Shown: piece after piece, positions 1 through 64,000 of the stretch
Position numbering within the stretch: the first letter of the stretch is position 1
Layout of the letters: every line of letters begins with the position of its first letter
From: Dehalococcoidia bacterium
Lineage (GTDB): Bacteria > Chloroflexota > Dehalococcoidia > Bin125
Direction of reading: 5' to 3'
Assembly (NCBI GenBank): GCA_963555985.3
Contig: OY820591.1
Coordinates: 2,304,001 to 2,368,000 of the forward strand
Length of the DNA: 64,000 bases
Made by a program: the position numbers and the translations under genes
Notes under the pieces: generated by a model
The model's database searches: none
Told to the model about the DNA's origin: nothing
Seen by the model: the letters and a program-made list of their open reading frames with translations, nothing else

Positions 1-979
1 TGCAGCCGCCCCAGCAGTCCTTCATATGGTTGCCGATGGTCAGAACGACATCAATGCCAGCATTGGCCATCGCGTCGACGGCGCGCGGGTGGCCTGTGAA
101 GATCACGGTTTCGACGCATGGCGTCGGCTTACCTAGGTCGGTCAACGGCAATTCGAGGGGGGCAATGGTGAGATCGGCTGCGAGCGTGAGCTGGCGCACC
201 CCGTTGAACATGGCATCGTAATCGTCGATCGCGTCCAAGACGTGATTGGTGCATCGCACAGGGAGGATCTCACCCGTGATCAGCAGACCAGCGGGATCGA
301 ACGGCGGCTCGATCCGAATTCCCGCGGCTGCGAGCAGGTCGTAGCCTCTCTGGGCGTTGGGCGCTCGCACCCAGCGGACCAGACGCAATGGCGAATCCCT
401 GGCCGGATCTCGATACGGATCGTGCCCGTCAACCGTGAGAGCGAGCACGCCAAATCGAATCGAATCGCTGGGAACCAGAGCGAATGCACCAGGAGTCGCG
501 GCGACCAACTCGATCAACCTATTATCCGGTACAATAATGGCGGCGATGTCGGCCTGCGAGAGGCCGACTGCAGACGCGATGTCGACGGCCTGCGAGCTGG
601 GTAGGTAGACGCTGATCGGTTGAGCGGTACCGCCAACCTGCGACCAGTTGGCAGTATCGCCGCGCAGTATGCTCAACGTCTCTTCGAGCGTGAGATCGAG
701 TACGTCGCGGCGCTGATCGGTAACCGCTGCCCAGTGCGCAAAGACGACTGGTCGGTAACAAGGCGTATGTTGATCGACAACGTCTGGCACTGCCAGGACA
801 CTCGTCCCGGCCGTCAACAGACGATGTGGATCAGTGAGCTTCGCATGCGGCCAGTGGCACGGTGCGGGATGCGCAGAGGCATCCGGACTCAGAAGCAGGA
901 GGAGCGCGCCAGCAACGGTGAGAACGACGAACGACAGTCGGACCACGCGCAACCGCCTTGCGCCGGGATTCGGGCCCAT
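1..979 (-). CDS. CapA/PgsA-family metallophosphatase-like protein with N-terminal signal/TM segment (3' end runs off the window)
   Basis: Not in the ORF track. Manual translation from ATG 979 is open to position 1: MGPNPGARRLRVVRLSFVVLTVAGALLLLLS...LLITGEILPVRC...ADLTIAPLE...AGIDVVLTIGNHMKDCWG, resembling CapA motifs (GD, NLE, ANNH.D.G). Confidence 0.7.
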   Translation of the reverse strand, partial: MGPNPGARRLRVVRLSFVVLTVAGALLLLLSPDASAHPAPCHWPHAKLTDPHRLLTAGTSVLAVPDVVDQHTPCYRPVVFAHWAAVTDQRRDVLDLTLEETLSILRGDTANWSQVGGTAQPISVYLPSSQAVDIASAVGLSQADIAAIIVPDNRLIELVAATPGAFALVPSDSIRFGVLALTVDGHDPYRDPARDSPLRLVRWVRAPNAQRGYDLLAAAGIRIEPPFDPAGLLITGEILPVRCTNHVLDAIDDYDAMFNGVRQLTLAADLTIAPLELPLTDLGKPTPCVETVIFTGHPRAVDAMANAGIDVVLTIGNHMKDCWGGC

Positions 980-1030
980 GGGGCCACTACAATATCGCCA
1001 GTCATTGGCCGTCACGATAAAAACAGTCAG

Positions 1031-2332
1031 CTACTCCCCCACTGACAGACCAACTGCGCCAGCGTCGCGCAGCGCTGTGACCTCCTCATCGCTGTAGCCG
1101 TGCTCGCGCAGGATGTCGTCGCTGTCGCCGTCGAAGATCGGCGAGGGGCCTCTGGCCTCAGGCGGCGAATCCGACATCCGATAGACCGGCCCGACCATCG
1201 ACTCGGGTCCCGTCAGGGGATGCTCGATTTCGGCGATCGCGCCGATCGCCTGAACCTGCGGATCGTCGACCATGTCTTCGGGCAGATTGACCTGAGAGGC
1301 CGGCGCACCGGTCGCGTCCAGCTTCACGATCCAATTGGCGGTCGTGTCACTGCGGAACTGTGCGGCGATGTTCTCTCGCGCCCGATCGACGATGTCGAGT
1401 GCGGCCGGATCGAGGGGATTGAAGCTCTCCAAATCGGTAGAGTCATCCTCCTCGGTCAGGTCAAGCGCCTGGCGAACCTGCCGCCGATTGAGCGGGGTCA
1501 GGCAGCCGAGCATGATCGCGCCATCAGCGGTCTGGTAGCCGCCGTAGTAGAGCGCGAAGGCGGCGCCGATCATTGATCGCACGCCGGTGCGCGCCTCGAG
1601 CAGCTCGCGGTAGGCGCCGCCTCGTTCGCGGATCTGCTGAATAGCTTCGAGCGACGGCTGGAGGAACGTGGCGTCGCTGACCGGCAATCGGGCGATGCCG
1701 AAGTTCTGGAGCGTGAGCGCAGCGCCCAGTAGCGACGTCTCGATTCGTTGGCCTCGACCCGTGCGCTCCCGGTGGAACAAGGCGGCGCAGACGGACATGG
1801 CGCTGGTCCAGGCGGCGCCGTAGTCGGCCGGGGTTGTGGCCGTGATCTGCATCGGGCCGCCGCGTTCATTCAGTTTCTCGTCGCCCGCCATCAGCCCGGA
1901 GTAGGCCTGCGCGATGATGTCAGCGCCGGCTCGGTGGGCAGATGGCCCTTCCGGACCGTAGGCGGTGTTCTGCAAATAGATCAGCCGCTCATTGCGCGCC
2001 CGCAAGGTCTCGTAGTCCACGCCGAGCCGCTGCGCGACACCCGGTCGCGCGTTGATCAGGAAGACATCGAAACCGCGGATCAGTCGGTGAACCACCGCGC
2101 GGCCCTGCTCAGTTTGCAGATTGAGGATGATGCCGCGCTTGCCCCGGTTGTAGACGTGGAAGACCTTCGACTCATTGGGCATGAACTGACCGACGCCGCG
2201 CGTGGCGTCGCCTTGCGGCGACTCGATCTTGACCACGTCAGCGCCGAGATCGGAGAGCATCACACCGCACATCGGCCCGGCGATGATCTGGGTCAGTTCG
2301 AGAACCTTGATCCCGTCGAGCGGACCGGGCAT
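1031..2332 (-). CDS. Family III CoA-transferase (CaiB/BaiF)
   Basis: PLDGIKVLELTQIIAGP, LSDLGADVVKIESPQGD, NRGKR, QAYSGLM and TPADY motifs. Confidence 0.93.
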   Translation of the reverse strand: MPGPLDGIKVLELTQIIAGPMCGVMLSDLGADVVKIESPQGDATRGVGQFMPNESKVFHVYNRGKRGIILNLQTEQGRAVVHRLIRGFDVFLINARPGVAQRLGVDYETLRARNERLIYLQNTAYGPEGPSAHRAGADIIAQAYSGLMAGDEKLNERGGPMQITATTPADYGAAWTSAMSVCAALFHRERTGRGQRIETSLLGAALTLQNFGIARLPVSDATFLQPSLEAIQQIRERGGAYRELLEARTGVRSMIGAAFALYYGGYQTADGAIMLGCLTPLNRRQVRQALDLTEEDDSTDLESFNPLDPAALDIVDRARENIAAQFRSDTTANWIVKLDATGAPASQVNLPEDMVDDPQVQAIGAIAEIEHPLTGPESMVGPVYRMSDSPPEARGPSPIFDGDSDDILREHGYSDEEVTALRDAGAVGLSVGE

Positions 2333-2341
2333 GAGCTACTC

Positions 2342-3643
2342 CTAGTCCTGCGGGGGCAGGCCAATCGCGCCGGAGGCTCGCAAGGCGGCGATCTCCTCGG
2401 CGCTGTAGCCATACTCGGCCAGGACTTCGTCGGTGTCGCCGTCGAGCGGGGGCGCTGCGCCTTCCGCTCGGGGCGGCGTGGCAGACATGTTGAAGGGCGG
2501 GCCAACCATCGTTTCGGGGCCGGTGATCCGGTGCTCAAGATCGGCCATGATGCCCAGGGCCTGCACCTGCGGGTCGTCGATCATCTCCTCGGGGATGTTG
2601 ACCTGGGCGGCGGGCGCGCCAGCGGCGTCGAGCTTGGCGATCCAGTTCTCGGTCGTGTCCGAGGCGAAGCGTTCCGAGATCAAGGCGCGGACACGAGCGA
2701 CGATCTCTTCCGAGCCGTCGGCCAGCGGGTTGAAATCGCCGCTGTCGGTCGGATCGTCGCCAGGCTCCAGTCCGAGTGCATTGCGCACCTGGCTGCGGTT
2801 GGGCGGCGTCACGCAGCCGAGCATGAGCGCGCCGTCGGAGGTCTGGTAGCCGCCGTAGTAGAGGAAGAAGGCGCCGCCGACGAGGGCGCGGAGTCCGCCG
2901 CGCGCGCCGAGCAGTTCGCGGTAGCTGCCGCCGCGTTCGCGGACGGCGGCGAGGCCGTTGAGGATCGGATTGAGCATGATCGCGTCGGAGACCGGCATCC
3001 GCGCAGTGAAGGCATTCTGCAAGACCAGCGCGCCGGCGAGCAGCGAGGTGTCGATCTTCTGGCCCTCGCCGGTGCGCTCGCGGTGGAAGAGCGCCGCGCA
3101 GACGGCGATCGTGCTGGTGAAGGCAGCGGCGAAATCGGCGGGCGTAGTGGCGGTGATCAGATCAGGGCCGCCGTGCTCGTCCACCTTCTCGTCGCCGGCC
3201 ATGAGGCCCGAATAGGCTTGGGCGATGATGTCCGCCCCAGCTCGGTGAGCGGAGGGGCCGGCCGGTCCGTAGGCGGTGTTCTCGAGATAGATCAACGACG
3301 GGTTGAGCGGGCGTAGGCTCTCGTAGTCGATACCCAGCCGCTCGGGCACGCCGGGTCGGGCGTTGATCAGAAAGACGTCCATCTCGGAGATCAGGCGGTG
3401 GACGACGGCCTGCCCGTCCGGGTCCTGGAGGTTGAGCACCATCCCGCGCTTGCCGCGATTGAAAACGTGGAAGCCCTTGCTCTCGCCGGGCGCGATCTGA
3501 CCGAGCAGGCGCATGCCGTCGCCGGCGGCCGATTCGATCTTGATCACGTCCGCGCCCATGTCGGAGAGCATCACTCCGCACATCGGCCCAGCGATGATCT
3601 GCGTGACTTCCAAAACTCTGACGCCATCCAGCGCTCCTGGCAT
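2342..3643 (-). CDS. Family III CoA-transferase (CaiB/BaiF), tandem paralogue
   Basis: Same motifs and same length (433 aa) as the neighbour, with extensive identity. Confidence 0.93.
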   Translation of the reverse strand: MPGALDGVRVLEVTQIIAGPMCGVMLSDMGADVIKIESAAGDGMRLLGQIAPGESKGFHVFNRGKRGMVLNLQDPDGQAVVHRLISEMDVFLINARPGVPERLGIDYESLRPLNPSLIYLENTAYGPAGPSAHRAGADIIAQAYSGLMAGDEKVDEHGGPDLITATTPADFAAAFTSTIAVCAALFHRERTGEGQKIDTSLLAGALVLQNAFTARMPVSDAIMLNPILNGLAAVRERGGSYRELLGARGGLRALVGGAFFLYYGGYQTSDGALMLGCVTPPNRSQVRNALGLEPGDDPTDSGDFNPLADGSEEIVARVRALISERFASDTTENWIAKLDAAGAPAAQVNIPEEMIDDPQVQALGIMADLEHRITGPETMVGPPFNMSATPPRAEGAAPPLDGDTDEVLAEYGYSAEEIAALRASGAIGLPPQD

Positions 3644-3898
3644 CTGGGGCTCCTCTCTCGGTGCAGTCAGATCGAGAGGATAGAGCGGCGCGCGGGAGGC
3701 GTTCGTTCGCTTCGAAGGAGCTCGGTCATGCGGGTTGGTGCTAGCTCAGCGCAGCGATGATTCGCCAACGTCTGTTTCGGCCTGGTCGAGCAAGGCCCAG
3801 ATCGGGGTGAAATCGAAGCTGAAACCGGGCAGGATGTCCTCACCGCCTAGCTGTTCGGGGCGTTCGAGGGATTGCGGCTCCTGATTGGGACGGTAGCT

Positions 3899-5125
3899 CT
3901 AGACAGCGCGGCGTTGGGGATCGACGAGCCAGCCGAGTTGAGCGCCGAAGCCGATCCAATCGGCGACGCGGCCTTGCTGATCGCTAAGCGCGTCGTTGGG
4001 CGAGCGAACTTCGACGACGAAAGCGGGGCAGAGGTTCAGAAACCTCTGCGCGGCGGAGCGCCCCCGGCGGCGGCAAGCTGCTCGGGCGTCATCCAGGAGA
4101 CGTTGGGACCCCAGAGCGGTTTGCGGCTTGGTGGGTTCACATTGCAACTGCAACAACTGCCGACCGAAGACTTCGGCCGGGGAGAGGTAGTCGAGGCACT
4201 GGCGGGGGGTGTTGTTGTACAACTGCAGCACTTCGATCAAACGCGCGAGGCTGAGTTGGGCGAGGTCGAGCCGGCGCGGCAGGACCCGGCGCAGGCGTCC
4301 GATCGCATTCTCGATCCCGCCCTTCTGCCAGGGCGCGTAGGGGTCGCAGAAGAAGGTCTCCACGCCCAGCCGGTGCAGTTCGTAGTGGCGGGCGAACTCG
4401 GTCCCGTTGTCGAACGCGACCGTGCGCCGCAGGGCGGGCGGCCAGGCGCGGAGCAGGCTGAGCAGCAGGCGCGCGACCGGAGCGGCCGCCTTGCCCGCCA
4501 CGGGCAAGCCCACGAGCAGCCGCGAGGAGCGCTCGTGCAGCATCAGCAGGAGCGGACCGCCGCGCCCGAAGAGCATCAGGTCGGCCTCCCAGTGACCGGC
4601 TTCGAGCCGCCCGGCGGCCGCCGCCGGGCGCTCGCTCAGGGGCCGCCGCAGTTGGATGCGCTCGACCGAACTGCCGCCTTTGCGCCCGCGCCAACCGCGT
4701 TTCGCCTTGCGCCGCGGCAGATACTGGCGCCAACCGCCGCCGCGGCCGGGCTTGGCCCGCGAGGCTTGGGCGTAGATGAAGCGATAGATGCTCTCGTGCG
4801 AGATCACCGGCGCGCCCGCCTCGCGCGCCAGCCGGCCTGCGACCTGTTGCGGCGAGAGCCCGCGGGCCAACTCGCGCAGCACCCGCGCGCGCAGCTGATC
4901 GTCGCGTTCCAGCCGCGAACCGCGCCAGCGCCGCGCCTGGGCCTGTTGCTGGGCGTAGTCGGGACGGTAGCCGTCGCGCGCCGTGTTGCGTTTCAGCTCT
5001 CGAGCAATCGTCGATGGCGAGCGATCCAGAGCTGCAGCGATCTGCCGGATCGAGCGCCCCTCGGCCTGTAAGCGGGCAACCGCGCATCGCTCCGCCAGGT
5101 CCAACTGCGTGTACTGCGCGCCCAT
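3899..5125 (-). CDS. IS30-family transposase (reads through the element end into flanking Uma2 sequence)
   Basis: HTH SIRQIAAALDRSPSTIARELKRN, ISHESIYRFIY, and DDE motifs GHWEAD, FDNGTEF, PWQKGGIENAIGRLR. Confidence 0.93.
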   Translation of the reverse strand: MGAQYTQLDLAERCAVARLQAEGRSIRQIAAALDRSPSTIARELKRNTARDGYRPDYAQQQAQARRWRGSRLERDDQLRARVLRELARGLSPQQVAGRLAREAGAPVISHESIYRFIYAQASRAKPGRGGGWRQYLPRRKAKRGWRGRKGGSSVERIQLRRPLSERPAAAAGRLEAGHWEADLMLFGRGGPLLLMLHERSSRLLVGLPVAGKAAAPVARLLLSLLRAWPPALRRTVAFDNGTEFARHYELHRLGVETFFCDPYAPWQKGGIENAIGRLRRVLPRRLDLAQLSLARLIEVLQLYNNTPRQCLDYLSPAEVFGRQLLQLQCEPTKPQTALGSQRLLDDARAACRRRGRSAAQRFLNLCPAFVVEVRSPNDALSDQQGRVADWIGFGAQLGWLVDPQRRAV

Positions 5126-5169
5126 GGGCTCACCTCAATCATCTGTCGCACTTCGTCTGTGAGACTAGG
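4130..5169 (-). mobile_element. IS30-family insertion sequence (1040 bp)
   Basis: Imperfect 26-bp terminal inverted repeats (GGTGGGTTCACATTGCAACTGCAACA at 4130 and TGTCGCACTTCGTCTGTGAGACTAGG ending at 5169). A 3-bp target duplication CTT lies at 4127-4129 and 5170-5172. Confidence 0.88.
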
Positions 5170-5534
5170 CTTTGGTCGTCGCTGAGGTCGAAGCCGGCAC
5201 TGGACTCCTGGACCATGCCGCCGGCGCCGGCCTTGGCCCAGGCTCGGACTTCAGCACAGATTTCCACGCCAATGTACGAGCTTGCTCCGCCTGCGGGCAT
5301 GTTGATCTCCAGCGCTCCGAAGTGTCCGCGTTCCAAGCGCAGGTCCTGGTTGAGGCTGCACAGCTCTTCGAGACAATCGTTGGTCAGCGTCCAAGCTTCG
5401 GGCAGACGGATGCGGATCGGCCAGATCTTGACCGGCATCACCGAGATTTCCGGCTCTCGCGTCAGCCTGGTCGTCATGCGCGGCGCTCCCCTCACATGAC
5501 TATTCAGCCTAGCGACGTAGAGCTGGCGGGGGAG

Positions 5535-6824
5535 TCAGGAAGCCGAAGTGCCGATCGCGCCGGACGCGCGCAACTCCGCGATCCGCTCCGCCGAAAACCC
5601 AAATTCCGACAACACCGCATCCGTCTCCCCATCCAACACCGGCGACGAGCGCGCCGTACCCGTCGGCGTCGCCGACATCTCCACCAGCGCACCCACATGA
5701 CGCTCCGGCCCAGTCAGCGGATGCTCAATCTCCCGCATGATCCCCATCGCCTCTACCTGCGGATCCTCTCCGATCTCCTCCGGCCAGTTCACCGGCGACG
5801 CCGGCGCTCCGGCAGCGTCCAGGCGTTCCATCCACTCCCTCATCGTGCCGCTGCGCAGCTTGGCCGCGATCTGCTCCCGCACCCGCGCCACAATTCCGTC
5901 CGACTCCGGCGCGATCGCGTTGAAGTCGTCGTCATCCGTAGGATCGTCGCTAATCTCCAGGGCGCGCCGGATTTGCGCGCGGTTCTGCGGAGTCAGCGCA
6001 CCGAGAATGATCGCGCCGTCACGCACCGGGTAACCGCCGTAGTACAGGCGGAAGGCCTTGCCTTGGCGTGGCAGATCACGACGCGCAGCGTTCAGCTCGG
6101 CGTAGGATGCGCCCGCCTCACGCATCTGCGAGAGCGCCTCCCGCAGCGGATCAACCAAAATCGCATCGGAGACCGGTACCCGAGAAACCCAGCTGGACTG
6201 GAGCGTGAGACCGGCGGCGAGCAATGACGTCGAGAGAAACTGGCCCTCGCCCGTCCGTTCGCGGTGCCAGAGCGCCGCGCAGACGCCCATCGCCCCACCC
6301 AGCGCAGCCACGTAATCGGCGGGGGCAGTAGCTGTAATGTGCTCAGGCGCCCCGTCCGCGCCAACCTTCATATCGCCCGCCATCAGACCGGAATAGGCCT
6401 GCACCACAATGTCGGAGCCCGCGCGCTCGGCGCTGGGCCCGCGGCTGCCGAAGCCGGTGACGTGGAGGTAGATCAGATCCGGACGGATTGCACTGAGGGT
6501 CTCGTAGTCCATGCCGATGCGTTTGTCGACGCCGGGGCGGACATTGGTGACGAAGACATCGAACTGGGGGATCAACTCGTGCGCGACCTCTCTGCCGGCC
6601 GCTGCCGCCAGGTTGATCACGATCCCGCGCTTGCCCCGGCTCAGAGCATGAAATGCCTTACTCTCGCCCGGCGCGAACTGGCCAATCCGCCGCGCCCCCT
6701 CGCCGCCGGGCGGCTCCAGCTTGATTACCTCTGCGCCCAGATCAGCGAGCGCAGTCCCGCAATACGGCCCGGCGATAATCTGAGCCAGTTCGAGCACCTT
6801 GATGCCGTCGAGCGGACCGGGCAT
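5535..6824 (-). CDS. Family III CoA-transferase (CaiB/BaiF), third paralogue
   Basis: MPGPLDGIKVLELAQIIAGP start at 6824, with the same motifs. Confidence 0.92.
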   Translation of the reverse strand: MPGPLDGIKVLELAQIIAGPYCGTALADLGAEVIKLEPPGGEGARRIGQFAPGESKAFHALSRGKRGIVINLAAAAGREVAHELIPQFDVFVTNVRPGVDKRIGMDYETLSAIRPDLIYLHVTGFGSRGPSAERAGSDIVVQAYSGLMAGDMKVGADGAPEHITATAPADYVAALGGAMGVCAALWHRERTGEGQFLSTSLLAAGLTLQSSWVSRVPVSDAILVDPLREALSQMREAGASYAELNAARRDLPRQGKAFRLYYGGYPVRDGAIILGALTPQNRAQIRRALEISDDPTDDDDFNAIAPESDGIVARVREQIAAKLRSGTMREWMERLDAAGAPASPVNWPEEIGEDPQVEAMGIMREIEHPLTGPERHVGALVEMSATPTGTARSSPVLDGETDAVLSEFGFSAERIAELRASGAIGTSAS

Positions 6825-6904
6825 TGCCAACCTCCCGAGGTTGTTGGGGCAGGGTATGCCAGACGCCCGATTTAGACTGCAAGGCAAAGCTGAAAGAGGG
6901 AACC

Positions 6905-7768
6905 ATGAGCGACTACGAACACATCCTCTACGACCACGACGGCCCCGTCGTCACGATCACCTGGAACAACCCGGAGACCCTGAACGCAATCACGCCCGTG
7001 CTCGAGCGCGAGTTTCATGCCGCGCTCGATCAGGCCAACGCTGATCCGGACGCCCGCGCAATCATCTTCACCGGCGCAGGACGTGCCTTCTCCTCCGGCT
7101 ACAACATCGACGGCGGGATCGACAGTGAGGTAGCCGGCGCGCGCCTGCCCGTCTCCGAGCACCTGGAGCGCTGGTTCAACTTTTCGACCAAGAACCCAGA
7201 CATGATGATGCACCTGATGACGCTGGAGACGCCGATCATCGCGGCGGTCAACGGCTGGTGCATCGGCGGCGGCTTCTGGTACGCGCTGGCGGCGGATATC
7301 ACGATTGCCTCCGATCGCGCGGTCTTCGCCCAGCCGGAGGTGCGGATGATCTCGAATTCGTCCGTGCTGTTCGGGATTCTCGCAGGCTGGAAGGTCGCGC
7401 ACCGCTACGCGCTGACCGGCGACCACTTCGACGCCCAGGAAGCCCTCCGGATCGGCGTGATCAACGAGATCGCGCCAGCCGAAGATTTGATGGAGCGTGC
7501 AGACGCGCTGGCGCGGCGGCTAGCGCTAGTACCGGCTCACTCGGTTCGCTACAACAAGCTGATTACGGCTAGAGGCCTGGAGGCGATGGGTCTGCGCAAC
7601 GCGCTTAACGTCGGCTCGATGCTCTCCACCCTCGTCGAAGCCTCCGCCGACGGTCCCCAGGTGGAGCACCTGGACGAAGCCCGTCGCCAAGGCGGCTTCG
7701 GCGCGTTCCTGCGAGCGCGGGACGAACCATTCCGCCCCGAGCCGTTTGGCCCGCGCAGCGAGCGTTAG
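6905..7768 (+). CDS. Enoyl-CoA hydratase/isomerase (crotonase) family protein
   Basis: ITWNNPETLNA, FTGAGRAFSSG, PIIAAVNGWCIGGG and FAQPEV. RBS GAGGG precedes ATG 6905. Confidence 0.92.
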   Translation: MSDYEHILYDHDGPVVTITWNNPETLNAITPVLEREFHAALDQANADPDARAIIFTGAGRAFSSGYNIDGGIDSEVAGARLPVSEHLERWFNFSTKNPDMMMHLMTLETPIIAAVNGWCIGGGFWYALAADITIASDRAVFAQPEVRMISNSSVLFGILAGWKVAHRYALTGDHFDAQEALRIGVINEIAPAEDLMERADALARRLALVPAHSVRYNKLITARGLEAMGLRNALNVGSMLSTLVEASADGPQVEHLDEARRQGGFGAFLRARDEPFRPEPFGPRSER

Positions 7769-7769
7769 C

Positions 7770-10553
7770 GTGCCCCTCTCTCGCAACGAGCTGAGGCCGC
7801 GCGCGGCCGAATTCGCTCGGGATTGGGCCGACGCCACCTACGAGAAGGCCGAGACCCAGAGCTTCTACAACGAGTTCTTCGCCATCTTCGAGGTCAAGCG
7901 GCGCAGCGTCGCCCGCTACGAAGAGCACATAAAGCGGCTCGACAATTCAGGCGGCTTCATCGATCTGTTTTGGCCGAAAGTGCTGTTGGTCGAGCAGAAG
8001 AGCGCTGGCCGGAGTTTGGCGGCGGCGCGCGAACAGGCGCTTGGCTACTTCGACGCCCTGCCAGAGTCTGAGCGCCCGCGCTATCTGCTGCTCTGCGACT
8101 TTCAAAACTGGGAACTGCTCGACCTCGATCTCGAGGAAGAAGTCCGCTTTGCGCTGCACCAGTTGCCGGACTACATCGACCAATTCAATTTCGTGCAGGG
8201 TTTGCAAAAGCACCCCTTCCGCGATCAGGATCCGGTCAATATCGACGCATCCGAGCTAATCGGCGCAGTCTACGACGGGCTGAATGCGTCCGGCCATCGC
8301 GGTCATGCACTCCAGCGCTTTCTCGTGCGGATCGTCTTCTGCCTCTTCGCCGACAACACCGGAATCTTCGAACGCGACAGCTTCCTGCAACTGCTGGAGG
8401 AGCGCACCTCCCCGGACGGCGCCGACACCGGCATGTGGCTCGACCACCTGTTCACTGTGCTCGACACGCCTGTGGCCGAGCGGTCAACGCTGCTCGACGA
8501 AGATCTCGCAGCATTTCCCTACGTGAACGGCGACCTATTCAGAGAACGATTGGATGCGCCGGACTTCGACTCCAGTTTGAGAACGTCGCTGATCAACGCG
8601 GCGCGCTTTGATTGGTCGAGAATTTCGCCAGCGATCTTCGGCGCGTTGTTCCAGTCGGTAATGAATCCCGACGAGCGCCGCGCGATGGGGGCGCACTACA
8701 CCACGGAGCAGAACATCCTCAAGGTGATCGAGCCACTCTTTCTCGATGACCTGCGGGCCGAATTTGAGCACCTCAAGCAGAACCGCGGAACGCGGCGACG
8801 GGCGGAACTGGAGCGCTTCCAACGCCGGCTCGGTGAGCTGCGCCTGTTCGACCCGGCCTGCGGCTGCGGCAACTTCCTGATTATCGCCTACCGAGAGCTG
8901 CGCCGGCTTGAAATCGAGGTGTTGCAGGAGCTGTATCCGTTCACTGAGACGGCAGCGCTGGACGTGTCTCAGCTCTCCAACATCAATGTGCACCAGTGCT
9001 ATGGAATCGAGATTCTCGACTTTTCCGCCCGCATCGCTGAGACCGCGCTCTGGATGATGGACCACATCATGAACGTGCGCCTCTCGGAGCAGCTCGGGCA
9101 GTATTTCGCGCGTATTCCGCTGGGCGAGTCGCCGCACATTCGCTGCGCCGACGCGCTCGAGATCGACTGGAACGACGTGCTACCGGCAGAGCAGTGCAGC
9201 TATGTCTTCGGCAATCCACCGTTCGTTGGCTCCAAGCTACAAACGCGGAGGCAACGGGATCAGATCCGGCGAATCGCCGATCTCGGCGGCAGTGGTGGCT
9301 CGCTCGACTACGTCGCCGCCTGGTTCCTGCTCGCCGCTGAGTATGTGCAACGCGGCGAAGCTCAGATCGGCTTCGTCGCAACCAACTCGATCACGCAGGG
9401 TCAGCAGGTCGGTCAGCTCTGGCCACTGCTCTTCAACCGCCACGGGCTCGAGATCGTCTATGCGCACCGTGCCTTCGCCTGGGGTTCAGACGCCAAGGGA
9501 ATAGCGCGCGTGCATGTCGTCGTGATCGGTTTGACTCGGTCAACGGCAGCACGTGCGAAGCGGGCACTCTACTCATATGACGATCTCAAGGGCGAACCGT
9601 CTCAGAGCGTGCATCGAGCCATTTCGCCGTATCTGATCGACGCCGACGCGCTCCAAAATCCACACCTGACAGTCAAATCAGCGTCATCGCCGCTCAACGG
9701 CCTCACACCGCTTCGCTACGGTACACAGCCGATAGACGACGGGAACTTGATTCTGAACGCGACTGAACGTTCGAAGATACTGAGTCAGTGCCCCAACCTC
9801 GAACCCCACGTGCGGCCGTTCGTCGGCGCACAGGAATTCTTGCAAGGAGGAGAGCGGTGGCTACTGTGCTTGGAAACTGCTCCACCTGCGAGCATCCGCT
9901 CGTGTTCCGACGTTGCGAAACGAATCTCGGCGGTTCGCGAGTTTCGCTCGAAAAGCAAGCGGGCAGTCACTCGTGAACTGGCAGCCAAGCCAAGGAGCTT
10001 TGCATTTTCGACGATTCCTGCCAACCCGTTTCTGACGATTCCTGAAGTCAGTTCGGAGCGCCGAGAGTACGTTCCGATCGGTTGGTTGGAGCCGCCAACC
10101 ATTCCCAGCAACCTGGTTCGGGTCCTCGAAGCTGCAACGCTCTGGCAATTTGCGTTGTTGACCTCGGCGATGCACAACGCCTGGATGCGCACTGTGGCAG
10201 GTCGCCTCGAAAGTCGTTACCGCTACTCAATCGGGATTGTCTACAACACTTTCCCTCTGCCCGACGCCGACGACGAGCAACTGCAAACGCTCGCCCCTCA
10301 CGCCCAGGTCGTGCTGGACGCCCGCGCACAGTTCCCGGACGCCTCCCTCGCCGATCTCTACGACCCCGACCTCATGCCGCCGCCGCTGCGCAAAGCGCAC
10401 CAACAACTCGACCGCGCCGTAGACCGCCTCTACCGCCGCGCCCCCTTCCGCTCCGAGCGCGAGCGAGTCGAACACCTGCTGGGGCGTTACGAGCGGATGG
10501 TTGCGCCACTCGAAGCGACGCGGCCCAAGCGTCGCCAACGTCGCTCTCGCTAA
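7770..10553 (+). CDS. MmeI-like type IIL/IIG restriction-modification enzyme (nuclease + N6-adenine MTase + TRD)
   Basis: N-terminal FIDLFWPKVLLVEQKS (PD-(D/E)xK-like), GAHYT, motif I FDPACGCGNFL, motif IV GNPPF, and C-terminal SLADLYDPDLMPPPLRKAHQQLDRAVDRLY typical of the MmeI family. Confidence 0.92.
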   Translation: MPLSRNELRPRAAEFARDWADATYEKAETQSFYNEFFAIFEVKRRSVARYEEHIKRLDNSGGFIDLFWPKVLLVEQKSAGRSLAAAREQALGYFDALPESERPRYLLLCDFQNWELLDLDLEEEVRFALHQLPDYIDQFNFVQGLQKHPFRDQDPVNIDASELIGAVYDGLNASGHRGHALQRFLVRIVFCLFADNTGIFERDSFLQLLEERTSPDGADTGMWLDHLFTVLDTPVAERSTLLDEDLAAFPYVNGDLFRERLDAPDFDSSLRTSLINAARFDWSRISPAIFGALFQSVMNPDERRAMGAHYTTEQNILKVIEPLFLDDLRAEFEHLKQNRGTRRRAELERFQRRLGELRLFDPACGCGNFLIIAYRELRRLEIEVLQELYPFTETAALDVSQLSNINVHQCYGIEILDFSARIAETALWMMDHIMNVRLSEQLGQYFARIPLGESPHIRCADALEIDWNDVLPAEQCSYVFGNPPFVGSKLQTRRQRDQIRRIADLGGSGGSLDYVAAWFLLAAEYVQRGEAQIGFVATNSITQGQQVGQLWPLLFNRHGLEIVYAHRAFAWGSDAKGIARVHVVVIGLTRSTAARAKRALYSYDDLKGEPSQSVHRAISPYLIDADALQNPHLTVKSASSPLNGLTPLRYGTQPIDDGNLILNATERSKILSQCPNLEPHVRPFVGAQEFLQGGERWLLCLETAPPASIRSCSDVAKRISAVREFRSKSKRAVTRELAAKPRSFAFSTIPANPFLTIPEVSSERREYVPIGWLEPPTIPSNLVRVLEAATLWQFALLTSAMHNAWMRTVAGRLESRYRYSIGIVYNTFPLPDADDEQLQTLAPHAQVVLDARAQFPDASLADLYDPDLMPPPLRKAHQQLDRAVDRLYRRAPFRSERERVEHLLGRYERMVAPLEATRPKRRQRRSR

Positions 10554-10579
10554 CCGGTTCGATTGACGAGCTCACGTAG

Positions 10580-10678
10580 GCAGACGGTCCGCAGGTAGAG
10601 CACCTGGACGAGGCACGACGTCAGGGCGGCTTCAGAGCGTTCCGGCCGGAGCTGTTTGGTCCGCGAAGCGCGCGCTAG
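10580..10678 (+). repeat. Degenerate direct-repeat copy of the 3' end of the crotonase gene (7646-7768)
   Basis: Translates ADGPQVEHLDEARRQGGFRAFRPELFGPRSAR* versus ADGPQVEHLDEARRQGGFGAFLRARDEPFRPEPFGPRSER*. Confidence 0.9.
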
Positions 10679-10899
10679 CCGGCGGCGATGACAATCGCCA
10701 CAGCCAAGCCTGCGATCGCGAGCATCGCCAGGATCAGCTGAACCTGCTGACGCGCGAACATCGCTTGCAGTCGCAGTTCGAATTCTTCGCGCGTCGGGTA
10801 CTCAGACATCGCGTCGGTGAACTCGTCCGCGTCTTCCGAGCTCGCGCCAATCTTGCGCAGCACCCTCCGAATCCGCAGCATTGGCGTCATCACGGTCAT
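10675..10899 (-). CDS. Small coiled-coil protein with C-terminal TM helix (DUF1640/CCDC90-like)
   Basis: LRIRRVLRKIGASSEDADE...PTREE...hydrophobic C-terminus. Paralogue at 13085. Confidence 0.65.
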   Translation of the reverse strand: MTVMTPMLRIRRVLRKIGASSEDADEFTDAMSEYPTREEFELRLQAMFARQQVQLILAMLAIAGLAVAIVIAAG

Positions 10900-10990
10900 G
10901 ACTGGCAGCCTCCCGCCGGGACGTTCAGGTTCGGGCGTCTGCTAGCCTCAGCCTAGCCAGTGGGTGACGCGCCGTCATTGGAGAACAAAG

Positions 10991-11542
10991 ATGGTTCGGG
11001 TTGAAGGACTGTATGACCTGGAGACGGTGCGGCGCGAGTGGATCGGGCGCAAGACCGAGGTCGTGCCCGGCCGCTATCCGGTCGAATACGACAGCATCCG
11101 CCGCCACTGCCACATGGTCGAAGACACCAACCCGCTCTTCCTCGATCCCGAATACGGCAAGGCCTCGGAGTGGGGCGCCGTGATCGCGCCGCCGGTGATG
11201 ACCCGCTACTTCGCCGGCGCAGGCGTCTGGCCGCCAACCTCGTCCGACCAGATGGCGACCCTGACGCGCGCCATTCCCACACGCGGCGTGCGCATGATCA
11301 ACCTCAACACCGAGTGGGAGTACTTACTGCCCGCCAAAGTCGGCGATCACCTCGCCTCGCAGACCGAGGTGACCGACATCTACGAGAAGTCGATCCGGCT
11401 CGATCCGCGCTCCGTCTGGATCGTCACCGAGACCAGGATCACGAATCAGCACGGCGAGTTGGTCGCCGTCGGCACCAACACGCTCTGCACCCATCGAACC
11501 CCCGAACAAGTCGAAGCAGAGGAAGGCGAGCGCCCGCTATGA
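10991..11542 (+). CDS. MaoC/FAS1-like hot-dog dehydratase, N-terminal type
   Basis: SIRRHCHMVEDTNPLFLDPEY...IAPP and ITNQHGELVAVG. RBS GGAGA. Confidence 0.85.
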   Translation: MVRVEGLYDLETVRREWIGRKTEVVPGRYPVEYDSIRRHCHMVEDTNPLFLDPEYGKASEWGAVIAPPVMTRYFAGAGVWPPTSSDQMATLTRAIPTRGVRMINLNTEWEYLLPAKVGDHLASQTEVTDIYEKSIRLDPRSVWIVTETRITNQHGELVAVGTNTLCTHRTPEQVEAEEGERPL

Positions 11543-12003
11543 CGACCCGAACCGCTCCGAACAGCATCGCAACCGAACAAACCTATTGGAACGATGTCCG
11601 CGTCGGCGACCTGATTGACGGCTACGACCTGAGCTTGGACTGGACCAAGATGGTCGAGCAGGTCTCGGGCTCGCAGGACTTCTATCCCGTCCACCACGAC
11701 CCCGAATTCGCCGCCGAAGCCGGACATCCCGCCATCTTCTACAACACCGGCTTCACCCAGGCCGCGCTCTGCCGCGTGATCACCGACTGGGCCGGACCGG
11801 CCGGCTGGCTGCAAAAGTTCCGCTTCGAGATGCGGCGCATGAACATTCCCAACGACCAGGTGCACGCGCGCGGCAAGGTTGTCGGCAAAGCCAACCTGGA
11901 CGACGCTCACGGCACGGTCGAACTCGAAGTCTGGCTCGAAAACGACCGCCTCGGCGTGACCACCCCCGGCTGGGCGACCGTACGCCTGCCCAAGCGCAGC
12001 TAG
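11539..12003 (+). CDS. MaoC-like hot-dog dehydratase
   Basis: GSQDFYPVHHDPEFA motif. ATGA overlap with the upstream gene. Confidence 0.85.
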   Translation: MTTRTAPNSIATEQTYWNDVRVGDLIDGYDLSLDWTKMVEQVSGSQDFYPVHHDPEFAAEAGHPAIFYNTGFTQAALCRVITDWAGPAGWLQKFRFEMRRMNIPNDQVHARGKVVGKANLDDAHGTVELEVWLENDRLGVTTPGWATVRLPKRS

Positions 12004-12034
12004 CGGCGGCGACCCACTGACCTCGGAGACGCCC

Positions 12035-13075
12035 ATGACACGGATCGGCATCATCGGCGCCGGCGCCATCGGCGGTACTGTTGGCGGAATGCTCACCCGC
12101 GCCGGCTACGACGTGACCCTGATCGATCACTGGGTCGAGCACGTCGAAGCGATGAAGGCCAACGGCCTGCGCCTATCGGGGCCGCTGATCGGCGATATCC
12201 GCGTGCCGGTCAAGGCGCTCCATCTCTACGAGGTGCAGGCCATCTCCGAGCCGTTCGACATCGGCATCGTCGCGGTCAAGTCCTACGACACCGAGTGGGC
12301 CACCCACCTGCTCAATCCCTTGGTGCGCGAGAACGGCGCGGTCGTCGACTTCCAAAACGGCATCAACGACGAGCGAGTCGCCGCCATCGCCGGGCGCGAC
12401 CGCACCCTCGGCTGCGTGATCACGATCGGTTGCGGGATGTACGACCCCGGCCACTGCCTGCGCACCGACACCCGCACGCTGGGCTTCAAAGTCGGTGAGC
12501 TGGACGGCTCAGACTCCGACCGCGCCCGCGAGATCGCCGCCATCATCAATCACGTCGCCGGCGCCGAGTCCACCACCAACCTCTGGGGCGAACGCTGGGG
12601 CAAGCTCGCCGTCAACTGCATGGCCAACCCCATCGCCGGACTCTCCGGCTACGGCTCCGGCGAGGTCCGAGCCCGCAACGAGACCCGCTGGCTCTGCACC
12701 CGCATCGCCGCCGAGGTGGTCCAGGTAGGCCGTGCCTACGGTCACCAAATCGACGCCGTTTGGGGCATCCCTGCGCAGAAGTTCATAGACGTAGCCAACG
12801 GCGCCGATCCAGCAGAGCTGGACGCCGAGCTCATCGCCGGAGCGCAAGCGCTCGGCGCAGGCCGCCCCAGCTTCCTCCAAGACGTCATCCGCCGCCGCCG
12901 AGTAGAAATCGACGCCCTCAACGGCTGGGTAGTCGAACAAGGCCAAGCCGTAGAAGTACCCACCCCAATCAACGCCGCAGTCACAGAAGTGGTGCGGTCG
13001 TTCGCGGTCGGGGAGTTGCAATCGGATCCAGCCAACATCGGCCGAATCATGAAACGGCTTGAGGGAAGTCGGTAG
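12035..13075 (+). CDS. Ketopantoate reductase (PanE/ApbA) family protein
   Basis: IIGAGAIGG, VAVKSYDT, FQNGI, WGKLAVNC, SFLQD, EIDALNG. Confidence 0.88.
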   Translation: MTRIGIIGAGAIGGTVGGMLTRAGYDVTLIDHWVEHVEAMKANGLRLSGPLIGDIRVPVKALHLYEVQAISEPFDIGIVAVKSYDTEWATHLLNPLVRENGAVVDFQNGINDERVAAIAGRDRTLGCVITIGCGMYDPGHCLRTDTRTLGFKVGELDGSDSDRAREIAAIINHVAGAESTTNLWGERWGKLAVNCMANPIAGLSGYGSGEVRARNETRWLCTRIAAEVVQVGRAYGHQIDAVWGIPAQKFIDVANGADPAELDAELIAGAQALGAGRPSFLQDVIRRRRVEIDALNGWVVEQGQAVEVPTPINAAVTEVVRSFAVGELQSDPANIGRIMKRLEGSR

Positions 13076-13084
13076 GGTTGGCCC

Positions 13085-13321
13085 ATGGCGCTCAACCCAC
13101 TTCGCATCCGTCGCAGCGTCATCAACCTCGGAGCGACCGAAGATCAGGCTGACGAGGCAACCGAAGCGCTGATCGAAGGATTCGCCGGTCTCGTGACCAC
13201 CGAAGACCTGCACGCCGCGCTAGGAGCGCTGGAACATCGCATTGTCAATCGGCTGCTGCTCGCGATGATTGGTCTGAGCGCTGTCATCATTGGATCGGTG
13301 GCGCTGATTGTCCATTTGTAA
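13085..13321 (+). CDS. Small coiled-coil protein with C-terminal TM helix (DUF1640/CCDC90-like)
   Basis: LRIRRSVINLGATEDQADE...VTTEDL...hydrophobic tail. Paralogue of 10675-10899. Confidence 0.7.
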   Translation: MALNPLRIRRSVINLGATEDQADEATEALIEGFAGLVTTEDLHAALGALEHRIVNRLLLAMIGLSAVIIGSVALIVHL

Positions 13322-13440
13322 CCGGGGAGAGCGGTGCAACACCGGCGGGTGCAGCGGTGCCTAGAGTAGTGCGGTTAGTTCCGGGGAGGATCGGCTGAGT
13401 CGCGGATCCGATCGAACGAATTCGATTGGCCTGTCCTGCC

Positions 13441-13545
13441 GCCTTGAATCCACCTCGCACGAGTGTCGCATCATCGGCATTGGCGCGACCGAAGAGCAGG
13501 CGGACGACTTCGTCGATGCAATCAGCGGCCCGGCAACCGAGGTAA
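13441..13545 (+). pseudogene. Frameshifted, truncated remnant of a third DUF1640-like gene
   Basis: ALNPPR then, in another frame, RIIGIGATEEQADDFVDAISG, matching ALNPLRIRRSVINLGATEDQADE. It has no start codon or TM tail. Confidence 0.7.
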
Positions 13546-13585
13546 GCTCGAACCAAGCCCACACACGCTGGCGAAATCAAATGCA

Positions 13586-15445
13586 ATGAACATGTCAGAT
13601 TCGAATAGGCCCATCACTGCTCAGGAACTCATGTCATGCGGCTGGGAGGATGTGTTACGCGGTCTCAATGAACAAGGCTATATGGCCATGGAGGGCGAAT
13701 TCAGGAAGGCGGCGGCAGTCGCATTCGAGCAGGATCGGACCACCGATGGAAGTGCACTTCGCCTGCTGGCCGAGCTGTGCTCAATGATGCTCTCCGTTTC
13801 TGACTCCAAAGTCCCGTTCAGACCCGAGTGGGTATTGGAGGACCGACGATCCAGAATTCCAGACGACTTGCTTCCTGCAGAAACTGCCGCTCTTTCTGAT
13901 TTCGTCCCGACAGTGGAGAATCCATGGCTCAAGGGGCGTCTTGCTCACGTTGTGTGGATCGCGAGCAAGCCACGGGATGTTCCGTTCGCGTTGATGACGA
14001 TTGATTGCTATCGGTCGTTGCCGCTAACCGTTTCCGCGTGGCTTCACGGCAGTCACGCCGCATGGGCTCAAGCGATCATGCTCAGCAAGGGTCTGCGAGA
14101 CGCAGTTGGCAACCGCCTAGAGGAAGTCGAGCACGCTCTCGTCGAGACAGCCTTGTCCTCAGAGTTCGGGCAGGAGGTACCGATTCTGCCGATCGGCCGC
14201 CTTCTCCGGAAACACGGACTCGGCAAATCAAGAGCCGGCGACATCGCGTCTCTGTTCGCCAAATGCGCGCAGGGCATTGCTGCGGACGGCGAACACACCA
14301 ACGCTGCTGCCTACTTCGAGCAGGCGAGCGAGTGGTACGGCGTCGCCGACGACCGGAATTCGCAAATCGAGATGATCGTCGCCGAGGCGGAATCGTACGT
14401 CGCGGAGGGTGAACAGCGTCTCCAGTCAGAGGCGCCCTCAGCCTCAGTCGCCGCCTCATGGTTCAATGACGCGGTCCAGGCCTACCGCAAGGTTCCGAGT
14501 GCCGAGCGATCACGATTTGGCATCGATGAGCGGATTCATGACCTGCGCATGTTGTTGTCTGAAACGAGGCGTGAGTCCATGAGCGAGTTCAAGACTTTTG
14601 AGACTAGTACCGATGTCTCAGAAGCAGTAACGCGAATACAAGACGAATTGCGGGGCCACGATCTCCCTCAATCGCTCAAACGCTTTGCCGCTCTGGTCGC
14701 GCCGCCGTCCCACCAACAGATGATTGACGAGGCAAAGGCGATTGCCGAGCAGACCATCTTTACGAAGCTGTTCGGCGTCAGTCACATGAGTTCCGACGGC
14801 CGCGTGGTTGGGCACCGGGACCCTTCCCGTCCCGACAATGCGGAGCAGGAGGACAAGGGTCTTGAAGACGATACGTTTCGCCAGTACCAGCACACATTCG
14901 GCTTCATCGGCGCCTGTGTAGTCGAACCAGCGCGACTTGTGATTTCAGAAGAACATCAGCTAACGGAGCGCTACTTTGCAGAGCTCGCTGCGGTGTCTCC
15001 ACTCGTGCCTCTCGGTCGTGAGATCATATTCGCAAAGGGCCTCCACGCTGGGTTCGTCGGTGACTACGTTACTGCTGCCCACTTGCTGATACCTCAGTTC
15101 GAGCATTTCATTCGCTGCGCTATTGCGAACACCGGAGGTCCAACGACGAATCTCTACGACTCTGGCGTCGAGCACCACAAGACCCTCGACGCTCTTCTGG
15201 CGCTCCCTGAAGCAGAACCCACATTTGGGAAAGATCTGTTCGAGATGTTGAAAGCCATCCTCTCCGATCCGAACGGCGAAGGCTTGCGAAACCAGATCGC
15301 GCACGGCCTGCTTGACGATCACGATTTCCCGTGGGACCGCGCAGCATTTCTGTGGGGACTAGCACTGTCGCTCACAGTCAGATCACTCGTCGTAGATGGT
15401 GGAACGATTCCGGATCTTCGAGGGTCGGACGATCCTGCAATGTGA
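13586..15445 (+). CDS. DUF4209-domain protein with C-terminal HEPN-like RxxxxH motif
   Basis: AAHLLIPQFEHFIR and DPNGEGLRNQIAHGLL. Visibly lower GC and different codon usage than the flanks. Confidence 0.8.
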   Translation: MNMSDSNRPITAQELMSCGWEDVLRGLNEQGYMAMEGEFRKAAAVAFEQDRTTDGSALRLLAELCSMMLSVSDSKVPFRPEWVLEDRRSRIPDDLLPAETAALSDFVPTVENPWLKGRLAHVVWIASKPRDVPFALMTIDCYRSLPLTVSAWLHGSHAAWAQAIMLSKGLRDAVGNRLEEVEHALVETALSSEFGQEVPILPIGRLLRKHGLGKSRAGDIASLFAKCAQGIAADGEHTNAAAYFEQASEWYGVADDRNSQIEMIVAEAESYVAEGEQRLQSEAPSASVAASWFNDAVQAYRKVPSAERSRFGIDERIHDLRMLLSETRRESMSEFKTFETSTDVSEAVTRIQDELRGHDLPQSLKRFAALVAPPSHQQMIDEAKAIAEQTIFTKLFGVSHMSSDGRVVGHRDPSRPDNAEQEDKGLEDDTFRQYQHTFGFIGACVVEPARLVISEEHQLTERYFAELAAVSPLVPLGREIIFAKGLHAGFVGDYVTAAHLLIPQFEHFIRCAIANTGGPTTNLYDSGVEHHKTLDALLALPEAEPTFGKDLFEMLKAILSDPNGEGLRNQIAHGLLDDHDFPWDRAAFLWGLALSLTVRSLVVDGGTIPDLRGSDDPAM

Positions 15446-15463
15446 TCGACCACCAAGAGGAGC

Positions 15464-16660
15464 TTACGCCCCATTCCCAGGACCACCAAACTCCGGCAAC
15501 ACCTTCTCCGAGAAATCCTCAATCGTCCGCAAAATCTGACCCCGCGACAACAGCCCGTTGTACTGCCACATGAAAATCCAACTCACCGGCGTCACATCCA
15601 GCATGTTCTGCACCTGACGCTTGACCGAATCCAGCGTCCCCGCAAACAGCAAACCGTTCTCCAACTGCTCCTCCAGCGTCAAGAGCTCGCCGCCCGGAGG
15701 ACGCAGCGCCTCCGCGAAGCCGAAGGGAGCGAACCAAGCGCCGCCCGCAAACGCCGCCGAGTGACGCCAGAGCTCGATCGCCTCCTCGTCGGTGTCCGTG
15801 ATGATCACGTCGCGCAGCACGCCCAGACCCTCGCCCGGCTTCAGCTCCCGCCCCACTGAGGCCGCCTCTTCCTGGTAGACCTCGTAGAGCCGGTTCTGCA
15901 GCTCCGGGTACATCGGCGGCAAGATCGCCGTGATCCCCTCGCGGGCGCACCAGCGGATCGTCCGCTCCGACGAGGCGAACGGCTGGAACAGCGGCGGGTG
16001 CGGCTTTTGCAGCGGCTTGGGCACGACCCCGATCTGGCGCACGATGTTGTTCTCATCCACACCCTTGCCGTACATCCGCGTCGCCTCGATGTCCCAGGGC
16101 GTGCCCTCGGGCGGAATCTGCCAGGCGTGACCCTTGTACTCGACCATCTCCTCGGTCCAGCACTTGCGGATGATGTTGAAATGCTCCTCAAAGGCGGCGC
16201 GGTTGGCCGCGTCAATCGCATCGTGGTTACCTGGATGCGCCGCGTGAACGCCGTGGATCTGCTGCGCGAGCGTGTCGACCCAGCGCCGCTGATACCCCCG
16301 CGCAAAGCCCGCGAGCGCCCGACCGCCGGTCATGTGGTCGAGCATCGCAATGTCCTCGGCTACCCGAATCGGGTTCTGCGCGGGCAAGACCAGCCCAAGC
16401 TGTCCGACGCGGATGCGCTCCGTCTGCATCGCCAGGTAAAGGTCGAGCATGATCGGATTCGGCGAGACCTCGAACCCCTCAATGTGGAAGTGATGCTCGG
16501 TGAACCCGATCGAGTCGTAGCCGAGCGCGTCGCCGGCTTTGGCGAACTCCGACAAGTCCGCCAGCATCTCCTGATACAGCTCGGGACGGTTGCCGGCCAT
16601 GCCCGCTTCGATGTCTTCACGGGTACCGACGGAGGGGAGGAAGAAGAGACTGACCTGCAT
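15464..16660 (-). CDS. LLM-class flavin-dependent oxidoreductase
   Basis: FTEHHFH, NPIRVAEDIAMLDHMTGGR, GFARGYQ, PKPLQKPHPP. Confidence 0.92.
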   Translation of the reverse strand: MQVSLFFLPSVGTREDIEAGMAGNRPELYQEMLADLSEFAKAGDALGYDSIGFTEHHFHIEGFEVSPNPIMLDLYLAMQTERIRVGQLGLVLPAQNPIRVAEDIAMLDHMTGGRALAGFARGYQRRWVDTLAQQIHGVHAAHPGNHDAIDAANRAAFEEHFNIIRKCWTEEMVEYKGHAWQIPPEGTPWDIEATRMYGKGVDENNIVRQIGVVPKPLQKPHPPLFQPFASSERTIRWCAREGITAILPPMYPELQNRLYEVYQEEAASVGRELKPGEGLGVLRDVIITDTDEEAIELWRHSAAFAGGAWFAPFGFAEALRPPGGELLTLEEQLENGLLFAGTLDSVKRQVQNMLDVTPVSWIFMWQYNGLLSRGQILRTIEDFSEKVLPEFGGPGNGA

Positions 16661-16677
16661 GGGAGATCCTATATCTG

Positions 16678-16734
16678 CCCCTCTCCCTCTGGGAGAGAGC
16701 CTGCCCCCGCGAAGGCGGGGGGATGGGGTGAGGG
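16678..16734. repeat. REP-like palindrome (CCCTCTCCC..GGGAGAG..GGGGTGAGGG) with nested AGCCTGCCCCCG..CGGGG mini-hairpin
   Basis: Intergenic inverted repeats read directly. Confidence 0.7.
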
Positions 16735-17499
16735 CTACGAGCCGAGGTCGTTGAGGAATAACGAAACGGCGTCGTTGAAAGCGGACGGATTGTCGATGTT
16801 GGCGGCGTGACCGGCGTCTGGGACGACGACGTGCGTGCTGTTGAGGATCCGGTTCGCCATGTAGTCGGTCCCGGCCAGGAACGGCGTGTCGTTCTCGCCG
16901 ACGAGGACGAGCGTAGGCTTCTCGATCGATTTGAGCGATTGGATCACGCGGTTGTCGAACTGCGCCAGCATCCCCCGCGCAGCCCTAGCCAGACCCGCTG
17001 CCGAGCGGTGCGTCGAAACCCGTACCTCCTCGGAACCGCCCAGCGCCGCCAGACCGTCCTGCTCCAACGCCTCCGCCCGAGGAATCGCCATGCCGGTGTT
17101 CCAACCCTCACGAGCCTTGGGGTTGTTGTAACCGGGACCGGTGTCGAACAGCATCAGCGCCCGCGTCCGCTCGGGATGGACGAGGTGGAACGCTAGCGAC
17201 ATATACCCGCCCAGCGACAATCCGCCAATCACCGCGTCGTCCACACCTTCGGCGTCCAGAATCGCCGCCATGTCCGCCACCGTCTCCGCCTCGCTGTAGC
17301 AGGACAAGTCCTCAGGCGAATCGGTCTGCCCATGCCCGCGCATGTCCCAGACGATCAGCCGATAATCCGCCGAAAGCAGCTCCAGCTGCCCAGCCCACAT
17401 CTGCGAAGTCGCCCCATACCCATGAGACAGCAGAATCGCCGGACCCGAACCCAGCGCCTCGTAGTAGACAGTCACCCCATCGCGCTCAATCGAAGCCAT
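16735..17499 (-). CDS. Alpha/beta-fold hydrolase
   Basis: LSHGY, WDMRGHGQT, GLSLGG nucleophile elbow, VGEND, AGHAAN. Confidence 0.92.
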   Translation of the reverse strand: MASIERDGVTVYYEALGSGPAILLSHGYGATSQMWAGQLELLSADYRLIVWDMRGHGQTDSPEDLSCYSEAETVADMAAILDAEGVDDAVIGGLSLGGYMSLAFHLVHPERTRALMLFDTGPGYNNPKAREGWNTGMAIPRAEALEQDGLAALGGSEEVRVSTHRSAAGLARAARGMLAQFDNRVIQSLKSIEKPTLVLVGENDTPFLAGTDYMANRILNSTHVVVPDAGHAANIDNPSAFNDAVSLFLNDLGS

Positions 17500-17561
17500 A
17501 CCAATCCTCCGCTCTGATCCACAGGATAAGCCCGAATCCTCTCTCTTATCCCTGCGCTTTC

Positions 17562-17588
17562 CGTCATTCCTGCGAAGGCAGGAACCTC
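17562..17588. repeat. CGTC-type REP palindrome
   Basis: CGTCATTCCTGCGAAGGCAGGAACCTC. Related copies occur near 24494, 36444 and 44423. Confidence 0.75.
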
Positions 17589-17709
17589 GAACCTCCAAGT
17601 CTCCCAACCACCCCAACGACAACTACAACACATCCAAACCAGTTTGCAAACCGAACATCCATCCAGATAAGATCAAGAGTCCTGGATTCCCCAAGAAAGG
17701 AACATCACC

Positions 17710-18036
17710 ATGCCCTTCGACTACACCTACCAATCCTCCATGACCGGCGTCGGCCAAATCGCCCGCTCCGACGAAGCCGGCCACGTCCGCATCAAAGCGC
17801 TCGCCATCCTCGTCCGCGAACTCTCCCCCGCCAACCCCAAACACCTCGAAATCTCCCGCGCCCTCGGACCTCAGCCCAGCCCCAACCCCACCTTCCCCGA
17901 ACGCCCCCTCACGCCCAGCGAGCGCAAAGAGTTCCACCTCCACCCGATCCCGGCCGATCTCGCCGCTCCTGCCCCCGCTGACGCCACGCCCGCGGACGAC
18001 GAGGAAAATACCGAGGAAGAGGACGACCCCTTCTGA
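17710..18036 (+). CDS. Hypothetical protein with Pro/Ala linker and acidic DDPF C-terminus
   Basis: RBS AAGAAAGGAA, upstream TTGCAA-N18-TAAGAT, downstream T-rich tract. No family recognised. Confidence 0.6.
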   Translation: MPFDYTYQSSMTGVGQIARSDEAGHVRIKALAILVRELSPANPKHLEISRALGPQPSPNPTFPERPLTPSERKEFHLHPIPADLAAPAPADATPADDEENTEEEDDPF

Positions 18037-18193
18037 TCCCCCGGCTGCCCTCTTTTTTTGAGCCTCTGTTTTTTTTCTGAGGCCGCCCCAAACAGCGCTC
18101 CACGCCCGTTGTTCTGAGCCCCGTGTCCAAACCCAGCCTTCCCGCCGCCGCCCTGCTCCTACACTGACCCCGCCTAGCCTCTGGAGTCCACCC

Positions 18194-20131
18194 ATGAGCC
18201 AACCCATCACCCCCGATATCGTCTACGACCTGCCCGGCGTCATCACACCCGCAATCTCACCCGACGGCGAGTGGGTCGCCTACGTCGCCGCCCGTACCGA
18301 CCGTGAGACCCAGCGGGGACAGTCGCACCTCGAACTCGCCCCGTTCGCCGGCGGCGAGTCGCGGCGTCTGACCGCCGGCCCCGCCGACAGCAGCCCGGCC
18401 TGGTCGCCCGACGGCTCGCAGATCGCGTTCCTGCGACCCGCCTCAAGCGATGACACCGCAGCCCACCAGATCTGGCTCCTCCCCACCGACGGCGGCGAAG
18501 CCCAGCGGCTCACCGACCTGCCCCACCACATCGCTTCGATCGAATGGCTGCCCGACGGCTCAGGACTGATCGCCGTCGTCGACATTGACCCCCAGCGCCA
18601 TCAACCCACCGATCTGCCCCAAACCCAGGTAATCCGCGACGTCTACTACCGCGGCGACGAAGTCGGCTACCGAATCGACGCCTGGCATCATCTCTTCCGC
18701 GTCGATGCGAGTACCGGCGAGTGCACCCAGCTCACCTTTGGCGACTACACCAACGCACATCCCACCGTCTCGCCCAATGGCCGCTGGATCGCCTTCGCCT
18801 CCGATCGCGGACCCGACCGCCGCAACCGCCGTCCCTTCGGCAGCGAGCTCTGCGTCATCGCCACTGAGGGCGGACACGTCGAACGCCTGACCTCGGGTGT
18901 GCAATCGGTCAGCCGCCCCTGCTGGTCGCCCGATGGACAATCGCTCGCGGTCGCACTCACCGACATGTCCCAGCGGCATCAGTCCTACCTCTACCGGATC
19001 GAGCGTTACAGCGGCGAACGCACGCGGCTGACCGACGACACTGTCAATCCCCAAAGTGGATTCTTCCCGCTCGCGCCCCCGCCGGCGATGGTCTGGTGCG
19101 GCGACCAGATCATATTCGCGGCCGATGTGCGCGGGCGCTCCGCGATCTACCAAGTCGCGTCCGATGGAAGCAGCGAACCTGTCGCGCTCCGAGCCGAAGC
19201 GGAACTGATCAACGGCGTCGACATCAGCGCCGACGGATCACGGATCGCAGCGATCGTCACCAACCCCGCCGACCCGGGCGAACTCATCACACTGACGGAC
19301 GAAACCGTCACTCAAATCACCCAGGCATCCGCCGAATACACGTCCGCGCACGAAGCCGGCGCAGTCGAAATCTTCACGATCGAGCGCGACGGCTGGGAAA
19401 TCCCCTGCGGCCTGATGTTCCCGCCCGGCTTCGATCCGGACGGCTCCTATCCGCTCGTGATCGAAATCCACGGCGGACCCAACGGCTTCTTCGGCGAAGG
19501 TTTCAATGCCCTCCACCAAGTCATCGCCGGAGCCGGCTACATCGTCCTCTTCGTCAACCCGCGCGGCTCCTCCACCTATGGCGGCGACTTCACCGACGCC
19601 GTCACCGCCGACTGGGGCGGCGAGGACTCGCTCGACCTGCTCGCCGCCCTCGATCACGTCTGCGAGCGCCCCTACGTGGACTCGTCGCGGCTGGGCGTAC
19701 ACGGCTACTCCTACGGCGGCTACATGACCACCTGGCTGGTCGGCCACGACCACCGCTTCAAGGCGGCGGTCGCCGGCGCTCCGGTAGTCAACCTCGATTC
19801 CATGTGGGGCACCTCCGATATCGGCCCCTCCTGGGGCGGCTACCAGTGGGGCGGACTCCCCGGCGAAAATCACGACTGGTACCGAGAACGCTCACCCTTG
19901 ACCTATGCGCCCGATGTCCAGACCCCCGTCCTGATCATGCACGGCGACGCCGACCATCGCGTCCCCATCGCCCAGGGCGAGGAGTACTTCGCCGCCCTCC
20001 GCTACCGAGGCAAACCAGCCGAATTCGTCCGCTTCCCCGGCTGCTCCCACCTCTTCCTCCGCACCGGCCACCCCGCCCTCCGCCGCGAGTACTACCAGCG
20101 CTTGATCGACTGGCTCGACTGCTGGTTATAG
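18194..20131 (+). CDS. S9-family peptidase (acylaminoacyl/dipeptidyl aminopeptidase)
   Basis: PD40-like WSPDG repeats, IHGGP, NPRGSSTYG, GYSYGG, HGDADHRVP, GCSH. Confidence 0.94.
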   Translation: MSQPITPDIVYDLPGVITPAISPDGEWVAYVAARTDRETQRGQSHLELAPFAGGESRRLTAGPADSSPAWSPDGSQIAFLRPASSDDTAAHQIWLLPTDGGEAQRLTDLPHHIASIEWLPDGSGLIAVVDIDPQRHQPTDLPQTQVIRDVYYRGDEVGYRIDAWHHLFRVDASTGECTQLTFGDYTNAHPTVSPNGRWIAFASDRGPDRRNRRPFGSELCVIATEGGHVERLTSGVQSVSRPCWSPDGQSLAVALTDMSQRHQSYLYRIERYSGERTRLTDDTVNPQSGFFPLAPPPAMVWCGDQIIFAADVRGRSAIYQVASDGSSEPVALRAEAELINGVDISADGSRIAAIVTNPADPGELITLTDETVTQITQASAEYTSAHEAGAVEIFTIERDGWEIPCGLMFPPGFDPDGSYPLVIEIHGGPNGFFGEGFNALHQVIAGAGYIVLFVNPRGSSTYGGDFTDAVTADWGGEDSLDLLAALDHVCERPYVDSSRLGVHGYSYGGYMTTWLVGHDHRFKAAVAGAPVVNLDSMWGTSDIGPSWGGYQWGGLPGENHDWYRERSPLTYAPDVQTPVLIMHGDADHRVPIAQGEEYFAALRYRGKPAEFVRFPGCSHLFLRTGHPALRREYYQRLIDWLDCWL

Positions 20132-21430
20132 CTACTTCTGCGGCCGCATCACCGCCGCCAGCGGCCGCAGCGTCCCCCGCAGCACGGCCTCCGCAGACGG
20201 GATCCGGATGCTCGGATCCTTCATCCGCAGATAGATCAGTCCAAGCACGACGCTAATCACGATCCCGGCCAGACCCATCAGGATGAACACTTCCTGCTCG
20301 CCGATCACGTCGGCGAGCTGACCGAATCCAAGCCCGGTGAACGACTGCACCCCGAACGGGAGAAAGGTGAGCGCAGTGACCCGCCCGTGGTACTCCCGAT
20401 CCGACTGGCGAATCACCTCCGCCGTGTTGAGCGTCTGGAAGGCCGAAAACCCGGAGCCGATCAGGAAAACGACCGGCAACATCACCAGCGCGTTCGGCGT
20501 GACTCCGAGCAGGGCGACGCCCAGGGCAAAGGCCACGCTCATGATCAGCAGCACGCCGCCCGACCAGCGCGTTCCGACCACGCCGGCGACCGAGAGTCCG
20601 ACGATGAACGACCCGACGCCCATGGGCCAGGTCGTGAGACCCAGGTTTCGGGACTCGATGCCGAACACGTTCTCGAGCAGTCCGGGCAGGATGTTCTGAT
20701 ACGGGCCCGCTGTCGCGGAGACCAGCAGCAGGGTCGCCAGCAGCACCCGCAGCCTGGGCTGACGCCAGGCGTAGCGCAGACCCAACAGCAGTTCGCGCGT
20801 CACCGAGCCGCGCGGCACATTGCGCGGGCTGCCCGGAGGCATCAGGTAAAGCGAGAAGATCGTCACCACCAAAATGCCGGCCATGATGAAGTACGCCCCG
20901 TCCGCGCCGATGAAGGGCGCAAAGAGCAGCAACGAGCCGAGCACGGGACCAACCGATTGCGGGAACGTGAGCCCGGTTTGGAGCAGCGCCACCCCGTTCC
21001 CGACCAGCCGCGGCGGCACGATATCGGCAACGTAGGCTCGGCGCGACGGCCCAGTGAAAGCGAAACACGCGCCGAGGAAGAGCGTGCTGACCGTCAGCCA
21101 GATCACCTCGATCCGGCCGATCACGATCAGGAACCCGATAATGGCGTAGTTGATGCAGATCGCCGTCTGCGCGAGCACGATCAAGCGCCGCTTCGAGAGC
21201 CGGTCGGTCAGCGCGCCCGCGAACGGCCCGATGAAGAACCAGGCGATCCCGTTGCCCGCCATCGCCAGCGCAACCGAGGAGTTGGTCCCGCCCAGGTCGA
21301 AGGCCACAATCGGCAGCACCGTGAAGTTCATCGAGAACGACATGAACGCCATCACAGTCAACAGCCAATGCAGCCGGAAGAGTCCGACTCCAAAAGCGGC
21401 AAACGTCTGCTGGGCGCCCGAACGCAACAT
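20132..21430 (-). CDS. MFS transporter
   Basis: About 12 hydrophobic segments and motif A GALTDRLSKRR. Start MLRSGAQQ at 21430. Confidence 0.88.
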   Translation of the reverse strand: MLRSGAQQTFAAFGVGLFRLHWLLTVMAFMSFSMNFTVLPIVAFDLGGTNSSVALAMAGNGIAWFFIGPFAGALTDRLSKRRLIVLAQTAICINYAIIGFLIVIGRIEVIWLTVSTLFLGACFAFTGPSRRAYVADIVPPRLVGNGVALLQTGLTFPQSVGPVLGSLLLFAPFIGADGAYFIMAGILVVTIFSLYLMPPGSPRNVPRGSVTRELLLGLRYAWRQPRLRVLLATLLLVSATAGPYQNILPGLLENVFGIESRNLGLTTWPMGVGSFIVGLSVAGVVGTRWSGGVLLIMSVAFALGVALLGVTPNALVMLPVVFLIGSGFSAFQTLNTAEVIRQSDREYHGRVTALTFLPFGVQSFTGLGFGQLADVIGEQEVFILMGLAGIVISVVLGLIYLRMKDPSIRIPSAEAVLRGTLRPLAAVMRPQK

Positions 21431-21493
21431 TGCCGTTGATCCTATGCTGACCTCAGCAGCGAAGCTGTCTTGACCGCAACCCGGAGCACACCG

Positions 21494-22039
21494 ATGGACG
21501 TCGACCAGGCCATCCGCGAGCGCCGCACCATCGGCGCATTCACCAAACAGCCCGTCCCCCGCCAAGAAGTCGAAGCGCTCATCGACGCCGCGACCTGGGC
21601 TCCAAATCACAAGCACACTGAACCCTGGCGCTTCCACGTCGTCGCCGGCGACGCTCGCGAAGCGCTCGCCGACGCAATCGTGGCCGAGGCGGAAGCCGCA
21701 GGAGTCAAGCACAAGAAAGACCCGCGCGGTAAGCTGCTGCGCTCGCCTCAGTTCATCGCCGTCACTCAAACAGCCGTCCTCGACGACCCCGTGCGCGACC
21801 GCGAAGACTACGCCGCTGTCTGCTGCGCCGTCCAGAACCTGATGCTGGCCGCCCACGCACGCGGCCTGGCAACCAAGTGGAGCACCGGCACACTGGCCGA
21901 GTCGAACGCCGCCAAACGCTGGTTCGGCCTCAAGCCCCAAGATCGCATCGTCGCCTACGTCTACCTCGGCTACGCGCCGGAGAACGTCCGCATCCCGCCG
22001 CCCGAACGTCAGCCCGCAGTCGTTGAGTGGCGCGTCTAG
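21494..22039 (+). CDS. Nitroreductase family protein (YdjA-like)
   Basis: AIRERRTI, WAPNHKHTEPWRF, AVQNLMLAAHARGL. Confidence 0.9.
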   Translation: MDVDQAIRERRTIGAFTKQPVPRQEVEALIDAATWAPNHKHTEPWRFHVVAGDAREALADAIVAEAEAAGVKHKKDPRGKLLRSPQFIAVTQTAVLDDPVRDREDYAAVCCAVQNLMLAAHARGLATKWSTGTLAESNAAKRWFGLKPQDRIVAYVYLGYAPENVRIPPPERQPAVVEWRV

Positions 22040-22148
22040 AGCCGTCTAGCGCACGCACGATCTCCTCTCCCTCCGCATTGCAGGAGAGATGAGGTCTGGC
22101 GCAAATCGCCTCCCAGCGCTTGCGCGGCGCGGGGGCAGCAACGACCAC

Positions 22149-22793
22149 TCAGCGCGACCGCTCGTGGATGAACGCAGCAATCGCATCTGCCGCATCAACC
22201 AGGTTGTCCTCCTGCGTCCGCCCCGAGCGTTTGCGCGGCCTCAAACCGTGATCGCCGTCCCCGACCCAATGCAGCCGAATCGTTGGGCTCAGGTCATACG
22301 CCTCAACCTCCTCGCGGTTGCCATACTCATCGCGTTCGCCTTGCACGATCAAGGTGGGCGTGTTGAGGAGTTGCAGATGCACGGTCATCGCCCGCGAAGG
22401 ATCACGCGGCGCATGAAACGGATAACTCACACACACCAGTCCGGCGGGCTCCACCGAATCCGCAATGTAGCTCGCCACCCGCCCACCCATGCTGCGCCCG
22501 CCGAAGAAGAGCTGATGCGTGGGCACGCCTTGCTGAGACAGCTGCTGGATCACCTGGAACCAGGCTGAGGCGAGGACGTCATCGGGATCCGGCGGCCAAG
22601 GACGGCGTCCCGCTTCCATGGCGCGGCGCATGTAGGGGAAGTCGAAACGGGCCACGCGCACGCCACGCTCGGCGATCAGTTCGGCCAGCCGAGTGGTGTT
22701 CGGGTGAGTCGAGGAGGCGCCCGCTCCGTGCGTCAGCACGAGCGTGGGCGCGGGCGGCGACTCTGGCAGGTTCCAGATCAGCGGCGTGTCCAT
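22149..22793 (-). CDS. Alpha/beta hydrolase (KANL3/Tex30-like)
   Basis: LTHGAGA, RFDFPY, GGRSMGGRVAS, SYPFH, QGERDEYG, GDHGL. Confidence 0.88.
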   Translation of the reverse strand: MDTPLIWNLPESPPAPTLVLTHGAGASSTHPNTTRLAELIAERGVRVARFDFPYMRRAMEAGRRPWPPDPDDVLASAWFQVIQQLSQQGVPTHQLFFGGRSMGGRVASYIADSVEPAGLVCVSYPFHAPRDPSRAMTVHLQLLNTPTLIVQGERDEYGNREEVEAYDLSPTIRLHWVGDGDHGLRPRKRSGRTQEDNLVDAADAIAAFIHERSR

Positions 22794-22807
22794 GTGTCGG
22801 CAAGCCG

Positions 22808-23896
22808 TCAGCGAGTTCGCGCGATAATCGGAGCCATCTCGTCGATCAGATCGTTGGCCGCCGCCGGATCGAGGGCAGTCAGAGCCAAGTGATCGACTCC
22901 GTGCGCGGCGGCTTGCTCCGACTTCCGGATGATTTGGTCCGGCGTGCCGATGATCATGTCTTCGAAACGGTCCTGGGTGATGAAGCGCTCCTCGCCTTCT
23001 TTGAGATAGCTGTAGTGGCCCTCGTGCACATCAAGGTAGAGGCGGTCGAGCGGCCGCCCGCGCGCCTCCGCGTATTGCGTGATGTACTGGTTGTACTCTG
23101 CTGCGGCGTCGGGGTTTGCGCCCTTGAGATTGCCGCCCCAGCCGCCGTACTCGGACTCCCAGAGGGTGTGGTTGTAGACCGCCGCGACCGCGCCGGCGCG
23201 GTGGATGACGCGCTCGGACATGATGTCCTCGCCCTCTTCGAGCACGCAGGCTCCGGTCAATCCAACCGTGTACGGCTTCTCAGTGGAACGTCCTGCGGAG
23301 CGGGCGGCGTCCTCGATGATCGGGAACCCGGAGTCGAGCCACGGCCCCGTCCCTGATGTCACCCAGCCGTCGCCGACCTCACCCACAACCGCAGTCGCCC
23401 GCGGGCCGTTGGCGGCGAGGTAGATCGGGATGTGGTCCTTGATGTTGTAGAAGTCGGGATGGTCGGGATGGATCAGGCGGATCCAGGTCTCACGGCCGGT
23501 GACGTCGTCGGTGTGGAGGATGTCGTTGCCATCAAGCAGATCGCGCACCTGCTGCGCGTAAGCGCGGAACTTGGCCACGGGATACGAGGGCAGACCCATC
23601 GTGTTGCGTCCGGTGTAACCGGTACCCAGCGCCAGAATCGTGCGGCCCGGCGCGAGCTTGTTGATCGTTGCTATCGCAGAGGCGGTCACCGGCGCGATCC
23701 GATTGGACGGAATCGAGACCAGCGTGCCCAGCTTGATTGTCGATGTGCGCTCGGCGGCGAGCGCCATCGCCGCGTAGCAGTCGGACCAGATCAGCTGCGA
23801 GTCGGGGAACCAAGCGTGGGTGAAGCCCGCCTGCTCGGCGCGGACGACTTCCTTCCACATGTCGATGTAGGTGGGAACGAGCAGTCCGTAGTCCAT
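22808..23896 (-). CDS. LLM-class flavin/F420-dependent oxidoreductase
   Basis: AWFPDSQL, APGRTILALGTG, PIYLAANGP. RBS GAGGAGG. Confidence 0.9.
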   Translation of the reverse strand: MDYGLLVPTYIDMWKEVVRAEQAGFTHAWFPDSQLIWSDCYAAMALAAERTSTIKLGTLVSIPSNRIAPVTASAIATINKLAPGRTILALGTGYTGRNTMGLPSYPVAKFRAYAQQVRDLLDGNDILHTDDVTGRETWIRLIHPDHPDFYNIKDHIPIYLAANGPRATAVVGEVGDGWVTSGTGPWLDSGFPIIEDAARSAGRSTEKPYTVGLTGACVLEEGEDIMSERVIHRAGAVAAVYNHTLWESEYGGWGGNLKGANPDAAAEYNQYITQYAEARGRPLDRLYLDVHEGHYSYLKEGEERFITQDRFEDMIIGTPDQIIRKSEQAAAHGVDHLALTALDPAAANDLIDEMAPIIARTR

Positions 23897-24040
23897 GGTT
23901 CGCCTCCTCAAGTCTGTTCAGGTGTTCAGGCGCAATTTTTTTCCGAGGGCGGTCAGGCGCGATCCTCAGTGTATTGCTGGAGATCGTGCATCAGAGTGTT
24001 CAGGTTTGTTCAGTCCTGTTCAGTCGGATTGCAAGACTGG

Positions 24041-24100
24041 GGCGTTCGGGCTTGGACGGGCTTGTTCGGGCTTGGACGAGCTTGTTTGGGCTTGGACGGG
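24041..24100. repeat. 10-bp-period tandem repeat (CTTGKWCGGG-like, about 6 units)
   Basis: ggcgttcggg cttggacggg cttgttcggg cttggacgag cttgtttggg cttggacggg. Confidence 0.8.
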
Positions 24101-24364
24101 GCCTTGCGAACGCGGGCGGGCGCTCCGGCAGCAAGTGGAAGGTGTTTCGGCGAATTTTTTTTCCGGCGGAGGAAAAAGTGCGAAGATCCAGTGTTTTACG
24201 GGAGATCCTGCGTTTGGGGTGGAAGGTGGTGGAAGATTTGGCGATGGTATTGCCGGTGTGGAACCGGCCGCGCGGGGAAAGCAGACGGCAGACGGATGGC
24301 TCCGAGCGGGGTTGGGCGACCAGGGATGCCGTCATCGCGGGCTCGTTTCTCGATTGCACGTCAG

Positions 24365-24399
24365 CGTACAAATGTACTGTTAGGAGTGCAAGATGTCAA
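24365..24399 (-). promoter_or_regulatory. Sigma70-type promoter with overlapping LexA/Cheo-like box
   Basis: TTGACA (24399-24394)-N17-TACATT (24376-24371). AGTAC-N4-GTACG overlaps the -10. Confidence 0.55.
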
Positions 24400-24493
24400 G
24401 CGGTTGATTGGGATCCGCAATGGCTGGGAGCCCGCGGGGAATTTGAGTTGGACGGATTCCCGCCTGGGGAGGGCTTTGCGAAACCCCCATTTC

Positions 24494-24626
24494 CGTCATT
24501 CCAGGCTTGACCTGGAATCTCGTTCGGAGTTCGGTCTATCTGGTCGGGCGAGATTCCAGCTTTCGCTGGAATGACGAGAGCAGCGGGAATGCCAATTTGC
24601 AAAGGCCTCCCTACGCGGGAATGACG
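24494..24626. repeat. Cluster of CGTC-type REP palindromes in inverted arrangement
   Basis: CGTCATTCCAGGCTTGACCTGGAATCTCG ... CGAGATTCCAGCTTTCGCTGGAATGACG ... GCGGGAATGACG. Confidence 0.8.
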
Positions 24627-24658
24627 GAGGAGGGCGGGGACGGAGAGCTGATGCGTTC

Positions 24659-25747
24659 CTAACTCCGCTTGTGGATGACTTCGCGGGAGAAGTCGGCGAT
24701 GATCTCGCGGGCGCCGGCGGGGTCGTTGGCAGTCAAGGCGATGTTGTCGACGCCGATGGATTCGAGGTGTTCGAGCTTCTCGATGATCTGCGGGCCGGTG
24801 CCGACCAAGCTGCGCTCCAGCACCTGTGGGAAGATGAAGCGCTCTTCGCCCGGCTTGAGGTAGACCATGTGTCCCTCGTGCACATCTAGGTAGAGCCGGT
24901 CGTCCGGCGTGCCTTTGGCGGCGGAGTATTCGCGAATGTAGTTGTGGTACTCGCCGGCGAGATCGGGGTTGTCCATGCCCAGGTTCGCGCCGGGGCCGAA
25001 GGCTGCCTCCCACATCGCGTGGACGCCGGGCACCATGCCGGGGCCGAGAATCTGCATCACTCGCTCAGAGTTGATGGCCTCGCTCTCATGCAGGACCAGT
25101 CCTGCAGTGAGACCGACCGTGTACGGCTTCTCGGTACTGCGTCCGGCCGCCTCGGCTGCGGCGGCGATCACCGGGAAGCTTTGTTGGGCATTGAGACCCA
25201 TCCCGGTCGTCACCCAGCCGTCGCCGACTTCGCCCACCACGCCCATCGCCCGCGGGCCGTTTGCCGCGACGTAGATCGGGATGAAATCGTCCAGGTTGAG
25301 GAACTCGGAGCGGTGCCCGTGAATCAGGCGGATGTAGCGCTCTTGGCCGGTCACGTCGTCGGTGTAGAGCACGTCTTCGCCGTTGAGCAGCCCGCGCACC
25401 TGCTTGGCGTACTCGCGGTAGCGCGCGATCGGGTAGGCAGGCAGTCCCATCGTGTTGCGCCCGGTGTAGCCCGTACCGATACCAAGAATGATCCGGCCCG
25501 GCGCGAGCTTGTTCAGCGAGGCGACCGCCGATGCCGTTACCGGCGCGATCCGGTTCGAGGGAATCGAGACGAGGGTGCCCAGCTTGATCTTGGAAGTGTG
25601 ATGCGCCGCCAGCGCCATTGTCGCGTAGACATCGGAGTAGATCAGCTGCGAGTCATAGAACCAGGCATGGGTAAAACCCGCCTCCTCGGCCGCGACTGCT
25701 TCCTCCCAGGCGTTAATCCAGCTGGGAATCCCGATTCCGTAGTCCAT
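24659..25747 (-). CDS. LLM-class oxidoreductase, close paralogue of 22808-23896
   Basis: Shares KLGTLVSIPSNRIAPVTASA, GTGYTGRNTMGLP and RLYLDVHEGH. Confidence 0.9.
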   Translation of the reverse strand: MDYGIGIPSWINAWEEAVAAEEAGFTHAWFYDSQLIYSDVYATMALAAHHTSKIKLGTLVSIPSNRIAPVTASAVASLNKLAPGRIILGIGTGYTGRNTMGLPAYPIARYREYAKQVRGLLNGEDVLYTDDVTGQERYIRLIHGHRSEFLNLDDFIPIYVAANGPRAMGVVGEVGDGWVTTGMGLNAQQSFPVIAAAAEAAGRSTEKPYTVGLTAGLVLHESEAINSERVMQILGPGMVPGVHAMWEAAFGPGANLGMDNPDLAGEYHNYIREYSAAKGTPDDRLYLDVHEGHMVYLKPGEERFIFPQVLERSLVGTGPQIIEKLEHLESIGVDNIALTANDPAGAREIIADFSREVIHKRS

Positions 25748-25796
25748 GTCGTGCTCCTAGTGGTGTACGTGACTGGCTGAGGCGAAGCCGAGCGAC

Positions 25797-26795
25797 TTAC
25801 TTCAGCTGATACGTCGGCGGGGTCTCCCACTGATCGGTCGGTGGCGACTCTTGCGCGGCGACTGCGTGGAGTTCGTCTTGACGCTCGTACTCCTTCGCCT
25901 GCCGGATCTGGGCGCTGCGCTTGATCTTGCGCACCGTCGATCGCGCCGCCGTCAGCGGATTCGGTGCTTTCTTGACACCCCCATTGGCCTGCACCACGCC
26001 GCTGAGCCGCAGCGACTCCAGATGCGCCTGGACGTTGCCGTCGGCGGCTCGGCGAAGGCGCTTGTCGATCGTGTCGGCGTAGATCGCCTCCATGATCTGC
26101 CAAGAGGTCTTCGGTTCGCCGCCCTGGAGTTGCTCGAGGATCTGGTCTTCGCGCATCTGCCGGTGCGCGACGTACATCTCCAACCGGTCGCGGGCTTTGG
26201 CCTCCTCGCTGTCGCGGATCAGCGGGCCATGGCCCGGGCACAGCACCTGGATGTTCGGCAGTTCGAGCAGACGGCGCAGGGAAGCCATGTAGGAGTTGAT
26301 GTCGCCCACGACGGTGGTCGTGTTGCCGAGGATGGTGTCGCCCGTGAACAGCACGCCGTCTTCCTCAATGTAGTAACAGAGCGAATCGACGCTGTGTCCG
26401 GGCGATCCGATGATCTGGACGCGCACGCCGTTGTCGAGCGTGAGTTCCTGCCCGTCGGCGAAGGTGCGTACGTCTTTGTCGGGCAGGCGACCGCTGAGGA
26501 GCTCGACACCGTTCTCCGGTACTGCGACTTCGGCCTTGAGATGCTCGTGCACGTTCTTCAGGTTGCCGGAGTGGTCGAAGTGGTGGTGCGAGATTGCGGC
26601 GACGCCGATCTCGGACTGGTCAATCGCGGCGAGATAGCCGCGCAGCATCCACCAGAACTTGTCGATCGCTTCGCCGGAGTCAATCGTCAGCACCTGTCCG
26701 CAGGGTTGACCGACGATGTAGATGTTGGTCTGGGTGGGACGCATCGGCTCGGTCTCCGGGACCGGCACCATGCGCACGGAATCGCTGACTTGCAT
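25797..26795 (-). CDS. MBL-fold metallo-hydrolase (LACTB2-like)
   Basis: SHHHFDHSG, PGHSVDS, FTGDTILG, PGHGP, C-terminal winged-helix-like region. Confidence 0.9.
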   Translation of the reverse strand: MQVSDSVRMVPVPETEPMRPTQTNIYIVGQPCGQVLTIDSGEAIDKFWWMLRGYLAAIDQSEIGVAAISHHHFDHSGNLKNVHEHLKAEVAVPENGVELLSGRLPDKDVRTFADGQELTLDNGVRVQIIGSPGHSVDSLCYYIEEDGVLFTGDTILGNTTTVVGDINSYMASLRRLLELPNIQVLCPGHGPLIRDSEEAKARDRLEMYVAHRQMREDQILEQLQGGEPKTSWQIMEAIYADTIDKRLRRAADGNVQAHLESLRLSGVVQANGGVKKAPNPLTAARSTVRKIKRSAQIRQAKEYERQDELHAVAAQESPPTDQWETPPTYQLK

Positions 26796-26831
26796 CGTTT
26801 GTACCCCTCGTTGAACGCCCTGACATAGCGG

Positions 26832-27359
26832 CTACACGTCGATTCGAGCGGGATGCCCCATCACCGAGCGCAGAGTCAAGATCTGGCCGAGATGCGCATT
26901 GCCGTGCGCGATGCAGGTTTGCAGGATCTGCTTCGACTTGGCCTGGCGCCCGAACTGGACGACGCGGACGGTAGAGGCGAGTTCGTCGTCGGAGACGGCA
27001 CGGAGCCATTGCATCACGTCTTCGTGGACATCAACCCCATACTGAACCAGCGCCTCAACGGACGGGAAGCGCAGCGCCTGCGCTTCGCTCCGATCCATGT
27101 CGGTGCCTTGCGCGACTCTGGGAAAACCCCAGGCCGCATCCAGTTCCTGCCGCAACCAGACGGGCGGGCGGCGATCCTGGCAGACGAAGTTGATGATGTT
27201 GTCCTTGGTGCGGAAGTAGTGCCAGGCGTGGAAGCCGGGCGCGACCGTGCCCTCGCTGTACTGCCAGTGCAGCTGCTCGTCGTCGAGATCGTCGAGCGAG
27301 GCGATGTAGCCGTTGTGAGTGCTCTCCATGAAGTGGATGAGGAGTTCCGAGGGTTGCAT
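26832..27359 (-). CDS. DinB-family protein
   Basis: LDDLDDEQLHW, GFHAWH and HGNAHLGQI metal triad. Confidence 0.85.
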   Translation of the reverse strand: MQPSELLIHFMESTHNGYIASLDDLDDEQLHWQYSEGTVAPGFHAWHYFRTKDNIINFVCQDRRPPVWLRQELDAAWGFPRVAQGTDMDRSEAQALRFPSVEALVQYGVDVHEDVMQWLRAVSDDELASTVRVVQFGRQAKSKQILQTCIAHGNAHLGQILTLRSVMGHPARIDV

Positions 27360-28333
27360 CAGGCGTGACTTCCAATCGCAATCCCCGCGACCTGCGGAGC
27401 CACGTCGCGGGCGAGAAACTCAGGCACGTCATCGCGGTCGAACATGAAGTGCTGGAACTGCACTTCGGCGATGCCAGCTTCGGCGAGACGGCCGAGTGCA
27501 TCGACGATCTCGTCGGCGCCGCCGGCAAGCATCCCCTGGGCGCGAATCTGACCGAGGAACTCGTCGAGCGACTGGCCGGTCTGACCGAACATGCTCTGGA
27601 TGAAGCGCCCGCCGGCACGCTCCAGCTCGGGCGGGCCAGCCGCGTGGAACATCATCATTGAGTGTTCGATCTCGCCGGGGTCGCGGTTGATCGCTTCGCA
27701 GGCGCGGGCCATGACATCTCGCTTGTGTGCGTAGGCCTCCGGCGTGAGCGCCACGCAATTCCACTCGACGGCGTACTTCGCGGCCATCGGGATCGTGCGG
27801 CGTTCGCCGCCGCCGCCGATCAGGATCGGCGGACGACCTGAATCGGGCTTGGGCAGGCTGTCGGCGTTGTCGAGTTGGTAGTACTGGCCCTGGTAGGACG
27901 CTTCACCCGGCTCCCAGAGCGCTTGCATGAGCTGGATCGCTTCCTCTAACCGCTCGAAGCGCTCGCGGGTTGAGGGGAAATTGAGGCCGTAGGCGTGATG
28001 CTCGGGCTCATTCCAGCCAGCGCCCAGACCCATCACAAAGCGCCCGCCGGAGAGCTCGTCAAGCTGCGCCGCCATCCGGCCCACGTCGACCGGACGACGG
28101 AAGGTGACCGGCGTCACCATCGGCCCGAAGCGGAGATCGGATGTCTCCTCAGCCGCCATGACGAAGGAGAGAAAACACTCCAACGAGTCCCGCTGCACAG
28201 GACCGGTGAAATAGTGATCGCTGCGAAACACCGACGGGAAACCCAGGCGATCGGCGAGCCTCAGAATGTGCCGCCAATCCTCCCAGGTGAGACCGTTCTG
28301 ACCCTCCACCATCAAGGCAACGCGCATCGGCAT
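27359..28333 (-). CDS. LLM-class F420-dependent oxidoreductase
   Basis: FRSDHY, VTPVTFRRP, SGGRFVMGLGAGWNEPEH, PPILIGGGGE. Confidence 0.9.
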   Translation of the reverse strand: MPMRVALMVEGQNGLTWEDWRHILRLADRLGFPSVFRSDHYFTGPVQRDSLECFLSFVMAAEETSDLRFGPMVTPVTFRRPVDVGRMAAQLDELSGGRFVMGLGAGWNEPEHHAYGLNFPSTRERFERLEEAIQLMQALWEPGEASYQGQYYQLDNADSLPKPDSGRPPILIGGGGERRTIPMAAKYAVEWNCVALTPEAYAHKRDVMARACEAINRDPGEIEHSMMMFHAAGPPELERAGGRFIQSMFGQTGQSLDEFLGQIRAQGMLAGGADEIVDALGRLAEAGIAEVQFQHFMFDRDDVPEFLARDVAPQVAGIAIGSHA

Positions 28334-28384
28334 CCTCCTCGCAGCCTGGATCGAGCGGATCCTGTCCGGCCGGTCGCCCCCATG

Positions 28385-29536
28385 CTACCGACGTGCGGAG
28401 ACAGCCTCGTCCACGGGAAAAGCGATCGCATCGTCGAGCACGATCACGGACACGTGCTCGCCGGGATGCCAGACATGCTCGGCGCGCAGTCTCGCCTCGA
28501 GCTTGACTCCGGACGCCAGCCGCACGCGCACGACCTGATCGTGGCCGTAGTATTCGCTGTCGAGCACAGTCGCGGCGCCCGGCTGCTCCGGACGTGCGGG
28601 TTTGAGCGCCAACTGCTCCGGACGCAGAAGGACATCGATCTGGTTGCCTCCCAAGACATCGTCGTCCGGGGAAATCGTCAGTGCGATATCACCGAGTTCG
28701 GTGCTGGCGTAATGACCGCGCAGCTCACCGCGCACGAGATTGGCGTCGGCAACGAAATTGGCCACGAAGCGGTTCGCCGGATGGTGATAGATCTCGAGCG
28801 GAGACCCAATCTGCTCGATTCGCCCCTTGCGCATCACGGCCACGCGATCGGCGAGCGAGATCGCCTCTTCCCGATCGTGCGTGACGAACACCGCCGCCGT
28901 CTCCGCCGCCTTGAGGATGTTGCGCATTGATGTCCGCAGGGACACCCGCAGGTTCTGATCAAGGTTCGAGAACGGCTCGTCCAGCAGCACCGCCGCCGGG
29001 CCGGGGGCCAGCGCGCGGGCAAGCGCGACGCGCTGCGCTTCGCCGCCGGAAAGCTCGTGCGGGAAGCGGTCACCGAAGCCAGCTAGGCCGACGAGCTCGA
29101 GCAATTCCTCCACCCGCTGAGGTGCGCTGTCGCCGCGCCAGCGCCGCAGCGGCCGGGTCCACCAGGCTGTGTGGCCCCGCCGGAGACCGAACGCGATGTT
29201 CTCGGCGACCGACAGGTGTGGAAACAGGGCGAAATCTTGCGGGACAATCCCGATCCGGCGTCGCTCGGGCGGCGACCAGACGCCGGGGCCCACGACCGTT
29301 CGGCCGTTGATCTGCACGACTCCGCGGTCGGGCTGCTCAAATCCGGCCAGCATTCGCAGCGTCGTGGACTTGCCGCAGCCGGACGGACCGAGCAGCGCGA
29401 CGATCTCTCCCCGCTGCACCTCGAAGGAAGCTTCGCGCACCGCAGTCGTACCACCAAACGACTTGGTGATTTCCTGCGCGACCAGGGCGGGCATGGCGTT
29501 GGCTTGGTCAGGCACGGAGGTCACGCTCGTGTCCAA
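28385..29536 (-). CDS. fbpC: Fe3+ ABC transporter ATP-binding protein (start uncertain)
   Basis: GPSGCGKS, LSGGEAQRVALARAL, LLDEPFS, TOBE tail, operon context. Confidence 0.88.
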   Translation of the reverse strand: MDTSVTSVPDQANAMPALVAQEITKSFGGTTAVREASFEVQRGEIVALLGPSGCGKSTTLRMLAGFEQPDRGVVQINGRTVVGPGVWSPPERRRIGIVPQDFALFPHLSVAENIAFGLRRGHTAWWTRPLRRWRGDSAPQRVEELLELVGLAGFGDRFPHELSGGEAQRVALARALAPGPAAVLLDEPFSNLDQNLRVSLRTSMRNILKAAETAAVFVTHDREEAISLADRVAVMRKGRIEQIGSPLEIYHHPANRFVANFVADANLVRGELRGHYASTELGDIALTISPDDDVLGGNQIDVLLRPEQLALKPARPEQPGAATVLDSEYYGHDQVVRVRLASGVKLEARLRAEHVWHPGEHVSVIVLDDAIAFPVDEAVSARR

Positions 29537-31115
29537 ACAGAATGATCATCGGCAGCGCCGCGCAAGCTAGCAGCAGCAGTCCGCTGGCCGCGGCGCGCGC
29601 GAAAAAGACATCCTCCTGCTGCACCCACAGATCCGTGGCGAGGGTCTCGAATCCGATCGGAGAGAGCAAGAGCGTGGCGGGGAGTTCTTTCATCGTCGTG
29701 AGGAATACGAGCGCAAACCCAGCCAGCACTCCCGGAGTGATCAGAGGCAGCGTAACGCTGTAGAAGGTTTGCCATGAACTTCGACTGAGCGAACGCGCAG
29801 CCTCTTCCAGTCCCGGCTGGACACGTACTAGAGACGCGCGCACCCCGGAAATCGCCTGCGGCAAGAAGAGCACGGCATAGGCGAAGATCAATGCGGCCAA
29901 CGTCTGGTAGAGCGGCGGGGTGACTCGGAGCGTGAAAAAAATCAGCGCAAAGGCGACGACCACGCCCGGAAGCGCGTAGCCAACGTAGGCCGCTCGGTCG
30001 ACGATCCGCGAAAGAAATCCCGGCCGCCGAACAACCACGATCACGATCGGGATCGCAACAGCGACCGTGACGGCTCCCGCGAGCGCAGATGCGTAGACTG
30101 AGTTGAGCGCCGCGCTCCAGACGCCGGGGAAGGTCTCGCCGGCATTGAGTCCGACCGAAAGCCAGTGGAACAACACGGCGACGGGCACGAGCAGGGCGAC
30201 CGCTGAGACGATGAACAGGCCAATCAGCGCGGGCCAGCGATAGCGCCGCAGCCGGATCAGTCTGGGCGTCCGCGCTGCGCCGCTGCCGAGCCGGTGATAT
30301 CGGGCATTGCGGCGCTGGGACCAATCGATAGCCAAGACGATTGCGACCAGCGCCACCAGAACCAGCGAGAGCACGGCGACGCTTTCGCGGTCGAAGGTGG
30401 AACCAAAGCGAACGTAAATCGCTCGTGTGAACGTGTCGAAGCGCATCATCGAGACCGCGCCGAAGTCGGAGATCACGTAGAGCGCCACCAGCAAACTGCC
30501 AGCCGCCAGCGGCACCCGCAGCTGTGGAACGGTCACGCGCCAGAAGGCTCCCCAAGCCGACTGTCCGAGCGAGCGGGCCGCTTCCTCAAGGGCTGGATCG
30601 AGATCGCGCAGTCCCGCGCGCACCACGATCAGTAGATAGGGAAATGTGAACAGCGTGAGCGCTAGCCAAGCGCCGACGAAGCCGTAAATCTCGGGGATAC
30701 TCTCGACACCCAGCGGCGCGAGCAAATCCTGTAGTGAGCCGTACGGCCCGAGCGCGATGATGAAGGCGAACGCGCCCACGTAGGAAGGAATTGCGAGCGG
30801 CATGATCGTGATCGACCGCCACCAGCGCGCGAAGGGAAGATCGGTGCGCTCAGTCAGGTAGGCAATCGGCAGCGCGAGCGCGGCTGAGGCGGCGGTGACT
30901 GCGAGTGTCAGTGCCGCCGTGTTCAGCAGCAGACGCAACGTGCTGTCTGAGAGGATCTTCGACCATGCGTCGGCGTCCGCCTGTGCAGCGCGGACGATCA
31001 GATAGCAGAGCGGGATGCAGGCTGCGCCAGCGGCGGCGAGGGCGAGTACCCAGACGACGGGGATGTTGAAGCGGATGCGGGTTGGAAGCTCCGTGGCGCC
31101 GCTGAAGAGGCTCAT
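29508..31115 (-). CDS. fbpB: Fe3+ ABC transporter permease
   Basis: Two EAA loops (LEEAARSLG, LEEAARSLS), SDFGAVS, MKELPATLLL. Confidence 0.92.
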   Translation of the reverse strand: MSLFSGATELPTRIRFNIPVVWVLALAAAGAACIPLCYLIVRAAQADADAWSKILSDSTLRLLLNTAALTLAVTAASAALALPIAYLTERTDLPFARWWRSITIMPLAIPSYVGAFAFIIALGPYGSLQDLLAPLGVESIPEIYGFVGAWLALTLFTFPYLLIVVRAGLRDLDPALEEAARSLGQSAWGAFWRVTVPQLRVPLAAGSLLVALYVISDFGAVSMMRFDTFTRAIYVRFGSTFDRESVAVLSLVLVALVAIVLAIDWSQRRNARYHRLGSGAARTPRLIRLRRYRWPALIGLFIVSAVALLVPVAVLFHWLSVGLNAGETFPGVWSAALNSVYASALAGAVTVAVAIPIVIVVVRRPGFLSRIVDRAAYVGYALPGVVVAFALIFFTLRVTPPLYQTLAALIFAYAVLFLPQAISGVRASLVRVQPGLEEAARSLSRSSWQTFYSVTLPLITPGVLAGFALVFLTTMKELPATLLLSPIGFETLATDLWVQQEDVFFARAAASGLLLLACAALPMIILFGHERDLRA

Positions 31116-31173
31116 GCGTCGAGGTTATCGGAGTAATTCGTTGTGAAATCAGAGAATCGGCGGAGTTGATCGC

Positions 31174-31217
31174 GGCCGCTGCCGTCGGCTCTGCACGGTG
31201 AGGCGACGGCAGCGGCC
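31174..31217. terminator. Intercistronic stem-loop after the binding-protein gene
   Basis: 14-bp perfect stem GGCCGCTGCCGTCG / CGACGGCAGCGGCC. Confidence 0.6.
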
Positions 31218-31239
31218 ATGCCAACCCAAGCGGGGATGG

Positions 31240-32640
31240 CTAGGGAAGCGCGCCTACCTTTTCGAGCAGTTCGATCGTGCCCTCAAGGTCGGAAAGCGAT
31301 GTCAGCGCCAGCGACGGCGGACTGAGTTCGGCCAGCGGCACGAGCGTCGGCCAGGCATTGACGCCGGCAGCGACGGGGTACTCAAACGTTTCCTCGCGGA
31401 AGTAGGTCTGACCCTCTTCTGAGAGCAGGAAGCGGATGAAGCGCAGTGCGTTGCTGTCGTTGTCGGACGCTTCCAGCAGCGCGACGCCGGCGACATTGAT
31501 CAGAGCGCCCGCCTCACCAGGATCGGTGAAGTGGTTCGCTCCGCGCCAGCTGTCGTCTACGGAAGTCTTGCGGATCAAGTAGTAGTGATTGACTAGCCCG
31601 ACATCGAGTTCGCCGTCGTGAACCGCCTGCACCTGGGGCGAGTTCTTGGGGTAGACCTTGACGTCGTTGGCGATCATCCCGCGCAGCCATTCCTCGGTCG
31701 CAGCTTCGCCGTGAATCTGGCGCATGGCCGTGACGAAAGCCTGGAAGCTGCCGTTGGTCGGCGCCCAACCGATCCGGCCCTTCCACTCGGGGTCGACCAG
31801 ATCGAAGACGCTGTCGGGTGGGTTGGGGACGCGGTCGGGGGAGATCACGAGGACACGGGCGCGACCCGACGTCGCGATCCAGCGGCCGCCGGAGTCGCGG
31901 AACTTTCGATCCACCAGTGCGAGAATGTCGGCCGGGAGCCGTGTGGAGGCTCCGGCTTCGGCGAGTGCGGCCAGCGCTCCGGCGTCCTGCCCGTAGAAGA
32001 CGTCCGCCGGCGAGCGGTCGCCTTCCTCGATGATCGCGAGCGCGAGCTCGGCGGTGCCGGCGTAGCGGACACGGACCTTGATCCCGGTCTGTTCTTCAAA
32101 GCGCTCGATAATCCCGCCAACGAGCGACTCGCCGCGACCGGAGTAGATCGTCAGCGTGCCCGGGTCGGTCGGCGAGGTCGCGCTCACCGCGCTCGAGACG
32201 AGCCAGCGGTTCGGCGTGGTATCGGCGGGGAAGATGCGGCCTCTCGGCAACAAGTCTTCGCCGTCGGCGCGAACGCCGAACTCGGTGTCGCCGTCGGCCT
32301 GGCGGCGCGCGATCACCTGGAGTTGCACGCCATGCCGCTCAACGACCGAGCTCACACGCCAGCGACTGTCGGTGATGCCGGCGGAGAAGATGCGGCGCGT
32401 CGGGGTGAGGTTGATTCCGTCCGCGCGCAGGCCGAATTCGATATCGCCGTCGGATTGCAGGCGAGCGCGAACCTGAACGTCGAACATCGAACCGGCTTGC
32501 GCTCCAGCCGGGGCAATGACGCTGAACACGCCGGCCAGCAGGGCGGTCAGCGCGAGGAGTCCCAGCAGTTGGCGAGTCAGCCGCCTGTGCAGATGGGGCA
32601 GGGGGAGCCTCCCGGCTCCTGGCGAGGTGGTCGGCATCAA
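31240..32640 (-). CDS. fbpA: Fe3+ ABC substrate-binding protein (FbpA/FutA) with two extra N-terminal repeat domains
   Basis: LTIYSGR, EEGDRSPADVF, GWAPTNGSFQ, VNHYY, ETFEYP. N-terminal signal peptide. Confidence 0.9.
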   Translation of the reverse strand: MMPTTSPGAGRLPLPHLHRRLTRQLLGLLALTALLAGVFSVIAPAGAQAGSMFDVQVRARLQSDGDIEFGLRADGINLTPTRRIFSAGITDSRWRVSSVVERHGVQLQVIARRQADGDTEFGVRADGEDLLPRGRIFPADTTPNRWLVSSAVSATSPTDPGTLTIYSGRGESLVGGIIERFEEQTGIKVRVRYAGTAELALAIIEEGDRSPADVFYGQDAGALAALAEAGASTRLPADILALVDRKFRDSGGRWIATSGRARVLVISPDRVPNPPDSVFDLVDPEWKGRIGWAPTNGSFQAFVTAMRQIHGEAATEEWLRGMIANDVKVYPKNSPQVQAVHDGELDVGLVNHYYLIRKTSVDDSWRGANHFTDPGEAGALINVAGVALLEASDNDSNALRFIRFLLSEEGQTYFREETFEYPVAAGVNAWPTLVPLAELSPPSLALTSLSDLEGTIELLEKVGALP

Positions 32641-32703
32641 TCACTCTCCTTTGCGGATGCACTTCCAGACGCCGCACGAGCGTGTTCGTCCGGCTATGAG
32701 GAG

Positions 32704-32733
32704 AGTTTATGGGTTAGGTTGCAGAATATGCAA
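32704..32733 (-). promoter_or_regulatory. Putative fbp promoter with palindromic operator
   Basis: Minus strand TTGCAT-N18-TAAACT, with inverted repeat TTGCA-N5-TGCAA at 32719-32733. Confidence 0.45.
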
Positions 32734-32769
32734 GCAATGCGCCAAAAGTCGGCAAACAGAGCCGTTCGG

Positions 32770-33072
32770 CTACCAGGAACTCTTGCGCACGCCCGGGAGC
32801 AGGCCCAGTGAGGCCATCTCGCGGAAGGTGATCCGCGAAAGCCCGAACTTGCGCATGTAGGCGCGCGGGCGGCCCGTGACCGCGCAGCGATTCTTGAGGC
32901 GGGTGGGACTGCTGTTGCGCGGCAACTGCTGCAACTGGAACTGAATCCGCTGCTTCTCGCCGGGCTGCTCGGTCTCGCGCAGCTGCTGCTTCAGCGACTC
33001 GCGCTTGGCCTTGTACTTCTCGTGCATCCTGCGGCGCTTCAGATCGCGGTGAATGTTGCTCTTACGGGCCAT
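32770..33072 (-). CDS. rpsN: 30S ribosomal protein S14, long Zn-independent (C-) form
   Basis: [36 protein letters not shown]...GVRKSSW, 100 aa, single Cys. Confidence 0.96.
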
Positions 33073-33175
33073 ACAGTCCGGCTTTCTCTACCGATGCGCG
33101 ACGAAACTCGGGCGGCACATGCCCTCAGCCTACCCGCCAGCGCGGATAGAGGACAGTCGCCGCCGCTGCACTCGC

Positions 33176-33637
33176 TCACTCGCGCCGCTTGCGTTTCTCA
33201 ATCTCCCGGCCCTGCTTCTGCTCCAGCCGGCCCAGCGCGCGGCCTTTGTCGGGGTGCGGATCGATGCGAACGCCGTAGTTGACGCGGCCTTCGTGACCTT
33301 CGGGCAAGTACTCCGTGATGGGAAGACCTTCCTCATCGCAGAAGAGCAGTCAATGGCAGTACTTCCAGCGCTGCATCTCCTCGCAGGGGCAGATCCAGGT
33401 GGATTCCTTGACCTCTTCCGCCTTGTCCTCATAGAAGTTGCAGGGACAGAGCGGACGCCCGTAGTCGTCGATATGTTTGGCCAAGCCGATCACCAGAAAT
33501 TCGGTGATGTCGTGCTCGGGATGCAGATAGGACCCGCTCTTCTCCGCGAAGTTGCGGGCGAACTTCCACATCTTGTTCAGGTTCTTCTCCGACGCCTGCT
33601 GACGATCGTCGTCGCTGACTCGCTCGACATCAGCCAT
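33176..33637 (-). CDS. Ferredoxin-thioredoxin reductase catalytic subunit, probable selenoprotein (153 aa, Sec at UGA 33352-33350)
   Basis: GRPLCPC...WICPC...KYCH-UGA-LLFCDEEGLPITEYLPEGHEGRVNYG... The frame stays open for 57 more codons and a SECIS-like hairpin follows. Confidence 0.9.
33311..33342 (-). promoter_or_regulatory. Bacterial SECIS-like hairpin
   Basis: mRNA UCUGCGAUGAGGAA-GGUC-UUCCCAUCACGGA begins about 8 nt after the UGA. The apex AGGUCU matches the E. coli fdhF SECIS. Confidence 0.8.
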
Positions 33638-33694
33638 AAGTCACTCCCCGCCCGTGCCTGCGGCCCGCATCTGCGGAGCCTGTGTCCACCGTAC

Positions 33695-34591
33695 TCAGTT
33701 GTCGCTCTCCTGGCGTCCGCGCAGGAAGTTCTCTAGGTCTTCTATCAGCGCGTCGGCAGAGGGAAGGTCAGCTGCGCCACCTTGGGACTGCGCTTCCGGC
33801 GCGGCCGGTTCGGGCGCGGCCGCTTCCAGCCGCGCTACATATTCGCGCAGCTCGGGATTCTCGCTGAGCGCTTCCTCGAGCTGCGCGTGGAATCGCTGAA
33901 TCGCGCGATCCAGCGGCTCCAGATCGAGGCGCAGGTCAGTCATGTCGCCAACCACGCGAAGCAACGCCTGAGCGCCGACCGGGTTCGTGATCCCGGGCAG
34001 ATAGTGCGGCACCGAGGCCCACAGGCTCACGCCGCCCACGTCTCGCCGGCGGCAGTGATCGTGAAACACGCCCACGATCCCGCTCGGGCCTTCAAAGCGC
34101 GAGGGATGCATGTTGTAGCGCTCGGCCAACTGCGAATTGTTCGCCGAACCGGAGACATGCACCGGTCGCGTGTGCGGCGCGCCGCTGGCGACCGCGCCCA
34201 TCGAGAGCACCAGCTTGGCCCCGATCACATCCACCAACTCCGACATCGCGGCCAGATAGCGCCGCCAGCGATAGTGCGGCTCAATCCCCAGGCCGACGAC
34301 GATATCTCGGCGCGCGCCCGGGCGTGCGCGCAAATGCACGAACTCCGTGCGCGGCCAGACGATGATCCGTTCGCCGCGGTGGTAGCGCGCCATCGGTCGA
34401 GCTTCGGTGAAGTCGTAGAATTCCTCCGGGTCGATGCTGGCGAACGGTCCCGTGCCGTGCTGCTGGATCAGGTACTGGGCCGCCGTCGAGGCTGACTCGC
34501 CAGCGTCGTTCCAGCCCTCCCAGGCCAGAATCAGGATGGGATCGGTGAGATCGGGCAGGCGCTCGATTTGTAGGTCAGGTGAGGTGCTCAT
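33695..34591 (-). CDS. PAC2-family (proteasome assembly chaperone-like) protein
   Basis: AWEGWNDAGESAS, IDPEEFYDFTEARP, GIEPHYRW, PHTRP, WASVPHY. Confidence 0.9.
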   Translation of the reverse strand: MSTSPDLQIERLPDLTDPILILAWEGWNDAGESASTAAQYLIQQHGTGPFASIDPEEFYDFTEARPMARYHRGERIIVWPRTEFVHLRARPGARRDIVVGLGIEPHYRWRRYLAAMSELVDVIGAKLVLSMGAVASGAPHTRPVHVSGSANNSQLAERYNMHPSRFEGPSGIVGVFHDHCRRRDVGGVSLWASVPHYLPGITNPVGAQALLRVVGDMTDLRLDLEPLDRAIQRFHAQLEEALSENPELREYVARLEAAAPEPAAPEAQSQGGAADLPSADALIEDLENFLRGRQESDN

Positions 34592-35495
34592 GGCGGCAGT
34601 CTATCGGAACGCGGGCGAGCGTCCTGTTGAGCGAGCCGCAAACTCGGACTTGGCCGCTCAACTCGCCAAAGACTGGGCCGCAGCCGTGGCAGCCAACCGC
34701 GAACAGGTCGCGCGCGTCCGCGAACAGCCCGAACGAGCCGACCACTACGCGCCGATCGCGGGCGCATTTCGCGCGGATCCGCAGCGTACCGGCGACGAGG
34801 CGCTCAACGCGCTGCTCGCAGTCGCCCAGCCCGGCGATACTTGGCTCGACATCGGCGCGGGCGCGGGGCGATTCGCGCTGGCGCTGGCGCTCCGCGTCAA
34901 GCATGTGATCGCGGTGGAGCCGTCCGAGGCGATGCGCGCCGAATTCGAGACGATCAGTCGCGAGCACGGGATTGAGAACGTCACTCTGCTCGATCAACGC
35001 TGGCCGCCGCCTGAACCGAGGCTGATCGACGGCGTTGATGTCGCCATGATCTCGCACGTGGGCTACGACATCGAGGAGATGGGCGGACTCTTGGACGCGA
35101 TGGAGACCGCCGCGCGCCGCGAATGCGTCGCCTTGATGTATGAACGCTCGCCCGGCTCGCTCTTCCACGAACTTTGGCCGGCGATCCACGGAGAGCCGCA
35201 GGCGCACTTGCCCGCATTGCCGCAGCTGGTGGCGCTCTTGCAAGCTCGCGGCTCCGAGCCGGCCCTGACCGAGATTCCCACGCGGCGCTGGCGCTTCGCC
35301 GCGCACGCTGAGGCCGAAGAGTGGGCGCGGCGGCGCTTGTGGCTTGAGCCCGACTCCGCCCGACTCTCTACCCTGCGTGCAGGCTTGACGGACTTGCTCG
35401 CCGGCGACGGCGACCAACTCAGCTTGCCGGATACGCCCAAACAGATGCTCGTACGCTGGACACGCGCCGGCGTCAGCGAAAGGAACGATCGATGA
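34590..35495 (+). CDS. Class I SAM-dependent methyltransferase (start uncertain)
   Basis: WLDIGAGAGRF, IAVEPSEAM, SHVGYD. Confidence 0.85.
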   Translation: MAAVYRNAGERPVERAANSDLAAQLAKDWAAAVAANREQVARVREQPERADHYAPIAGAFRADPQRTGDEALNALLAVAQPGDTWLDIGAGAGRFALALALRVKHVIAVEPSEAMRAEFETISREHGIENVTLLDQRWPPPEPRLIDGVDVAMISHVGYDIEEMGGLLDAMETAARRECVALMYERSPGSLFHELWPAIHGEPQAHLPALPQLVALLQARGSEPALTEIPTRRWRFAAHAEAEEWARRRLWLEPDSARLSTLRAGLTDLLAGDGDQLSLPDTPKQMLVRWTRAGVSERNDR

Positions 35496-36082
35496 ACCGC
35501 GTCCCACCTCTCAGCACCGACGAACTGCTTCAAGTCGCTCCCTTCATGCAGGAGATGCGCGACAACGGCGTCACGATTCCCACCTCGCTGCACGTGCTCG
35601 GCTACCGCCCGCGCGTGCTGGAAGCGTTCGGGCCGTTCTTCGGCTCGATCATGCGCGAAGGCGATGTGCCCGCCGGACTCAAGCAGCTGATCGCGCATGT
35701 CGTCTCCCGTTCGGCCGGCTGCCTCTACTGCCAGGCCCACACCGGTCACTTCGCGCACACGCTCGCGGGCGAGACGTTTGATCGCGTGGAGGCGGTCTGG
35801 GCGTTCGAGACTTCGGAACTGTTCAATGACGCCGAGCGCGCCGCTCTGCGCCTGGCGCGCGACTCCGGGGTCGTGCCGAACGCGGCCACCGACGAGCATT
35901 TTGAGGAGCTGCACAAGCACTGGTCGGACTCGGAGATCGTCGAGATCGTGAGCGTGATCTCGATGTTCGGCTTCCTCAACCGCTTCAACGACACGCTCGC
36001 CAACGCGCTGGAACCGGACGCGATCGAGTTCTCCGAGAACCACCTCGTTGAGGCTGGCTGGACCGTCGGCAAGCACGGCTGA
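35492..36082 (+). CDS. Carboxymuconolactone decarboxylase/AhpD-family protein
   Basis: VSRSAGCLYCQAH, AERAAL, GFLNRFNDT. Confidence 0.9.
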   Translation: MNRVPPLSTDELLQVAPFMQEMRDNGVTIPTSLHVLGYRPRVLEAFGPFFGSIMREGDVPAGLKQLIAHVVSRSAGCLYCQAHTGHFAHTLAGETFDRVEAVWAFETSELFNDAERAALRLARDSGVVPNAATDEHFEELHKHWSDSEIVEIVSVISMFGFLNRFNDTLANALEPDAIEFSENHLVEAGWTVGKHG

Positions 36083-36188
36083 GCAAACTCACCCTCCCTC
36101 CTCGTTGGCGGTTGATCAGGCGCGGGTGGGAAATTTCTGGTCGCTACGGCGAATTTGCAGCCGTGGATAGGAAATTGGGCGTTGGGTA

Positions 36189-36228
36189 GTCCGGAAAAGT
36201 CCAGATTTGTCCAGATCCGTCTAGATTT
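36189..36228. repeat. 10-bp-period tandem repeat (GTCCAGATTT-like x4)
   Basis: gtccggaaaa gtccagattt gtccagatcc gtctagattt. Confidence 0.6.
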
Positions 36229-36443
36229 GAGGATATCTAGAGCGGAATTGTGAGTGTGAATCCGGGTTTGTCTGAGGATGTCCCGATCGGTTCCGGCGGT
36301 CATGGCGGGTTCCGTTGATTGTGGTCGGAGTGTTGTCTGCGGGCGATGGTATATGGACTGGTGTTCGATAGCGGAACTCGGGTTGGGAGAGGTGTTGCGG
36401 GGGTGACAGTTGGGTTGGGCCTTGGGCGTACGTCGATGTACTC

Positions 36444-36564
36444 CGTCCCCCGTTCAAGCCGGGGGCAGGCTATTGCCGCGCTCCGGCGCGGCAATCTCGC
36501 CGAGTTGAGCCGGAACGTCGGTGCAGAACACGGCGAGATACCCGCGGCAAGCGCGGGTATGACG
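36444..36564. repeat. Inverted pair of CGTC-type REPs, the left one interrupted by a mini-hairpin
   Basis: CGTC[insert]ATTGCCGCGCTCCGGCGCGGCAATCTCGCCG ... CGGCGAGATACCCGCGGCAAGCGCGGGTATGACG. Confidence 0.78.
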
Positions 36565-36610
36565 ATCTTTGATTTACGCGCAGGTCTCCCCTGGGAGAGG
36601 TTTGGATTGT

Positions 36611-37507
36611 TTAGCGCGGCTTCTCTCGGATGGGATCTGGCGCGCCTCGGAAGAAGGCTCCTCGGTAGATTGCCGTATCTCCGCGTACTCTCGCCTCCCA
36701 CTCCTGATCGGTCATGGCTTCGCGGAGGCGGATGGTCTGGATCGTGTCCTCTCCGACCGGCCAGCGCATTGGCAGCTGCTGGACGAGTTCCACGATGTCG
36801 GCTACTGCGGTCGCTACGCTGCGCGAGCCGGGGCGGGTCGCCGCCCGCTTGCGGAATTCGGACAGGGCGAGGTCGGCCGACTCCTGGTAGACGCTGCGGC
36901 TTTCGCGCACGGCCGCCGCGACGTCCAGATTCGTGGTCTGCCAATCGCTCTGATACATGCCCGGTTCGAGGATCGTGACCTCCACGCCCCAGCGCGAGAC
37001 CTCGTAGCGCAACGCCTCCGACATCGCTTCGACCGCCCACTTGCTCGCGGCGTAGAGACCCAGCAGCGGTCCCACGATTCGTCCGGCCAGCGAGGAGACG
37101 TTGATGATCTTGCCGCTGCCCTGCTCGCGCATCGCCGGCAACACGGCTTGAGCGACGCGGATCTGGCCGACGAAGTTCGTATCCATTTCGCGCAGGATCT
37201 CGTCCTCGCTGAACTCCTCGACCGGCCCATAGAGGCCGTAGCCGGCGTTGTTGAAGAGCGCGTCGATCCGGCCGAAGCGCGCCAGCCCCGCCTCCACTGC
37301 GGCGTCAATCGAGGCGCGCTCGGTCACGTCGCAGCGGGCGATACAGACCAGCTCGGGATCGATGCCGGCCAGATTCGGCCCGTCCCGATCGGGATTGCGC
37401 ATCGTCGCGATCACGCGGTGACCGCGTTGCGTCAGCTCTTCCGCCGCGGCCAGGCCGAAGCCCCGCGATGCGCCGGTAATCAATGTGACCTGCCGTTCAA
37501 GTACCAT
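36611..37507 (-). CDS. Short-chain dehydrogenase/reductase
   Basis: TGASRGFG, NNAGYG, YAASK. Confidence 0.93.
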   Translation of the reverse strand: MVLERQVTLITGASRGFGLAAAEELTQRGHRVIATMRNPDRDGPNLAGIDPELVCIARCDVTERASIDAAVEAGLARFGRIDALFNNAGYGLYGPVEEFSEDEILREMDTNFVGQIRVAQAVLPAMREQGSGKIINVSSLAGRIVGPLLGLYAASKWAVEAMSEALRYEVSRWGVEVTILEPGMYQSDWQTTNLDVAAAVRESRSVYQESADLALSEFRKRAATRPGSRSVATAVADIVELVQQLPMRWPVGEDTIQTIRLREAMTDQEWEARVRGDTAIYRGAFFRGAPDPIREKPR

Positions 37508-37581
37508 GTTGAAAGCCTCAATACTCTGTCCTGCCCGGTTGTGATGATGGTAGTGAGCGGGACAGCTAGCAAGAGTCCCTA

Positions 37582-38613
37582 GTGGAATGGTTCACCGATC
37601 CATGGTCGTTTGAGTTCATGCGGCGCGCACTTCTGGCCGGGCTCATCGTGTCGGTGGCCGCAGGGATGGTCGGCGCCTTCGTCGTCCTGCGCGGTCTGGC
37701 CTTTCTTGGTGATGCGGTCGCACACACCCAGCTCGCGGGCGCCGCAGTCGCGCTGGTCCTGGGTGGAGGCGCAGTCCTGATCACACTGGGCGCCGGCGTC
37801 GCGGCGGTGCTGACGGCCTTGGGCGTGGCCCTGCTCACGCTGCGCGGGCGACTGCGCGCGGACACCGCGATCGGCATCATGTTCGCCGGGTTCTTCGCGC
37901 TCGGCGTGATGCTGATTTCGAGAGAACGCACCTTCACGATCGATCTGGGCGCATTATTGGTCGGCCACATCTTGGGCGCTTCCTGGACCGATTTGATCGT
38001 GATGGCCGCGTTAACTGCCGTTGTCACCGTGCTGGTTCTGGCCTTCCTGCCGGAGTTGCGGTTTTCGGCATACGATCCTGAGGTGGCCGCTGTCTCGGGG
38101 GTTCCGGTCACCATGATGCAGATCGGACTCCTCGTCCTGATCGCGCTGGCGACGGTGGTGGCGTTTCGGCTCGTCGGGGTGATCTTGGCGGTCGCCATGC
38201 TGGTCGCTCCGGCAGCGGCCGCGGTGCTGCTGACTCGGCGACTGGCGCTGATGATGCTGGTGGCGACCCTGATCGGTGTGTTTTCGACGGTGGTGGGCCT
38301 GTATGCATCGTTTCACTTCGATCTGGCGGCTGGACCGTCGATCGTGCTGAGCGCAGTCCTGGTGATGGTGTTCTCGTTCGTGCTCAGCCCGCGCGGACTG
38401 CGCGGGACATTGCCATCGCTTGAGTTTCTGGCCGCCGACGGCGCGGAGGAAGTTCCACCGCCAGGCTGGCGGCGAACCGCCCGCATCTGCTGGGGCGCGT
38501 GCTGTCTGGTCAGCGACGCCGGCTGGGGCGCGTGTTGCCGGGTCGGCGACGTTTGCTGGGGCGCGTGTTGCCGAGTTGGAGAACGCTTCTCGCTGCGCGG
38601 GCGGGCGGGCTAA
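37582..38613 (+). CDS. Zn/Mn ABC transporter permease (ZnuB/MntB) with Cys-rich repeat tail
   Basis: FMRRAL, GDAVAHTQLAG, DTAIGI, SAYDPEVA, VGVILAVAMLVAP, AGPSIVL. Confidence 0.9.
   Translation: MEWFTDPWSFEFMRRALLAGLIVSVAAGMVGAFVVLRGLAFLGDAVAHTQLAGAAVALVLGGGAVLITLGAGVAAVLTALGVALLTLRGRLRADTAIGIMFAGFFALGVMLISRERTFTIDLGALLVGHILGASWTDLIVMAALTAVVTVLVLAFLPELRFSAYDPEVAAVSGVPVTMMQIGLLVLIALATVVAFRLVGVILAVAMLVAPAAAAVLLTRRLALMMLVATLIGVFSTVVGLYASFHFDLAAGPSIVLSAVLVMVFSFVLSPRGLRGTLPSLEFLAADGAEEVPPPGWRRTARICWGACCLVSDAGWGACCRVGDVCWGACCRVGERFSLRGRAG
38488..38586 (+). repeat. 3 x 33-bp tandem repeat encoding (C/G)WGACCxVx(D/E)x
   Basis: Units read directly in the permease frame. Confidence 0.85.
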
Positions 38614-39170
38614 TCGGCAGGCTTAAAAATCTGCTGGCGATACCAACGCAGCTCGTCGATCGACTCGCGGATATCGTCCAGCGCCCGATGCCGCTCCTGC
38701 TTGGCGAACTTCTCCAGCTCGGGGTACCAGCGCTTGGCCAGTTCCTTGACCGTCGATACGTCCACGATTCGGTAGTGCAGCCAGTCGACCAGCTTGGGCA
38801 TCTCGCGGTAGAGGAAGCGCTTGTCCTGGTGGACGGAGTTGCCGCAGAGGGGCGACTCGCCTTCGACCGTCCACTGGCGGACGAACTCCAGGATCTCCGC
38901 CTCCGCCTGCTCGATGGTGAGATCCGACGCTCGGACGCGCTTGATCAGGCCGGAGCCATGATGGGTGCGCCGGTTCCAGTCGTTCATCACCGACAGTTCC
39001 TCCTCGCTGCGGTGAATGGCGAGATCCGGTCCGTCGGCGACGATGTTCAGCTCTGAGTCAGTGATCAGCACGGCCGCCTCAATGACGACATCTCGTTCCG
39101 GGTCGAGCCCGGTCATCTCGAGATCGATCCAGACCAGCGGACTGCTGGCCGGCGGCTCAGGGTGAGTCAT
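38610..39170 (-). CDS. orn: Oligoribonuclease
   Basis: LVWIDLEMTGLD, PLCGNSVHQD, HYRIVDVSTVKELAKRW, HRALDDIRESIDEL. Confidence 0.95.
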   Translation of the reverse strand: MTHPEPPASSPLVWIDLEMTGLDPERDVVIEAAVLITDSELNIVADGPDLAIHRSEEELSVMNDWNRRTHHGSGLIKRVRASDLTIEQAEAEILEFVRQWTVEGESPLCGNSVHQDKRFLYREMPKLVDWLHYRIVDVSTVKELAKRWYPELEKFAKQERHRALDDIRESIDELRWYRQQIFKPAD

Positions 39171-39202
39171 GGCCCGCAGCGTAGCGCGGGCAGTCCCAGC
39201 CG

Positions 39203-40345
39203 CTACTGATCGGCGACGGCGCGCGCGTTCGCCAGCAGAATGTCGATGTATGTCGGCTCGTCGTCGGTCGGCTGCGACCAGATCACCCGCCGCTCGACTC
39301 CGGTTTCGTCGGCGATCGTGTCCAGAATCGTGGAGTCGAACTGCGGCTCGTGGAACACGGTTTGAACGCCTTCGTGTTCGATCAGCTCGATCAGTTCGGT
39401 GATCGCCTCGGCCGAGACGCCCTGTTCCGGGCCCTCGACCAGGAAGCCCGCGACAGTCAGGTCGTAGCGGCGGGCGAAGTATCCGAATGCGTCGTGGAAC
39501 GTGAACAGCAGGCGTTTTTCGGCTGGCAGATCGGCAAGCAGCGAGCGAGCTTCTTCGTCGGCCTCGTCAATCTCGTTGAGGTAGTTGTCGCGGCGCTCGG
39601 CAATCGCCTCTTCTGCGTCCGGCTTGAGCGCGATCAACTCCGCCGCAATCGCGGTGACCGAGGCCTTGGCGATGTCGGTGTCGAACCAGAAGTGCGGGTC
39701 CTCGCCAGTGTGGTCGTGTGCGTGTTCTTCTTGCTGCTGTCCGTGTTGCTGCTCTTGTTGCTGCTGTTCCTGGTGATGCTCTTCCTGCTGCTCTTGCTCC
39801 TGCTGTTCCTGGTGATGCTCTTCCTGTTGCTCCTGCTGCTCCTGGTGATGCTCTTCCTGTTGCTCCTGGTGATGCTCTTCCTGTTGCCCCTGCTGCTCCT
39901 CCTGCTGACCGTGTTCCTGCTGTTCCTGGTGATGTTCCTCATCGGAGCCGATCATGCCCTCGAACGGATGCAACTCGTGTCCCATCGCTTCGACGGCATT
40001 GGCCAGCTCGAGCAGGTTGCCCGCGTTCTCTTCGACCGCCTCCTCATAAGCGGATTCCAGTCCGGCGCCATTGATGATCACGAGATCGGCCTCGGCGACC
40101 GCACGGATGTCGTCAACACTGACCTCGAACGTGTGCGCATCAGCGCCAGCGGGGACAAGCGCCCGTACATCGACGAGATCGCCGCCGACCTCGCGCGTCC
40201 AATCGGCGATCACCTGGGTTGAGACGACCACCTGGAGCGGCGCGGCGTCGCCGTCGTCGCTGCCGCAGGCGAGCAACGCCAACGGCGCGAGCAGCGTTGC
40301 CGCGAACACAGCGACGCGCAGCGTCAACCTTCGAAAACGGGGCAT
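39203..40345 (-). CDS. Zn/Mn ABC substrate-binding lipoprotein (ZnuA/AdcA-like) with EEHHQEQQ repeat loop
   Basis: Lipobox LLAC, GADAHTFE, NGAGLE, DPHFW, FHDAFGYF. Confidence 0.92.
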   Translation of the reverse strand: MPRFRRLTLRVAVFAATLLAPLALLACGSDDGDAAPLQVVVSTQVIADWTREVGGDLVDVRALVPAGADAHTFEVSVDDIRAVAEADLVIINGAGLESAYEEAVEENAGNLLELANAVEAMGHELHPFEGMIGSDEEHHQEQQEHGQQEEQQGQQEEHHQEQQEEHHQEQQEQQEEHHQEQQEQEQQEEHHQEQQQQEQQHGQQQEEHAHDHTGEDPHFWFDTDIAKASVTAIAAELIALKPDAEEAIAERRDNYLNEIDEADEEARSLLADLPAEKRLLFTFHDAFGYFARRYDLTVAGFLVEGPEQGVSAEAITELIELIEHEGVQTVFHEPQFDSTILDTIADETGVERRVIWSQPTDDEPTYIDILLANARAVADQ

Positions 40346-40573
40346 GAGGAGCGAGTTCTAGGCAGCCGGGGCGTCTGGACAAGCCCGCAACGCTGCATAT
40401 CTCTTGGTCTGGGCGTCAGGCTACCACATCGGCGCGGCCACTCCAGCGGCGAGCCAGATCGCGGGGCACTGCACAGACGGTGAAGAATCTGTTAGATTGC
40501 GGCGAGCGTTCTGGATCGGCTGCGATTCCCGTTCGATCCTGGGTTTCCCCCAGGCGAGTGAGGCTAGTCAGGA

Positions 40574-41728
40574 ATGTCCCGCAGCGGCCCCAGCGACGGC
40601 GATTCGGCGGCCGTACCCAGCGGCCGCGCCGCTGCGTCTGCCAGCCACGATCACGACGACCACGCCGGGCACGATTATCACGACCACGATGATCACTCCG
40701 GCCACGACCACGCCGGACACGATCATCACGACCACGATGATCACTCCGGCCACGACCACGCCGGGCACGACCATCACGACCATGATGATCACTCCGGCCA
40801 CGACCATCACGACCATGCGCACGACTTGCGCGAGGCGAGCCGGCGCACGCTAATCATCTCGCTCGGCATCATCCTGTTCTTCATGGTCGTCGAGATCGTC
40901 GGCGGCATCCTCTCCGGCTCGCTGGCCCTGCTCGCCGACGCTGGCCACATGGCGACCGACGCCGGCGCCATCGCCCTGGCGCTGATCGCAATGTGGGTCG
41001 CGAATCGGCCTTCCTCGGTCGACCGCACTTTCGGCTTCGCTCGCACCGAGATCCTCGCTGCGTTCGTCAACATTCTCACGCTCTGGCTGATCTCCGGTTG
41101 GGTGATCTGGGAAGCGGTGCACCGGATCGGCGGCGAGCCGGAAGTCGAAGGCGTGTTGATGACCGCGGTCGGCGTGGTCGGCCTGATCGTCAACATCATC
41201 GTCGCCTACATCCTGCACGGCTCGTCGGAACACAGCCTCAACGTCCAGGGCGCATTCCTCCACGTACTCGGAGACCTGCTGGGGTCGATCGCCGTGATCG
41301 TGTCCGGCGCCCTGGTGATGGGGTTCGGCTGGAATCTGGCCGACCCGATCGTCAGCATCATCATCGGCGTCTTCATCCTCTTCCTCTCCTACCGGCCGGC
41401 GATGCAGATCTTCCACGTGCTGATCGAAGGCGTTCCGCCTCACATCGACCTCTACGCGCTCTGCCATGAGATCGAGGAGATCGAAGGGGTAACCGTCATC
41501 CACGACGTCCATGCCTGGACGATCACATCCGGCTACGACTCGATCTCGGCGCACATCATGGTCGACCACGAGCACCCGAACCGGCAGAGCATTCTCGATG
41601 AGGCGGTCGTGATCGCGCGCCACCGGTACAACCTCAGCCACATCACCTTCCAGGTCGAGACATCGGTCGAGGGTTGCACCGAAGACCACCATGTCGGCCA
41701 TCTCGAAGCGACGTCTCGCGCAAGGTGA
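40574..41728 (+). CDS. Cation diffusion facilitator (CzcD/ZitB-like) with His-rich N-terminal repeat
   Basis: SLALLADAGHMATD, LNVQGAFLHVLGDLLGS, HDVHAWTI, HITFQVE. Confidence 0.94.
   Translation: MSRSGPSDGDSAAVPSGRAAASASHDHDDHAGHDYHDHDDHSGHDHAGHDHHDHDDHSGHDHAGHDHHDHDDHSGHDHHDHAHDLREASRRTLIISLGIILFFMVVEIVGGILSGSLALLADAGHMATDAGAIALALIAMWVANRPSSVDRTFGFARTEILAAFVNILTLWLISGWVIWEAVHRIGGEPEVEGVLMTAVGVVGLIVNIIVAYILHGSSEHSLNVQGAFLHVLGDLLGSIAVIVSGALVMGFGWNLADPIVSIIIGVFILFLSYRPAMQIFHVLIEGVPPHIDLYALCHEIEEIEGVTVIHDVHAWTITSGYDSISAHIMVDHEHPNRQSILDEAVVIARHRYNLSHITFQVETSVEGCTEDHHVGHLEATSRAR
40661..40804 (+). repeat. 3 x 48-bp tandem repeat encoding HAGHDHHDHDDHSGHD
   Basis: Units start at 40661, 40709 and 40757. 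Confidence 0.9.
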
Positions 41729-41782
41729 GCTGATTCCAGAGTGCGTACAGTTCGCCGGCAACGGCGATGAAAGGGAGGAACC

Positions 41783-41971
41783 ATGACGACAGCGGCCCAC
41801 ACCCATCGGTACGAGCACACCGAGCACCACGCGCACAGCGCGACCGAGGTGGCCGAGCACGACCACTGCCAGAGCGAGCACGAGTGCAGTTGCGACCACA
41901 GCGAGCACTGCTGCTGCTGCGTGGACTCCAGCTGCGCCAGCGGCGACTGCGACTGCCACAGCGCCGACTAG
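41783..41971 (+). CDS. Metallothionein-like His/Cys-rich small protein (62 aa)
   Basis: Strong RBS AAAGGGAGGAA, 10 Cys + 12 His, GC3-biased codons, directly after the CDF gene. Confidence 0.8.
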   Translation: MTTAAHTHRYEHTEHHAHSATEVAEHDHCQSEHECSCDHSEHCCCCVDSSCASGDCDCHSAD

Positions 41972-41994
41972 CGATCGACGCTCCGGGACAAGCG

Positions 41995-42465
41995 TCAGGC
42001 GGTCCTCAGCGCTTTGAGGACCGCCTGGCCGTGATCCGCGGCCCTGGCTCGTTTCCAAACCTTGGCCAGCACGCCGTCCGGACCGATCACGAACGTGGCC
42101 CGGTTCATGCCAATGCTCTTGCGCCCGTAGAGCGTCTTCTCACCCCAGGCGCCGTAGCGCGTCGCCACTTCCGCCTCGGTGTCAACGAGGAGCGGGAAGT
42201 TCAGTTCGTATTTCGCGCGGAACTGCTGATGAGATTCGGCGGAATCGGTGGAGACGCCCAACACTGTCGCCCCCTCCGCGCCGATCTCCGCCAGCTCGTC
42301 GCGGAACGAACACGCCTGCTTCGTACAGCCCGGCGTGTCGTCGCGCGGGTAGAAATAGAGCACGACGGTCTGCCCGGCGTAGTCGGACAGCCGGTGCAGC
42401 TTCCCATCCTGGTCGGGCAATGCGAAATCAGGCGCCGGATCGCCCTTGGCCAGAGTCACAGGCAC
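41995..42465 (-). CDS. bcp: Peroxiredoxin BCP/PrxQ
   Basis: APDFALPDQDG, YFYPRDDTPGCTKQAC. GTG start with RBS GAGGA. Confidence 0.93.
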   Translation of the reverse strand: MPVTLAKGDPAPDFALPDQDGKLHRLSDYAGQTVVLYFYPRDDTPGCTKQACSFRDELAEIGAEGATVLGVSTDSAESHQQFRAKYELNFPLLVDTEAEVATRYGAWGEKTLYGRKSIGMNRATFVIGPDGVLAKVWKRARAADHGQAVLKALRTA

Positions 42466-42475
42466 GTTCAAATCC

Positions 42476-42868
42476 TCAATCCGTGTGCAGCACCGGGCTG
42501 CCATGGTGATGAATGATCTTCCAGCTCCCGGCTTCGCGCCGGTAGAGGTTGGTCGCCACAATCGGCACCCCCGCCACCACCTCGCGTCCCGCCACGATCC
42601 CGATATCGCCAACAATCCGAGGCGTCTCCGCCGCAAACACGATCCGCGGCTGATCGGGATTGGTCAGAATTGCGCGCCAACTCCGCATCACTTCGCGGTG
42701 TCCCGAGATCACCGCGCGATGCGGATGAATGCAGGTCACGTCCGCAGTCTGCGCCCAGAGTTGCGCCATGCCTTCCACATCGCGCTCGTTGAACGCCTCA
42801 TAGAAGGCGCGGTTAGCGGCGAGCACGGCCTCCGCGTCGTCGCGATCGGAAGCGGGTTCGTCCGTCAT
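42476..42868 (-). CDS. NTF2/SnoaL-like protein
   Basis: ANRAFYEAF, VTCIHP, ATNLY, WKIIHHHGSP. Confidence 0.88.
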   Translation of the reverse strand: MTDEPASDRDDAEAVLAANRAFYEAFNERDVEGMAQLWAQTADVTCIHPHRAVISGHREVMRSWRAILTNPDQPRIVFAAETPRIVGDIGIVAGREVVAGVPIVATNLYRREAGSWKIIHHHGSPVLHTD

Positions 42869-42920
42869 CGCTGCCTGCCTTCACGCCGGCGCGGACCGGA
42901 TTCCCCGATACGCTGGCCGC

Positions 42921-44393
42921 ATGATGATCATACGAAAAAACTGGCTCCACGCGACGCTCGTGGGCGCGGCGCTTACGTTCGCCCTCGCCGCGTGCAGCGA
43001 CGATCCCCAAGAAGCTCCCGCAGCCGCGCAAACCGAGCAACAGCAGCAACAGCCTGTCGAGCAGCCGCAACCCGCAGAGTCCGCCGATCCGCAGCAGACA
43101 CAGGAACAACCAACCCAAACCGCCGCAACTCAGCAAGCGACTCAACCGCAACAGCAGGCGACTCAGGCCGCAGCGCAAGCCCAGCAGGCGCAGCAGCAGG
43201 ACGACACTCTCGCCGACATCACTCCGGTCACTACCTTTCTCCCCCGCGACGCGACCGAGACCCCCGAAGGCATCCCGATCATCCGCGACTCGCAGACGCC
43301 GCAGTACTTCGGCCTCGACTGGTCCACCCACTGGGGCATCCGCATCGTCGCGCTCGAAGAACTCTCGCAAGGCGCCGCCCGCGACGCGATCCCCGCGATC
43401 AGCGCGCCCCGCTACTGGACGATCGAAGAAGCGGCGGTCGTCTACACCGACAACGTGCCCCTAGTCCAGGTTCGCGTCGGCGACGACGTGCGCGGCTTCC
43501 CGCTCGAAATCCTCACCTGGCACGAGATCGTCAACGATACGATCGGCGGCAAGCCGCTCACGATCACCTTCTGTCCGCTCTGCAATACCGCGATCGCCTT
43601 CGAGTCCCAGATTGGCGAAGAGATCTTCATCTTCGGCGTCTCCGGCCTGCTCCGAAACTCCGACCTGGTCATGTACGACCGCAACACCGAGTCGCTCTGG
43701 CAGCAGTCCTCGGGGCGAGCCATCGTCGGCACGATGGTCGGGGCCCGACTCAACTACCTGCCTGCCTCAGTCGTCAGCCTCGGACAACTCCGCGCCGCCT
43801 ATCCCGACGCGCTCGTGATGTCCCGCGATACCGGCTGGAATCGTCCCTACGGGCAGAACCCCTACCAGGGTTATGACAACCCCGAACACGGCGGCCCCTA
43901 CGGGTTCTTCTTCGACCGCGACAGCGTCGACCCGCGCCTGCCGCCCGCAGAGCGCGTCGTCAGTGTCGAAGGCCCCTCCGGCGCCGCCGTCGCCTACCCC
44001 TGGTCTGCGCTCTCCGAGCAGCGCGTCCTTCACGACAGTTTCGACGGCATCGCGCTGGTCGTCTTCTGGACACCCGGCGCGCTCTCCGTCCTCGACTCCG
44101 GCAACCTCGCCCAAGCCCGCGAGATTGGTACCACCGCCGTCTTCGAGACCACCCTCGAAGGAGTCGGCCCACTCACCTTCACACCCAATCCCGGCGATCC
44201 CGACGGTCAAACCTTCATGGACGCCGAGACCGGCTCCACTTGGGACATCTTCGGCCGCGCGATCGCAGGCGAATTGGCCGGGTCAGAATTGACCCGCGTG
44301 ATCCACTCCGACCACTTCTGGTTCGCCTGGCAGGCGTTCCACCCCGAGACCGAGGTGGTCGACGAATCCACCATCGCCGACGCCGGCGAGTAG
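42921..44393 (+). CDS. DUF3179-domain lipoprotein with Gln/Pro/Ala-rich linker
   Basis: Lipobox LAAC, HEIVND, TFCPLCNT, FGVSGLLRNSDLVMYDRNTESLWQQ, FWFAWQAFHPET. Confidence 0.9.
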   Translation: MMIIRKNWLHATLVGAALTFALAACSDDPQEAPAAAQTEQQQQQPVEQPQPAESADPQQTQEQPTQTAATQQATQPQQQATQAAAQAQQAQQQDDTLADITPVTTFLPRDATETPEGIPIIRDSQTPQYFGLDWSTHWGIRIVALEELSQGAARDAIPAISAPRYWTIEEAAVVYTDNVPLVQVRVGDDVRGFPLEILTWHEIVNDTIGGKPLTITFCPLCNTAIAFESQIGEEIFIFGVSGLLRNSDLVMYDRNTESLWQQSSGRAIVGTMVGARLNYLPASVVSLGQLRAAYPDALVMSRDTGWNRPYGQNPYQGYDNPEHGGPYGFFFDRDSVDPRLPPAERVVSVEGPSGAAVAYPWSALSEQRVLHDSFDGIALVVFWTPGALSVLDSGNLAQAREIGTTAVFETTLEGVGPLTFTPNPGDPDGQTFMDAETGSTWDIFGRAIAGELAGSELTRVIHSDHFWFAWQAFHPETEVVDESTIADAGE

Positions 44394-44422
44394 AATGCTG
44401 AAAACTCGCAATCGCCGGAATT

Positions 44423-44509
44423 CGTCATTCCAAGCTTGACCTGGAATCTCGCTTCTCGCTGCTGGCGTATCTGTTCGGACGAGCTTCCCGGTCGGGATCG
44501 AGAATGACG
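44423..44509. repeat. CGTC-type REP pair
   Basis: CGTCATTCCAAGCTTGACCTGGAATCTCG (1 mismatch to the 24494 copy) ... GAATGACG. Confidence 0.75.
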
Positions 44510-44547
44510 AGGACGCTCAGATCGCCGAGGGCAAGGGAGGAGCAGGC

Positions 44548-45296
44548 ATGAACAAGACAAGGTTGTCTGGAGTGTTGGCGCTGGCGGCCATCGTGGTAGG
44601 GGCGGCAATGCTTGGCGTCGCTCGGAGTCAAAGCGATCCAGGCGGCGTTGAGGTCAGGGTCGCCGCGCGCGCGCACACAACGACAGAAGGGTAGAGTTCG
44701 CAGTTCAGCCGAGGGACGGCAACGAGTGGGGAGATCGTGTTGTACCCCGCGGCAGGTTCCTACCTGCTGAACCGCCTGTCGGCAGGTGGCTCTACAGCAC
44801 GCCGGTCACAATCGGCGAACTGAGGATCCACCCCGGGATCGTTCCGTTTCCCGTTCCCAATGGCGCGGTTGAAATCAGCGGCAAGAACAGCTCCGGAGCG
44901 ACATTCAAGGTCAGCTATGACGATCTGACCGGCAAGACCGAAACAATCATCACGACCAGCGCAGGTGACTGGGGAGACGATATCCAGTTCGAGCTTGCTT
45001 GCGATCGAGACGGCGTGCTGCATGTCGGCATCAGTTCTTGGAGCTGGTGGTCGTCCTACAATCAAGCCGTCACCTGGCGGTTCGACCGCTCGCTAAGTAA
45101 GACCGAAGAATGGATCGGCGGAAACTTCCCTGGCCAAACATCCTCCCCGAACCCACAGTTGATGCTCAGAGAACTGCGCGGCGCGCGCGAGTTCACGTTC
45201 ATCCGCGACAGTGATGACGAGTCGAGCACGATTTCGCTAGAGGGTCTGTTGGACACGCCGGCTCAGCCGAACATCGACCGCTGCGGGACATACTGA
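44548..45296 (+). pseudogene. Secreted protein frameshifted by +2 bp in a (CG)5(CA)3 run; repaired length 248 aa
   Basis: RBS GGAGGAG, signal peptide MNKTRLSGVLALAAIVVGAAMLG, stop TAG at 44692. Removing 2 bp joins VEVRVAARA to HNDRRVEFAVQ...GRFLP...GRWLYSTPV, open to 45296. Confidence 0.8.
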
Positions 45297-45502
45297 CCTG
45301 CTAGACTTGTCAGCGGAAGCCTTGTCAGGCATGGTCGCCTTCGCACCACCAACAAGGCAACCTGGGCGGGCGAGCAGGCACAGGTCGTGACGATGCCTGT
45401 TCGCCCTAGCGCGGGGGCGGCTCATAAACGCTTCCCGCGCTCGCCCTAACCTACCAGCCGCTCGTAGGTCAGTTGCGTCTCGCAGGTGTGCGGTCAGTAC
45501 GC

Positions 45503-46366
45503 CTAGCCGAGCAGTTCCACCTCGTCGCCGACGTTGACCGTACCGCTCTCGACGACGTTGCAGTACGCGCCCAGGTGCTGCTTGGTCTGCTCAATCAACG
45601 CCCGGCCAACCGCGCGGCTCGAACCGAAATCCCGTTGCCCGTGCGCCGGGATCGAGCAGCGAACCGTGGTCGTTTTCAACTCGATCACGACCTCACCGAC
45701 GCGCAGCTTGCTCCCGCTCCAGTCCACCTCCAGCAGGCCCTCGGCTTCGCCGGTGTCGATCACGATGTTCGGCCGGAACCGCCGCACATCGACATCATCG
45801 CCCCCGCCCGCAGCGCGAAGCGCATTCAGCGAGGCAGTCGTCATGATGTGGATCGGGTATGCGTCGAAGTACGTTCCGGGCGGGGTCGAGAACTGCGCCA
45901 AAACATCCAGGGGGATATCGCCGAGGTCGGGGAATGGATCATCGGGCTCGAGTCCGAAGACTTCGCGCATCCCGGCGACCGGGTCGGCGTCGGGATCGGC
46001 CGGCCCGCGGCGATAGTGCTCGAGGTCTTCCGCCGGGTGCAGCGGGGTCAGTACGACCTCTCGGCCCAGGGCGGCGGAGAGGCGTTGATCAAAGTCGGCG
46101 GCGTCGCTGACCAGCGACTCGTCGTCGGGCAGGGTGAGGGCAACACGCGGCGAGCGCCGGTCGCCGGCCGGCGCCTCGGCATAGCGCGCGGCGCACTGCA
46201 ACAGACGCGGAATCTGACGCGCGGTGCGCGTCTCCCCGGCCTCGCGGATCGCCCAGCCGCGATCGCCTGCGACCCCGTTGCCGTCGATCGCGGCGCTGTC
46301 GATCTGCTCACCGCCCATCGACTTCACCGGGTAACGCCAGAGTTCCAGCACTTGTCCGACTGCCAT
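45503..46366 (-). CDS. MOSC-domain protein
   Basis: LWRYPVKSMGGE, GDRGWA, FDAYPIH, RRFRPNIV, TVRC. Confidence 0.92.
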   Translation of the reverse strand: MAVGQVLELWRYPVKSMGGEQIDSAAIDGNGVAGDRGWAIREAGETRTARQIPRLLQCAARYAEAPAGDRRSPRVALTLPDDESLVSDAADFDQRLSAALGREVVLTPLHPAEDLEHYRRGPADPDADPVAGMREVFGLEPDDPFPDLGDIPLDVLAQFSTPPGTYFDAYPIHIMTTASLNALRAAGGGDDVDVRRFRPNIVIDTGEAEGLLEVDWSGSKLRVGEVVIELKTTTVRCSIPAHGQRDFGSSRAVGRALIEQTKQHLGAYCNVVESGTVNVGDEVELLG

Positions 46367-46544
46367 GATCAATCCTCCAAAGCTGATCCGCCGCCAGTGC
46401 GGCAATCCGAAGCGCAGCGTAAAGAATGCTACGCCCCGCTGCCGCTCAGGGCGACAGCGGGCTCGAGCTCAATCTGTACTTATCTAGTAATCTTTGTCAG
46501 GATTAGCTTGAGACACGAGCAGACCTACTCACGACTGGCCGCCC

Positions 46545-47465
46545 ATGACCACCGTTGCCGCCCCACCCGCGCACTCCACGCTCGCCTGGCTCGAAGCCGA
46601 GGGCATCCACATCATCCGCGAAGTCGCCGCCGAACTCGAACGCCCCGTCCTCCTCTTCTCCGGCGGCAAAGACTCGATTGTGATGCTGCGCCTGGCCGAA
46701 AAAGCCTTCTGGCCCGCGCGCATTCCCTTTCCCGTGATGCACGTGGACACCGGCCACAACTTCCCCGAAGCGATCGACTTCCGCGACCGCCGCGTCGAAG
46801 AACTCGAAGTACAACTGGTTGTCGCCTCCGTCCAGGACTCGATCGACCAGGGGCGAGTCGTCGAAGAGACCGGCCCCCGCGCCTCCCGCAACCGCCTCCA
46901 GACCGTCACTCTGCTCGATGCGATCGAGGAACACGGTTTCGACGCGCTCTTCGGCGGCGCCCGCCGCGATGAAGAGAAAGCACGCGCTAAGGAGCGCATC
47001 TTCAGCTTCCGCGACGCCTTCGGCCAGTGGGATCCCTCCAACCAGCGCCCTGAACTCTGGAACCTCTACAACGGACGCCTCACGCGCGGTGAGCACATCC
47101 GCGCCTTCCCCCTCTCCAACTGGACCGAACTCGATGTCTGGCAGTACATCCGCCAGGAACAGCTCGAAATTCCCTCGATCTACTTCGCCCACGAGCGCGA
47201 GATGTTCCAGCGCGACGGGATGCTCTTCCCCGTCTCTGAGTTCGTCCCCCGCCTGCCCAACGAAGACCCCTTCTCTGCCCGCGTCCGTTTCCGCACCGTC
47301 GGCGACATGACCTGCACCGCCGGCGTCCGCTCCGACGCCGACACGATCGAATCCGTCGTCGCCGAAATCGCCGCCACCCGCATCACCGAACGCGGTGAAA
47401 CCCGCGCCGACGACCGCTTCTCCGAAGCCGCCATGGAAGACCGCAAACGCGAGGGCTACTTCTAA
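46545..47465 (+). CDS. cysD: Sulfate adenylyltransferase subunit 2
   Basis: LFSGGKDS, GGARRDEEKARAKER, QRPELW, RFRTVGD, KREGYF. Confidence 0.96.
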   Translation: MTTVAAPPAHSTLAWLEAEGIHIIREVAAELERPVLLFSGGKDSIVMLRLAEKAFWPARIPFPVMHVDTGHNFPEAIDFRDRRVEELEVQLVVASVQDSIDQGRVVEETGPRASRNRLQTVTLLDAIEEHGFDALFGGARRDEEKARAKERIFSFRDAFGQWDPSNQRPELWNLYNGRLTRGEHIRAFPLSNWTELDVWQYIRQEQLEIPSIYFAHEREMFQRDGMLFPVSEFVPRLPNEDPFSARVRFRTVGDMTCTAGVRSDADTIESVVAEIAATRITERGETRADDRFSEAAMEDRKREGYF

Positions 47466-48770
47466 ATGGTCACGCTGAACCCCGATCCGGAAACCGACCT
47501 CTTTCCCGAGCACGAGCGCCCACTCCTCCGTCTCGCCACCGCCGGCTCCGTCGACGACGGCAAGAGCACCCTGATCGGGCGTCTGCTGTTCGACTCCAAG
47601 CAGACCTTCATCGACCAGATGGAAGCGATCGAGCGCACATCGCGCACGCGCGGCGACGACGCCGTCAATCTCGCCTACCTCACCGACGGTCTCCGCTCCG
47701 AGCGCGAGCAGGGCATCACCATTGACGTCGCCTACCGCTACTTCGCTACCCCGCGCCGCAAGTTCATCCTCGCCGACACCCCGGGACACGTGCAGTACAC
47801 CCGCAACATGGTCACCGGCGCCTCCACCGCCGACCTCGCCCTCCTGCTGGTCGACGCACGCCGGGGCGTACTCGAACAGACCCGCCGCCACGCTTATCTC
47901 TCCGCCCTGCTCGGCATCCGCCACTTCGTCCTCTGCGTCAACAAGATGGACCTGGTCGACTGGGATCAACAAGTCTTCGAGCAGATCGCGCAGGAACTGA
48001 CTCTGTTCGCCTCCCGCATGGGCGTCACCGACGTTCGCGCCATCCCAATCTCGGCCAAGTTCGGCGATTCGGTGGTCGAACGATCTGCGCGAATGCCCTG
48101 GTACGACGGCCCGTCCTTGCTCGAATTGCTCGAAGAGGTCGAAGTCCTCGACCCGCCCCAACACCATGCAGCGCGTCTGCCGGTGCAATACGTCATCCGC
48201 CCCCAGCGAGACGTCTACCACGACTATCGCGGCTACGCCGGAACGATGGCCGCCGGTGTCCTCCGCCTCGGCGATCGCGTGCAAGTCCTGCCCTCGGGAG
48301 CCGAGACCACCGTGACCGCGATCGACGCATTCGAGCAGCCTCTCCACGAAGCCGCACCGCCAATGGCCGTCACCGTGCGCCTGGCCGATGAGCTCGATGT
48401 GCGCCGAGGCTCGATCATCGCCGCCGCCGAAGCCCCGCCCCTGGTCGCAACCACGCTTGAGGCCCACATCTGCTGGATGAGCGAGCGCGCTCCCCTGCGA
48501 CCGCGCCAGCGCCTGGTAGTCAAACACACCACCCAGACCACGCGCGCGCTCGTCGACGAAGTCACCGCCCGCCTCGACGTGAATACGCTCGACTACGATC
48601 TCACCGCCTCCCAACTCAGCCTCAACGAGATCGGGCGCGTCCGCCTGCGCCTCATGGCACCTATCTGCGTTGATCCATACGATGAGTCGCGCGCGACCGG
48701 AGCGTTCATCCTGATTGACGAAGCGACCAGCGCCACGGTCGCAGCGGGCATGATCAACTCAGCCTCATGA
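47466..48770 (+). CDS. cysN: Sulfate adenylyltransferase subunit 1 (GTPase)
   Basis: TAGSVDDGKSTLIGRLL, EQGITIDVAYRYF, DTPGH, NKMD. No fused CysC. Confidence 0.96.
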   Translation: MVTLNPDPETDLFPEHERPLLRLATAGSVDDGKSTLIGRLLFDSKQTFIDQMEAIERTSRTRGDDAVNLAYLTDGLRSEREQGITIDVAYRYFATPRRKFILADTPGHVQYTRNMVTGASTADLALLLVDARRGVLEQTRRHAYLSALLGIRHFVLCVNKMDLVDWDQQVFEQIAQELTLFASRMGVTDVRAIPISAKFGDSVVERSARMPWYDGPSLLELLEEVEVLDPPQHHAARLPVQYVIRPQRDVYHDYRGYAGTMAAGVLRLGDRVQVLPSGAETTVTAIDAFEQPLHEAAPPMAVTVRLADELDVRRGSIIAAAEAPPLVATTLEAHICWMSERAPLRPRQRLVVKHTTQTTRALVDEVTARLDVNTLDYDLTASQLSLNEIGRVRLRLMAPICVDPYDESRATGAFILIDEATSATVAAGMINSAS

Positions 48771-49732
48771 CCAACGCCCGATTTCTTCTCTCCCCCCGCA
48801 GTGCGGGGGGAGATGTCCCAAAGGGACAAAGGGGGGTCCCACCCCTCTTCGCCGTAGGAGTGCTCATCGCGGCGCTGCTCGCCGCCGTCAACTTCAACGC
48901 TTGCAGCGACGATCCCGGCTACAACTCCGACGAATTGATCCTCGCCACTACCACCAGCCTCAACGATTCCGGTCTGCTCGATCAGCTCGTACCAATCTTC
49001 GAAGACGAAGCAGATCTGACTGTCAAGATCATCGCCGTCGGCACCGGCGCCGCCCTGCGCATGGGTGCCGAGGGCAACGCCGATGTGCTCCTCACCCACG
49101 CGCCTGCCTCGGAGCAAGAGTTGCTCAACGCCGGCGACGTCACGGGCCGCACGCTGGTCGCCTACAACGACTTCATCATCGTAGGACCGATCGCAGATCC
49201 CGCAGGAGTAGCGGGATGGACGAACGCGAGCAGAGCGCTTGGGCAGATCGCCGCGCTCTGCGTAGGCGGGCCCTGCCAATTCGCCTCCCGCGGCGACGAC
49301 AGCGGCACGCACAAGAAGGAAATCGCCCTCTGGCAAGATGCGGGCATCGACACCGCCCGGCGCAACGAGGACTGGTACCTCGAAGTCGGACAAGGCATGA
49401 GCGCGACCCTGACGCTGGCCAATCAACGCCTCGCCTATGCCCTCACCGACCGCGGCACCTACTTGGCTCTCTCGGACGATCTGCCCGATCTGGTCGTCTT
49501 GGTCGAGGGCGATGCGCGCTTGCTGAACTTCTATAGCGTGATGACGGTCAACCCTGCGAAGGGCCGGGTCAACACTCCCGCCGCCGAAGCCTTCGCCGCC
49601 TTCCTCACCCGCGACGACATCCAAACCATGATCGGCGAATACCTCAGCGCCGAATACGGGCGTCCGCTGTTCATTCCCGCCGCCGGCGACACTGAGCAGG
49701 CAATCTCCGCGCGCGGCGGCGCGCCCCGCTGA
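48767..49732 (+). CDS. tupA: Tungstate ABC substrate-binding protein
   Basis: LATTTSLNDSGLL, VGTGAAL, SRGDDSGTHKKE, GQGM, TDRGTY. Confidence 0.88.
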   Translation: MTNARFLLSPRSAGGDVPKGQRGVPPLFAVGVLIAALLAAVNFNACSDDPGYNSDELILATTTSLNDSGLLDQLVPIFEDEADLTVKIIAVGTGAALRMGAEGNADVLLTHAPASEQELLNAGDVTGRTLVAYNDFIIVGPIADPAGVAGWTNASRALGQIAALCVGGPCQFASRGDDSGTHKKEIALWQDAGIDTARRNEDWYLEVGQGMSATLTLANQRLAYALTDRGTYLALSDDLPDLVVLVEGDARLLNFYSVMTVNPAKGRVNTPAAEAFAAFLTRDDIQTMIGEYLSAEYGRPLFIPAAGDTEQAISARGGAPR

Positions 49733-49772
49733 GCTGGGCAGACGACACTCGCCGCAAGGCTAAGATCGCGCC

Positions 49773-50471
49773 ATGGACTTGATCTGGGACGGCATTCGAG
49801 AAGCGGCGCGGCTGTGGTGGGCAGGCGACCGCGAGGTGATCGAAATCACCCTGCGTACGCTCGCGATCTCATCGGCGGCGACCGCGCTGGCGCTCGCCGT
49901 CGGCATCCCGCTGGGCGCAGTCCTGGCCCTGCGCCGCTTCTGGGGGCGCGGCCTGATCGTAGCGGCGGTGAACACCGGCATGGGGATGCCACCGGTCGTG
50001 GTCGGACTGATTGTGATCCTGATCCTGATTCGGCAAGGCCCGTTGGGCGGTCTCGAGATCGCCTTCACTCCAACCGCGATGGTGATCGCTCAGCTACTGC
50101 TCTCGCTGCCGCTGGTCGTGGGCTTCTCGCTGGCCTCGATCCAGTCGGTCAATCCGCGCCTGATCGGGCAGATGTGGGCAATGGGAGCAAACCGCTGGCA
50201 GGTGCTCTGGCTCCTGATTCGGGAAACTCGACTGGGCTTGCTGGCAGCGGTGATGGCCGGTTTCGGCGCGGCGATCTCCGAGGTCGGCGCTTCGATGCAG
50301 GTTGGCGGCAACCTGGCCGGCGAGACGCGAGTGCTGACCACAGCGACGGTGCTGGAAACGAGCCGCGGCAACTGGGAGGTGGCCATCGCGCTGGGGTTCG
50401 TCCTGGTCGTGCTCGCCTTCTTGGTCAACCTCGTCCTGACCGCCGTACAGCAGCGGCGGCCGGTCGCGTGA
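49773..50471 (+). CDS. tupB: Tungstate ABC permease
   Basis: NTGMGMPPVVVGL, GFGAAISEVGASMQVGGN, TRVLTTA. Confidence 0.9.
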   Translation: MDLIWDGIREAARLWWAGDREVIEITLRTLAISSAATALALAVGIPLGAVLALRRFWGRGLIVAAVNTGMGMPPVVVGLIVILILIRQGPLGGLEIAFTPTAMVIAQLLLSLPLVVGFSLASIQSVNPRLIGQMWAMGANRWQVLWLLIRETRLGLLAAVMAGFGAAISEVGASMQVGGNLAGETRVLTTATVLETSRGNWEVAIALGFVLVVLAFLVNLVLTAVQQRRPVA

Positions 50472-51559
50472 CTGACACAGCCGAGCGAGCGGATCCGCAC
50501 CTCCAGATCCGCGATCTGGCGGTCCAGCGCGGCGGCGTGACCGTGCTCACCATTGACCAACTCGATCTGCAACGGGGCGAGGTCACGGTCGTGATCGGGC
50601 CAAACGGGTCGGGTAAGAGCACGCTGCTGGGCGCATTGCAGCTGGTGCTGCGACCATTGCGCGGTCAGCTTCTGCTTGACCGCGAACCGATGAATCGCGA
50701 TCCGGTTCACACCCGTCGCCGGATGGCGGCGGCATTCCAGGAACCGCTGCTGCTGAGCATGTCGGTGCAGGCGAACGTTGAGCTTCCGCTCCGCATTCGC
50801 GGCGTTGGCCGCCGCGAGCGGCGCGAGCGCGCCGCGCACTGGCTGGAGCGGTTCGGCATTGCCAACCTGGCCAAACGCCACTCGCGCCAGCTCTCCGGAG
50901 GCGAAGCGCAGCGGGTCAGCCTGGCGCGGGCGTTTGCCTCCCAGCCGGAGGTGCTGTTGCTGGACGAGCCGTTCGCCGGCGTGGACGCACCCACGCGGGA
51001 GGGTCTGATCGAAGACTTCGCCGAGATCGTGTCCGAGATGCGCCCGACTACGGTGCTGGTCACGCACGACCGCGACGAAGCATTGCGACTGGGCGACCAC
51101 GCCGCCTTGCTGATCGGCGGCAGTCTGCGTCAGACCGGACCACCGGCAGAAGTCTTCGACCGCCCCGCCGACCGTGCAGTCGCGGAGTTTGTGGGCATGG
51201 AGAATGTGTGGGAGGGACGGCGCTCGGAATCAGGGATATATAGCGCCGGCGGGGTGCGGCTGGCGTCGACGGTGAAGTCGGTGGCGCTTGGATCGCCCGC
51301 CGTGCTCTGCGTGCGGCCTGAACGGATCGTGCTCTCGCGGGATGGGGAGATGAGCGGGAACCGGCTGAGAGCAGTCGTACGCACGATCAGACCGCGCGGC
51401 CCGGTCGTGAGAGCTGTGTTGACCAGCGGAGGGCTGATACTCACCGCCGATGTGCCGGTAGCCGCGTGGGACGAGCTCAGGCTGTCCGTGGGTGAGGAAG
51501 CGATTGCGCGCATCGCCCCCGCCGACCTGCACGTGATCAGCGACGACGGAGCAGCCTGA
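50468..51559 (+). CDS. tupC: Tungstate ABC ATP-binding protein
   Basis: GPNGSGKS, LSGGEAQR, LLLDEP, TOBE. GTGA overlap with tupB. Confidence 0.85.
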   Translation: MTDTAERADPHLQIRDLAVQRGGVTVLTIDQLDLQRGEVTVVIGPNGSGKSTLLGALQLVLRPLRGQLLLDREPMNRDPVHTRRRMAAAFQEPLLLSMSVQANVELPLRIRGVGRRERRERAAHWLERFGIANLAKRHSRQLSGGEAQRVSLARAFASQPEVLLLDEPFAGVDAPTREGLIEDFAEIVSEMRPTTVLVTHDRDEALRLGDHAALLIGGSLRQTGPPAEVFDRPADRAVAEFVGMENVWEGRRSESGIYSAGGVRLASTVKSVALGSPAVLCVRPERIVLSRDGEMSGNRLRAVVRTIRPRGPVVRAVLTSGGLILTADVPVAAWDELRLSVGEEAIARIAPADLHVISDDGAA

Positions 51560-51947
51560 GCGGACTCATCGTCGCGCTGTCGTCGCTGACGCCGAAGAGC
51601 TCGGCCAGTTGCGCTCGGCTCGGTTCGGTGGCGACGTGTTTGCCGTCAAGCAGAATCGTCGGTGTCGAGCGGTAGCCGCGATTGAGCGATTCGACGATCA
51701 GCGCCGCGTCCTCATCTTGAGTGATATCAACTGTGCGATAGGCGATCTCGTGACGGTCGAGGAAGTCGACCGCGCGGCGGCAGTCACCGCACCAGGGGCT
51801 GACGTAGAGCAGCACATCGCGCTCACCGGGAGCAGGGGCTGCTTCGGAGGCCGCGATTGGGCCGGCGGCGAAGTCGACTTCGCAGGCGTCGCCTTCCTCG
51901 ATCAGCTCATCGCTTTGCGCATCGGTCGTCTGCTCAGCGTCCGCCAT
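51537..51947 (-). CDS. Glutaredoxin/mycoredoxin-like protein
   Basis: PWCGDC, NRGYRSTPTI. Confidence 0.85.
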   Translation of the reverse strand: MADAEQTTDAQSDELIEEGDACEVDFAAGPIAASEAAPAPGERDVLLYVSPWCGDCRRAVDFLDRHEIAYRTVDITQDEDAALIVESLNRGYRSTPTILLDGKHVATEPSRAQLAELFGVSDDSATMSPLRLLRRR

Positions 51948-51980
51948 GATCAGCTCCCTCTCCGTCGAATCGGGTTTCGC

Positions 51981-53426
51981 TCAGGATATGCGGTGGAGCT
52001 TGAGGAAGTTGGTCGGTTCGCCCTGGCCGAGCGGGAATCCGCCGGTGAGCACGACTTGATCGCCTGATTCGAGTGCGAATGCGTCAACTGCGGCACGTTC
52101 GACTTCGCGCAGCATATGGTCGATATCGTCCGGCGGTGGACAGCGGCGCGGCTGGACGCCCCACATCAGGGCGAGGCGCTGCAAGACTGGGTCGTCCGGG
52201 GCCAATACGAGCACGGGTACGGGTAGCCGCACGTGTGAAATCAGGCGGCCCGAGCGTCCGCTGATGGTGAAGACGATGACAGCGCGCACCTGGGGGTGCT
52301 GTTCAACGGCGGCAGCGACGGCGACGGCGATGGTGCGGGCGGCGTCGGCTTTGAGTTCAATCGGCTGGGCGACTGCCGTGCGGCCGGCGTCGCCGGATTC
52401 GGCGCGGCGGATAATGTCGTCCATCATGGCGACCACTTCGACCGGATGACGCCCGACTGCGGTCTCGGCGGAGAGCATGAGCGCATCGGCGCCGTCCCAG
52501 ACAGCGTTGGCGACATCGGAAGCCTCGGCGCGGGTTGGGCGTTGGCGCTGCACCATCGACTCAAGCATCTGGGTGGCGATGATGACGGGCTGGAGCGCGC
52601 GACCGGCGGCTTCGATGATCTGGCGCTGCATGACCGGCACCTCGGCCGGTCCGACCTCGACGCCCAGATCGCCGCGCGCGACCATCACGCCGTCCGAGAC
52701 AGCAATGATCTCGCGCAGCTCGCGGATGGCGGAAATGGTTTCGATCTTGGCGATGAGGGGGAGTTCGCCGCCAGCGGCATGGACGGCGGTTTGGGCTTCC
52801 GCGAGGTCGAAGGCGGTGCGAACGAAGGAGAGTGCGAGAAAGTCGACGCCGTGTTCGACGGCGAAGTGAATGTGCTTGCGGTCTTGCGGGGTGACGGCCG
52901 GCAGACGCTGGCCGGCGCCCGGGGCGTGCAGCCCGGCGCGAGCAGTGAGCAGGCCGCCGCCGCGCACGGTCGTCTGAATGCGGTTGCCAACGATCGCTTC
53001 GATCAGGAGATCGAGTTCGCCGTCGCGGAGATAGACGCGGCCTCCGGGCTCCACCTCTTCCACCAGGGCTGCGTAGTTGCAGCTGATCGTGAGACGATCC
53101 TGTTCGAGCGCCGCGTCAACGGTGCTGCCGACGACGATGTCGACGCGTTCGCCGCGGACGATCTCGATTCCATCGGGGACGCCGCCGATCCTGATTTTCG
53201 GGCCTTGCAGGTCGCCGAGAATGGCGACTGGTTTGCCGGTTTCCGCCTGCGCCTTGCGGATGGCCTGGATCGCCGCGAGCCAAGAGCGCTCGTCGCCGTG
53301 CGAGAAGTTGATGCGTGCGACATCGAGGCCGGCATCCACCAGCGCACGAACACTGGCAGGGTCGCTGCTGGCGGGACCGAGCGTAGCGACAATCTTGGCT
53401 CGTCGGCGGGAGTTCGGCGCACTCAT
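51981..53426 (-). CDS. pyk: Pyruvate kinase
   Basis: KIVATLGPAS, RINFSHG, DLQGPKIR, AKIE, MVARGDLGVE, ATQMLESM. Confidence 0.96.
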   Translation of the reverse strand: MSAPNSRRRAKIVATLGPASSDPASVRALVDAGLDVARINFSHGDERSWLAAIQAIRKAQAETGKPVAILGDLQGPKIRIGGVPDGIEIVRGERVDIVVGSTVDAALEQDRLTISCNYAALVEEVEPGGRVYLRDGELDLLIEAIVGNRIQTTVRGGGLLTARAGLHAPGAGQRLPAVTPQDRKHIHFAVEHGVDFLALSFVRTAFDLAEAQTAVHAAGGELPLIAKIETISAIRELREIIAVSDGVMVARGDLGVEVGPAEVPVMQRQIIEAAGRALQPVIIATQMLESMVQRQRPTRAEASDVANAVWDGADALMLSAETAVGRHPVEVVAMMDDIIRRAESGDAGRTAVAQPIELKADAARTIAVAVAAAVEQHPQVRAVIVFTISGRSGRLISHVRLPVPVLVLAPDDPVLQRLALMWGVQPRRCPPPDDIDHMLREVERAAVDAFALESGDQVVLTGGFPLGQGEPTNFLKLHRIS

Positions 53427-53444
53427 CTGACTCTCCGGACACAA

Positions 53445-53476
53445 CAGCGGGCCGCCCCCTAGGGGGCGGCCCGCTG
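53445..53476. terminator. Perfect 32-bp GC palindrome downstream of groEL
   Basis: CAGCGGGCCGCCCCCT|AGGGGGCGGCCCGCTG. Confidence 0.7.
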
Positions 53477-53511
53477 GCGGATGCATCGTTGCCGCGTTCG
53501 CGGCCTGTGCA

Positions 53512-55305
<1,794 letters not shown>

Positions 55306-55368
55306 TCAAACGCGCTACAGCGTGCATCGCGTTTCGAGCGCGGAGGCGTCGTTCTGACAAGCGCTCAC

Positions 55369-55779
55369 CTAGAGGAGCCAGCGCAGTCGCTGGAAGGGAG
55401 CGATTCGGGCGATCACTACGGCTTCGATTTCAGATTCGGGGATGAGCCCGAGGCGGCGGCTGTCGGCGCTGCGGGTGCTGCCGTCGCCAATGACGAACCA
55501 TCCGCCCGATTCGCGGGTCAGTGCTCGCTTGACATAGAACCGCTCGCGGTTGGTTCCAGCTTCAGATTGGCTGATGCGACGGAAGACGACGATCCGCCCC
55601 GGCCGGATCGGGGCGAGCTGGGTTGAGACTGCGAGCAGGCGTTCGCCGTGCTCGAGCGTGGGCGACATGGAGTCGCCGTCCACCGTGCAGATGGTGACCC
55701 AGCCGAGGCGGGGCGTAGACGCCGCGGGCGTGTGCTGCTGGGATGATCGAGGGCTAGAAATCGTCCATCCCGAAGTCAT
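55369..55779 (-). CDS. S26-family peptidase (SodX-like; start uncertain)
   Basis: VDGDSMSPTL, YVKR, VIGD...SADSR. Confidence 0.78.
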   Translation of the reverse strand: MTSGWTISSPRSSQQHTPAASTPRLGWVTICTVDGDSMSPTLEHGERLLAVSTQLAPIRPGRIVVFRRISQSEAGTNRERFYVKRALTRESGGWFVIGDGSTRSADSRRLGLIPESEIEAVVIARIAPFQRLRWLL

Positions 55780-56050
55780 CCATGCCGAAATCGTCGTGCG
55801 AGTGGCCATGGTCGTGTCCGTGACCGCCCATCGCGCCCATGTCGGGCATCCCGCCCATCGCGCCCATATCGAAGTCGTCGAAGCTGCTGGCGGACGCGCC
55901 GGTATGGATGGCGACGCCCGCGCCGAAGACGCGCGCGCCTACGCCACCGTCGCCCTTGGGACACTCAGGCGAGTCCGGCGCTTGACCCATTCGTGCAAGC
56001 ACCTCGAAGACCTCCGAGCATTCACCGCAGCGGTAGTCGTACATCGGCAT
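55754..56050 (-). CDS. FmdB-family zinc-ribbon protein with Gly/Met/His/Asp-rich tail
   Basis: MPMYDYRCGECSEVFE...ECPKG, RBS AAAGGAG, tail MGAMGGMPDMGAMGGHGHDHGHSHDDFGMDDFGMDDF. Confidence 0.85.
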   Translation of the reverse strand: MPMYDYRCGECSEVFEVLARMGQAPDSPECPKGDGGVGARVFGAGVAIHTGASASSFDDFDMGAMGGMPDMGAMGGHGHDHGHSHDDFGMDDFGMDDF

Positions 56051-56140
56051 CGTCGCCAGCTCCTTTCTGAGCTCGGATCATTCGGATCGTTTGAGGAATA
56101 TCCTACGACGGCTGCCGAGCAACATGATGGAGGTACTGCG

Positions 56141-57445
56141 ATGCCCGATATCCGCGACTTTTGCGACCGCCTGTGGAACGGCGAAATCGACATCATTCAC
56201 GCGGCGCACCCGGTGACCAGCCCCTGGAACAACCGCATCCCGGAAGAGATCGAAGACGGGTTGCTGTACTACAAGTCGGCTGCGTCGGTGAATACGCTCG
56301 ACACCGGCGACGGTCTGGTGATGCTCGACACTGGTACCGACCGTGACGCCGAAGCGATCTACAAGGGGGTGCGCCAGTGGCGTCCCGAGGCGCGGCTGGC
56401 GGCAGCGGTGTTCTCGCACCATCACGTGGATCACATCTTCGGCGTGGGGCGGTTTGACCAAGAAGCGGAGGCGGCGGGGCAGCCGCATCCAACGGTGTAC
56501 GGGCAGCGCGAGATTCCGCCGCATTTCGACCGCTACAAGCGGACGGTGGGGTACAACACGGCGATCAACACGCGGCAGTTTCATCGTCCACAGATGGGGC
56601 CGGGCTTCCGTCTGGATTGGCCGGACGAGTTTCGCTATCCGGACGTGACCTTTGACGAGCGGATTGAGTTTCGGGTGGGCGACTGCACGTTTGAGGTGAC
56701 GCACACGCGGGGCGAGACGGAGGACGCGGCCTGGACCTGGGTACCGGAGCGGAAGCTGTTGTGTCCGGGCGATCTGTTCATCTGGGCGGTGCCGAACGCG
56801 GGCAATCCGCAGAAGGTGCAGCGCTGGGCAGGAGAATGGGCGGCGGGTTTGCGGCAGATGGCGGCGCTGGGGGCGGAAACGATGCTGCCCGGGCACGGCT
56901 TTCCGATCTTCGGGGCGGAGCGGATTCGGACGGCGCTGACGGACACAGCCGATCTGTTAGACGCGATTGAGTCACGGACGCTGGCGTTGATGAACACGGG
57001 CGCGACGCTGGATCGGGTCTTGCATGAGATTGAGTATCCGCAGGAACTGCTGGAGAAACCATGGCTGAGCTCGGCGTATGACCATCCCGAGTTCATCGCG
57101 CGTAACGTCTGGCGCTTCTTTGGCGGCTGGTATGAGGGCGAGCCGGATCGTCTGCTGCCTGCGCCGCGTTCGGCGGAGGCGGCGGAGTGGATCACGCTGG
57201 CGGGCGGTCTGGAGCCGGTGTTGAACCGGGCGCGAGCGCATCTGGCTCACGGGAACTTGCAGTTGGCGTGTCACCTGATCGAACACGCGGCGGCAGCAGC
57301 GCCCTCGAATGAGGAGGTGCATGATCTGCGCGCTGAGATTTATGAGGCGCGGGCGTTGGAGCAGGATTCGTCAATGGCGCGGGGGATTTTCAACTTTGCA
57401 GCGACGTCGAGTCGTGAGCGGGTGCGGGATGTATTCAATCCGTAA
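56141..57445 (+). CDS. Alkyl/aryl-sulfatase-like MBL-fold hydrolase with dimerisation domain
   Basis: SHHHVDH, RGETED, PNAGNPQKVQR, PGHG, RNVWRFFGGWY. Confidence 0.88.
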   Translation: MPDIRDFCDRLWNGEIDIIHAAHPVTSPWNNRIPEEIEDGLLYYKSAASVNTLDTGDGLVMLDTGTDRDAEAIYKGVRQWRPEARLAAAVFSHHHVDHIFGVGRFDQEAEAAGQPHPTVYGQREIPPHFDRYKRTVGYNTAINTRQFHRPQMGPGFRLDWPDEFRYPDVTFDERIEFRVGDCTFEVTHTRGETEDAAWTWVPERKLLCPGDLFIWAVPNAGNPQKVQRWAGEWAAGLRQMAALGAETMLPGHGFPIFGAERIRTALTDTADLLDAIESRTLALMNTGATLDRVLHEIEYPQELLEKPWLSSAYDHPEFIARNVWRFFGGWYEGEPDRLLPAPRSAEAAEWITLAGGLEPVLNRARAHLAHGNLQLACHLIEHAAAAAPSNEEVHDLRAEIYEARALEQDSSMARGIFNFAATSSRERVRDVFNP

Positions 57446-57454
57446 GTGTGTGTC

Positions 57455-58120
57455 TTAGGGCAAGCGCTGGGCGCGGAAGTGGTGGGAGGCGAAGGCGAGG
57501 CCGGATTCGATCCGAATCATGGCGCGGTCGGCGATCAGTTCGTTGCTCGTGCCTTGGCCCAGACCCCTGGTGAACGTTGCGTCGATCAGGGGCCACTTGA
57601 GGCCGACGGTCGTAATCCCGCTGACTTGCTCGCTGACGGCGGTGATAGATACGTAGTCGCCGGGGCTGCCGTGGAAGTGGGTTTCGCGGACGCCGTCGCC
57701 ACGCAGCACAGTGATGGCTGTCCAGCCATCGACGGTCCAGGTGGGGACGTCTCGCAGCGTGGGATGAGTCAAGAGGTAAAGATTGGCAACAGCGTGATCC
57801 TGGCGGGGGCCGCCAAGCAGGCCGACGACGATGATGCTGGTCGCGCCTCGCTTGAGGGCGAGTTCGATGGCGACATCGCCGTCGGTGCGCTCTTCGGGCG
57901 CAGGATGGGGGGCGAACTCGACGCCGGCGGCGCGGAGGCCGAAGAGATCGTCGCCTGGGAGCGAGTCGAGATCGCCGATCACGACGTGCGGCGTGAAGCC
58001 GAGCGGGCGCAGGCGAGAGGCGCCGCTGTCGGCGGCGACGATCAGGCCCGCGCCCATGAGGGCATTGCGCACCAGCGGGGAGTCGTGGATCTCACCCGCG
58101 AGTGCGACGACAGCTTGCAT
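57455..58120 (-). CDS. thiN: Thiamine diphosphokinase
   Basis: AADSGA, IGDLDS, TDGDVA, GGPRQDHAVAN, GLKWPL, GTSNE. Confidence 0.9.
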   Translation of the reverse strand: MQAVVALAGEIHDSPLVRNALMGAGLIVAADSGASRLRPLGFTPHVVIGDLDSLPGDDLFGLRAAGVEFAPHPAPEERTDGDVAIELALKRGATSIIVVGLLGGPRQDHAVANLYLLTHPTLRDVPTWTVDGWTAITVLRGDGVRETHFHGSPGDYVSITAVSEQVSGITTVGLKWPLIDATFTRGLGQGTSNELIADRAMIRIESGLAFASHHFRAQRLP

Positions 58121-58141
58121 GGCGCTCTCGCCAGCTCGGCC

Positions 58142-59383
58142 TTAGTCGGTTACCGGCTCGGGTTCGGGAGCGGATTCGGCTCCGTTGCTGGAGGCTTGAG
58201 CGGCTTCGAGTCCCTGGCGGAAAGCTTCGGGGAGTTCCTTGCCGGCGTCGGCGAAGGCTTTGGCCATCGCCTTTTGGCCTGCTCCGAAGATGTCGAGTTG
58301 ACGATCCTCAACGAAATCGCGTGAGGCGACGAGGCGATCGAGTTGGCCCTGATAGCGCGGCGCGACGTAGCGCATGAGCAGTTCGTAGCTGCGCTTGGTC
58401 GCCTCAGTCGAAGCCCACTCGTGGTGCATCGAGAGCAAGCCGCCGACGCCGCCGGAGCGCTCGTGCAGGGCCTCGATCTGATCAACGGCGTCGTCGGGCG
58501 AACCGACGATCACCATGTTCTTGTCGATTGCCTCTTCGATCGTGTCGGCCATCTGCAGGGCGATACCGCCGCGACGACCCGGATCGCGCACGTCGCCGAC
58601 GTAGGCGCGCTTGAGGAAGCCCGCGCGCACATCTTCGATCGCCTGGGCGCGGGTCTCGGCGACATGGATCGCCAGCACCACGCGCCAGTTCTTGCGCGAG
58701 ACCTCGTGGCCGTTCTCGGCCGCCGCCTCTTCGTACCAGTCCCAGACGTTGCGCATGCCCTCGGAGTCGGCGCCGGCAACGGAGAGCAGGCTCGCGCCGT
58801 ACTTGCCGGCGAGCTGCGGGCCGGACGGCGTGAGGATCACCGCGACAGCCAGCTCGGGATGTGGATCCGAATACCAGGCCATTTGCAGGCGAGCTTCGGT
58901 CAGTGAGAACCAGTCGGTTTCCATCGAGACCGGTTCATCGCTGCGCGCGAGCTGCACGATGGCATCGAACGCCTCGGCCATCCGCTGCCGCTGGGTGGTG
59001 GGCTCGATCCCCATCTGCACCGCATCGGAGGTGAGCGCGCCGGGTCCCACGCCAAGCATCACCCGGCCACGGGTCTGGTGGTCGAGTTGGAGCAGGTCGT
59101 CAGCGATCATCAGCGGGTTGTGATAGGGCAGCGAGACGACACCGGTGCCGAGCCGGATGTGCTTGGTGCGCTCGGCCAGGGCGGCGATGAAGATCATCGG
59201 GTTGGAGATGATCTCGCGCGCAAAGGAGTGATGCTCGCCGATCCAGGCTTCGTCGTAGCCGAGGTCGTCAAGATGTTCGATCAGCTCCACGTCGCGCTGA
59301 AGCGCAAGGGTGGGATGCTCGCCGACATGGTGGAAGGGGGCCAGGAAGAGGCCGAACTTCATCCGTCTGGGTCGCCAGGACAT
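58142..59383 (-). CDS. LLM-class flavin-dependent monooxygenase (limonene monooxygenase-like)
   Basis: KFGLFLAPFH, AWIGEHHS, LGTGVVSLPYHNP, GVGPGALTSD. Confidence 0.9.
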   Translation of the reverse strand: MSWRPRRMKFGLFLAPFHHVGEHPTLALQRDVELIEHLDDLGYDEAWIGEHHSFAREIISNPMIFIAALAERTKHIRLGTGVVSLPYHNPLMIADDLLQLDHQTRGRVMLGVGPGALTSDAVQMGIEPTTQRQRMAEAFDAIVQLARSDEPVSMETDWFSLTEARLQMAWYSDPHPELAVAVILTPSGPQLAGKYGASLLSVAGADSEGMRNVWDWYEEAAAENGHEVSRKNWRVVLAIHVAETRAQAIEDVRAGFLKRAYVGDVRDPGRRGGIALQMADTIEEAIDKNMVIVGSPDDAVDQIEALHERSGGVGGLLSMHHEWASTEATKRSYELLMRYVAPRYQGQLDRLVASRDFVEDRQLDIFGAGQKAMAKAFADAGKELPEAFRQGLEAAQASSNGAESAPEPEPVTD

Positions 59384-59462
59384 GTGGGGTCTCCTGCCAT
59401 TCACTGAGTCCGATGGGCCAACGCCTTTGAGGATAGCGGTGTAAGAGGAGCGCAGAACGAGC

Positions 59463-59489
59463 GTTACCTTTTCGCCCCGCAATCCGTCT
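59463..59489 (+). promoter_or_regulatory. Putative ECF-sigma autoregulatory promoter
   Basis: GTTACC-N16-CGTCT upstream of the ECF operon. Confidence 0.5.
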
Positions 59490-59513
59490 TGTCTATAGAG
59501 GGGGAAAAGGACA

Positions 59514-59705
59514 TTGCGACTCCAGCTTGACTTGTCCGCTCGGACGACATGGGTTATGGCCGGGCTGCTGTTCGGCCTGTTCATCCCGCTGATTGTCTTC
59601 CTGTCCGGTGATGAATTCCTGCTGACGATCGTCGCCACCGCGATGGGCGCGGGCCTGGGGTTCGCGCTCTGGACGGCCTCGCAGAGGGGAACCGGACATG
59701 GTTGA
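59514..59705 (+). CDS. Small two-TM membrane protein
   Basis: Two hydrophobic helices, RBS AAAAGGA, overlaps the sigma gene start. Confidence 0.65.
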   Translation: MRLQLDLSARTTWVMAGLLFGLFIPLIVFLSGDEFLLTIVATAMGAGLGFALWTASQRGTGHG

Positions 59706-60318
59706 GATCCGGATCAGCCGGTCGCAACGGGCGGCTGAGGACCTTGACGCGCAGCGAGAGGCGGAAGTGTTCGTGTTTGACGACGAATCGGACGCTGTCC
59801 TCGTGCGGCGCTGGCAGCGTGGGGACATCGCCGCTGCCAGTGTGGCGATTCAGCGACACGAGGGGATGGTCTACGCGGCGGCCTTTCGCCTGCTGCGCAA
59901 TCACGCGCTGAGCGAGGACATCTCGCAAGACGCCTTCCTGCGTGCGCACGAACGGATCAACGAGCTTCGGCAGCCGGCGGCGTTCCCTGGTTGGGTCCGC
60001 CGGATCGCGGTACGTCTGGCGACCGACGAACTGCGCCGCGGCTCCTTCGTTGAGCTCAGCGACGACGAGCCAGACCCGGGGCCTGGTCCGGAAGCCACGG
60101 CAGAGACGCTGGACGCGCTGGAGCGGTTTCGAATGCAGCTCGATGGGTTGCCGCTGGCTCAGCGAGCGGTCGTCGTCCTGCGCGACGTGGAGGGGTTCTC
60201 GATTCGCGAGACGGCTGAGCAATTGGAGATCTCTGAGGCCGCGGTGAAGATGCGGCTCAGCCGGGCACGCGCCTCGCTGGCGCCGGACCGGCCGGCCGCG
60301 AGAGGTGAATCAGCATGA
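59698..60318 (+). CDS. ECF RNA polymerase sigma factor
   Basis: EDISQDAFLRA, FPGWVRRIAV, VVVLRDVEGFS...VKMRLSRAR. Confidence 0.92.
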   Translation: MVEIRISRSQRAAEDLDAQREAEVFVFDDESDAVLVRRWQRGDIAAASVAIQRHEGMVYAAAFRLLRNHALSEDISQDAFLRAHERINELRQPAAFPGWVRRIAVRLATDELRRGSFVELSDDEPDPGPGPEATAETLDALERFRMQLDGLPLAQRAVVVLRDVEGFSIRETAEQLEISEAAVKMRLSRARASLAPDRPAARGESA

Positions 60319-60620
60319 GCGACGCTGACATCGGACACCGACACTTCGACGACGAGCGGATCGAGGAACTGGCCCGCGCTCGACTCGACGGTGAGGAGAT
60401 CGAATTCGTTCCTGACGACTGCCAGGAGTGTGAGGCGCGGATCTCGGCCCAGGGACGCTATCACAGCCTGGCCCGCCTGCTGACCAGGGACACGCGGTCG
60501 CCGGAAGGGCAGCCAGCCGTGGAGGCCGTTCGCTCCATTCGCCGCCAGTCGTACCGCCGCCGGGCGCTGGGCGAGATTGCGGCCCTCCTGACCACTTCTC
60601 CGCTGAAAGCGCGGGTGTGA
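60315..60620 (+). CDS. Putative anti-sigma factor (degenerate ZAS, CxxC)
   Basis: ATGA-coupled to the sigma gene, LDGE...DDCQECEAR. Confidence 0.55.
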   Translation: MSDADIGHRHFDDERIEELARARLDGEEIEFVPDDCQECEARISAQGRYHSLARLLTRDTRSPEGQPAVEAVRSIRRQSYRRRALGEIAALLTTSPLKARV

Positions 60621-60621
60621 C

Positions 60622-61419
60622 GTGGACCAGCTCGTCGACCGATTCGAAACACTTGGCGCCGACGCCGCGCTCTATGCGCCGCGCCTGCTCGGGGCAGCCG
60701 CTTTCCTGTTGCTCGGTGTGGCCATCGCCTGGTTGATGGATCGCGCACTGCAGGCGATCTGCCGACGCATGCAACTGGATGAATCCAGCGGCGGCCAGCG
60801 ATTGCAGTTTTTGTTCTCGCTGGCCGGTTTCCAGACCAGTCCGAGCACCGCGCTGAGATGGGTAGTGCGCTGGACGCTGATCGTAGTGGCGGTGGCCCAG
60901 GCCGCGCGCTTTCTCGATCTCTACGTGGTCGCAAACGTGATCGACCGGCTCATCAACATCGCCCCGATCTTGCTCGTCGTCCTGGCCGTGGCCTTCATCG
61001 GCGCCGCGCTCAGCGAGCGTCTCTCCAGGGCGGCCCACGCCGCGGCCGAGCGGAGTGGCGCCATTCCGCCGACGCTCGTGGCCGGTACGGTCCGCGCGGC
61101 GATCCTGGCCGGAGCGCTGGCGCTGGCTCTCGAGGCGGCCGGCGTGACGGCCAACCTGCCCGTCGTCGTCCTGGCAATATGTCTGGCGGCCACGCTGGTG
61201 CTCGTGATCGCCGCCCTGGTGATCGGCGCGCGGGGCCTGCTCGAAAACCTGCTCGCCGCCCGCTACGTGGAAGAGCACTACATCGAGGGACAGATCGTCG
61301 AGTTCCACTCGGAGCGGGCCCAGATCCGTTCGATCGGTCTTTTGGCAACCGTCGTTCGCACCAGTGACGGGACTGACCACACGATGCCGAACGCGATGTT
61401 CCTGCGGGAATCGATCTGA
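60622..61419 (+). CDS. TM-helix-repeat / MscS-like membrane protein (CmpX-like)
   Basis: APRLLGAAAFLLLG, multiple TMs, ENLLAARYV...IGLLATVV...MPNA. Confidence 0.75.
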   Translation: MDQLVDRFETLGADAALYAPRLLGAAAFLLLGVAIAWLMDRALQAICRRMQLDESSGGQRLQFLFSLAGFQTSPSTALRWVVRWTLIVVAVAQAARFLDLYVVANVIDRLINIAPILLVVLAVAFIGAALSERLSRAAHAAAERSGAIPPTLVAGTVRAAILAGALALALEAAGVTANLPVVVLAICLAATLVLVIAALVIGARGLLENLLAARYVEEHYIEGQIVEFHSERAQIRSIGLLATVVRTSDGTDHTMPNAMFLRESI

Positions 61420-61479
61420 GTTCGGCGACCACACCGGAAGCGTCCGCGGCGACGCCGTCGCGGCCAGGCGAAAGGAACG

Positions 61480-61851
61480 ATGATGGCAACGGAAGAACAG
61501 CAGGCTCCCAGCGGACAACTCGAGATCGACGACAACGTCTTGGACCGGATTGCCGCCATGGCCGCGGAGGCGGTCGAGGGCGTCTATTCGCTCGGGCGCA
61601 GCGGCATCGCCGGTGCGATCGACAGCGTGCGCGGCGCCGGCGTGAGTTCCGAGCACGGACGGCGCGAGGCGGCCTTCGACTTCGACCTCGTGGTGCAGTG
61701 GGGTCAGAACATCCCCAGCGTCGTCGAAGAAGTACGAGCCAAAGTCGCTGAGGCGATTGAGACGATGACCAACCTGAAGACGGTGGAGATCAACATCCAC
61801 GTGCGGGACATCCATCGCGACGACGAGCCTGCGGGCCGCAAGCTGGATTAA
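61480..61851 (+). CDS. Asp23/Gls24-family envelope stress protein
   Basis: IDDNVLDRIAAMAAEAVEGV, IETMTNLKTVEINIHVRDI. Confidence 0.92.
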   Translation: MMATEEQQAPSGQLEIDDNVLDRIAAMAAEAVEGVYSLGRSGIAGAIDSVRGAGVSSEHGRREAAFDFDLVVQWGQNIPSVVEEVRAKVAEAIETMTNLKTVEINIHVRDIHRDDEPAGRKLD

Positions 61852-61896
61852 GGCCTGTATCGGCATCGACATGGCTGCAACGAGACGAGGATTAAG

Positions 61897-62508
61897 ATGC
61901 GCAGCGTTGCTCACTGGTTGAACACGCTCGTTGTAGCGGCCGGAGCGGTCGGCATGACGCTGGCCGCCGTCGGTGTCCTCCTCGTCCTCAGTGGCGCGCT
62001 CCAACCTGGTGCCGAAGCGCCGTTTCGCTGGTTCGCCAGCCAACTGACGCTGGCGCAGGAGCTTGGAGGGGGCGAAGCAACGCTCGCCTTCGCCCTCTCG
62101 GTCGTGGCCGGTCTGGCCGGCATCGCAATCACCCTGGCCGAGCTGCGGCTGCTGCTGCCCGCGGGCGCCGCGGCGCTGTTGATCAGCGATGACGAGTTAG
62201 GCCGGACCACGATCGAGCGGGATTCGGTCGAGTCGTTTCTAGCGTTGGTCGCGAGCTCGATTGAACGGGTCGAATCGGCGCATGTACGGGCCCGGGCCAA
62301 CCGCGACGGCAGCCTCAGCGTCAGCGCCGGGCTTAGCCTCAGTCCGAACCGGGAAACCGTGGTACCCAGCGCTGCAGCCGAAGCGCGCCGCGCGATGGCT
62401 GAGTCCGCATCCGCTCAGCTTGGCCTGGAAATCGTCGATCTGGTCGTCACCACCTCGATGCGGCCGACCCGCGCGGATCGAAAGCGCAGGCGGCTCCAAC
62501 TTGCCTAA
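61897..62508 (+). CDS. AmaP-like membrane anchor protein
   Basis: Two N-terminal TMs followed by an Asp23-like domain (GRTTIERDSVE). Follows Asp23. Confidence 0.65.
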   Translation: MRSVAHWLNTLVVAAGAVGMTLAAVGVLLVLSGALQPGAEAPFRWFASQLTLAQELGGGEATLAFALSVVAGLAGIAITLAELRLLLPAGAAALLISDDELGRTTIERDSVESFLALVASSIERVESAHVRARANRDGSLSVSAGLSLSPNRETVVPSAAAEARRAMAESASAQLGLEIVDLVVTTSMRPTRADRKRRRLQLA

Positions 62509-62555
62509 GCCGCGCGCGAGGCACCTCCAGCTTCGACGTTCGCAGGATTGTACGC

Positions 62556-63515
62556 CTAGCCCAGAACCTGAGGATTCACAATCGCTTCGGGCCTGTTTCC
62601 GCTCACGACGTTGACCACGTTGCGAGTCGCCAGGGCACGCATGGCGTAGCGGGTTTCTTCGGTGGCGGTTCCGATGTGGGGGAAGCTGATCACGTTAGGG
62701 AGCTTGACGATTGGCTCGTCCGGGTCGGGGGGCTCGTCCTCGAGCACGTCGAGACCGGCTCCGGCTATCTGGTTGGCGACGAGTGCGTTGTGCAGGGCTT
62801 TCTGGTCGACGGCGGGGCCGCGCGACGTGTTGATCAGGTACGCGGTCGGCTTCATCAACGCGATCTCGCGCGCGCCGATCATGTGCCGCGACGACTGGTT
62901 GAGATCGGTGTGGACGCTGACGAAGTCGGACTCGGCGAGCAGTTCGTCGAGGGTGCGCTTTTCGGCCGGCGGCGCGTCGGCGGGCGGGTTGTCGTAGATG
63001 TCGTACCAGAGCACCTTCATGCCGGCGAAGTTGGCGCGGCGGGCCACTTCCTGGCCAATGCGTCCGAAGCCGACGATGCCGATGGTCTTGCCCAGGGGGT
63101 CGTTGGCCAGACCGGGATACGGCTCGCGGCGTCCCCAGCCACCGGAGCGGTTGTAGGCCTCGAACTCCATCAGATGGCGCGAGAGCATGAGCAGGAAGGC
63201 CATGGTCAGGTCGGCGACGGCGGCGCTGAGCACGCCGGGCGTGTTGCAGAGGGCGATGCCGTTGGCGGTGAGGAAGGGCACATCAAAGGCGTCGAAGCCG
63301 ACTGAGGTCGTCGCTACGACTTTCAGGTTGGGGGCGAGGTCGACGACCTGCTGGTCGATGGTGATCAGCGGGTTGCCCAGCACGCCGTCGGCGTCTTTGA
63401 CCGCTTCGAGGAACGCGCCGCGGTCGCGTCCGTCAACGACCCGAACATCGCCGGCCTCAGCGAGCATGTCGTGGAGTTCGTCTTCAATCGGTACGGCTTG
63501 GACGATGGTGGGCAT
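62556..63515 (-). CDS. D-isomer-specific 2-hydroxyacid dehydrogenase (glyoxylate reductase-like)
   Basis: NTPGVL, GIVGFGRIG, INTSRG, GLDVLEDEP, PHIGTAT. Confidence 0.93.
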   Translation of the reverse strand: MPTIVQAVPIEDELHDMLAEAGDVRVVDGRDRGAFLEAVKDADGVLGNPLITIDQQVVDLAPNLKVVATTSVGFDAFDVPFLTANGIALCNTPGVLSAAVADLTMAFLLMLSRHLMEFEAYNRSGGWGRREPYPGLANDPLGKTIGIVGFGRIGQEVARRANFAGMKVLWYDIYDNPPADAPPAEKRTLDELLAESDFVSVHTDLNQSSRHMIGAREIALMKPTAYLINTSRGPAVDQKALHNALVANQIAGAGLDVLEDEPPDPDEPIVKLPNVISFPHIGTATEETRYAMRALATRNVVNVVSGNRPEAIVNPQVLG

Positions 63516-63593
63516 GGTTCGGTCTTTCAGTTGTGGTGGGTTGGGTGAATGGTAGGACAGAGGCTCTCACCTAGAGGGAGAAGGGACGTTCGT

Positions 63594-64000
63594 TTAGGGG
63601 GGGTCGACAACGAGATCGGTGGTCACGATGGCGAAGACGCCCCCTGAGTCACGGACCGGCACGGAGCGTGTGATCATCCATACGTCACCGCCGCCGGCGT
63701 CGAAGTACGGGTCGGTCCAGATCCCCGCGCCGGAAGCCAGCGGCGCGGTGAACCAATCCTGTGTTTCGATTTGGTAGTCAGGATCGGCTAAGTCAGTCGT
63801 GACGTAGCCGCCAGCCGCGCGGTACACATAGGGACTTGCGATGACCGCGCCCGAGCGGTCGAGCAACGCGGCCGCGCTGCCGAAGAATGACGGGTGGTCC
63901 TCCAGGTACGAGCGCAGGCGCTGCACGTACTCGGCAACATCCCCCGGTGGATCCGCGGCCAAGTCCGCTGCCAACACGTCCAGCGCGGCAGCCGCTGCGC
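63594..64000 (-). CDS. Cache (dCache) sensor-domain protein, 5' end outside the window
   Basis: SPYVYR, QDWFTAP, WTDPYFDAGGGDVWMITRSVPV. Confidence 0.8.
   Translation of the reverse strand, partial: AAAAALDVLAADLAADPPGDVAEYVQRLRSYLEDHPSFFGSAAALLDRSGAVIASPYVYRAAGGYVTTDLADPDYQIETQDWFTAPLASGAGIWTDPYFDAGGGDVWMITRSVPVRDSGGVFAIVTTDLVVDPP

Follow-up and report, generated by a model that had tools for sequence, protein, structure and literature searches.

The window, by which we mean the whole 64,000-nucleotide stretch of contig OY820591.1 analyzed here, bears on its reverse strand an annotatable open reading frame at 33350-33637, which specifies a 95-residue product ending in KYCH right before a TGA at 33350-33352. 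When this TGA is read as selenocysteine (Sec; U), the frame runs on for 57 further codons (LLFCDEEGLPITEYLPEGHEGR...KRKRRE) to a second TGA at 33176-33178 and specifies a protein of 153 residues, to which the full-length matches in relatives are 99-55% identical (Table 1). The product matches the ferredoxin-thioredoxin reductase (FTR) catalytic domain (Pfam PF02943, FeThRed_B) with 74.7 bits in its 95-residue version and 87.6 bits in its read-through version, both above the gathering threshold of 22 bits, and the match of the latter extends to residue 103, beyond the TGA. Its characteristic motif is made up of a CPC at residues 64-66, a spacer of 16 residues, a second CPC at 83-85, a spacer of eight residues and the triplet C94-H95-U96. 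The gene-neighborhood, with a PAC2 gene upstream, an S14 gene downstream and flanking genes for an ABC transporter, a methyltransferase and a CMD/AhpD-like protein, gives no functional hint; the PAC2-FTR-S14 order is kept in only 22 of the 62 loci with full flanks and was hence not used for predicting function.

Table 1. Features of the FTR-like gene, in coordinates of the window
Feature	Position	Strand	Details and basis
Shine-Dalgarno-like GGGGAG	33644..33649	-	6 nt 5' of the ATG; read directly off the sequence
Predicted full-length FTR-like selenoprotein CDS	33179..33637	-	153 codons, ATG at 33635-33637; translation with TGA as U
Redox/cluster motif CPC-x16-CPC-x8-CHU	33350..33448	-	codons 64-96; invariant columns in the homologue alignment
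In-frame UGA, predicted Sec codon 96	33350..33352	-	column conservation, Sec machinery, uniform base in reads and contigs
C-terminal extension	33179..33349	-	57 residues past the classical FTR core; alignment, dN/dS 0.165-0.175
SECIS-like hairpin, upper part	33317..33337	-	GAUG / bulged A / GGAA / loop GGUC (33325-33328) / UUCC / CAUC; folds, covariation
Possible lower stem	33311..33343	-	UUCUG with CGGAG, includes the UGC codon of Cys100; single-sequence folds
Predicted true stop TGA	33176-33178	-	translation with TGA as U

Coding constraint past the UGA and the Sec machinery of the host

We collected 100 loci in two sets of 20 and 80, of which 99 bear the motif; the remaining one (L082) was dropped as it did not match the motif pattern. 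Across these 99 loci the key column is TGA in 86, TGC in 12 and TGT in a single case, and upon removal of identical genes 80 Sec forms and 13 Cys forms are left. With later additions, a TGA occupies the same column in 89 distinct genes. Genomes of the same family yield a full-length match with one TGA in 23 of 24 cases, the 24th being a contig-end fragment that covers residues 99-150. A class-wide census over an even sample of 301 Dehalococcoidia-class genomes, with homologues defined by E <= 1e-20, recovered a homologue in 76; by hand count, 43 of these genomes carry the TGA version (among them G259, an unpublished genome), 19 a full-length version without the stop and 14 a split or partial version without the TGA. 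The full-length Cys homologues, which are up to 76% identical, have CHC at the U column and hold the whole C-terminal stretch in common with the Sec forms.

One explanation takes the TGA for a real stop, such that the gene would code for a truncated 95-residue protein or be a pseudogene, with the downstream frame as a decaying remnant. Public gene calls do end at this point, as seen in the database entries P0066 and P0075 (95 residues), which are Sec forms ended at the TGA, and the 95-residue product on its own still lies above the Pfam threshold. We nevertheless consider a real stop very improbable in light of the constraint beyond it. In 76 distinct Sec genes of the main clade, the median pairwise dN/dS is 0.147 over the 32 codons from CPC to CH upstream of the TGA, and 0.175 over the 48 codons downstream of it (0.165 over codons +16 to +48); none of the 76 has a stop within those 48 codons. 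Further, the TGA and the frame behind it are retained in the 89 distinct genes through a divergence down to about 55% identity, a 95-residue product would miss one of the two redox-active residues, and the TGA forms display an RNA-level constraint of their own (see below). The 48 codons past the TGA are hence under purifying selection, and the gene has the marks of a genuine selenoprotein gene that is routinely truncated in the records.

The host genome (G000; 3.33 Mb, 96.4% complete, contamination 7.5%) codes for the complete apparatus for Sec insertion. The tRNA-Sec (selC) scores 74.3 bits against a cut-off of 47 and is called as tRNA-SeC with the anticodon tca by ARAGORN; selA (531 bits), selB (348.8 bits) and selD (366 bits) are each above their curated cut-offs, and selD has an in-frame TGA of its own. 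Five further genomes from odd Sec/Cys lineages all possess a tRNA-Sec (71.6-74.8 bits) along with selA (516-549 bits). The lineage of the host is already recorded as rich in selenoproteins (PMC13326102, in excerpt). These observations bear on a second explanation, in which the UGA is read as a standard amino acid (Trp, Gly or Cys) through a reassigned code or near-cognate suppression. Read-through of this kind would account equally well for the downstream conservation; still, we find it barely credible. TGA is the terminal stop both of the window's gene and of 33 of its 86 Sec-form relatives and is therefore not reassigned. Moreover, the position is occupied in homologues by Cys, the typical equivalent of Sec, the Sec machinery is complete here and occurs in all five other lineages tested, and a SECIS-like hairpin seems to be selected in the TGA forms only.

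The nature of the base itself was probed in public runs. Two DNA-type runs and two metatranscriptome libraries have contigs that span 33350-33352, and no other base is listed; the RNA-library contigs at 33287-33410 and 33291-33412 bridge the codon and have as their source relatives that are 90-95% alike. The summed contig depth at the codon is about 15 to 219 in the two DNA-type runs, with read depth and the stretches lacking RNA-contig cover being given no weight. These read and contig data exclude an obvious base-calling error, and the contigs from RNA libraries are no proof of transcription or translation. A sequencing or assembly error in a TGC or TGT codon, for which only the general possibility of such errors in a metagenome-assembled genome with the above contamination speaks, is vanishingly improbable given that the same TGA is found in 89 distinct genes from independent assemblies and that the four runs offer no alternative base. 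Some runs contributing a small share are labelled 'sponge metagenome', which we do not take to indicate the habitat.

Hence, we propose that the gene is very probably intact and specifies an FTR-like [4Fe-4S] disulfide reductase of 153 residues from an uncultured member of the Dehalococcoidia (Chloroflexota), with the UGA at codon 96 decoded as Sec. The expectations that the first-pass annotation had set out for such a case, namely a frame conserved beyond the UGA in aligned homologues, the presence of selA, selB, selC and selD in the genome and a lack of TGC or TGT among the reads, all hold at this locus.

SECIS-like hairpins and the distribution of Sec and Cys forms

A hairpin starts 13 nt past the UGA, and its upper part is recovered by RNAalifold. 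It presumably resembles the SECIS of Escherichia coli fdhF in its GGUC loop and its bulge, and has the features by which a bacterial SECIS is recognized, i.e., a stem-loop shortly past the UGA with a G/U in the apical loop. In the 86 Sec-form sequences (74 distinct rows), 94.8% of the cells are paired, as against 22.8-62.8% when the 3' partners are slid. Compensatory changes are seen in three of the eight stem pairs: 25:39 (GC 39, UG 24, CG 7), 24:40 (UA 63, CG 6) and 22:42 (GC 45, AU 8, GU 2, UA 1), the last being unpaired in 18 of the 74 distinct rows. None of 500 shuffles reaches the observed count of paired cells, the count of cells changed on both sides or the covariation score, while two further measures of the five for covariation do not exceed the shuffles (306 of 500 for pairs changed on both sides and 309 of 500 for further pair types), and all these shuffle counts overstate the case for the hairpin because the sequences are related. 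The lower stem is weaker, with one of its five pairs unpaired in 17 of 20 sequences. By itself, the hairpin of the window has no stability beyond that of shuffled sequence (z = -0.61, with 57 of 200 shuffles folding equally well), and an Rfam scan of 33100-33700 returned only sub-threshold chance matches, the best being an unrelated miRNA model at 21.1 bits against a gathering score of 84.

A comparison of the Sec and Cys forms is more revealing. The 12-nucleotide core GGAAGGTCTTCC, synonymous sites included (GAA-GGT-CTT-CC), is present in all 80 distinct Sec forms and in none of the 13 Cys forms, in which a very similar peptide, E/D-G-L/F/M-P-I-T-E, is specified by a variety of codons. This codon variety of the Cys forms against the frozen core of the Sec forms appears to us the most telling control. 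The conservation of the predicted hairpin shows the pattern of an RNA signal limited to the UGA-bearing genes.

This association has informative departures outside the main clade. In a more distant group at about 55% identity (genus g83 of family f34), the TGA is present and, in the class-wide table, the sister genera are without it. The loci L125-L130 have the TGA at the same column along with a different hairpin, AUGGGGA-CGGGC-UCCCCAU, which folds at -16 kcal/mol (57-nt fold), and a Val at position +4 after the Sec. L143 (from G061) has the TGA but lacks the usual core, and its hairpin is weak. Conversely, L141 (from G081) is a CHC form with TGC, yet retains the GGAAGGTCTTCC core intact and is 92% identical to the Sec form L134; among the Cys-form loci with DNA examined (0 of 13, plus a by-eye check of the later loci), it is the only one to bear the core.

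To place these forms, we used a tree of 113 rows, comprising 108 distinct loci and five Cys proteins from databases, over 131 columns with the two trait positions masked; duplicates, L082 and L140 were left out, and 54 of 108 inner branches are unresolved. Sec and Cys forms are interleaved on this tree, which needs four Sec/Cys changes, three of them forced by well-supported branches. The g83 Sec group branches from within Cys forms (supports 98, 97 and 99) and L143 sits in a mostly Cys-form set (support 96), while L141 falls inside the Sec clade without strong support. An earlier, smaller tree (115 rows, trait columns unmasked) had given one Sec/Cys change and one independent pair, and is superseded by the wider-sampled tree. 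Sec and Cys thus seem to have been exchanged at least three to four times at one and the same column. This exchange is new here, as are the apparent further hairpin type of the second Sec lineage and the putative fossil hairpin in one Cys revertant. We read this distribution as at least two gains of Sec, each of which would have built its own SECIS out of one common coding stretch, together with a recent return to Cys in a single case, where the SECIS would persist as a fossil, with the direction of these changes being inferred.

The residue at position +4 also differs between the forms, being Cys ([L/M]LFC) in 84 of the 86 TGA forms and Val in all 13 Cys forms. We considered whether this U-x3-C arrangement provides a companion thiol with a resolving or protecting role, and rejected it as a general rule, since the +4 residue never changes along with Sec in the three to four independent contrasts: the second Sec lineage (L125-L130), L143, L089 and L121 all have Val at this position, and the revertant L141 keeps its Cys. 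The UGY codon of the +4 Cys falls in the lower stem of the hairpin, so that an RNA-level reason for this Cys is possible.

Structural affinities and proposed chemistry

The best matches among solved structures are true FTR catalytic chains (7bzk_A with 91.5 bits and 1dj7_A with 81.2 bits), and the identity to these chains is about 45% over 89 aligned columns. In the alignment to the Synechocystis FTR chain 1dj7_A, residue n of the query corresponds to chain residue n-9; the six Cys/Sec positions fall on residues 55, 57, 74, 76, 85 and 87, with C66 at 57 and U96 at 87. The claim of the first-pass annotation that the UGA takes the place of the last Cys of the CHC motif is therefore confirmed by homologue alignment, which sets it at residue 87 in this numbering. 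An AlphaFold2 model with a mean pLDDT of 80.6 superposes on FTR catalytic chains (7c3f_A, TM 0.64 normalized to the target); the pLDDT is only moderate near the active site (70 and 69 for residues 81-100) and is 82-86 for residues 101-130. Following the division of roles between ligand and disulfide positions in the family, we take C64, C83, C85 and C94 to be the presumed [4Fe-4S] ligands, and by analogy C66 and U96 would constitute the redox-active pair.

The C-terminal extension is conserved in Sec and Cys forms alike (GLPITEYLP..HEGR..YG...DP.PDKGRALGRLE) and is thus a trait of the subfamily rather than of the Sec form. Hence, the extended C-terminus singled out by the first-pass annotation is indeed present, but is nothing special to the Sec protein, as the Cys homologues of up to 76% identity also have it. 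The same annotation had noted no variable subunit nearby, and this extends to the genome: a search of the 96.4%-complete assembly for the FTR variable-subunit gene (PF02941, FeThRed_A) gave no match, whereas the Synechococcus elongatus control was matched. The 57 C-terminal residues by themselves have no PDB or Pfam match at E <= 10, which leaves the idea of the extension as a fused variable subunit unsupported. A Foldseek listing includes the 71-residue chain 7c3f_V, at 40% identity over 48 columns with E = 2.9.

In FTRs, thioredoxin is reduced by way of a redox-active disulfide, and the reduction of this disulfide is itself aided by a [4Fe-4S] cluster (PMC6006212, in excerpt). The nucleophilic Cys of the first CPC makes a mixed disulfide with thioredoxin, and its partner, located 30 residues further on, closes the intramolecular disulfide (Cys 87 and 117 in Arabidopsis numbering; bioRxiv 10.1101/2022.10.17.512470, in excerpt). 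By alignment, the equivalents of this pair in the window's protein appear to be C66 and U96. For the Synechocystis enzyme, Dai et al. in 2000 and 2007 reportedly found the second Cys to adjoin the cluster and to be captured by a cluster iron in a one-electron intermediate, before it resolves the mixed disulfide.

On this basis, we propose that the four Cys at 64, 83, 85 and 94 would hold a [4Fe-4S] cluster, as suggested by the chemistry of the family, and that in the resting enzyme a Cys66-Sec96 selenenylsulfide would replace the usual disulfide. Electrons from a ferredoxin-type donor would arrive singly via the cluster, and Cys66 would act as the exposed nucleophile attacking the disulfide of thioredoxin or another disulfide substrate. 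The Sec96 selenolate, if at the cluster-side position as reported for the Synechocystis enzyme, might be held by the cluster at the one-electron stage before resolving the mixed disulfide. Compared with a thiolate, a selenolate is superior both as a nucleophile and as a leaving group, and would hence accelerate the resolving step and withstand irreversible over-oxidation. The variable subunit of the photosynthetic FTRs is apparently dispensable for this enzyme, and, as a guess, the 57 C-terminal residues may take over the shielding or docking role of that subunit. Thioredoxin as the substrate, ferredoxin as the donor and the contact between cluster and Sec are all assigned by analogy to the FTRs.

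The same selenoprotein with the same cluster and selenenylsulfide chemistry might instead not be a thioredoxin reductase at all, acting on another disulfide substrate (glutaredoxin-like, peroxiredoxin-type or a small molecule) and/or drawing its electrons from a source different from ferredoxin, as may hold for the 'ferredoxin:disulfide reductase' relatives of archaea and deltaproteobacteria. In favor of this reading, the variable subunit was not found in the genome, the host is non-photosynthetic by its lineage labels, the classical FTRs are without the 57-residue extension, the solved relatives include fusions titled rubredoxin (4tpu, 39.1 bits) and glutaredoxin/ferredoxin disulfide reductase (7pwe), and there is no thioredoxin or ferredoxin gene among the annotated neighbors. 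Against this, the true FTR catalytic chains are by far the closest solved relatives at the scores and identity given above, and His95 together with the entire CPC/CPC/CH(C/U) constellation is retained. We hence regard this alternative as possible though rather unlikely.

Taken together with the tree, this chemistry raises the tentative possibility, to which we would give somewhat less than even weight, that Sec was gained repeatedly and independently (and once lost), always at the resolving position, presumably on the side of the cluster, and never at the Cys that attacks thioredoxin, with each gain bringing its own SECIS. Selection might then specifically favor a selenolate which, in the one-electron intermediate, forms a bond with the unique [4Fe-4S] iron. 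Were this so, the enzyme would offer a natural Fe-Se(Cys) bond in an Fe-S protein and, through 77Se, an intrinsic probe of how FTR works.

More broadly, the main value of the locus lies in an annotation fix, a natural selenium probe of FTR chemistry and a case of repeated exchange with distinct and fossil SECIS elements. A natural Sec at the position captured by the cluster would allow FTR intermediates to be tested by way of selenium (77Se, a heavier atom, a shifted potential), and L134 and L141 furnish a natural Sec/Cys pair at 92% identity for comparison. Repeated Sec/Cys exchange, two unrelated hairpins from the same peptide-coding stretch and a hairpin-bearing revertant make for a compact case study of how a SECIS originates inside coding sequence and decays after Sec is lost.

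Relation to known FTR families

Sec-containing FTRs as a kind are not new, having been reported in 2008 and already figuring in selenoprotein catalogues; the single-Sec clade is a one-Sec variant of them. In the GOS metagenomes, Zhang and Gladyshev (2008) identified two reads for FTR selenoproteins, one with Sec at both redox-active positions (PMC2398784, in excerpt), and the reads are given there as CPU...CPC...CIU (supplement file 2). The excerpted text of two reviews (PMC9312934 and PMC13188914) lists a Sec-FTR family with a C-x-U motif, which the second of these, from 2026, ties to NCBIfam NF041072. The statement in the first-pass annotation that Sec-FTR homologues had been predicted from metagenomes was thus right (PMC2398784, in excerpt), but the published family is a different, double-Sec lineage. 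In the literature and in BSepDB (main text and one supplementary file), we found no description of a single-Sec FTR or of a Sec-FTR from the Dehalococcoidia.

The NF041072 'FtrB family double-selenoprotein' and the window's protein are both homologues of the FTR catalytic domain (PF02943/COG4802) with Sec as the last residue of the third Cys motif (C-x-U) and a predicted bacterial SECIS, and both are known from sequence only. They differ in that the double-Sec family has CPU at the first motif and two Sec, whereas the loci studied here have CPC at this motif in 99 of 99 cases, CHU at the third and a single in-frame TGA, and the window's protein has the 57-residue extension and comes from the Dehalococcoidia. 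It scores 42.7 bits against the NF041072 cut-off of 160, in the range of its own Cys relatives (32-45 bits). Given this missed cut-off and the retained CPC, the window's protein is not a member of the catalogued double-Sec family, and the widespread single-Sec branch represents a separate subfamily. A widespread gene is thus recorded as a 95-residue fragment, and the only curated Sec-FTR model, NF041072, misses the window's protein; a dedicated model for the single-Sec FTRs would repair many records.

With the classical FTR catalytic subunits (1dj7, 2pu9, 2pvg, 7bzk and 7c3f), the window's protein shares the CPC-x16-CPC-x8-CH(C) motif with identical spacing and the same predicted fold. It is distinguished from the cyanobacterial and chloroplast versions by the predicted Sec in place of the last Cys, a genome in which no variable subunit was found, the C-terminal extension and a non-photosynthetic host. 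Its closest kin are the Cys FTR-like proteins of the Dehalococcoidia/Chloroflexota and Myxococcota (e.g., P0002, P0018 and P0120), whose database entries are named 'ferredoxin:thioredoxin reductase'. These belong to the same subfamily of about 150 residues, with records labelled Dehalococcoidia, Chloroflexota or Myxococcota, and have the same length and extension with up to 76% identity; they differ in having TGC or TGT for TGA and in lacking the frozen hairpin, the revertant L141 excepted. The ferredoxin:disulfide reductase fusions (4tpu, and 7pwe from Desulfotalea psychrophila) likewise combine an FTR-like core with the lack of a variable subunit in non-photosynthetic microbes, but they are distant (39.1 and 21.7 bits), are all Cys forms and carry fused rubredoxin or glutaredoxin domains that are absent in the window's protein.

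Sec and Cys forms at one column of the FTR-like subfamily

A second Sec-bearing lineage of the FTR-like subfamily (L125-L130, from six genomes) shares approximately 55% identity with the protein encoded in the window, and its TGA falls in the same column. Its hairpin 3' of the TGA, AUGGGGA-CGGGC-UCCCCAU, is unlike that of the main clade, the residue four positions after Sec is Val, and the tree places these six loci inside the Cys forms. At this +4 position a Cys is seen in 84 of the 86 TGA forms and a Val in all 13 Cys forms; a Cys there was considered as a requirement for Sec, a reading that we reject in favor of a lineage trait.

One Cys form (L141) has TGC at the Sec column, yet the 12-nt core of the hairpin that marks the Sec forms is preserved there intact. 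It shares 92% identity with a Sec form from the same genus (L134, genome G171), and its own genome retains both tRNA-Sec and selA. This gene is probably a recent Sec-to-Cys reversion carrying a fossil SECIS. A further TGA form (L143) is also placed among the Cys forms on the tree. It lacks the usual hairpin core, with only a weak 5-bp hairpin predicted there, and its genome codes for both tRNA-Sec and selA. This locus could represent a third origin of Sec, or it could be a pseudogene or an assembly error.

Sec machinery genes of the window's genome

The selD match, coding for selenophosphate synthetase, lies outside the window and contains an in-frame TGA, so its product is probably itself a selenoprotein. 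The two selA matches, one on the main contig and the other on a small contig, score identically (531.1 bits) and probably reflect a duplicated contig in the assembly, whose estimated contamination is 7.5%.

Locations of the features discussed
Feature	Location	Strand	Remark
Second Sec lineage, L125-L130	G288, G208, G162, G237, G111, G223
Cys form, L141	G081:C14:34191-35034
TGA form, L143	G061:C79:4975-5809
selD match, L019	G000:C1:1998583-1999506
selA match, L009	G000:C1:1680550-1681896
selA match, L010	G000:C7:5496-6842
Codon 100, +4 Cys	window 33338-33340	-	within lower hairpin stem
FTR-like paralogue, L124 (ORF 1483-1824)	G000:C1:68153-68404	-	PF02943, ~32 bits
CMD/AhpD-like protein	window 35492-36082	+	PF02627, 36.8 bits

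Neighboring gene and paralogue

The CMD/AhpD-like protein, which contains a C-x-x-C motif, is encoded 2 kb from the FTR-like gene; the two adjoin in only 15 of the 62 loci with full flanks. The window's genome also codes for a divergent second FTR-like paralogue of 113 residues, free of in-frame stops, whose all-Cys motif (CPC-x9-CVC-x13-CFC) differs in spacing from that of the window's protein.

Follow-up and report, generated by a model that had tools for sequence, protein, structure and literature searches.

The 64-kb window (the whole stretch of 64,000 nucleotides that was analysed, to which all positions refer) holds on its minus strand a ferredoxin:thioredoxin reductase (FTR) catalytic-chain gene that is interrupted by an in-frame UGA, and a stem-loop lies in the coding region directly 3' of this UGA. 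The locus raises the question whether the UGA is decoded as selenocysteine (Sec) and whether the stem-loop is the bacterial selenocysteine insertion sequence (SECIS) that serves this decoding, or whether it merely accompanies a conserved peptide, a different RNA function or a true stop codon. The features on which the answer depends are these:

33176 to 33637, minus strand: FTR catalytic-chain gene (FTR-B/FtrB type), ATG start, 153 codons including the in-frame TGA, stop codon TGA at 33178 to 33176
33350 to 33352, minus strand: in-frame UGA, codon 96, putatively read as selenocysteine and aligned to residue 87 of 1dj7_A, the final Cys of CHC
33179 to 33349, minus strand: the 57 codons 3' of the UGA (LLFCDEEGLPITEYLPEGHEGR...), translated only with UGA recoding
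33343 to 33311, minus strand: whole hairpin, directly 3' of the TGA at 33352 to 33350
33317 to 33337, minus strand: apical stem-loop and putative SelB-binding core, GAUG-(A)-GGAA [GGUC] UUCC-CAUC, with the loop at 33328 to 33325 and the bulged A at 33333
33338 to 33343, minus strand: 5' half of the lower stem (U-UCUG and the mismatched C), paired in the window and unconserved among orthologues
33311 to 33316, minus strand: 3' half of the lower stem (A-CGGA-G), lineage-specific

The protein encoded across the UGA matches the FTR family of Pfam (PF02943) with 87.6 bits against a cut-off of 22 (E 6.9e-25) and the solved FTR chains 7bzk_A and 1dj7_A with E values of 5e-25 and 8e-22, respectively. 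Its cysteine motifs are CPC at residues 64-66, CPC at 83-85 and CHU at 94-96. In the alignment C64, C66, C83, C85, C94 and U96 fall on residues 55, 57, 74, 76, 85 and 87 of 1dj7_A, of which we take 55, 74, 76 and 85 to be the ligands of the [4Fe-4S] cluster and 57 and 87 to form the redox-active disulfide. Residue 66 is encoded by a regular Cys codon (TGC), and the gene contains one in-frame TGA only. A protein search with the window FTR returned 1237 homologues; among the best 120 of these 1237 nearly all were full length, and the column of residue 96 held Cys in all 16 full-length homologues that were aligned. The region 3' of the UGA aligned in frame with the Cys homologues, and the C-terminal extension of about 50 residues is common to Cys homologues from Dehalococcoidia. 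Two close orthologues (P0066 and P0075) are stored as proteins of 95 residues truncated at CH. The E-G-L-P peptide encoded at the hairpin is conserved in Cys homologues, too. The peptide CHCMLFCNSEGLP of one Cys homologue (P0025) is the same as that of a Sec subtype. A second FTR gene was not found by tblastn in the 859 kb of DNA searched, and the only Cys-form FTR DNA in the plasmid collection was a Sulfurovum gene with 33% identity.

Relatives bearing the UGA were collected by scanning species-representative genomes for the motif C-x-C-x-x-M-Q-x-x-K-Y-C-H followed by TGA. The same TGA was present in at least 102 loci of other, independently assembled genomes. Names were assigned to 80 of these at least 102 loci, and 78 of the 80 are Dehalococcoidia, Chloroflexota/Chloroflexi/Chloroflexia, Dehalococcoides or Thermoflexus, the two exceptions being an Entotheonellaceae MAG and an 'uncultured bacterium'. 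The proteins of the listed UGA loci are 55-93% identical to that of the window, with a lowest pairwise identity of 48%. None of 96 genes contained a further stop in the 75 codons before or the 45 codons after the UGA. In the frame 3' of the UGA, amino acids conserved to at least 90% in 95 genes were accompanied by 19-36 synonymous changes per four- or sixfold degenerate codon. This frame keeps its amino acids yet changes synonymously, indicating that purifying selection acts on it and that it is translated past the UGA.

The minus strand from 33352 to 33311 reads UGA CUG CUC UUC UGC GAU GAG GAA GGU CUU CCC AUC ACG GAG. The preliminary description had drawn here a hairpin with one bulge and one mismatch, and the minimum-free-energy (MFE) structure calculated by RNAfold reproduces it exactly (-13.8 kcal/mol, 13 pairs): UCUG/CGGA together with one U-G pair, a C.A mismatch, GAUG/CAUC, the bulged A, GGAA/UUCC and the GGUC loop. 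The first base of the loop is nucleotide 22 after the UGA, as had been said, so that UGA and loop are 21 nt apart. When the element was folded in a context of 151 nt, the upper 8 pairs stayed in place and other pairings replaced the lower stem. Published criteria for bacterial SECIS elements ask for a loop of 3-9 nt, an upper stem of 4-16 bp, a gap of 16-37 nt between UGA and loop and a folding energy of -7.5 kcal/mol or lower, with G at loop position 1 or 2 and usually G or U next to it (available text of PMC13188914). The hairpin of the window lies within all of these limits (4-nt GGUC loop; upper stem of 4 bp, or 8 across the bulge; 21 nt; -13.8 kcal/mol). Rfam returned no match in the whole window at gathering thresholds, and between 33250 and 33400 with E values up to 10 it returned only a spurious microRNA match. 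An intrinsic terminator was also considered for the hairpin and excluded, there being no U-tail at the site.

The window by itself is a poor place to decide whether such a hairpin is special. Its folding energy gave a z of -0.44 against dinucleotide shuffles, with 59 of 200 shuffles folding at least as well, and the z in the 151-nt context was -0.43. The proven element of E. coli fdhF scored equally unremarkably in the same shuffle test (z +0.10), which means that this test is unable to recognise a SECIS. The SECIS criteria are likewise permissive: 523 of the 1771 TGA triplets in the window (29.5%) pass them, so that membership by the consensus model alone carries little weight. The strict form, in which a stem of 4 bp or more carries a GGUC tetraloop 17-24 nt after a TGA, occurs at two of the 1771 triplets. 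The second occurrence (12422, minus strand) lies antisense to a ketopantoate-reductase-like gene and was taken as chance. Of the synonymous sequences that encode this peptide, just 2.3% fold as well as the natural one, and the mean z over 95 genes was -1.3. The seven stem-loop codons have a probability of 1.4e-4 given the codon frequencies in 40 ORFs of the window with Pfam support. From the window alone the hairpin departs only weakly from chance, and the comparative data decide.

For the comparison, 101 sequences with at least 48 nt after the TGA were aligned without gaps, giving 87 distinct rows; two shorter loci were left out. RNAalifold did not recover the hairpin from this codon-register alignment of 101 sequences and proposed a different, weak structure (-1.04 kcal/mol), because subtypes with loops of 3, 4 and 5 nt sit in different registers of the codon alignment. 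Conservation was counted on a named structure in place of the RNAalifold consensus. In the named structure 83.2% of the alignment cells pair; shifting the 3' partner by 1-3 columns lowers this share to 35-57%, and none of 500 shuffles matched the observed pairing. The GGUC loop is kept in 79 of the 87 distinct sequences among the matches listed. When each sequence was judged on its own MFE fold, 77 of the 87 distinct listed sequences passed the SECIS criteria, and the ten that failed mostly adopted a competing register of the same sequence. The loops of the 77 passing listed sequences were GGUC (60), GGUCU (9), GGA (4), GGG (2), CGGGC (1) and CGUGC (1), and the gap between UGA and loop was 21 nt in 72 of them, 20 nt in two, 17 nt in two and 23 nt in one. 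It had been stated beforehand that loss of the hairpin in UGA-bearing orthologues would speak against the element; what we found is an apical hairpin in 77 of the 87 listed sequences, with a G-first loop at 17-23 nt. Divergent members build their hairpins from other letters (GGCA/UGCC, GGGC-GGUCU-GCCC, AUGGGGA-CGGGC-UCCCCAU, CGGAAGA-GGG-UCUUCCG and GUAAACCC-GGA-GGGUUUAC), and they do so with different amino acids.

The picture is different for the lower stem: of the 87 listed rows, 52 lack pair 13-39 and 29 lack pair 14-38. The hairpin had been described as long, and of this description the apical part of about 21 nt is conserved, whereas the lower stem UCUG/CGGA varies freely in orthologues. 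Within the apical part we observed pairing-preserving substitutions in the 87 listed rows: A23-U30 (60 rows) is replaced by C-G in 9, and U18-A34 (74 rows) by C-G in 4. A third position switches between G19-C33 with a bulged A20 (45 rows) and a paired C20-G33 (32 rows); column 20 is A in 49 of the 87 listed rows. This switch couples a replacement of Glu by Ser, Pro or Ala with a synonymous change from CCC to CCG. Mapped on a tree that excluded the hairpin columns, the compensatory changes correspond on supported branches to just 3, 1 and 3 independent pairs, too few for significance in the sign tests; for two of the three pairs none of the independent contrasts went in the wrong direction. With so few independent events, inheritance accounts for most of the 69 double-change cells.

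Codon choice within the same 95 genes provides stronger, phylogeny-matched evidence than the compensatory changes. Gly104 is encoded by GGT in 87 of 95 listed genes, whereas at six other conserved Gly columns GGC is used 56-72 times and GGT 2-15 times. Leu105 is encoded by CTT in 67 of 90 listed genes, compared to 1-13 occurrences of CTT elsewhere, and the codons of Glu103 (GAA in 68 of 71 listed genes) and Asp101 (GAT in 37 of 41) are similarly uniform and likewise rare ones. In the codon usage of the window GGT accounts for 13.1% and CTT for 5.4%. Synonymous changes were counted by parsimony in the 95 listed genes, again with a tree from which the hairpin columns were excluded. Gly104, Leu105 and Pro106 had 6, 4 and 9 synonymous changes, respectively, compared to 19-36 (mean 26.3) at 18 other four- or sixfold degenerate codons that are at least 90% conserved. 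In the UGA forms, to which this count is confined, the codons of the loop and of the 3' arm are thus rare ones with 3- to 6-fold fewer synonymous changes. The codons of the lower stem evolve at normal rates (Leu98 25, Thr108 20 and Glu109 18 changes), indicating that the constrained unit is the apical element of about 21 nt (33337 to 33317) and not the long hairpin.

The machinery for Sec was sought in the window and in the DNA around the related loci. ARAGORN detected 26 tRNA genes in the DNA searched, 14 of which are tRNA-Sec genes. These 14 lie within 5 kb of a Sec-FTR gene in 14 of the 102 listed loci, and all 14 were confirmed by Rfam RF01852 (61.9-74.2 bits). Every one is located upstream of the Sec-FTR gene in divergent orientation, at a distance of about 100-120 nt in four loci (of 72 with enough flank), of 1.5-2.1 kb in another four and of 3.7-5.0 kb in six (of 59 whose flank extends 5.1 kb or more). 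This linkage ties the Sec-FTR gene to the Sec trait of the lineage and is no proof for the window's own genome. The 64-kb window contains no tRNA gene of any kind, tRNA-Sec included, and no selA, selB or selD was detected in it by Pfam on 78 ORFs of at least 150 residues and 14 further proteins. A tblastn search with E. coli SelA and SelB matched nothing but a CysN-like ORF, in its N-terminal GTPase domain, beside a CysD-like gene (47466-48770), and NCBIfam detected no Sec machinery on 49 ORFs of five tRNA-Sec-bearing loci. The genome from which the window derives presumably carries selA, selB, selC and selD.

The preliminary description had also suggested that the element might seed a search for the selenoproteome of this lineage, a use for which it proved weak. 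The consensus passes 29.5% of TGAs, and a scan of 859 kb for open-frame TGAs followed at 16-30 nt by a GGUC loop with 4 or more stem pairs returned 79 FTR matches and 9 that looked off-frame, so that the strict GGUC form revealed no other selenoprotein gene in these 859 kb. A GC3-guided scan of the window yielded 29 candidates, among which only the FTR gene looked coding on both sides of the TGA when inspected by eye, and tblastn with E. coli FdhF gave no match.

On these grounds we consider it very probable that the hairpin is a bacterial SECIS situated inside the coding region of a single-Sec FTR gene. The hairpin had been put forward as an RNA-level signal in favour of recoding, and this is borne out by the conserved apex, the rare codons, the low synonymous rate, the selected 3' frame and the adjacent tRNA-Sec genes. 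By analogy with E. coli fdhF, SelB would bind the element and Sec would be inserted at UGA-96. A ribosome reaching UGA-96 would melt the lower pairings and leave the apical stem-loop of about 21 nt (33337 to 33317), whose loop G-U, possibly together with the 5' bulge, would be contacted by the C-terminal domain of SelB. The factor, carrying GTP and Sec-tRNA(Sec), would be held in this way some 12 nt from the A site and would compete with release factor 2 in delivering Sec. The expected product is a 153-residue enzyme in which Sec takes the place of the second Cys of CHC and acts as a partner in the redox-active pair next to the [4Fe-4S] cluster.

The same hairpin could also be a by-product of the conserved peptide (D/N-E-E-G-L-P-I) and the G+C-rich composition, having no function as RNA, in which case the UGA would be read through or would terminate independently of it. 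The unremarkable shuffle score (z -0.44), the 523 of 1771 TGA triplets that agree with the consensus, the conservation of E-G-L-P in Cys homologues and the small number of independent compensatory events are all what one would see in this case. However, conservation of a peptide cannot explain why rare codons are used for it in the listed genes (GGT in 87 of 95, CTT in 67 of 90), nor why exactly these codons show 3- to 6-fold fewer synonymous changes than others on the same tree. Moreover, folds as good as the natural one arise in only 2.3% of the synonymous recodings, the 95 genes have a mean z of -1.3, and the divergent members rebuild the hairpin with different amino acids. An origin as a mere by-product is therefore highly improbable.

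A selected RNA structure need not be a signal for SelB, and the apical hairpin might instead, for example, pause the ribosome while the cluster is inserted or the protein folds, stabilise the mRNA or bind another factor. What we observe is a constraint at the RNA level rather than a ligand, the bulged U that is essential in E. coli is absent, and the DNA searched (the window and five tRNA-Sec loci) contained no selB, all of which would suit such a role. Against it, the loop lies 17-23 nt from the UGA in 77 of 77 passing listed sequences, begins with G and contains a GU identical to that of fdhF, properties that a SECIS needs and that pausing or stability do not; in addition, tRNA-Sec genes are linked to the FTR gene and a terminator-like tail is missing. 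We regard a selected role other than that of a SelB signal as quite unlikely. That the UGA is a true stop, or an error of sequencing or assembly, and that the gene is truncated or a pseudogene whose 3' similarity is a relic, is hardly credible. Gene callers do truncate the gene, and P0066 and P0075 are stored with 95 residues accordingly, but the same TGA recurs in at least 102 independently assembled genomes, no other stop occurs in 96 listed genes over the 75 codons before and 45 codons after it, and the downstream codons keep their amino acids through 19-36 synonymous changes.

If the hairpin is the SECIS we believe it to be, an annotation error that recurs in public data can be corrected, since the gene has been deposited as a 95-residue fragment (P0066, P0075) and the data favour a selenoenzyme of 153 residues. 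An FTR with Sec near the [4Fe-4S] cluster would be widespread in Dehalococcoidia and Chloroflexota and useful for redox biochemistry in these bacteria. The locus neatly illustrates how rare codons are held in place within a coding region by an mRNA structure, and the 21-nt minihelix with its natural variants forms a ready set for probing the recognition of RNA by SelB of Chloroflexota. More tentatively, we consider it possible, though rather doubtful in its full extent, that the single-Sec (CHU) FTR constitutes a lineage apart from the double-Sec FtrB in well over 100 Chloroflexota species, with a near-invariant AGGUCU apex and a subset of genes standing divergently beside selC. Such a lineage could anchor the Sec trait of Dehalococcoidia, and its minihelix could define the SelB recognition code of the phylum and perhaps be workable with E. 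coli SelB; the replacements at residues 101-103 might then have been driven by the need for the RNA structure.

The mechanism itself is not new, as bacterial SECIS elements and Sec-containing FTR proteins have both been published. A selenoprotein family of FTR was reported in the GOS metagenome survey from two sequences, one of them with two Sec residues; there the redox-active disulfide is formed by two Cys, for which Sec can substitute, and the GOS read has a predicted SECIS 3' of its UGA (Figure 7 in the available text of PMC2398784). The protein of the window resembles this family in being an FTR catalytic chain and in carrying Sec in a CxU motif in place of a redox-active Cys. It differs in scale, the two sequences in the available text of that paper standing against at least 102 genomes with the single-Sec form here. 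The 'FtrB family double-selenoprotein' of NCBIfam (NF041072) has two Sec residues, whereas the FTR of the window has one (CPC...CPC...CHU) and, with 42.7 bits against a cut-off of 160, is not a member. Its C-terminal extension of about 50 residues sets it further apart. FTR is listed with a CxU motif in reviews of 2022 and 2026, and BSepDB lists Dehalococcoidia with 46-49 selenoproteins, as far as the available parts of these sources go. In the literature searched, including the available text of the deep-Sep and BSepDB papers, we found no account of a single-Sec Dehalococcoidia FTR or of its SECIS, which supplements or databases may well hold.

For E. coli, the available text of PMC8659212 describes an upper stem-loop of 17 nt, at a distance of 11 nt from the UGA, in which U17, G23 and U24 are conserved. 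According to the same source, G23 and U24 are located in the apical loop of the fdhF element, SelB binds at U17 and G23, and the bulged U17 is needed for SelB binding. We took the fdhF apex from the E. coli K-12 sequence NC_000913.3, which reads A-GGUC-U, so that the AGGUCU previously attributed to it was right. Like the element of the window, the fdhF SECIS (at UGA-140) is a hairpin that follows its UGA immediately within the coding sequence. An A-U pair closes the GGUC tetraloop in either case, which makes the AGGUCU apex identical, and one unpaired base bulges from the 5' strand of each upper stem. This bulge is a U three pairs below the loop in fdhF and an A four pairs below it in the window. 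The essential bulged U (U17) of fdhF is absent from the window element, and the bulge of the window is itself unconserved, column 20 being paired with column 33 in 32 of 87 listed relatives. The loop starts after 18 nt in fdhF and after 21 nt in the window, and the minihelix measures 17 nt at 11 nt from the UGA in fdhF compared to 21 nt at 12 nt from the UGA in the window. The likeness to fdhF covers the apex only. The hosts differ as well, that of the window being a Chloroflexota-type genome. With the broader bSECISearch-type consensus (available text of PMC13188914), the element of the window and 77 of the 87 distinct listed orthologues agree in all four criteria.

The tRNA-Sec gene (selC) lies upstream of, and divergent from, the UGA-bearing ferredoxin:thioredoxin reductase catalytic-chain gene (Sec-FTR gene) in 14 of the 102 loci listed from other genomes, and in four loci only about 100-120 nt separate it from the start of the Sec-FTR gene. 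In the DNA of the window and the loci of relatives taken together, tRNA-Sec accounts for 14 of all 26 tRNA genes; no tRNA genes were found in the 64-kb window.

L008 6386-6478: tRNA-Sec (selC), divergent from the Sec-FTR gene
L012 441-533: tRNA-Sec (selC), divergent from the Sec-FTR gene
L014 522-614: tRNA-Sec (selC), divergent from the Sec-FTR gene
L066 3699-3791: tRNA-Sec (selC), divergent from the Sec-FTR gene
L013, L017, L025, L033, L035, L057, L058, L065, L076, L078: tRNA-Sec (selC), ten further loci

The E. coli SelB query returned a sole match in the window and the relatives' loci, a CysN-like GTPase located in a sulfate-assimilation-like cluster. The order of this cluster is PAPS-reductase-domain protein (CysD-like), EF-Tu-type GTPase, periplasmic binding protein, permease and ABC ATPase. 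The match, at 25% identity, is confined to the N-terminal domain, and the GTPase is not SelB.

46545-51559, plus strand: sulfate-assimilation-like cluster
47466-48770, plus strand: EF-Tu-type GTPase (CysN-like)

The immediate neighbours of the window Sec-FTR gene are rpsN and a PAC2-family gene, and no adjoining thioredoxin gene was seen. In L017, the Sec-FTR gene is directly followed on its 3' side by an opposite-strand ORF (6337-7137, minus strand) whose C-terminal part is a thioredoxin domain (TIGR01068, 133 bits); this ORF is a possible substrate gene.

32770-33072: rpsN
33695-34591: PAC2-family gene

Hairpins with a GGUC loop, as in the proposed SECIS, were also seen 3' of other TGA triplets. 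Only one other TGA in the window has such a hairpin at 17-24 nt. This triplet, at 12422 on the minus strand, and the 50 nt that follow it lie antisense to a gene resembling ketopantoate reductase (12035-13075, plus strand), and the occurrence was taken as chance. In the related loci L007, L045, L059 and L061, on the strand opposite the FTR gene and about 1.2 kb beyond it in the 3' direction, a TGA is followed 22 nt on by a GGUC-loop hairpin; the reading frame there is open but off-frame-looking, and the element is probably antisense within the neighbouring solute-binding-protein gene.

Elsewhere in the window, a 935-residue ORF carrying all five MmeI domains (N-terminal, helicase spacer, methyltransferase, target recognition and C-terminal) is a type IIL restriction-modification enzyme. 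The CoA-transferase genes, with the enoyl-CoA hydratase and MaoC/hotdog dehydratase genes beside them, are an acyl-CoA conversion cluster, and five luciferase-like monooxygenase family genes occur within the 64 kb.

7746-10553, plus strand: type IIL restriction-modification enzyme
1031-2332, 2342-3643, 5535-6887, all minus strand: three paralogous family III CoA-transferase genes
6824-7768, 10964-12003: enoyl-CoA hydratase and MaoC/hotdog dehydratase genes
15464-16660, 22808-23911, 24659-25747, 27359-28333, 58142-59638, all minus strand: luciferase-like monooxygenase family genes

Two MAGs each have two contigs bearing a UGA-containing FTR gene (L014 and L051 in one, L063 and L079 in the other). 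The sequences downstream of the UGA differ within each pair, which reflects either paralogy of the Sec-FTR genes or mixing of bins.

The second cluster motif of the window gene is CPC.

33383-33391, minus strand: second cluster motif CPC, codons 83-85

Of the 95 aligned UGA-bearing genes, 51 have CAC here, as do all 16 aligned Cys forms (homologues with Cys at position 96), so that CPC is not coupled to Sec. One Cys form, the protein homologue P0025, carries CHCMLFCNSEGLPITEY, a peptide that agrees with the C-N-S-E-G-L-P subtype found among the Sec forms. P0025 may represent a recent replacement of Sec by Cys (or of Cys by Sec), and its gene would be the ideal control for the hairpin.

Follow-up and report, generated by a model that had tools for sequence, protein, structure and literature searches.

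A small Cys/His-rich gene paired with a ZitB-like exporter gene in Chloroflexota encodes a candidate metallothionein-like protein of a lineage-restricted family

Introduction

Few families of bacterial metallothioneins are known. The zinc cluster of SmtA has the composition Zn4Cys9His2. Metallothioneins are described as proteins that hold several metal ions in metal-thiolate clusters and fold on metal binding (PMC7558416). By 2020, SmtA and MymT were the only bacterial members whose biological function had been investigated (PMC7387436). The conserved core of the SmtA/BmtA family is described as a set of zinc-finger-fold residues (PMC7558416), and the two cluster domains of eukaryotic metallothioneins as Zn3Cys9 and Zn4Cys11 (PMC10243857). 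Outside the metallothioneins, Hpn and Hpn-2 from gastric Helicobacter are reported to bind Ni and to act in metal sequestration (PMC4671568).

Metal ions are also handled by CDF exporters. The Zn-CDF group is marked by a His four residues before the conserved Asp of TMD II, an HxxxD motif in TMD V and a His-rich terminus, and its members move Zn and sometimes Co, Cd or Ni (PMC1868760). Zur of Streptomyces coelicolor is described as repressing znuA and activating zitB (PMC5472717; PMC11077047).

Here, we describe a small Cys/His-rich gene that lies directly downstream of a Zn-type CDF gene within a zinc-uptake cluster of a Dehalococcoidia bacterium. The window analysed is a stretch of 64,000 nucleotides (assembly GCA_963555985.3, contig OY820591.1, positions 2,304,001 to 2,368,000 of the forward strand), and the positions given below are those of the window unless a locus is named (Table 1).

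Table 1. Positions of the small gene, its neighbours and the repeat-containing genes found at related exporter loci.
Feature	Position	Strand	Remarks
ZnuB-type ABC-3 permease	37582..38613	+	PF00950, 216 bits; zinc-uptake cluster around the module
ZnuA-type zinc-binding lipoprotein	39203..40345	-	PF01297, 215.6 bits; runs divergently from the CDF gene and flanks the module on its other side
ZitB-like Zn-type CDF exporter	40574-41728	+	PF01545, 146 bits; TIGR01297, 273 bits
Spacer, CDF stop to small-gene start	41729..41782	+	54 nt; from the sequence
Ribosome-binding site GGGAGG	41773..41778	+	4 nt ahead of the small-gene ATG
Small Cys/His-rich protein gene (62 aa)	41783..41971	+	ORF and composition; stop codon included
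Bcp-type peroxiredoxin (AhpC/TSA)	41995..42465	-	Convergent with the small gene; flank marker of the module
13-bp G+C-rich hairpin	41997..42026	.	26 nt past the small-gene stop, inside the 3' end of bcp
HECD[DE]HEHH-repeat gene, L022	1039-1239		Coordinates on the reverse complement of the locus
HECD[DE]HEHH-repeat gene, L023	889-1086		Coordinates on the reverse complement of the locus
HECD[DE]HEHH-repeat gene, L024	1039-1239		Coordinates on the reverse complement of the locus
HECD[DE]HEHH-repeat gene, L024, in the locus's own coordinates	2881-3081	-	
HECD[DE]HEHH-repeat gene, L025	1023-1223		Coordinates on the reverse complement of the locus
HECD[DE]HEHH-repeat gene, L026	888-1085		Coordinates on the reverse complement of the locus
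HECD[DE]HEHH-repeat open frame, L036	1465-1722		On the reverse complement

Composition and layout of the small protein

The small gene runs from ATG to TAG over 62 codons, and its translation is MTTAAHTHRYEHTEHHAHSATEVAEHDHCQSEHECSCDHSEHCCCCVDSSCASGDCDCHSAD. The encoded protein (6.82 kDa, pI 5.2, GRAVY -0.90) contains 10 Cys and 12 His along with 13 acidic residues (Asp and Glu) and a single basic one (Arg). It has one Tyr and neither Phe nor Trp, and its aliphatic content includes two Val with no Leu or Ile; no hydrophobic N-terminal stretch is visible in the sequence. Residues 1-28 hold eight of the 12 His. All 10 Cys fall within residues 29-58, where they follow the pattern C-x5-CxC-x5-CCCC-x4-C-x4-CxC and are interspersed with the remaining four His. 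The longest His run is HH. Cys accounts for 16% of the protein (10/62), towards the lower end of the range for metallothioneins; the His share is higher, at 19%.

These features agree with the initial annotation of the locus, which had counted 10 Cys and 12 His in 62 residues with a CCCC run and had divided the protein into a His-rich N-terminal and a Cys-rich C-terminal half. The strong ribosome-binding site that it named is present as GGGAGG, with the correction that the distance from GGAGG to the ATG is short (4-5 nt). The gene also lies, as proposed there, immediately downstream of a Zn-type CDF exporter, which ends 54 nt upstream.

The start of the small gene is not in doubt because the open frame extends only four codons further 5' of the ATG (66 aa). 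In relatives, the 54-nt spacer ahead of the gene is poorly conserved, whereas the ribosome-binding site and the ORF are conserved: AGGAG or GGAGG precedes the ATG in all five versions for which upstream sequence was compared, and the rest of the spacer diverges. An AF2 model of the protein without metal has a pLDDT of 47.6 and no confident fold. Such a low-confidence model is compatible with a metal-dependent fold and lends it no support.

Coding status and selection

The GC content of the small gene by codon position is 0.59, 0.51 and 0.94, and its third-position value exceeds those of the neighbouring CDF (0.85) and bcp (0.79) genes. Five distinct DNA versions of the gene are available from relatives. 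All 10 pairs among them have dN/dS values of 0.00-0.33, and one pair differs by 11 synonymous and no non-synonymous changes. Among five protein variants, 18 of the 62 columns vary, and none of these falls on the 22 Cys/His columns (hypergeometric P = 6e-5, taking columns as independent, in sequences that are related). A sixth variant, from genome G481, likewise keeps every Cys and His, so that all 22 are invariant in six variants. Identity to the window's proteins in relatives is 79-84% for the small protein, compared with 85-87% for the CDF, 82-86% for Bcp and 65-69% for SnoaL; the small protein is therefore within the range of conservation of its neighbours.

Composition provides a further line of evidence. 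The genome, a 3.33-Mb assembly with 65% G+C, contains 26,448 six-frame ORFs of at least 40 aa, and only one of them, the ORF at 41783-41971, has both Cys and His at six or more per 62 residues. Many other Cys-rich ORFs occur in the genome, all without His, and they have the look of out-of-frame readings of repeat DNA. Because of these spurious ORFs, the CCCC run alone would mean little. The mixed Cys/His composition, by comparison, is not a chance product. Judged by codon usage, substitution pattern, local conservation and composition, 41783-41971 is a protein-coding gene under purifying selection concentrated on potential metal ligands.

A separate cluster of His-free ORFs, each C/S/A-rich with 18-34 Cys, lies outside the window, on contig C1 of genome G000 at ~2,608,000-2,676,000 and at 2,768,557. 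These ORFs look like off-frame readings of CAG/GCA-type repeats; if so, that part of the contig would hold several genes rich in repeats.

Homologues and distribution

The small protein has very few detectable relatives. It matches nothing in Pfam, including the SmtA/BmtA model, or in NCBIfam. Searches of PDB sequences, with both the single sequence and a profile, return nothing at E up to 10, and the ESM Atlas offers no usable match. A word-indexed search of 5.8 billion proteins finds one cluster, P0002 (62 aa, 82% identity), and an exhaustive comparison by phmmer with 1.84 billion cluster representatives recovers the same cluster as the only homologue. P0002 is called as a gene in at least one public assembly. 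Another phmmer match, P0003 (646 aa), was rejected as a tandem-repeat sequence unrelated to the small protein. Because the phmmer search has no length limit, it extends to fused or longer forms, and neither a CDF-small fusion nor a longer form was found among the 1.84 billion representatives.

At the level of genomes, a profile search detects the small gene in 6 of 65 members of the window's Chloroflexota family, with one copy per genome. The six carriers are the window's own genome and 5 of 37 genomes of one neighbouring genus, and the gene was not found in 24 genomes of the same class outside the family. Weak genome matches at E values of 0.015-0.55 were also followed up; the six that were translated (L003-L008) are all noise. 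Pattern scans identify the gene in three MAG records, labelled Chloroflexota or Dehalococcoidia bacterium, and in two metagenome contigs. The small protein is clearly dispensable for most relatives of its carriers.

The initial annotation had proposed an undescribed family, a proposal that the lack of matches in Pfam, NCBIfam and PDB sequences supports, and had suggested a search for homologues next to CDF genes. Conserved homologues do occur, and in all six carrier genomes the gene lies directly downstream of the same Zn-type CDF gene. Its remark that the protein lacks the SmtA/BmtA pattern also holds, as PF02069 (Metallothio_Pro) gives no match at E up to 10 with four variants of the protein. 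A six-frame search of the genome with PF02069 likewise misses the small ORF, its sole match lying elsewhere and scoring 14.4 bits against a cut-off of 33 bits. As far as sequence comparison can tell, the small protein does not belong to the SmtA/BmtA family or match any other described one, and it is lineage-restricted and new by sequence. No description of such a protein was found in the literature searched, which comprised open-access papers without their supplements.

The exporter gene and its zinc neighbourhood

The partner gene encodes a protein with HMATD in TMD II, HVLGD in TMD V and a His/Asp-rich N-terminus, and it thus carries the Zn-CDF signature of paired HxxxD motifs and a His-rich terminus. 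Its best equivalog is ZitB. We refer to it as ZitB-like and not as ZitB because its score of 228 bits is below the cut-off of 408 bits. The N-terminal extension of the CDF (40574-40830, +) consists of DHHDHDDHSGHDHAGH-type units, free of Cys, in near-perfect repetition, and it varies in length and sequence between orthologues.

The two genes sit within a znuB-orn-znuA zinc-uptake cluster. In the ZnuA homologue, a loop of His/Glu/Gln repeats (residues ~135-215, EEHHQEQQ-type units) is unusually long, and on the opposite strand its repeats give rise to long spurious ORFs rich in Leu/Val or in Cys. A Pfam scan of the five immediate neighbours and 17 further genes (31.2 to 53.6 kb) assigns them to transport, redox and housekeeping families or gives no match. 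Among the neighbours scanned, there is no copper or nickel gene within ~5 kb on either side of the module, and no regulator gene; the genome's only Fur-family gene is ~2.3 Mb away. The znuA-CDF intergenic region has no inverted repeat and the module no recognisable Zur box, the alignment of this region from five genomes being too poor to define one. By analogy with S. coelicolor, the divergent layout of znuA and the CDF gene would suit dual control of the Zur type.

Two other genes of the region deserve mention. The product of the gene at 42921-44393 (+) is a DUF3179 protein (320.6 bits) whose N-terminal linker is Gln-rich; the gene is conserved beside SnoaL-bcp in all loci examined. The stand-alone gene at 32773-33072 (-), ~9 kb from the zinc cluster, encodes ribosomal protein S14 in its long form (100 aa), which has a single Cys and so no zinc ribbon, and it adjoins a ferredoxin-thioredoxin-reductase-like gene.

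A two-gene module and its comings and goings

The CDF and small genes are predicted to be co-transcribed because the 54-nt spacer between them holds no promoter-like or terminator-like site; a scan of 40200-42200 finds none of either kind. The possibility of a read-through fusion of the two proteins was considered and rejected, as two TGA stops (41726 and 41768) separate the ORFs. The shared frame of the two ORFs in the window is a coincidence, since their frames differ in genome G030. Downstream of the small gene, a 77-nt stretch that bears the hairpin folds at -44.9 kcal/mol (z = -5.1), and none of 200 shuffles folds as well. The hairpin has no T-run, is conserved in G030 and could function as a terminator in both directions or as a stabiliser.

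The module has the same position in all six carrier genomes (6/6): the order is znuB, orn, znuA, the divergent CDF gene followed directly by the small gene, and a convergent bcp gene or bcp fragment. For comparison, 30 orthologous bcp loci were fetched from the family and mapped. The CDF and small genes lie between znuA and bcp in three of them. In 24 others, znuA adjoins bcp with neither gene present, and in a further three, orn adjoins bcp. No locus has the CDF gene without the small gene or the reverse (0/30). Since the remaining 27 of 30 loci miss both genes, the two appear to be gained or lost as a unit. A relaxed tblastn search for small-gene remnants in these 27 module-less loci gave low-complexity matches only. 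The conserved linkage reflects few independent events, because the carriers are close kin (~80% identity, 6/65 genomes).

In two of the carriers, G080 and G481, the module resides in a second znuB-orn-znuA island (L015 on G080:C7 and L068 on G481:C1, respectively). This second island ends in a bcp fragment of 43 codons (residues 113-155), and G080 also has an intact bcp-znuA locus without the module (L044 on G080:C42). This arrangement suggests that the zinc island has moved laterally or been duplicated among close relatives.

A second small-protein family at related exporters

CDF orthologues that are more distant (~55% identity) belong to two other genera and occur without the Cys10His12 gene. 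In five of the five such loci examined, an ORF of 65-66 aa lies just upstream of the CDF gene and consists of HECD[DE]HEHH repeats joined by GDEPGHVHD linkers. These five ORFs have their own ribosome-binding sites and GC3 values of 0.82-0.94. A sixth case, from another family, again lies just upstream of a ZitB-like CDF gene, which brings the count to 6/6 loci. In one of the loci (L024), the small gene, the CDF gene, a Fur/Zur-like gene and znuA follow one another in that order. No such small gene accompanies four CDF paralogues (~70% identity) that are found in different contexts.

The HECD[DE]HEHH-repeat family comprises 31 unnamed clusters with lengths of 36-103 aa, has no match in Pfam and was found in only one of 401 genomes drawn from across the phylum. 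Each repeat contains one Cys, which amounts to four per protein in the loci of family f1 and two to five among database members. Like the small protein of the window, its members are acidic and His-rich, have conserved Cys and are encoded beside a ZitB-like CDF gene in Chloroflexota. In contrast to the small protein, they are encoded upstream of the CDF gene, contain internal repeats and lack a Cys cluster. Homology between the two families was rejected (BLASTP E = 1.5; hhalign probability 0.4%). The HECD[DE]HEHH proteins may be Hpn-like zinc-binding partners of the exporter. The occurrence of two unrelated small families at orthologous exporters strengthens the case for a joint action of such proteins and the pump.

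Comparison with described metal-binding proteins

By composition, the small protein falls within the working definition of a metallothionein, being small, with Cys in CxC and CC motifs and almost no aromatic residues. Its mass is below the customary limit of ~10 kDa, its CxC/CC Cys (10/62) are invariant in six variants, and with one Tyr it has few aromatics and no hydrophobic core. The eukaryotic metallothioneins share the CxC and CC motifs, the near absence of aromatics, the low mass and, probably, a metal-dependent fold. They differ in that Cys typically makes up about 30% of their residues, compared with 16% in the small protein. About half of the potential ligands of the small protein are His, and its N-terminal half has His only. 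None of the Pfam metallothionein families matches it.

SmtA/BmtA proteins are small and cytosolic, combine Cys with His ligands, are linked to zinc handling and have a ligand count suited to ~4 metals, features that the small protein shares or is predicted to share. However, their zinc-finger-fold core residues were not found in the small protein by profile, and the latter contains many more His (12) as well as a CCCC run. The genetic setting differs as well: the small gene is paired with an exporter gene, not with a gene for an SmtB-type repressor.

MymT, in turn, is described as a very small, Cys-rich product of an ORF that annotation had overlooked and that is confined to one lineage (PMC7558416), and the small protein is likewise very small, Cys-rich and confined to one lineage. 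It is larger than MymT (6.8 vs 4.9 kDa), is much richer in His and has a zinc and not a copper context. No MymT-like similarity was detected in Pfam, NCBIfam or the 1.84 billion representatives, libraries that may not include MymT.

Both Hpn and Hpn-2, as described, share with the small protein a length of ~60 aa, an acidic and His-rich composition, adjacent Cys and a restriction to one lineage (PMC4671568). The very high His content in long stretches that characterises Hpn is absent from the small protein, in which His is 12/62 with no run beyond HH. According to the same source, Hpn has 28 His among 60 residues, in long runs, and two Cys pairs (PMC4671568), in contrast to the 12 dispersed His and 10 Cys of the small protein. 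No homology to Hpn was found, and the context of the small gene is Zn export, not Ni or urease.

Discussion

The small protein is probably a cytosolic metallothionein-like buffer of Zn or Cd that is co-expressed with the CDF exporter. In the mechanism that we propose, this small acidic protein would fold only on binding metal. The 10 Cys and four His of its C-terminal part would form a metal-thiolate/imidazole cluster holding about four divalent ions, a number expected by analogy with the M4Cys11 and Zn4Cys9His2 clusters of eukaryotic metallothioneins and SmtA. The His/Glu/Asp-rich N-terminal half, with eight His, would add weaker, faster-exchanging capture sites. Transcribed together with the ZitB-like CDF gene as a two-gene module, the small gene would supply a protein that buffers Zn(II) (or Cd or Co) when the cytosolic level rises, while the pump removes the ions. 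Metal binding, metal identity, stoichiometry, co-transcription and regulation are thus what we infer from sequence and gene context.

The evidence for zinc buffering comprises the HxxxD/HxxxD CDF with its His-rich terminus, the zinc-uptake genes on the flanks and the 6/6 linkage, together with a metallothionein-type make-up (6.8 kDa, 16% Cys in CxC/CC motifs, one aromatic residue and no hydrophobic core). The coding evidence, the invariance of the 22 Cys/His, the joint gain or loss of the two genes and the parallel HECD[DE]HEHH-repeat genes at related exporters also speak for it. Several points count against it: a Cys share at the low end for metallothioneins is exceeded by the His share (16% and 19%), the family is tiny and closely related, and neither a regulator gene nor a Zur box lies beside the module.

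It is rather unlikely that the small protein serves instead as a dedicated partner of the exporter, handing Zn to the CDF or acting as a detached regulatory tail. Such a role would fit the strict linkage of two genes that are gained or lost together and the presence of an unrelated His-rich family at orthologous CDF genes in 6/6 loci examined. A broader version, in which soluble His/Cys-rich proteins are dedicated partners of ZitB-type CDFs that deliver Zn or gate the pump, as CopZ does for copper ATPases, and in which two unrelated Chloroflexota families have converged on this role, is just as doubtful. We know of no soluble CDF chaperone. Zn-CDFs are described as commonly carrying cytoplasmic His-rich regions that are thought to bind metal, but E. 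coli ZitB functions without its His-rich termini according to the same account (PMC1868760), and the 1.84 billion representatives include no fused form of the CDF and the small protein. Sequestration of another metal, whether as Ni or Co storage in the manner of Hpn or as Cu(I) detoxification in the manner of MymT, is more improbable still. Its appeal lies in the 19% His combined with adjacent Cys, in the example of MymT, likewise a small non-annotated Cys-rich ORF, which is described as binding Cu(I) (PMC7558416), and in the report that transport by Zn-CDFs may extend to Co, Cd and Ni (PMC1868760). However, the neighbours are zinc genes (znuA, znuB and the HxxxD/HxxxD CDF), the ~5 kb to each side contain no gene for Cu or Ni, poly-His runs of more than two residues are absent, and searches revealed no sequence similarity to other families of proteins.

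Two further readings are very improbable. A small protein whose distinct N-terminal half is followed by a Cys-rich C-terminal core, encoded next to a thiol peroxidase gene, could resemble a RiPP precursor with a His-rich leader or a redox-active Cys-rich peptide. Yet the 5 + 17 neighbours include no radical-SAM, lanthipeptide, YcaO, protease or exporter gene of the kind such a pathway would use, and the only co-oriented neighbour is the CDF gene, bcp being convergent. The remaining reading, that the ORF is a chance or decaying sequence without function, could appeal to the narrow distribution (6/65 family genomes), the absence of a known domain and the many spurious His-free Cys-rich ORFs of the genome. 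It is strongly disfavoured by the dN/dS values of 0.00-0.33, including the pair with 11 synonymous and 0 non-synonymous changes, and by a GC3 of 0.94, a start and ribosome-binding site conserved amid a diverging spacer, 22/22 invariant Cys/His and a mixed composition found in one ORF of 26,448.

Under the favoured reading of a co-expressed zinc buffer, the small protein would be a lineage-restricted case of a known function, the sequestration of metal by a small Cys/His-rich protein. A third metallothionein family, unrelated in sequence to the others, would broaden the picture of bacterial zinc buffering, and this one would stand out by a ligand set that is half His and half Cys and by a fixed genetic pairing with a CDF gene. 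The two-gene module is, moreover, small and portable. The presence of an unrelated His-rich family beside orthologous CDF genes suggests that CDF pumps may in general have soluble, metal-binding partners, a feature that has been overlooked.
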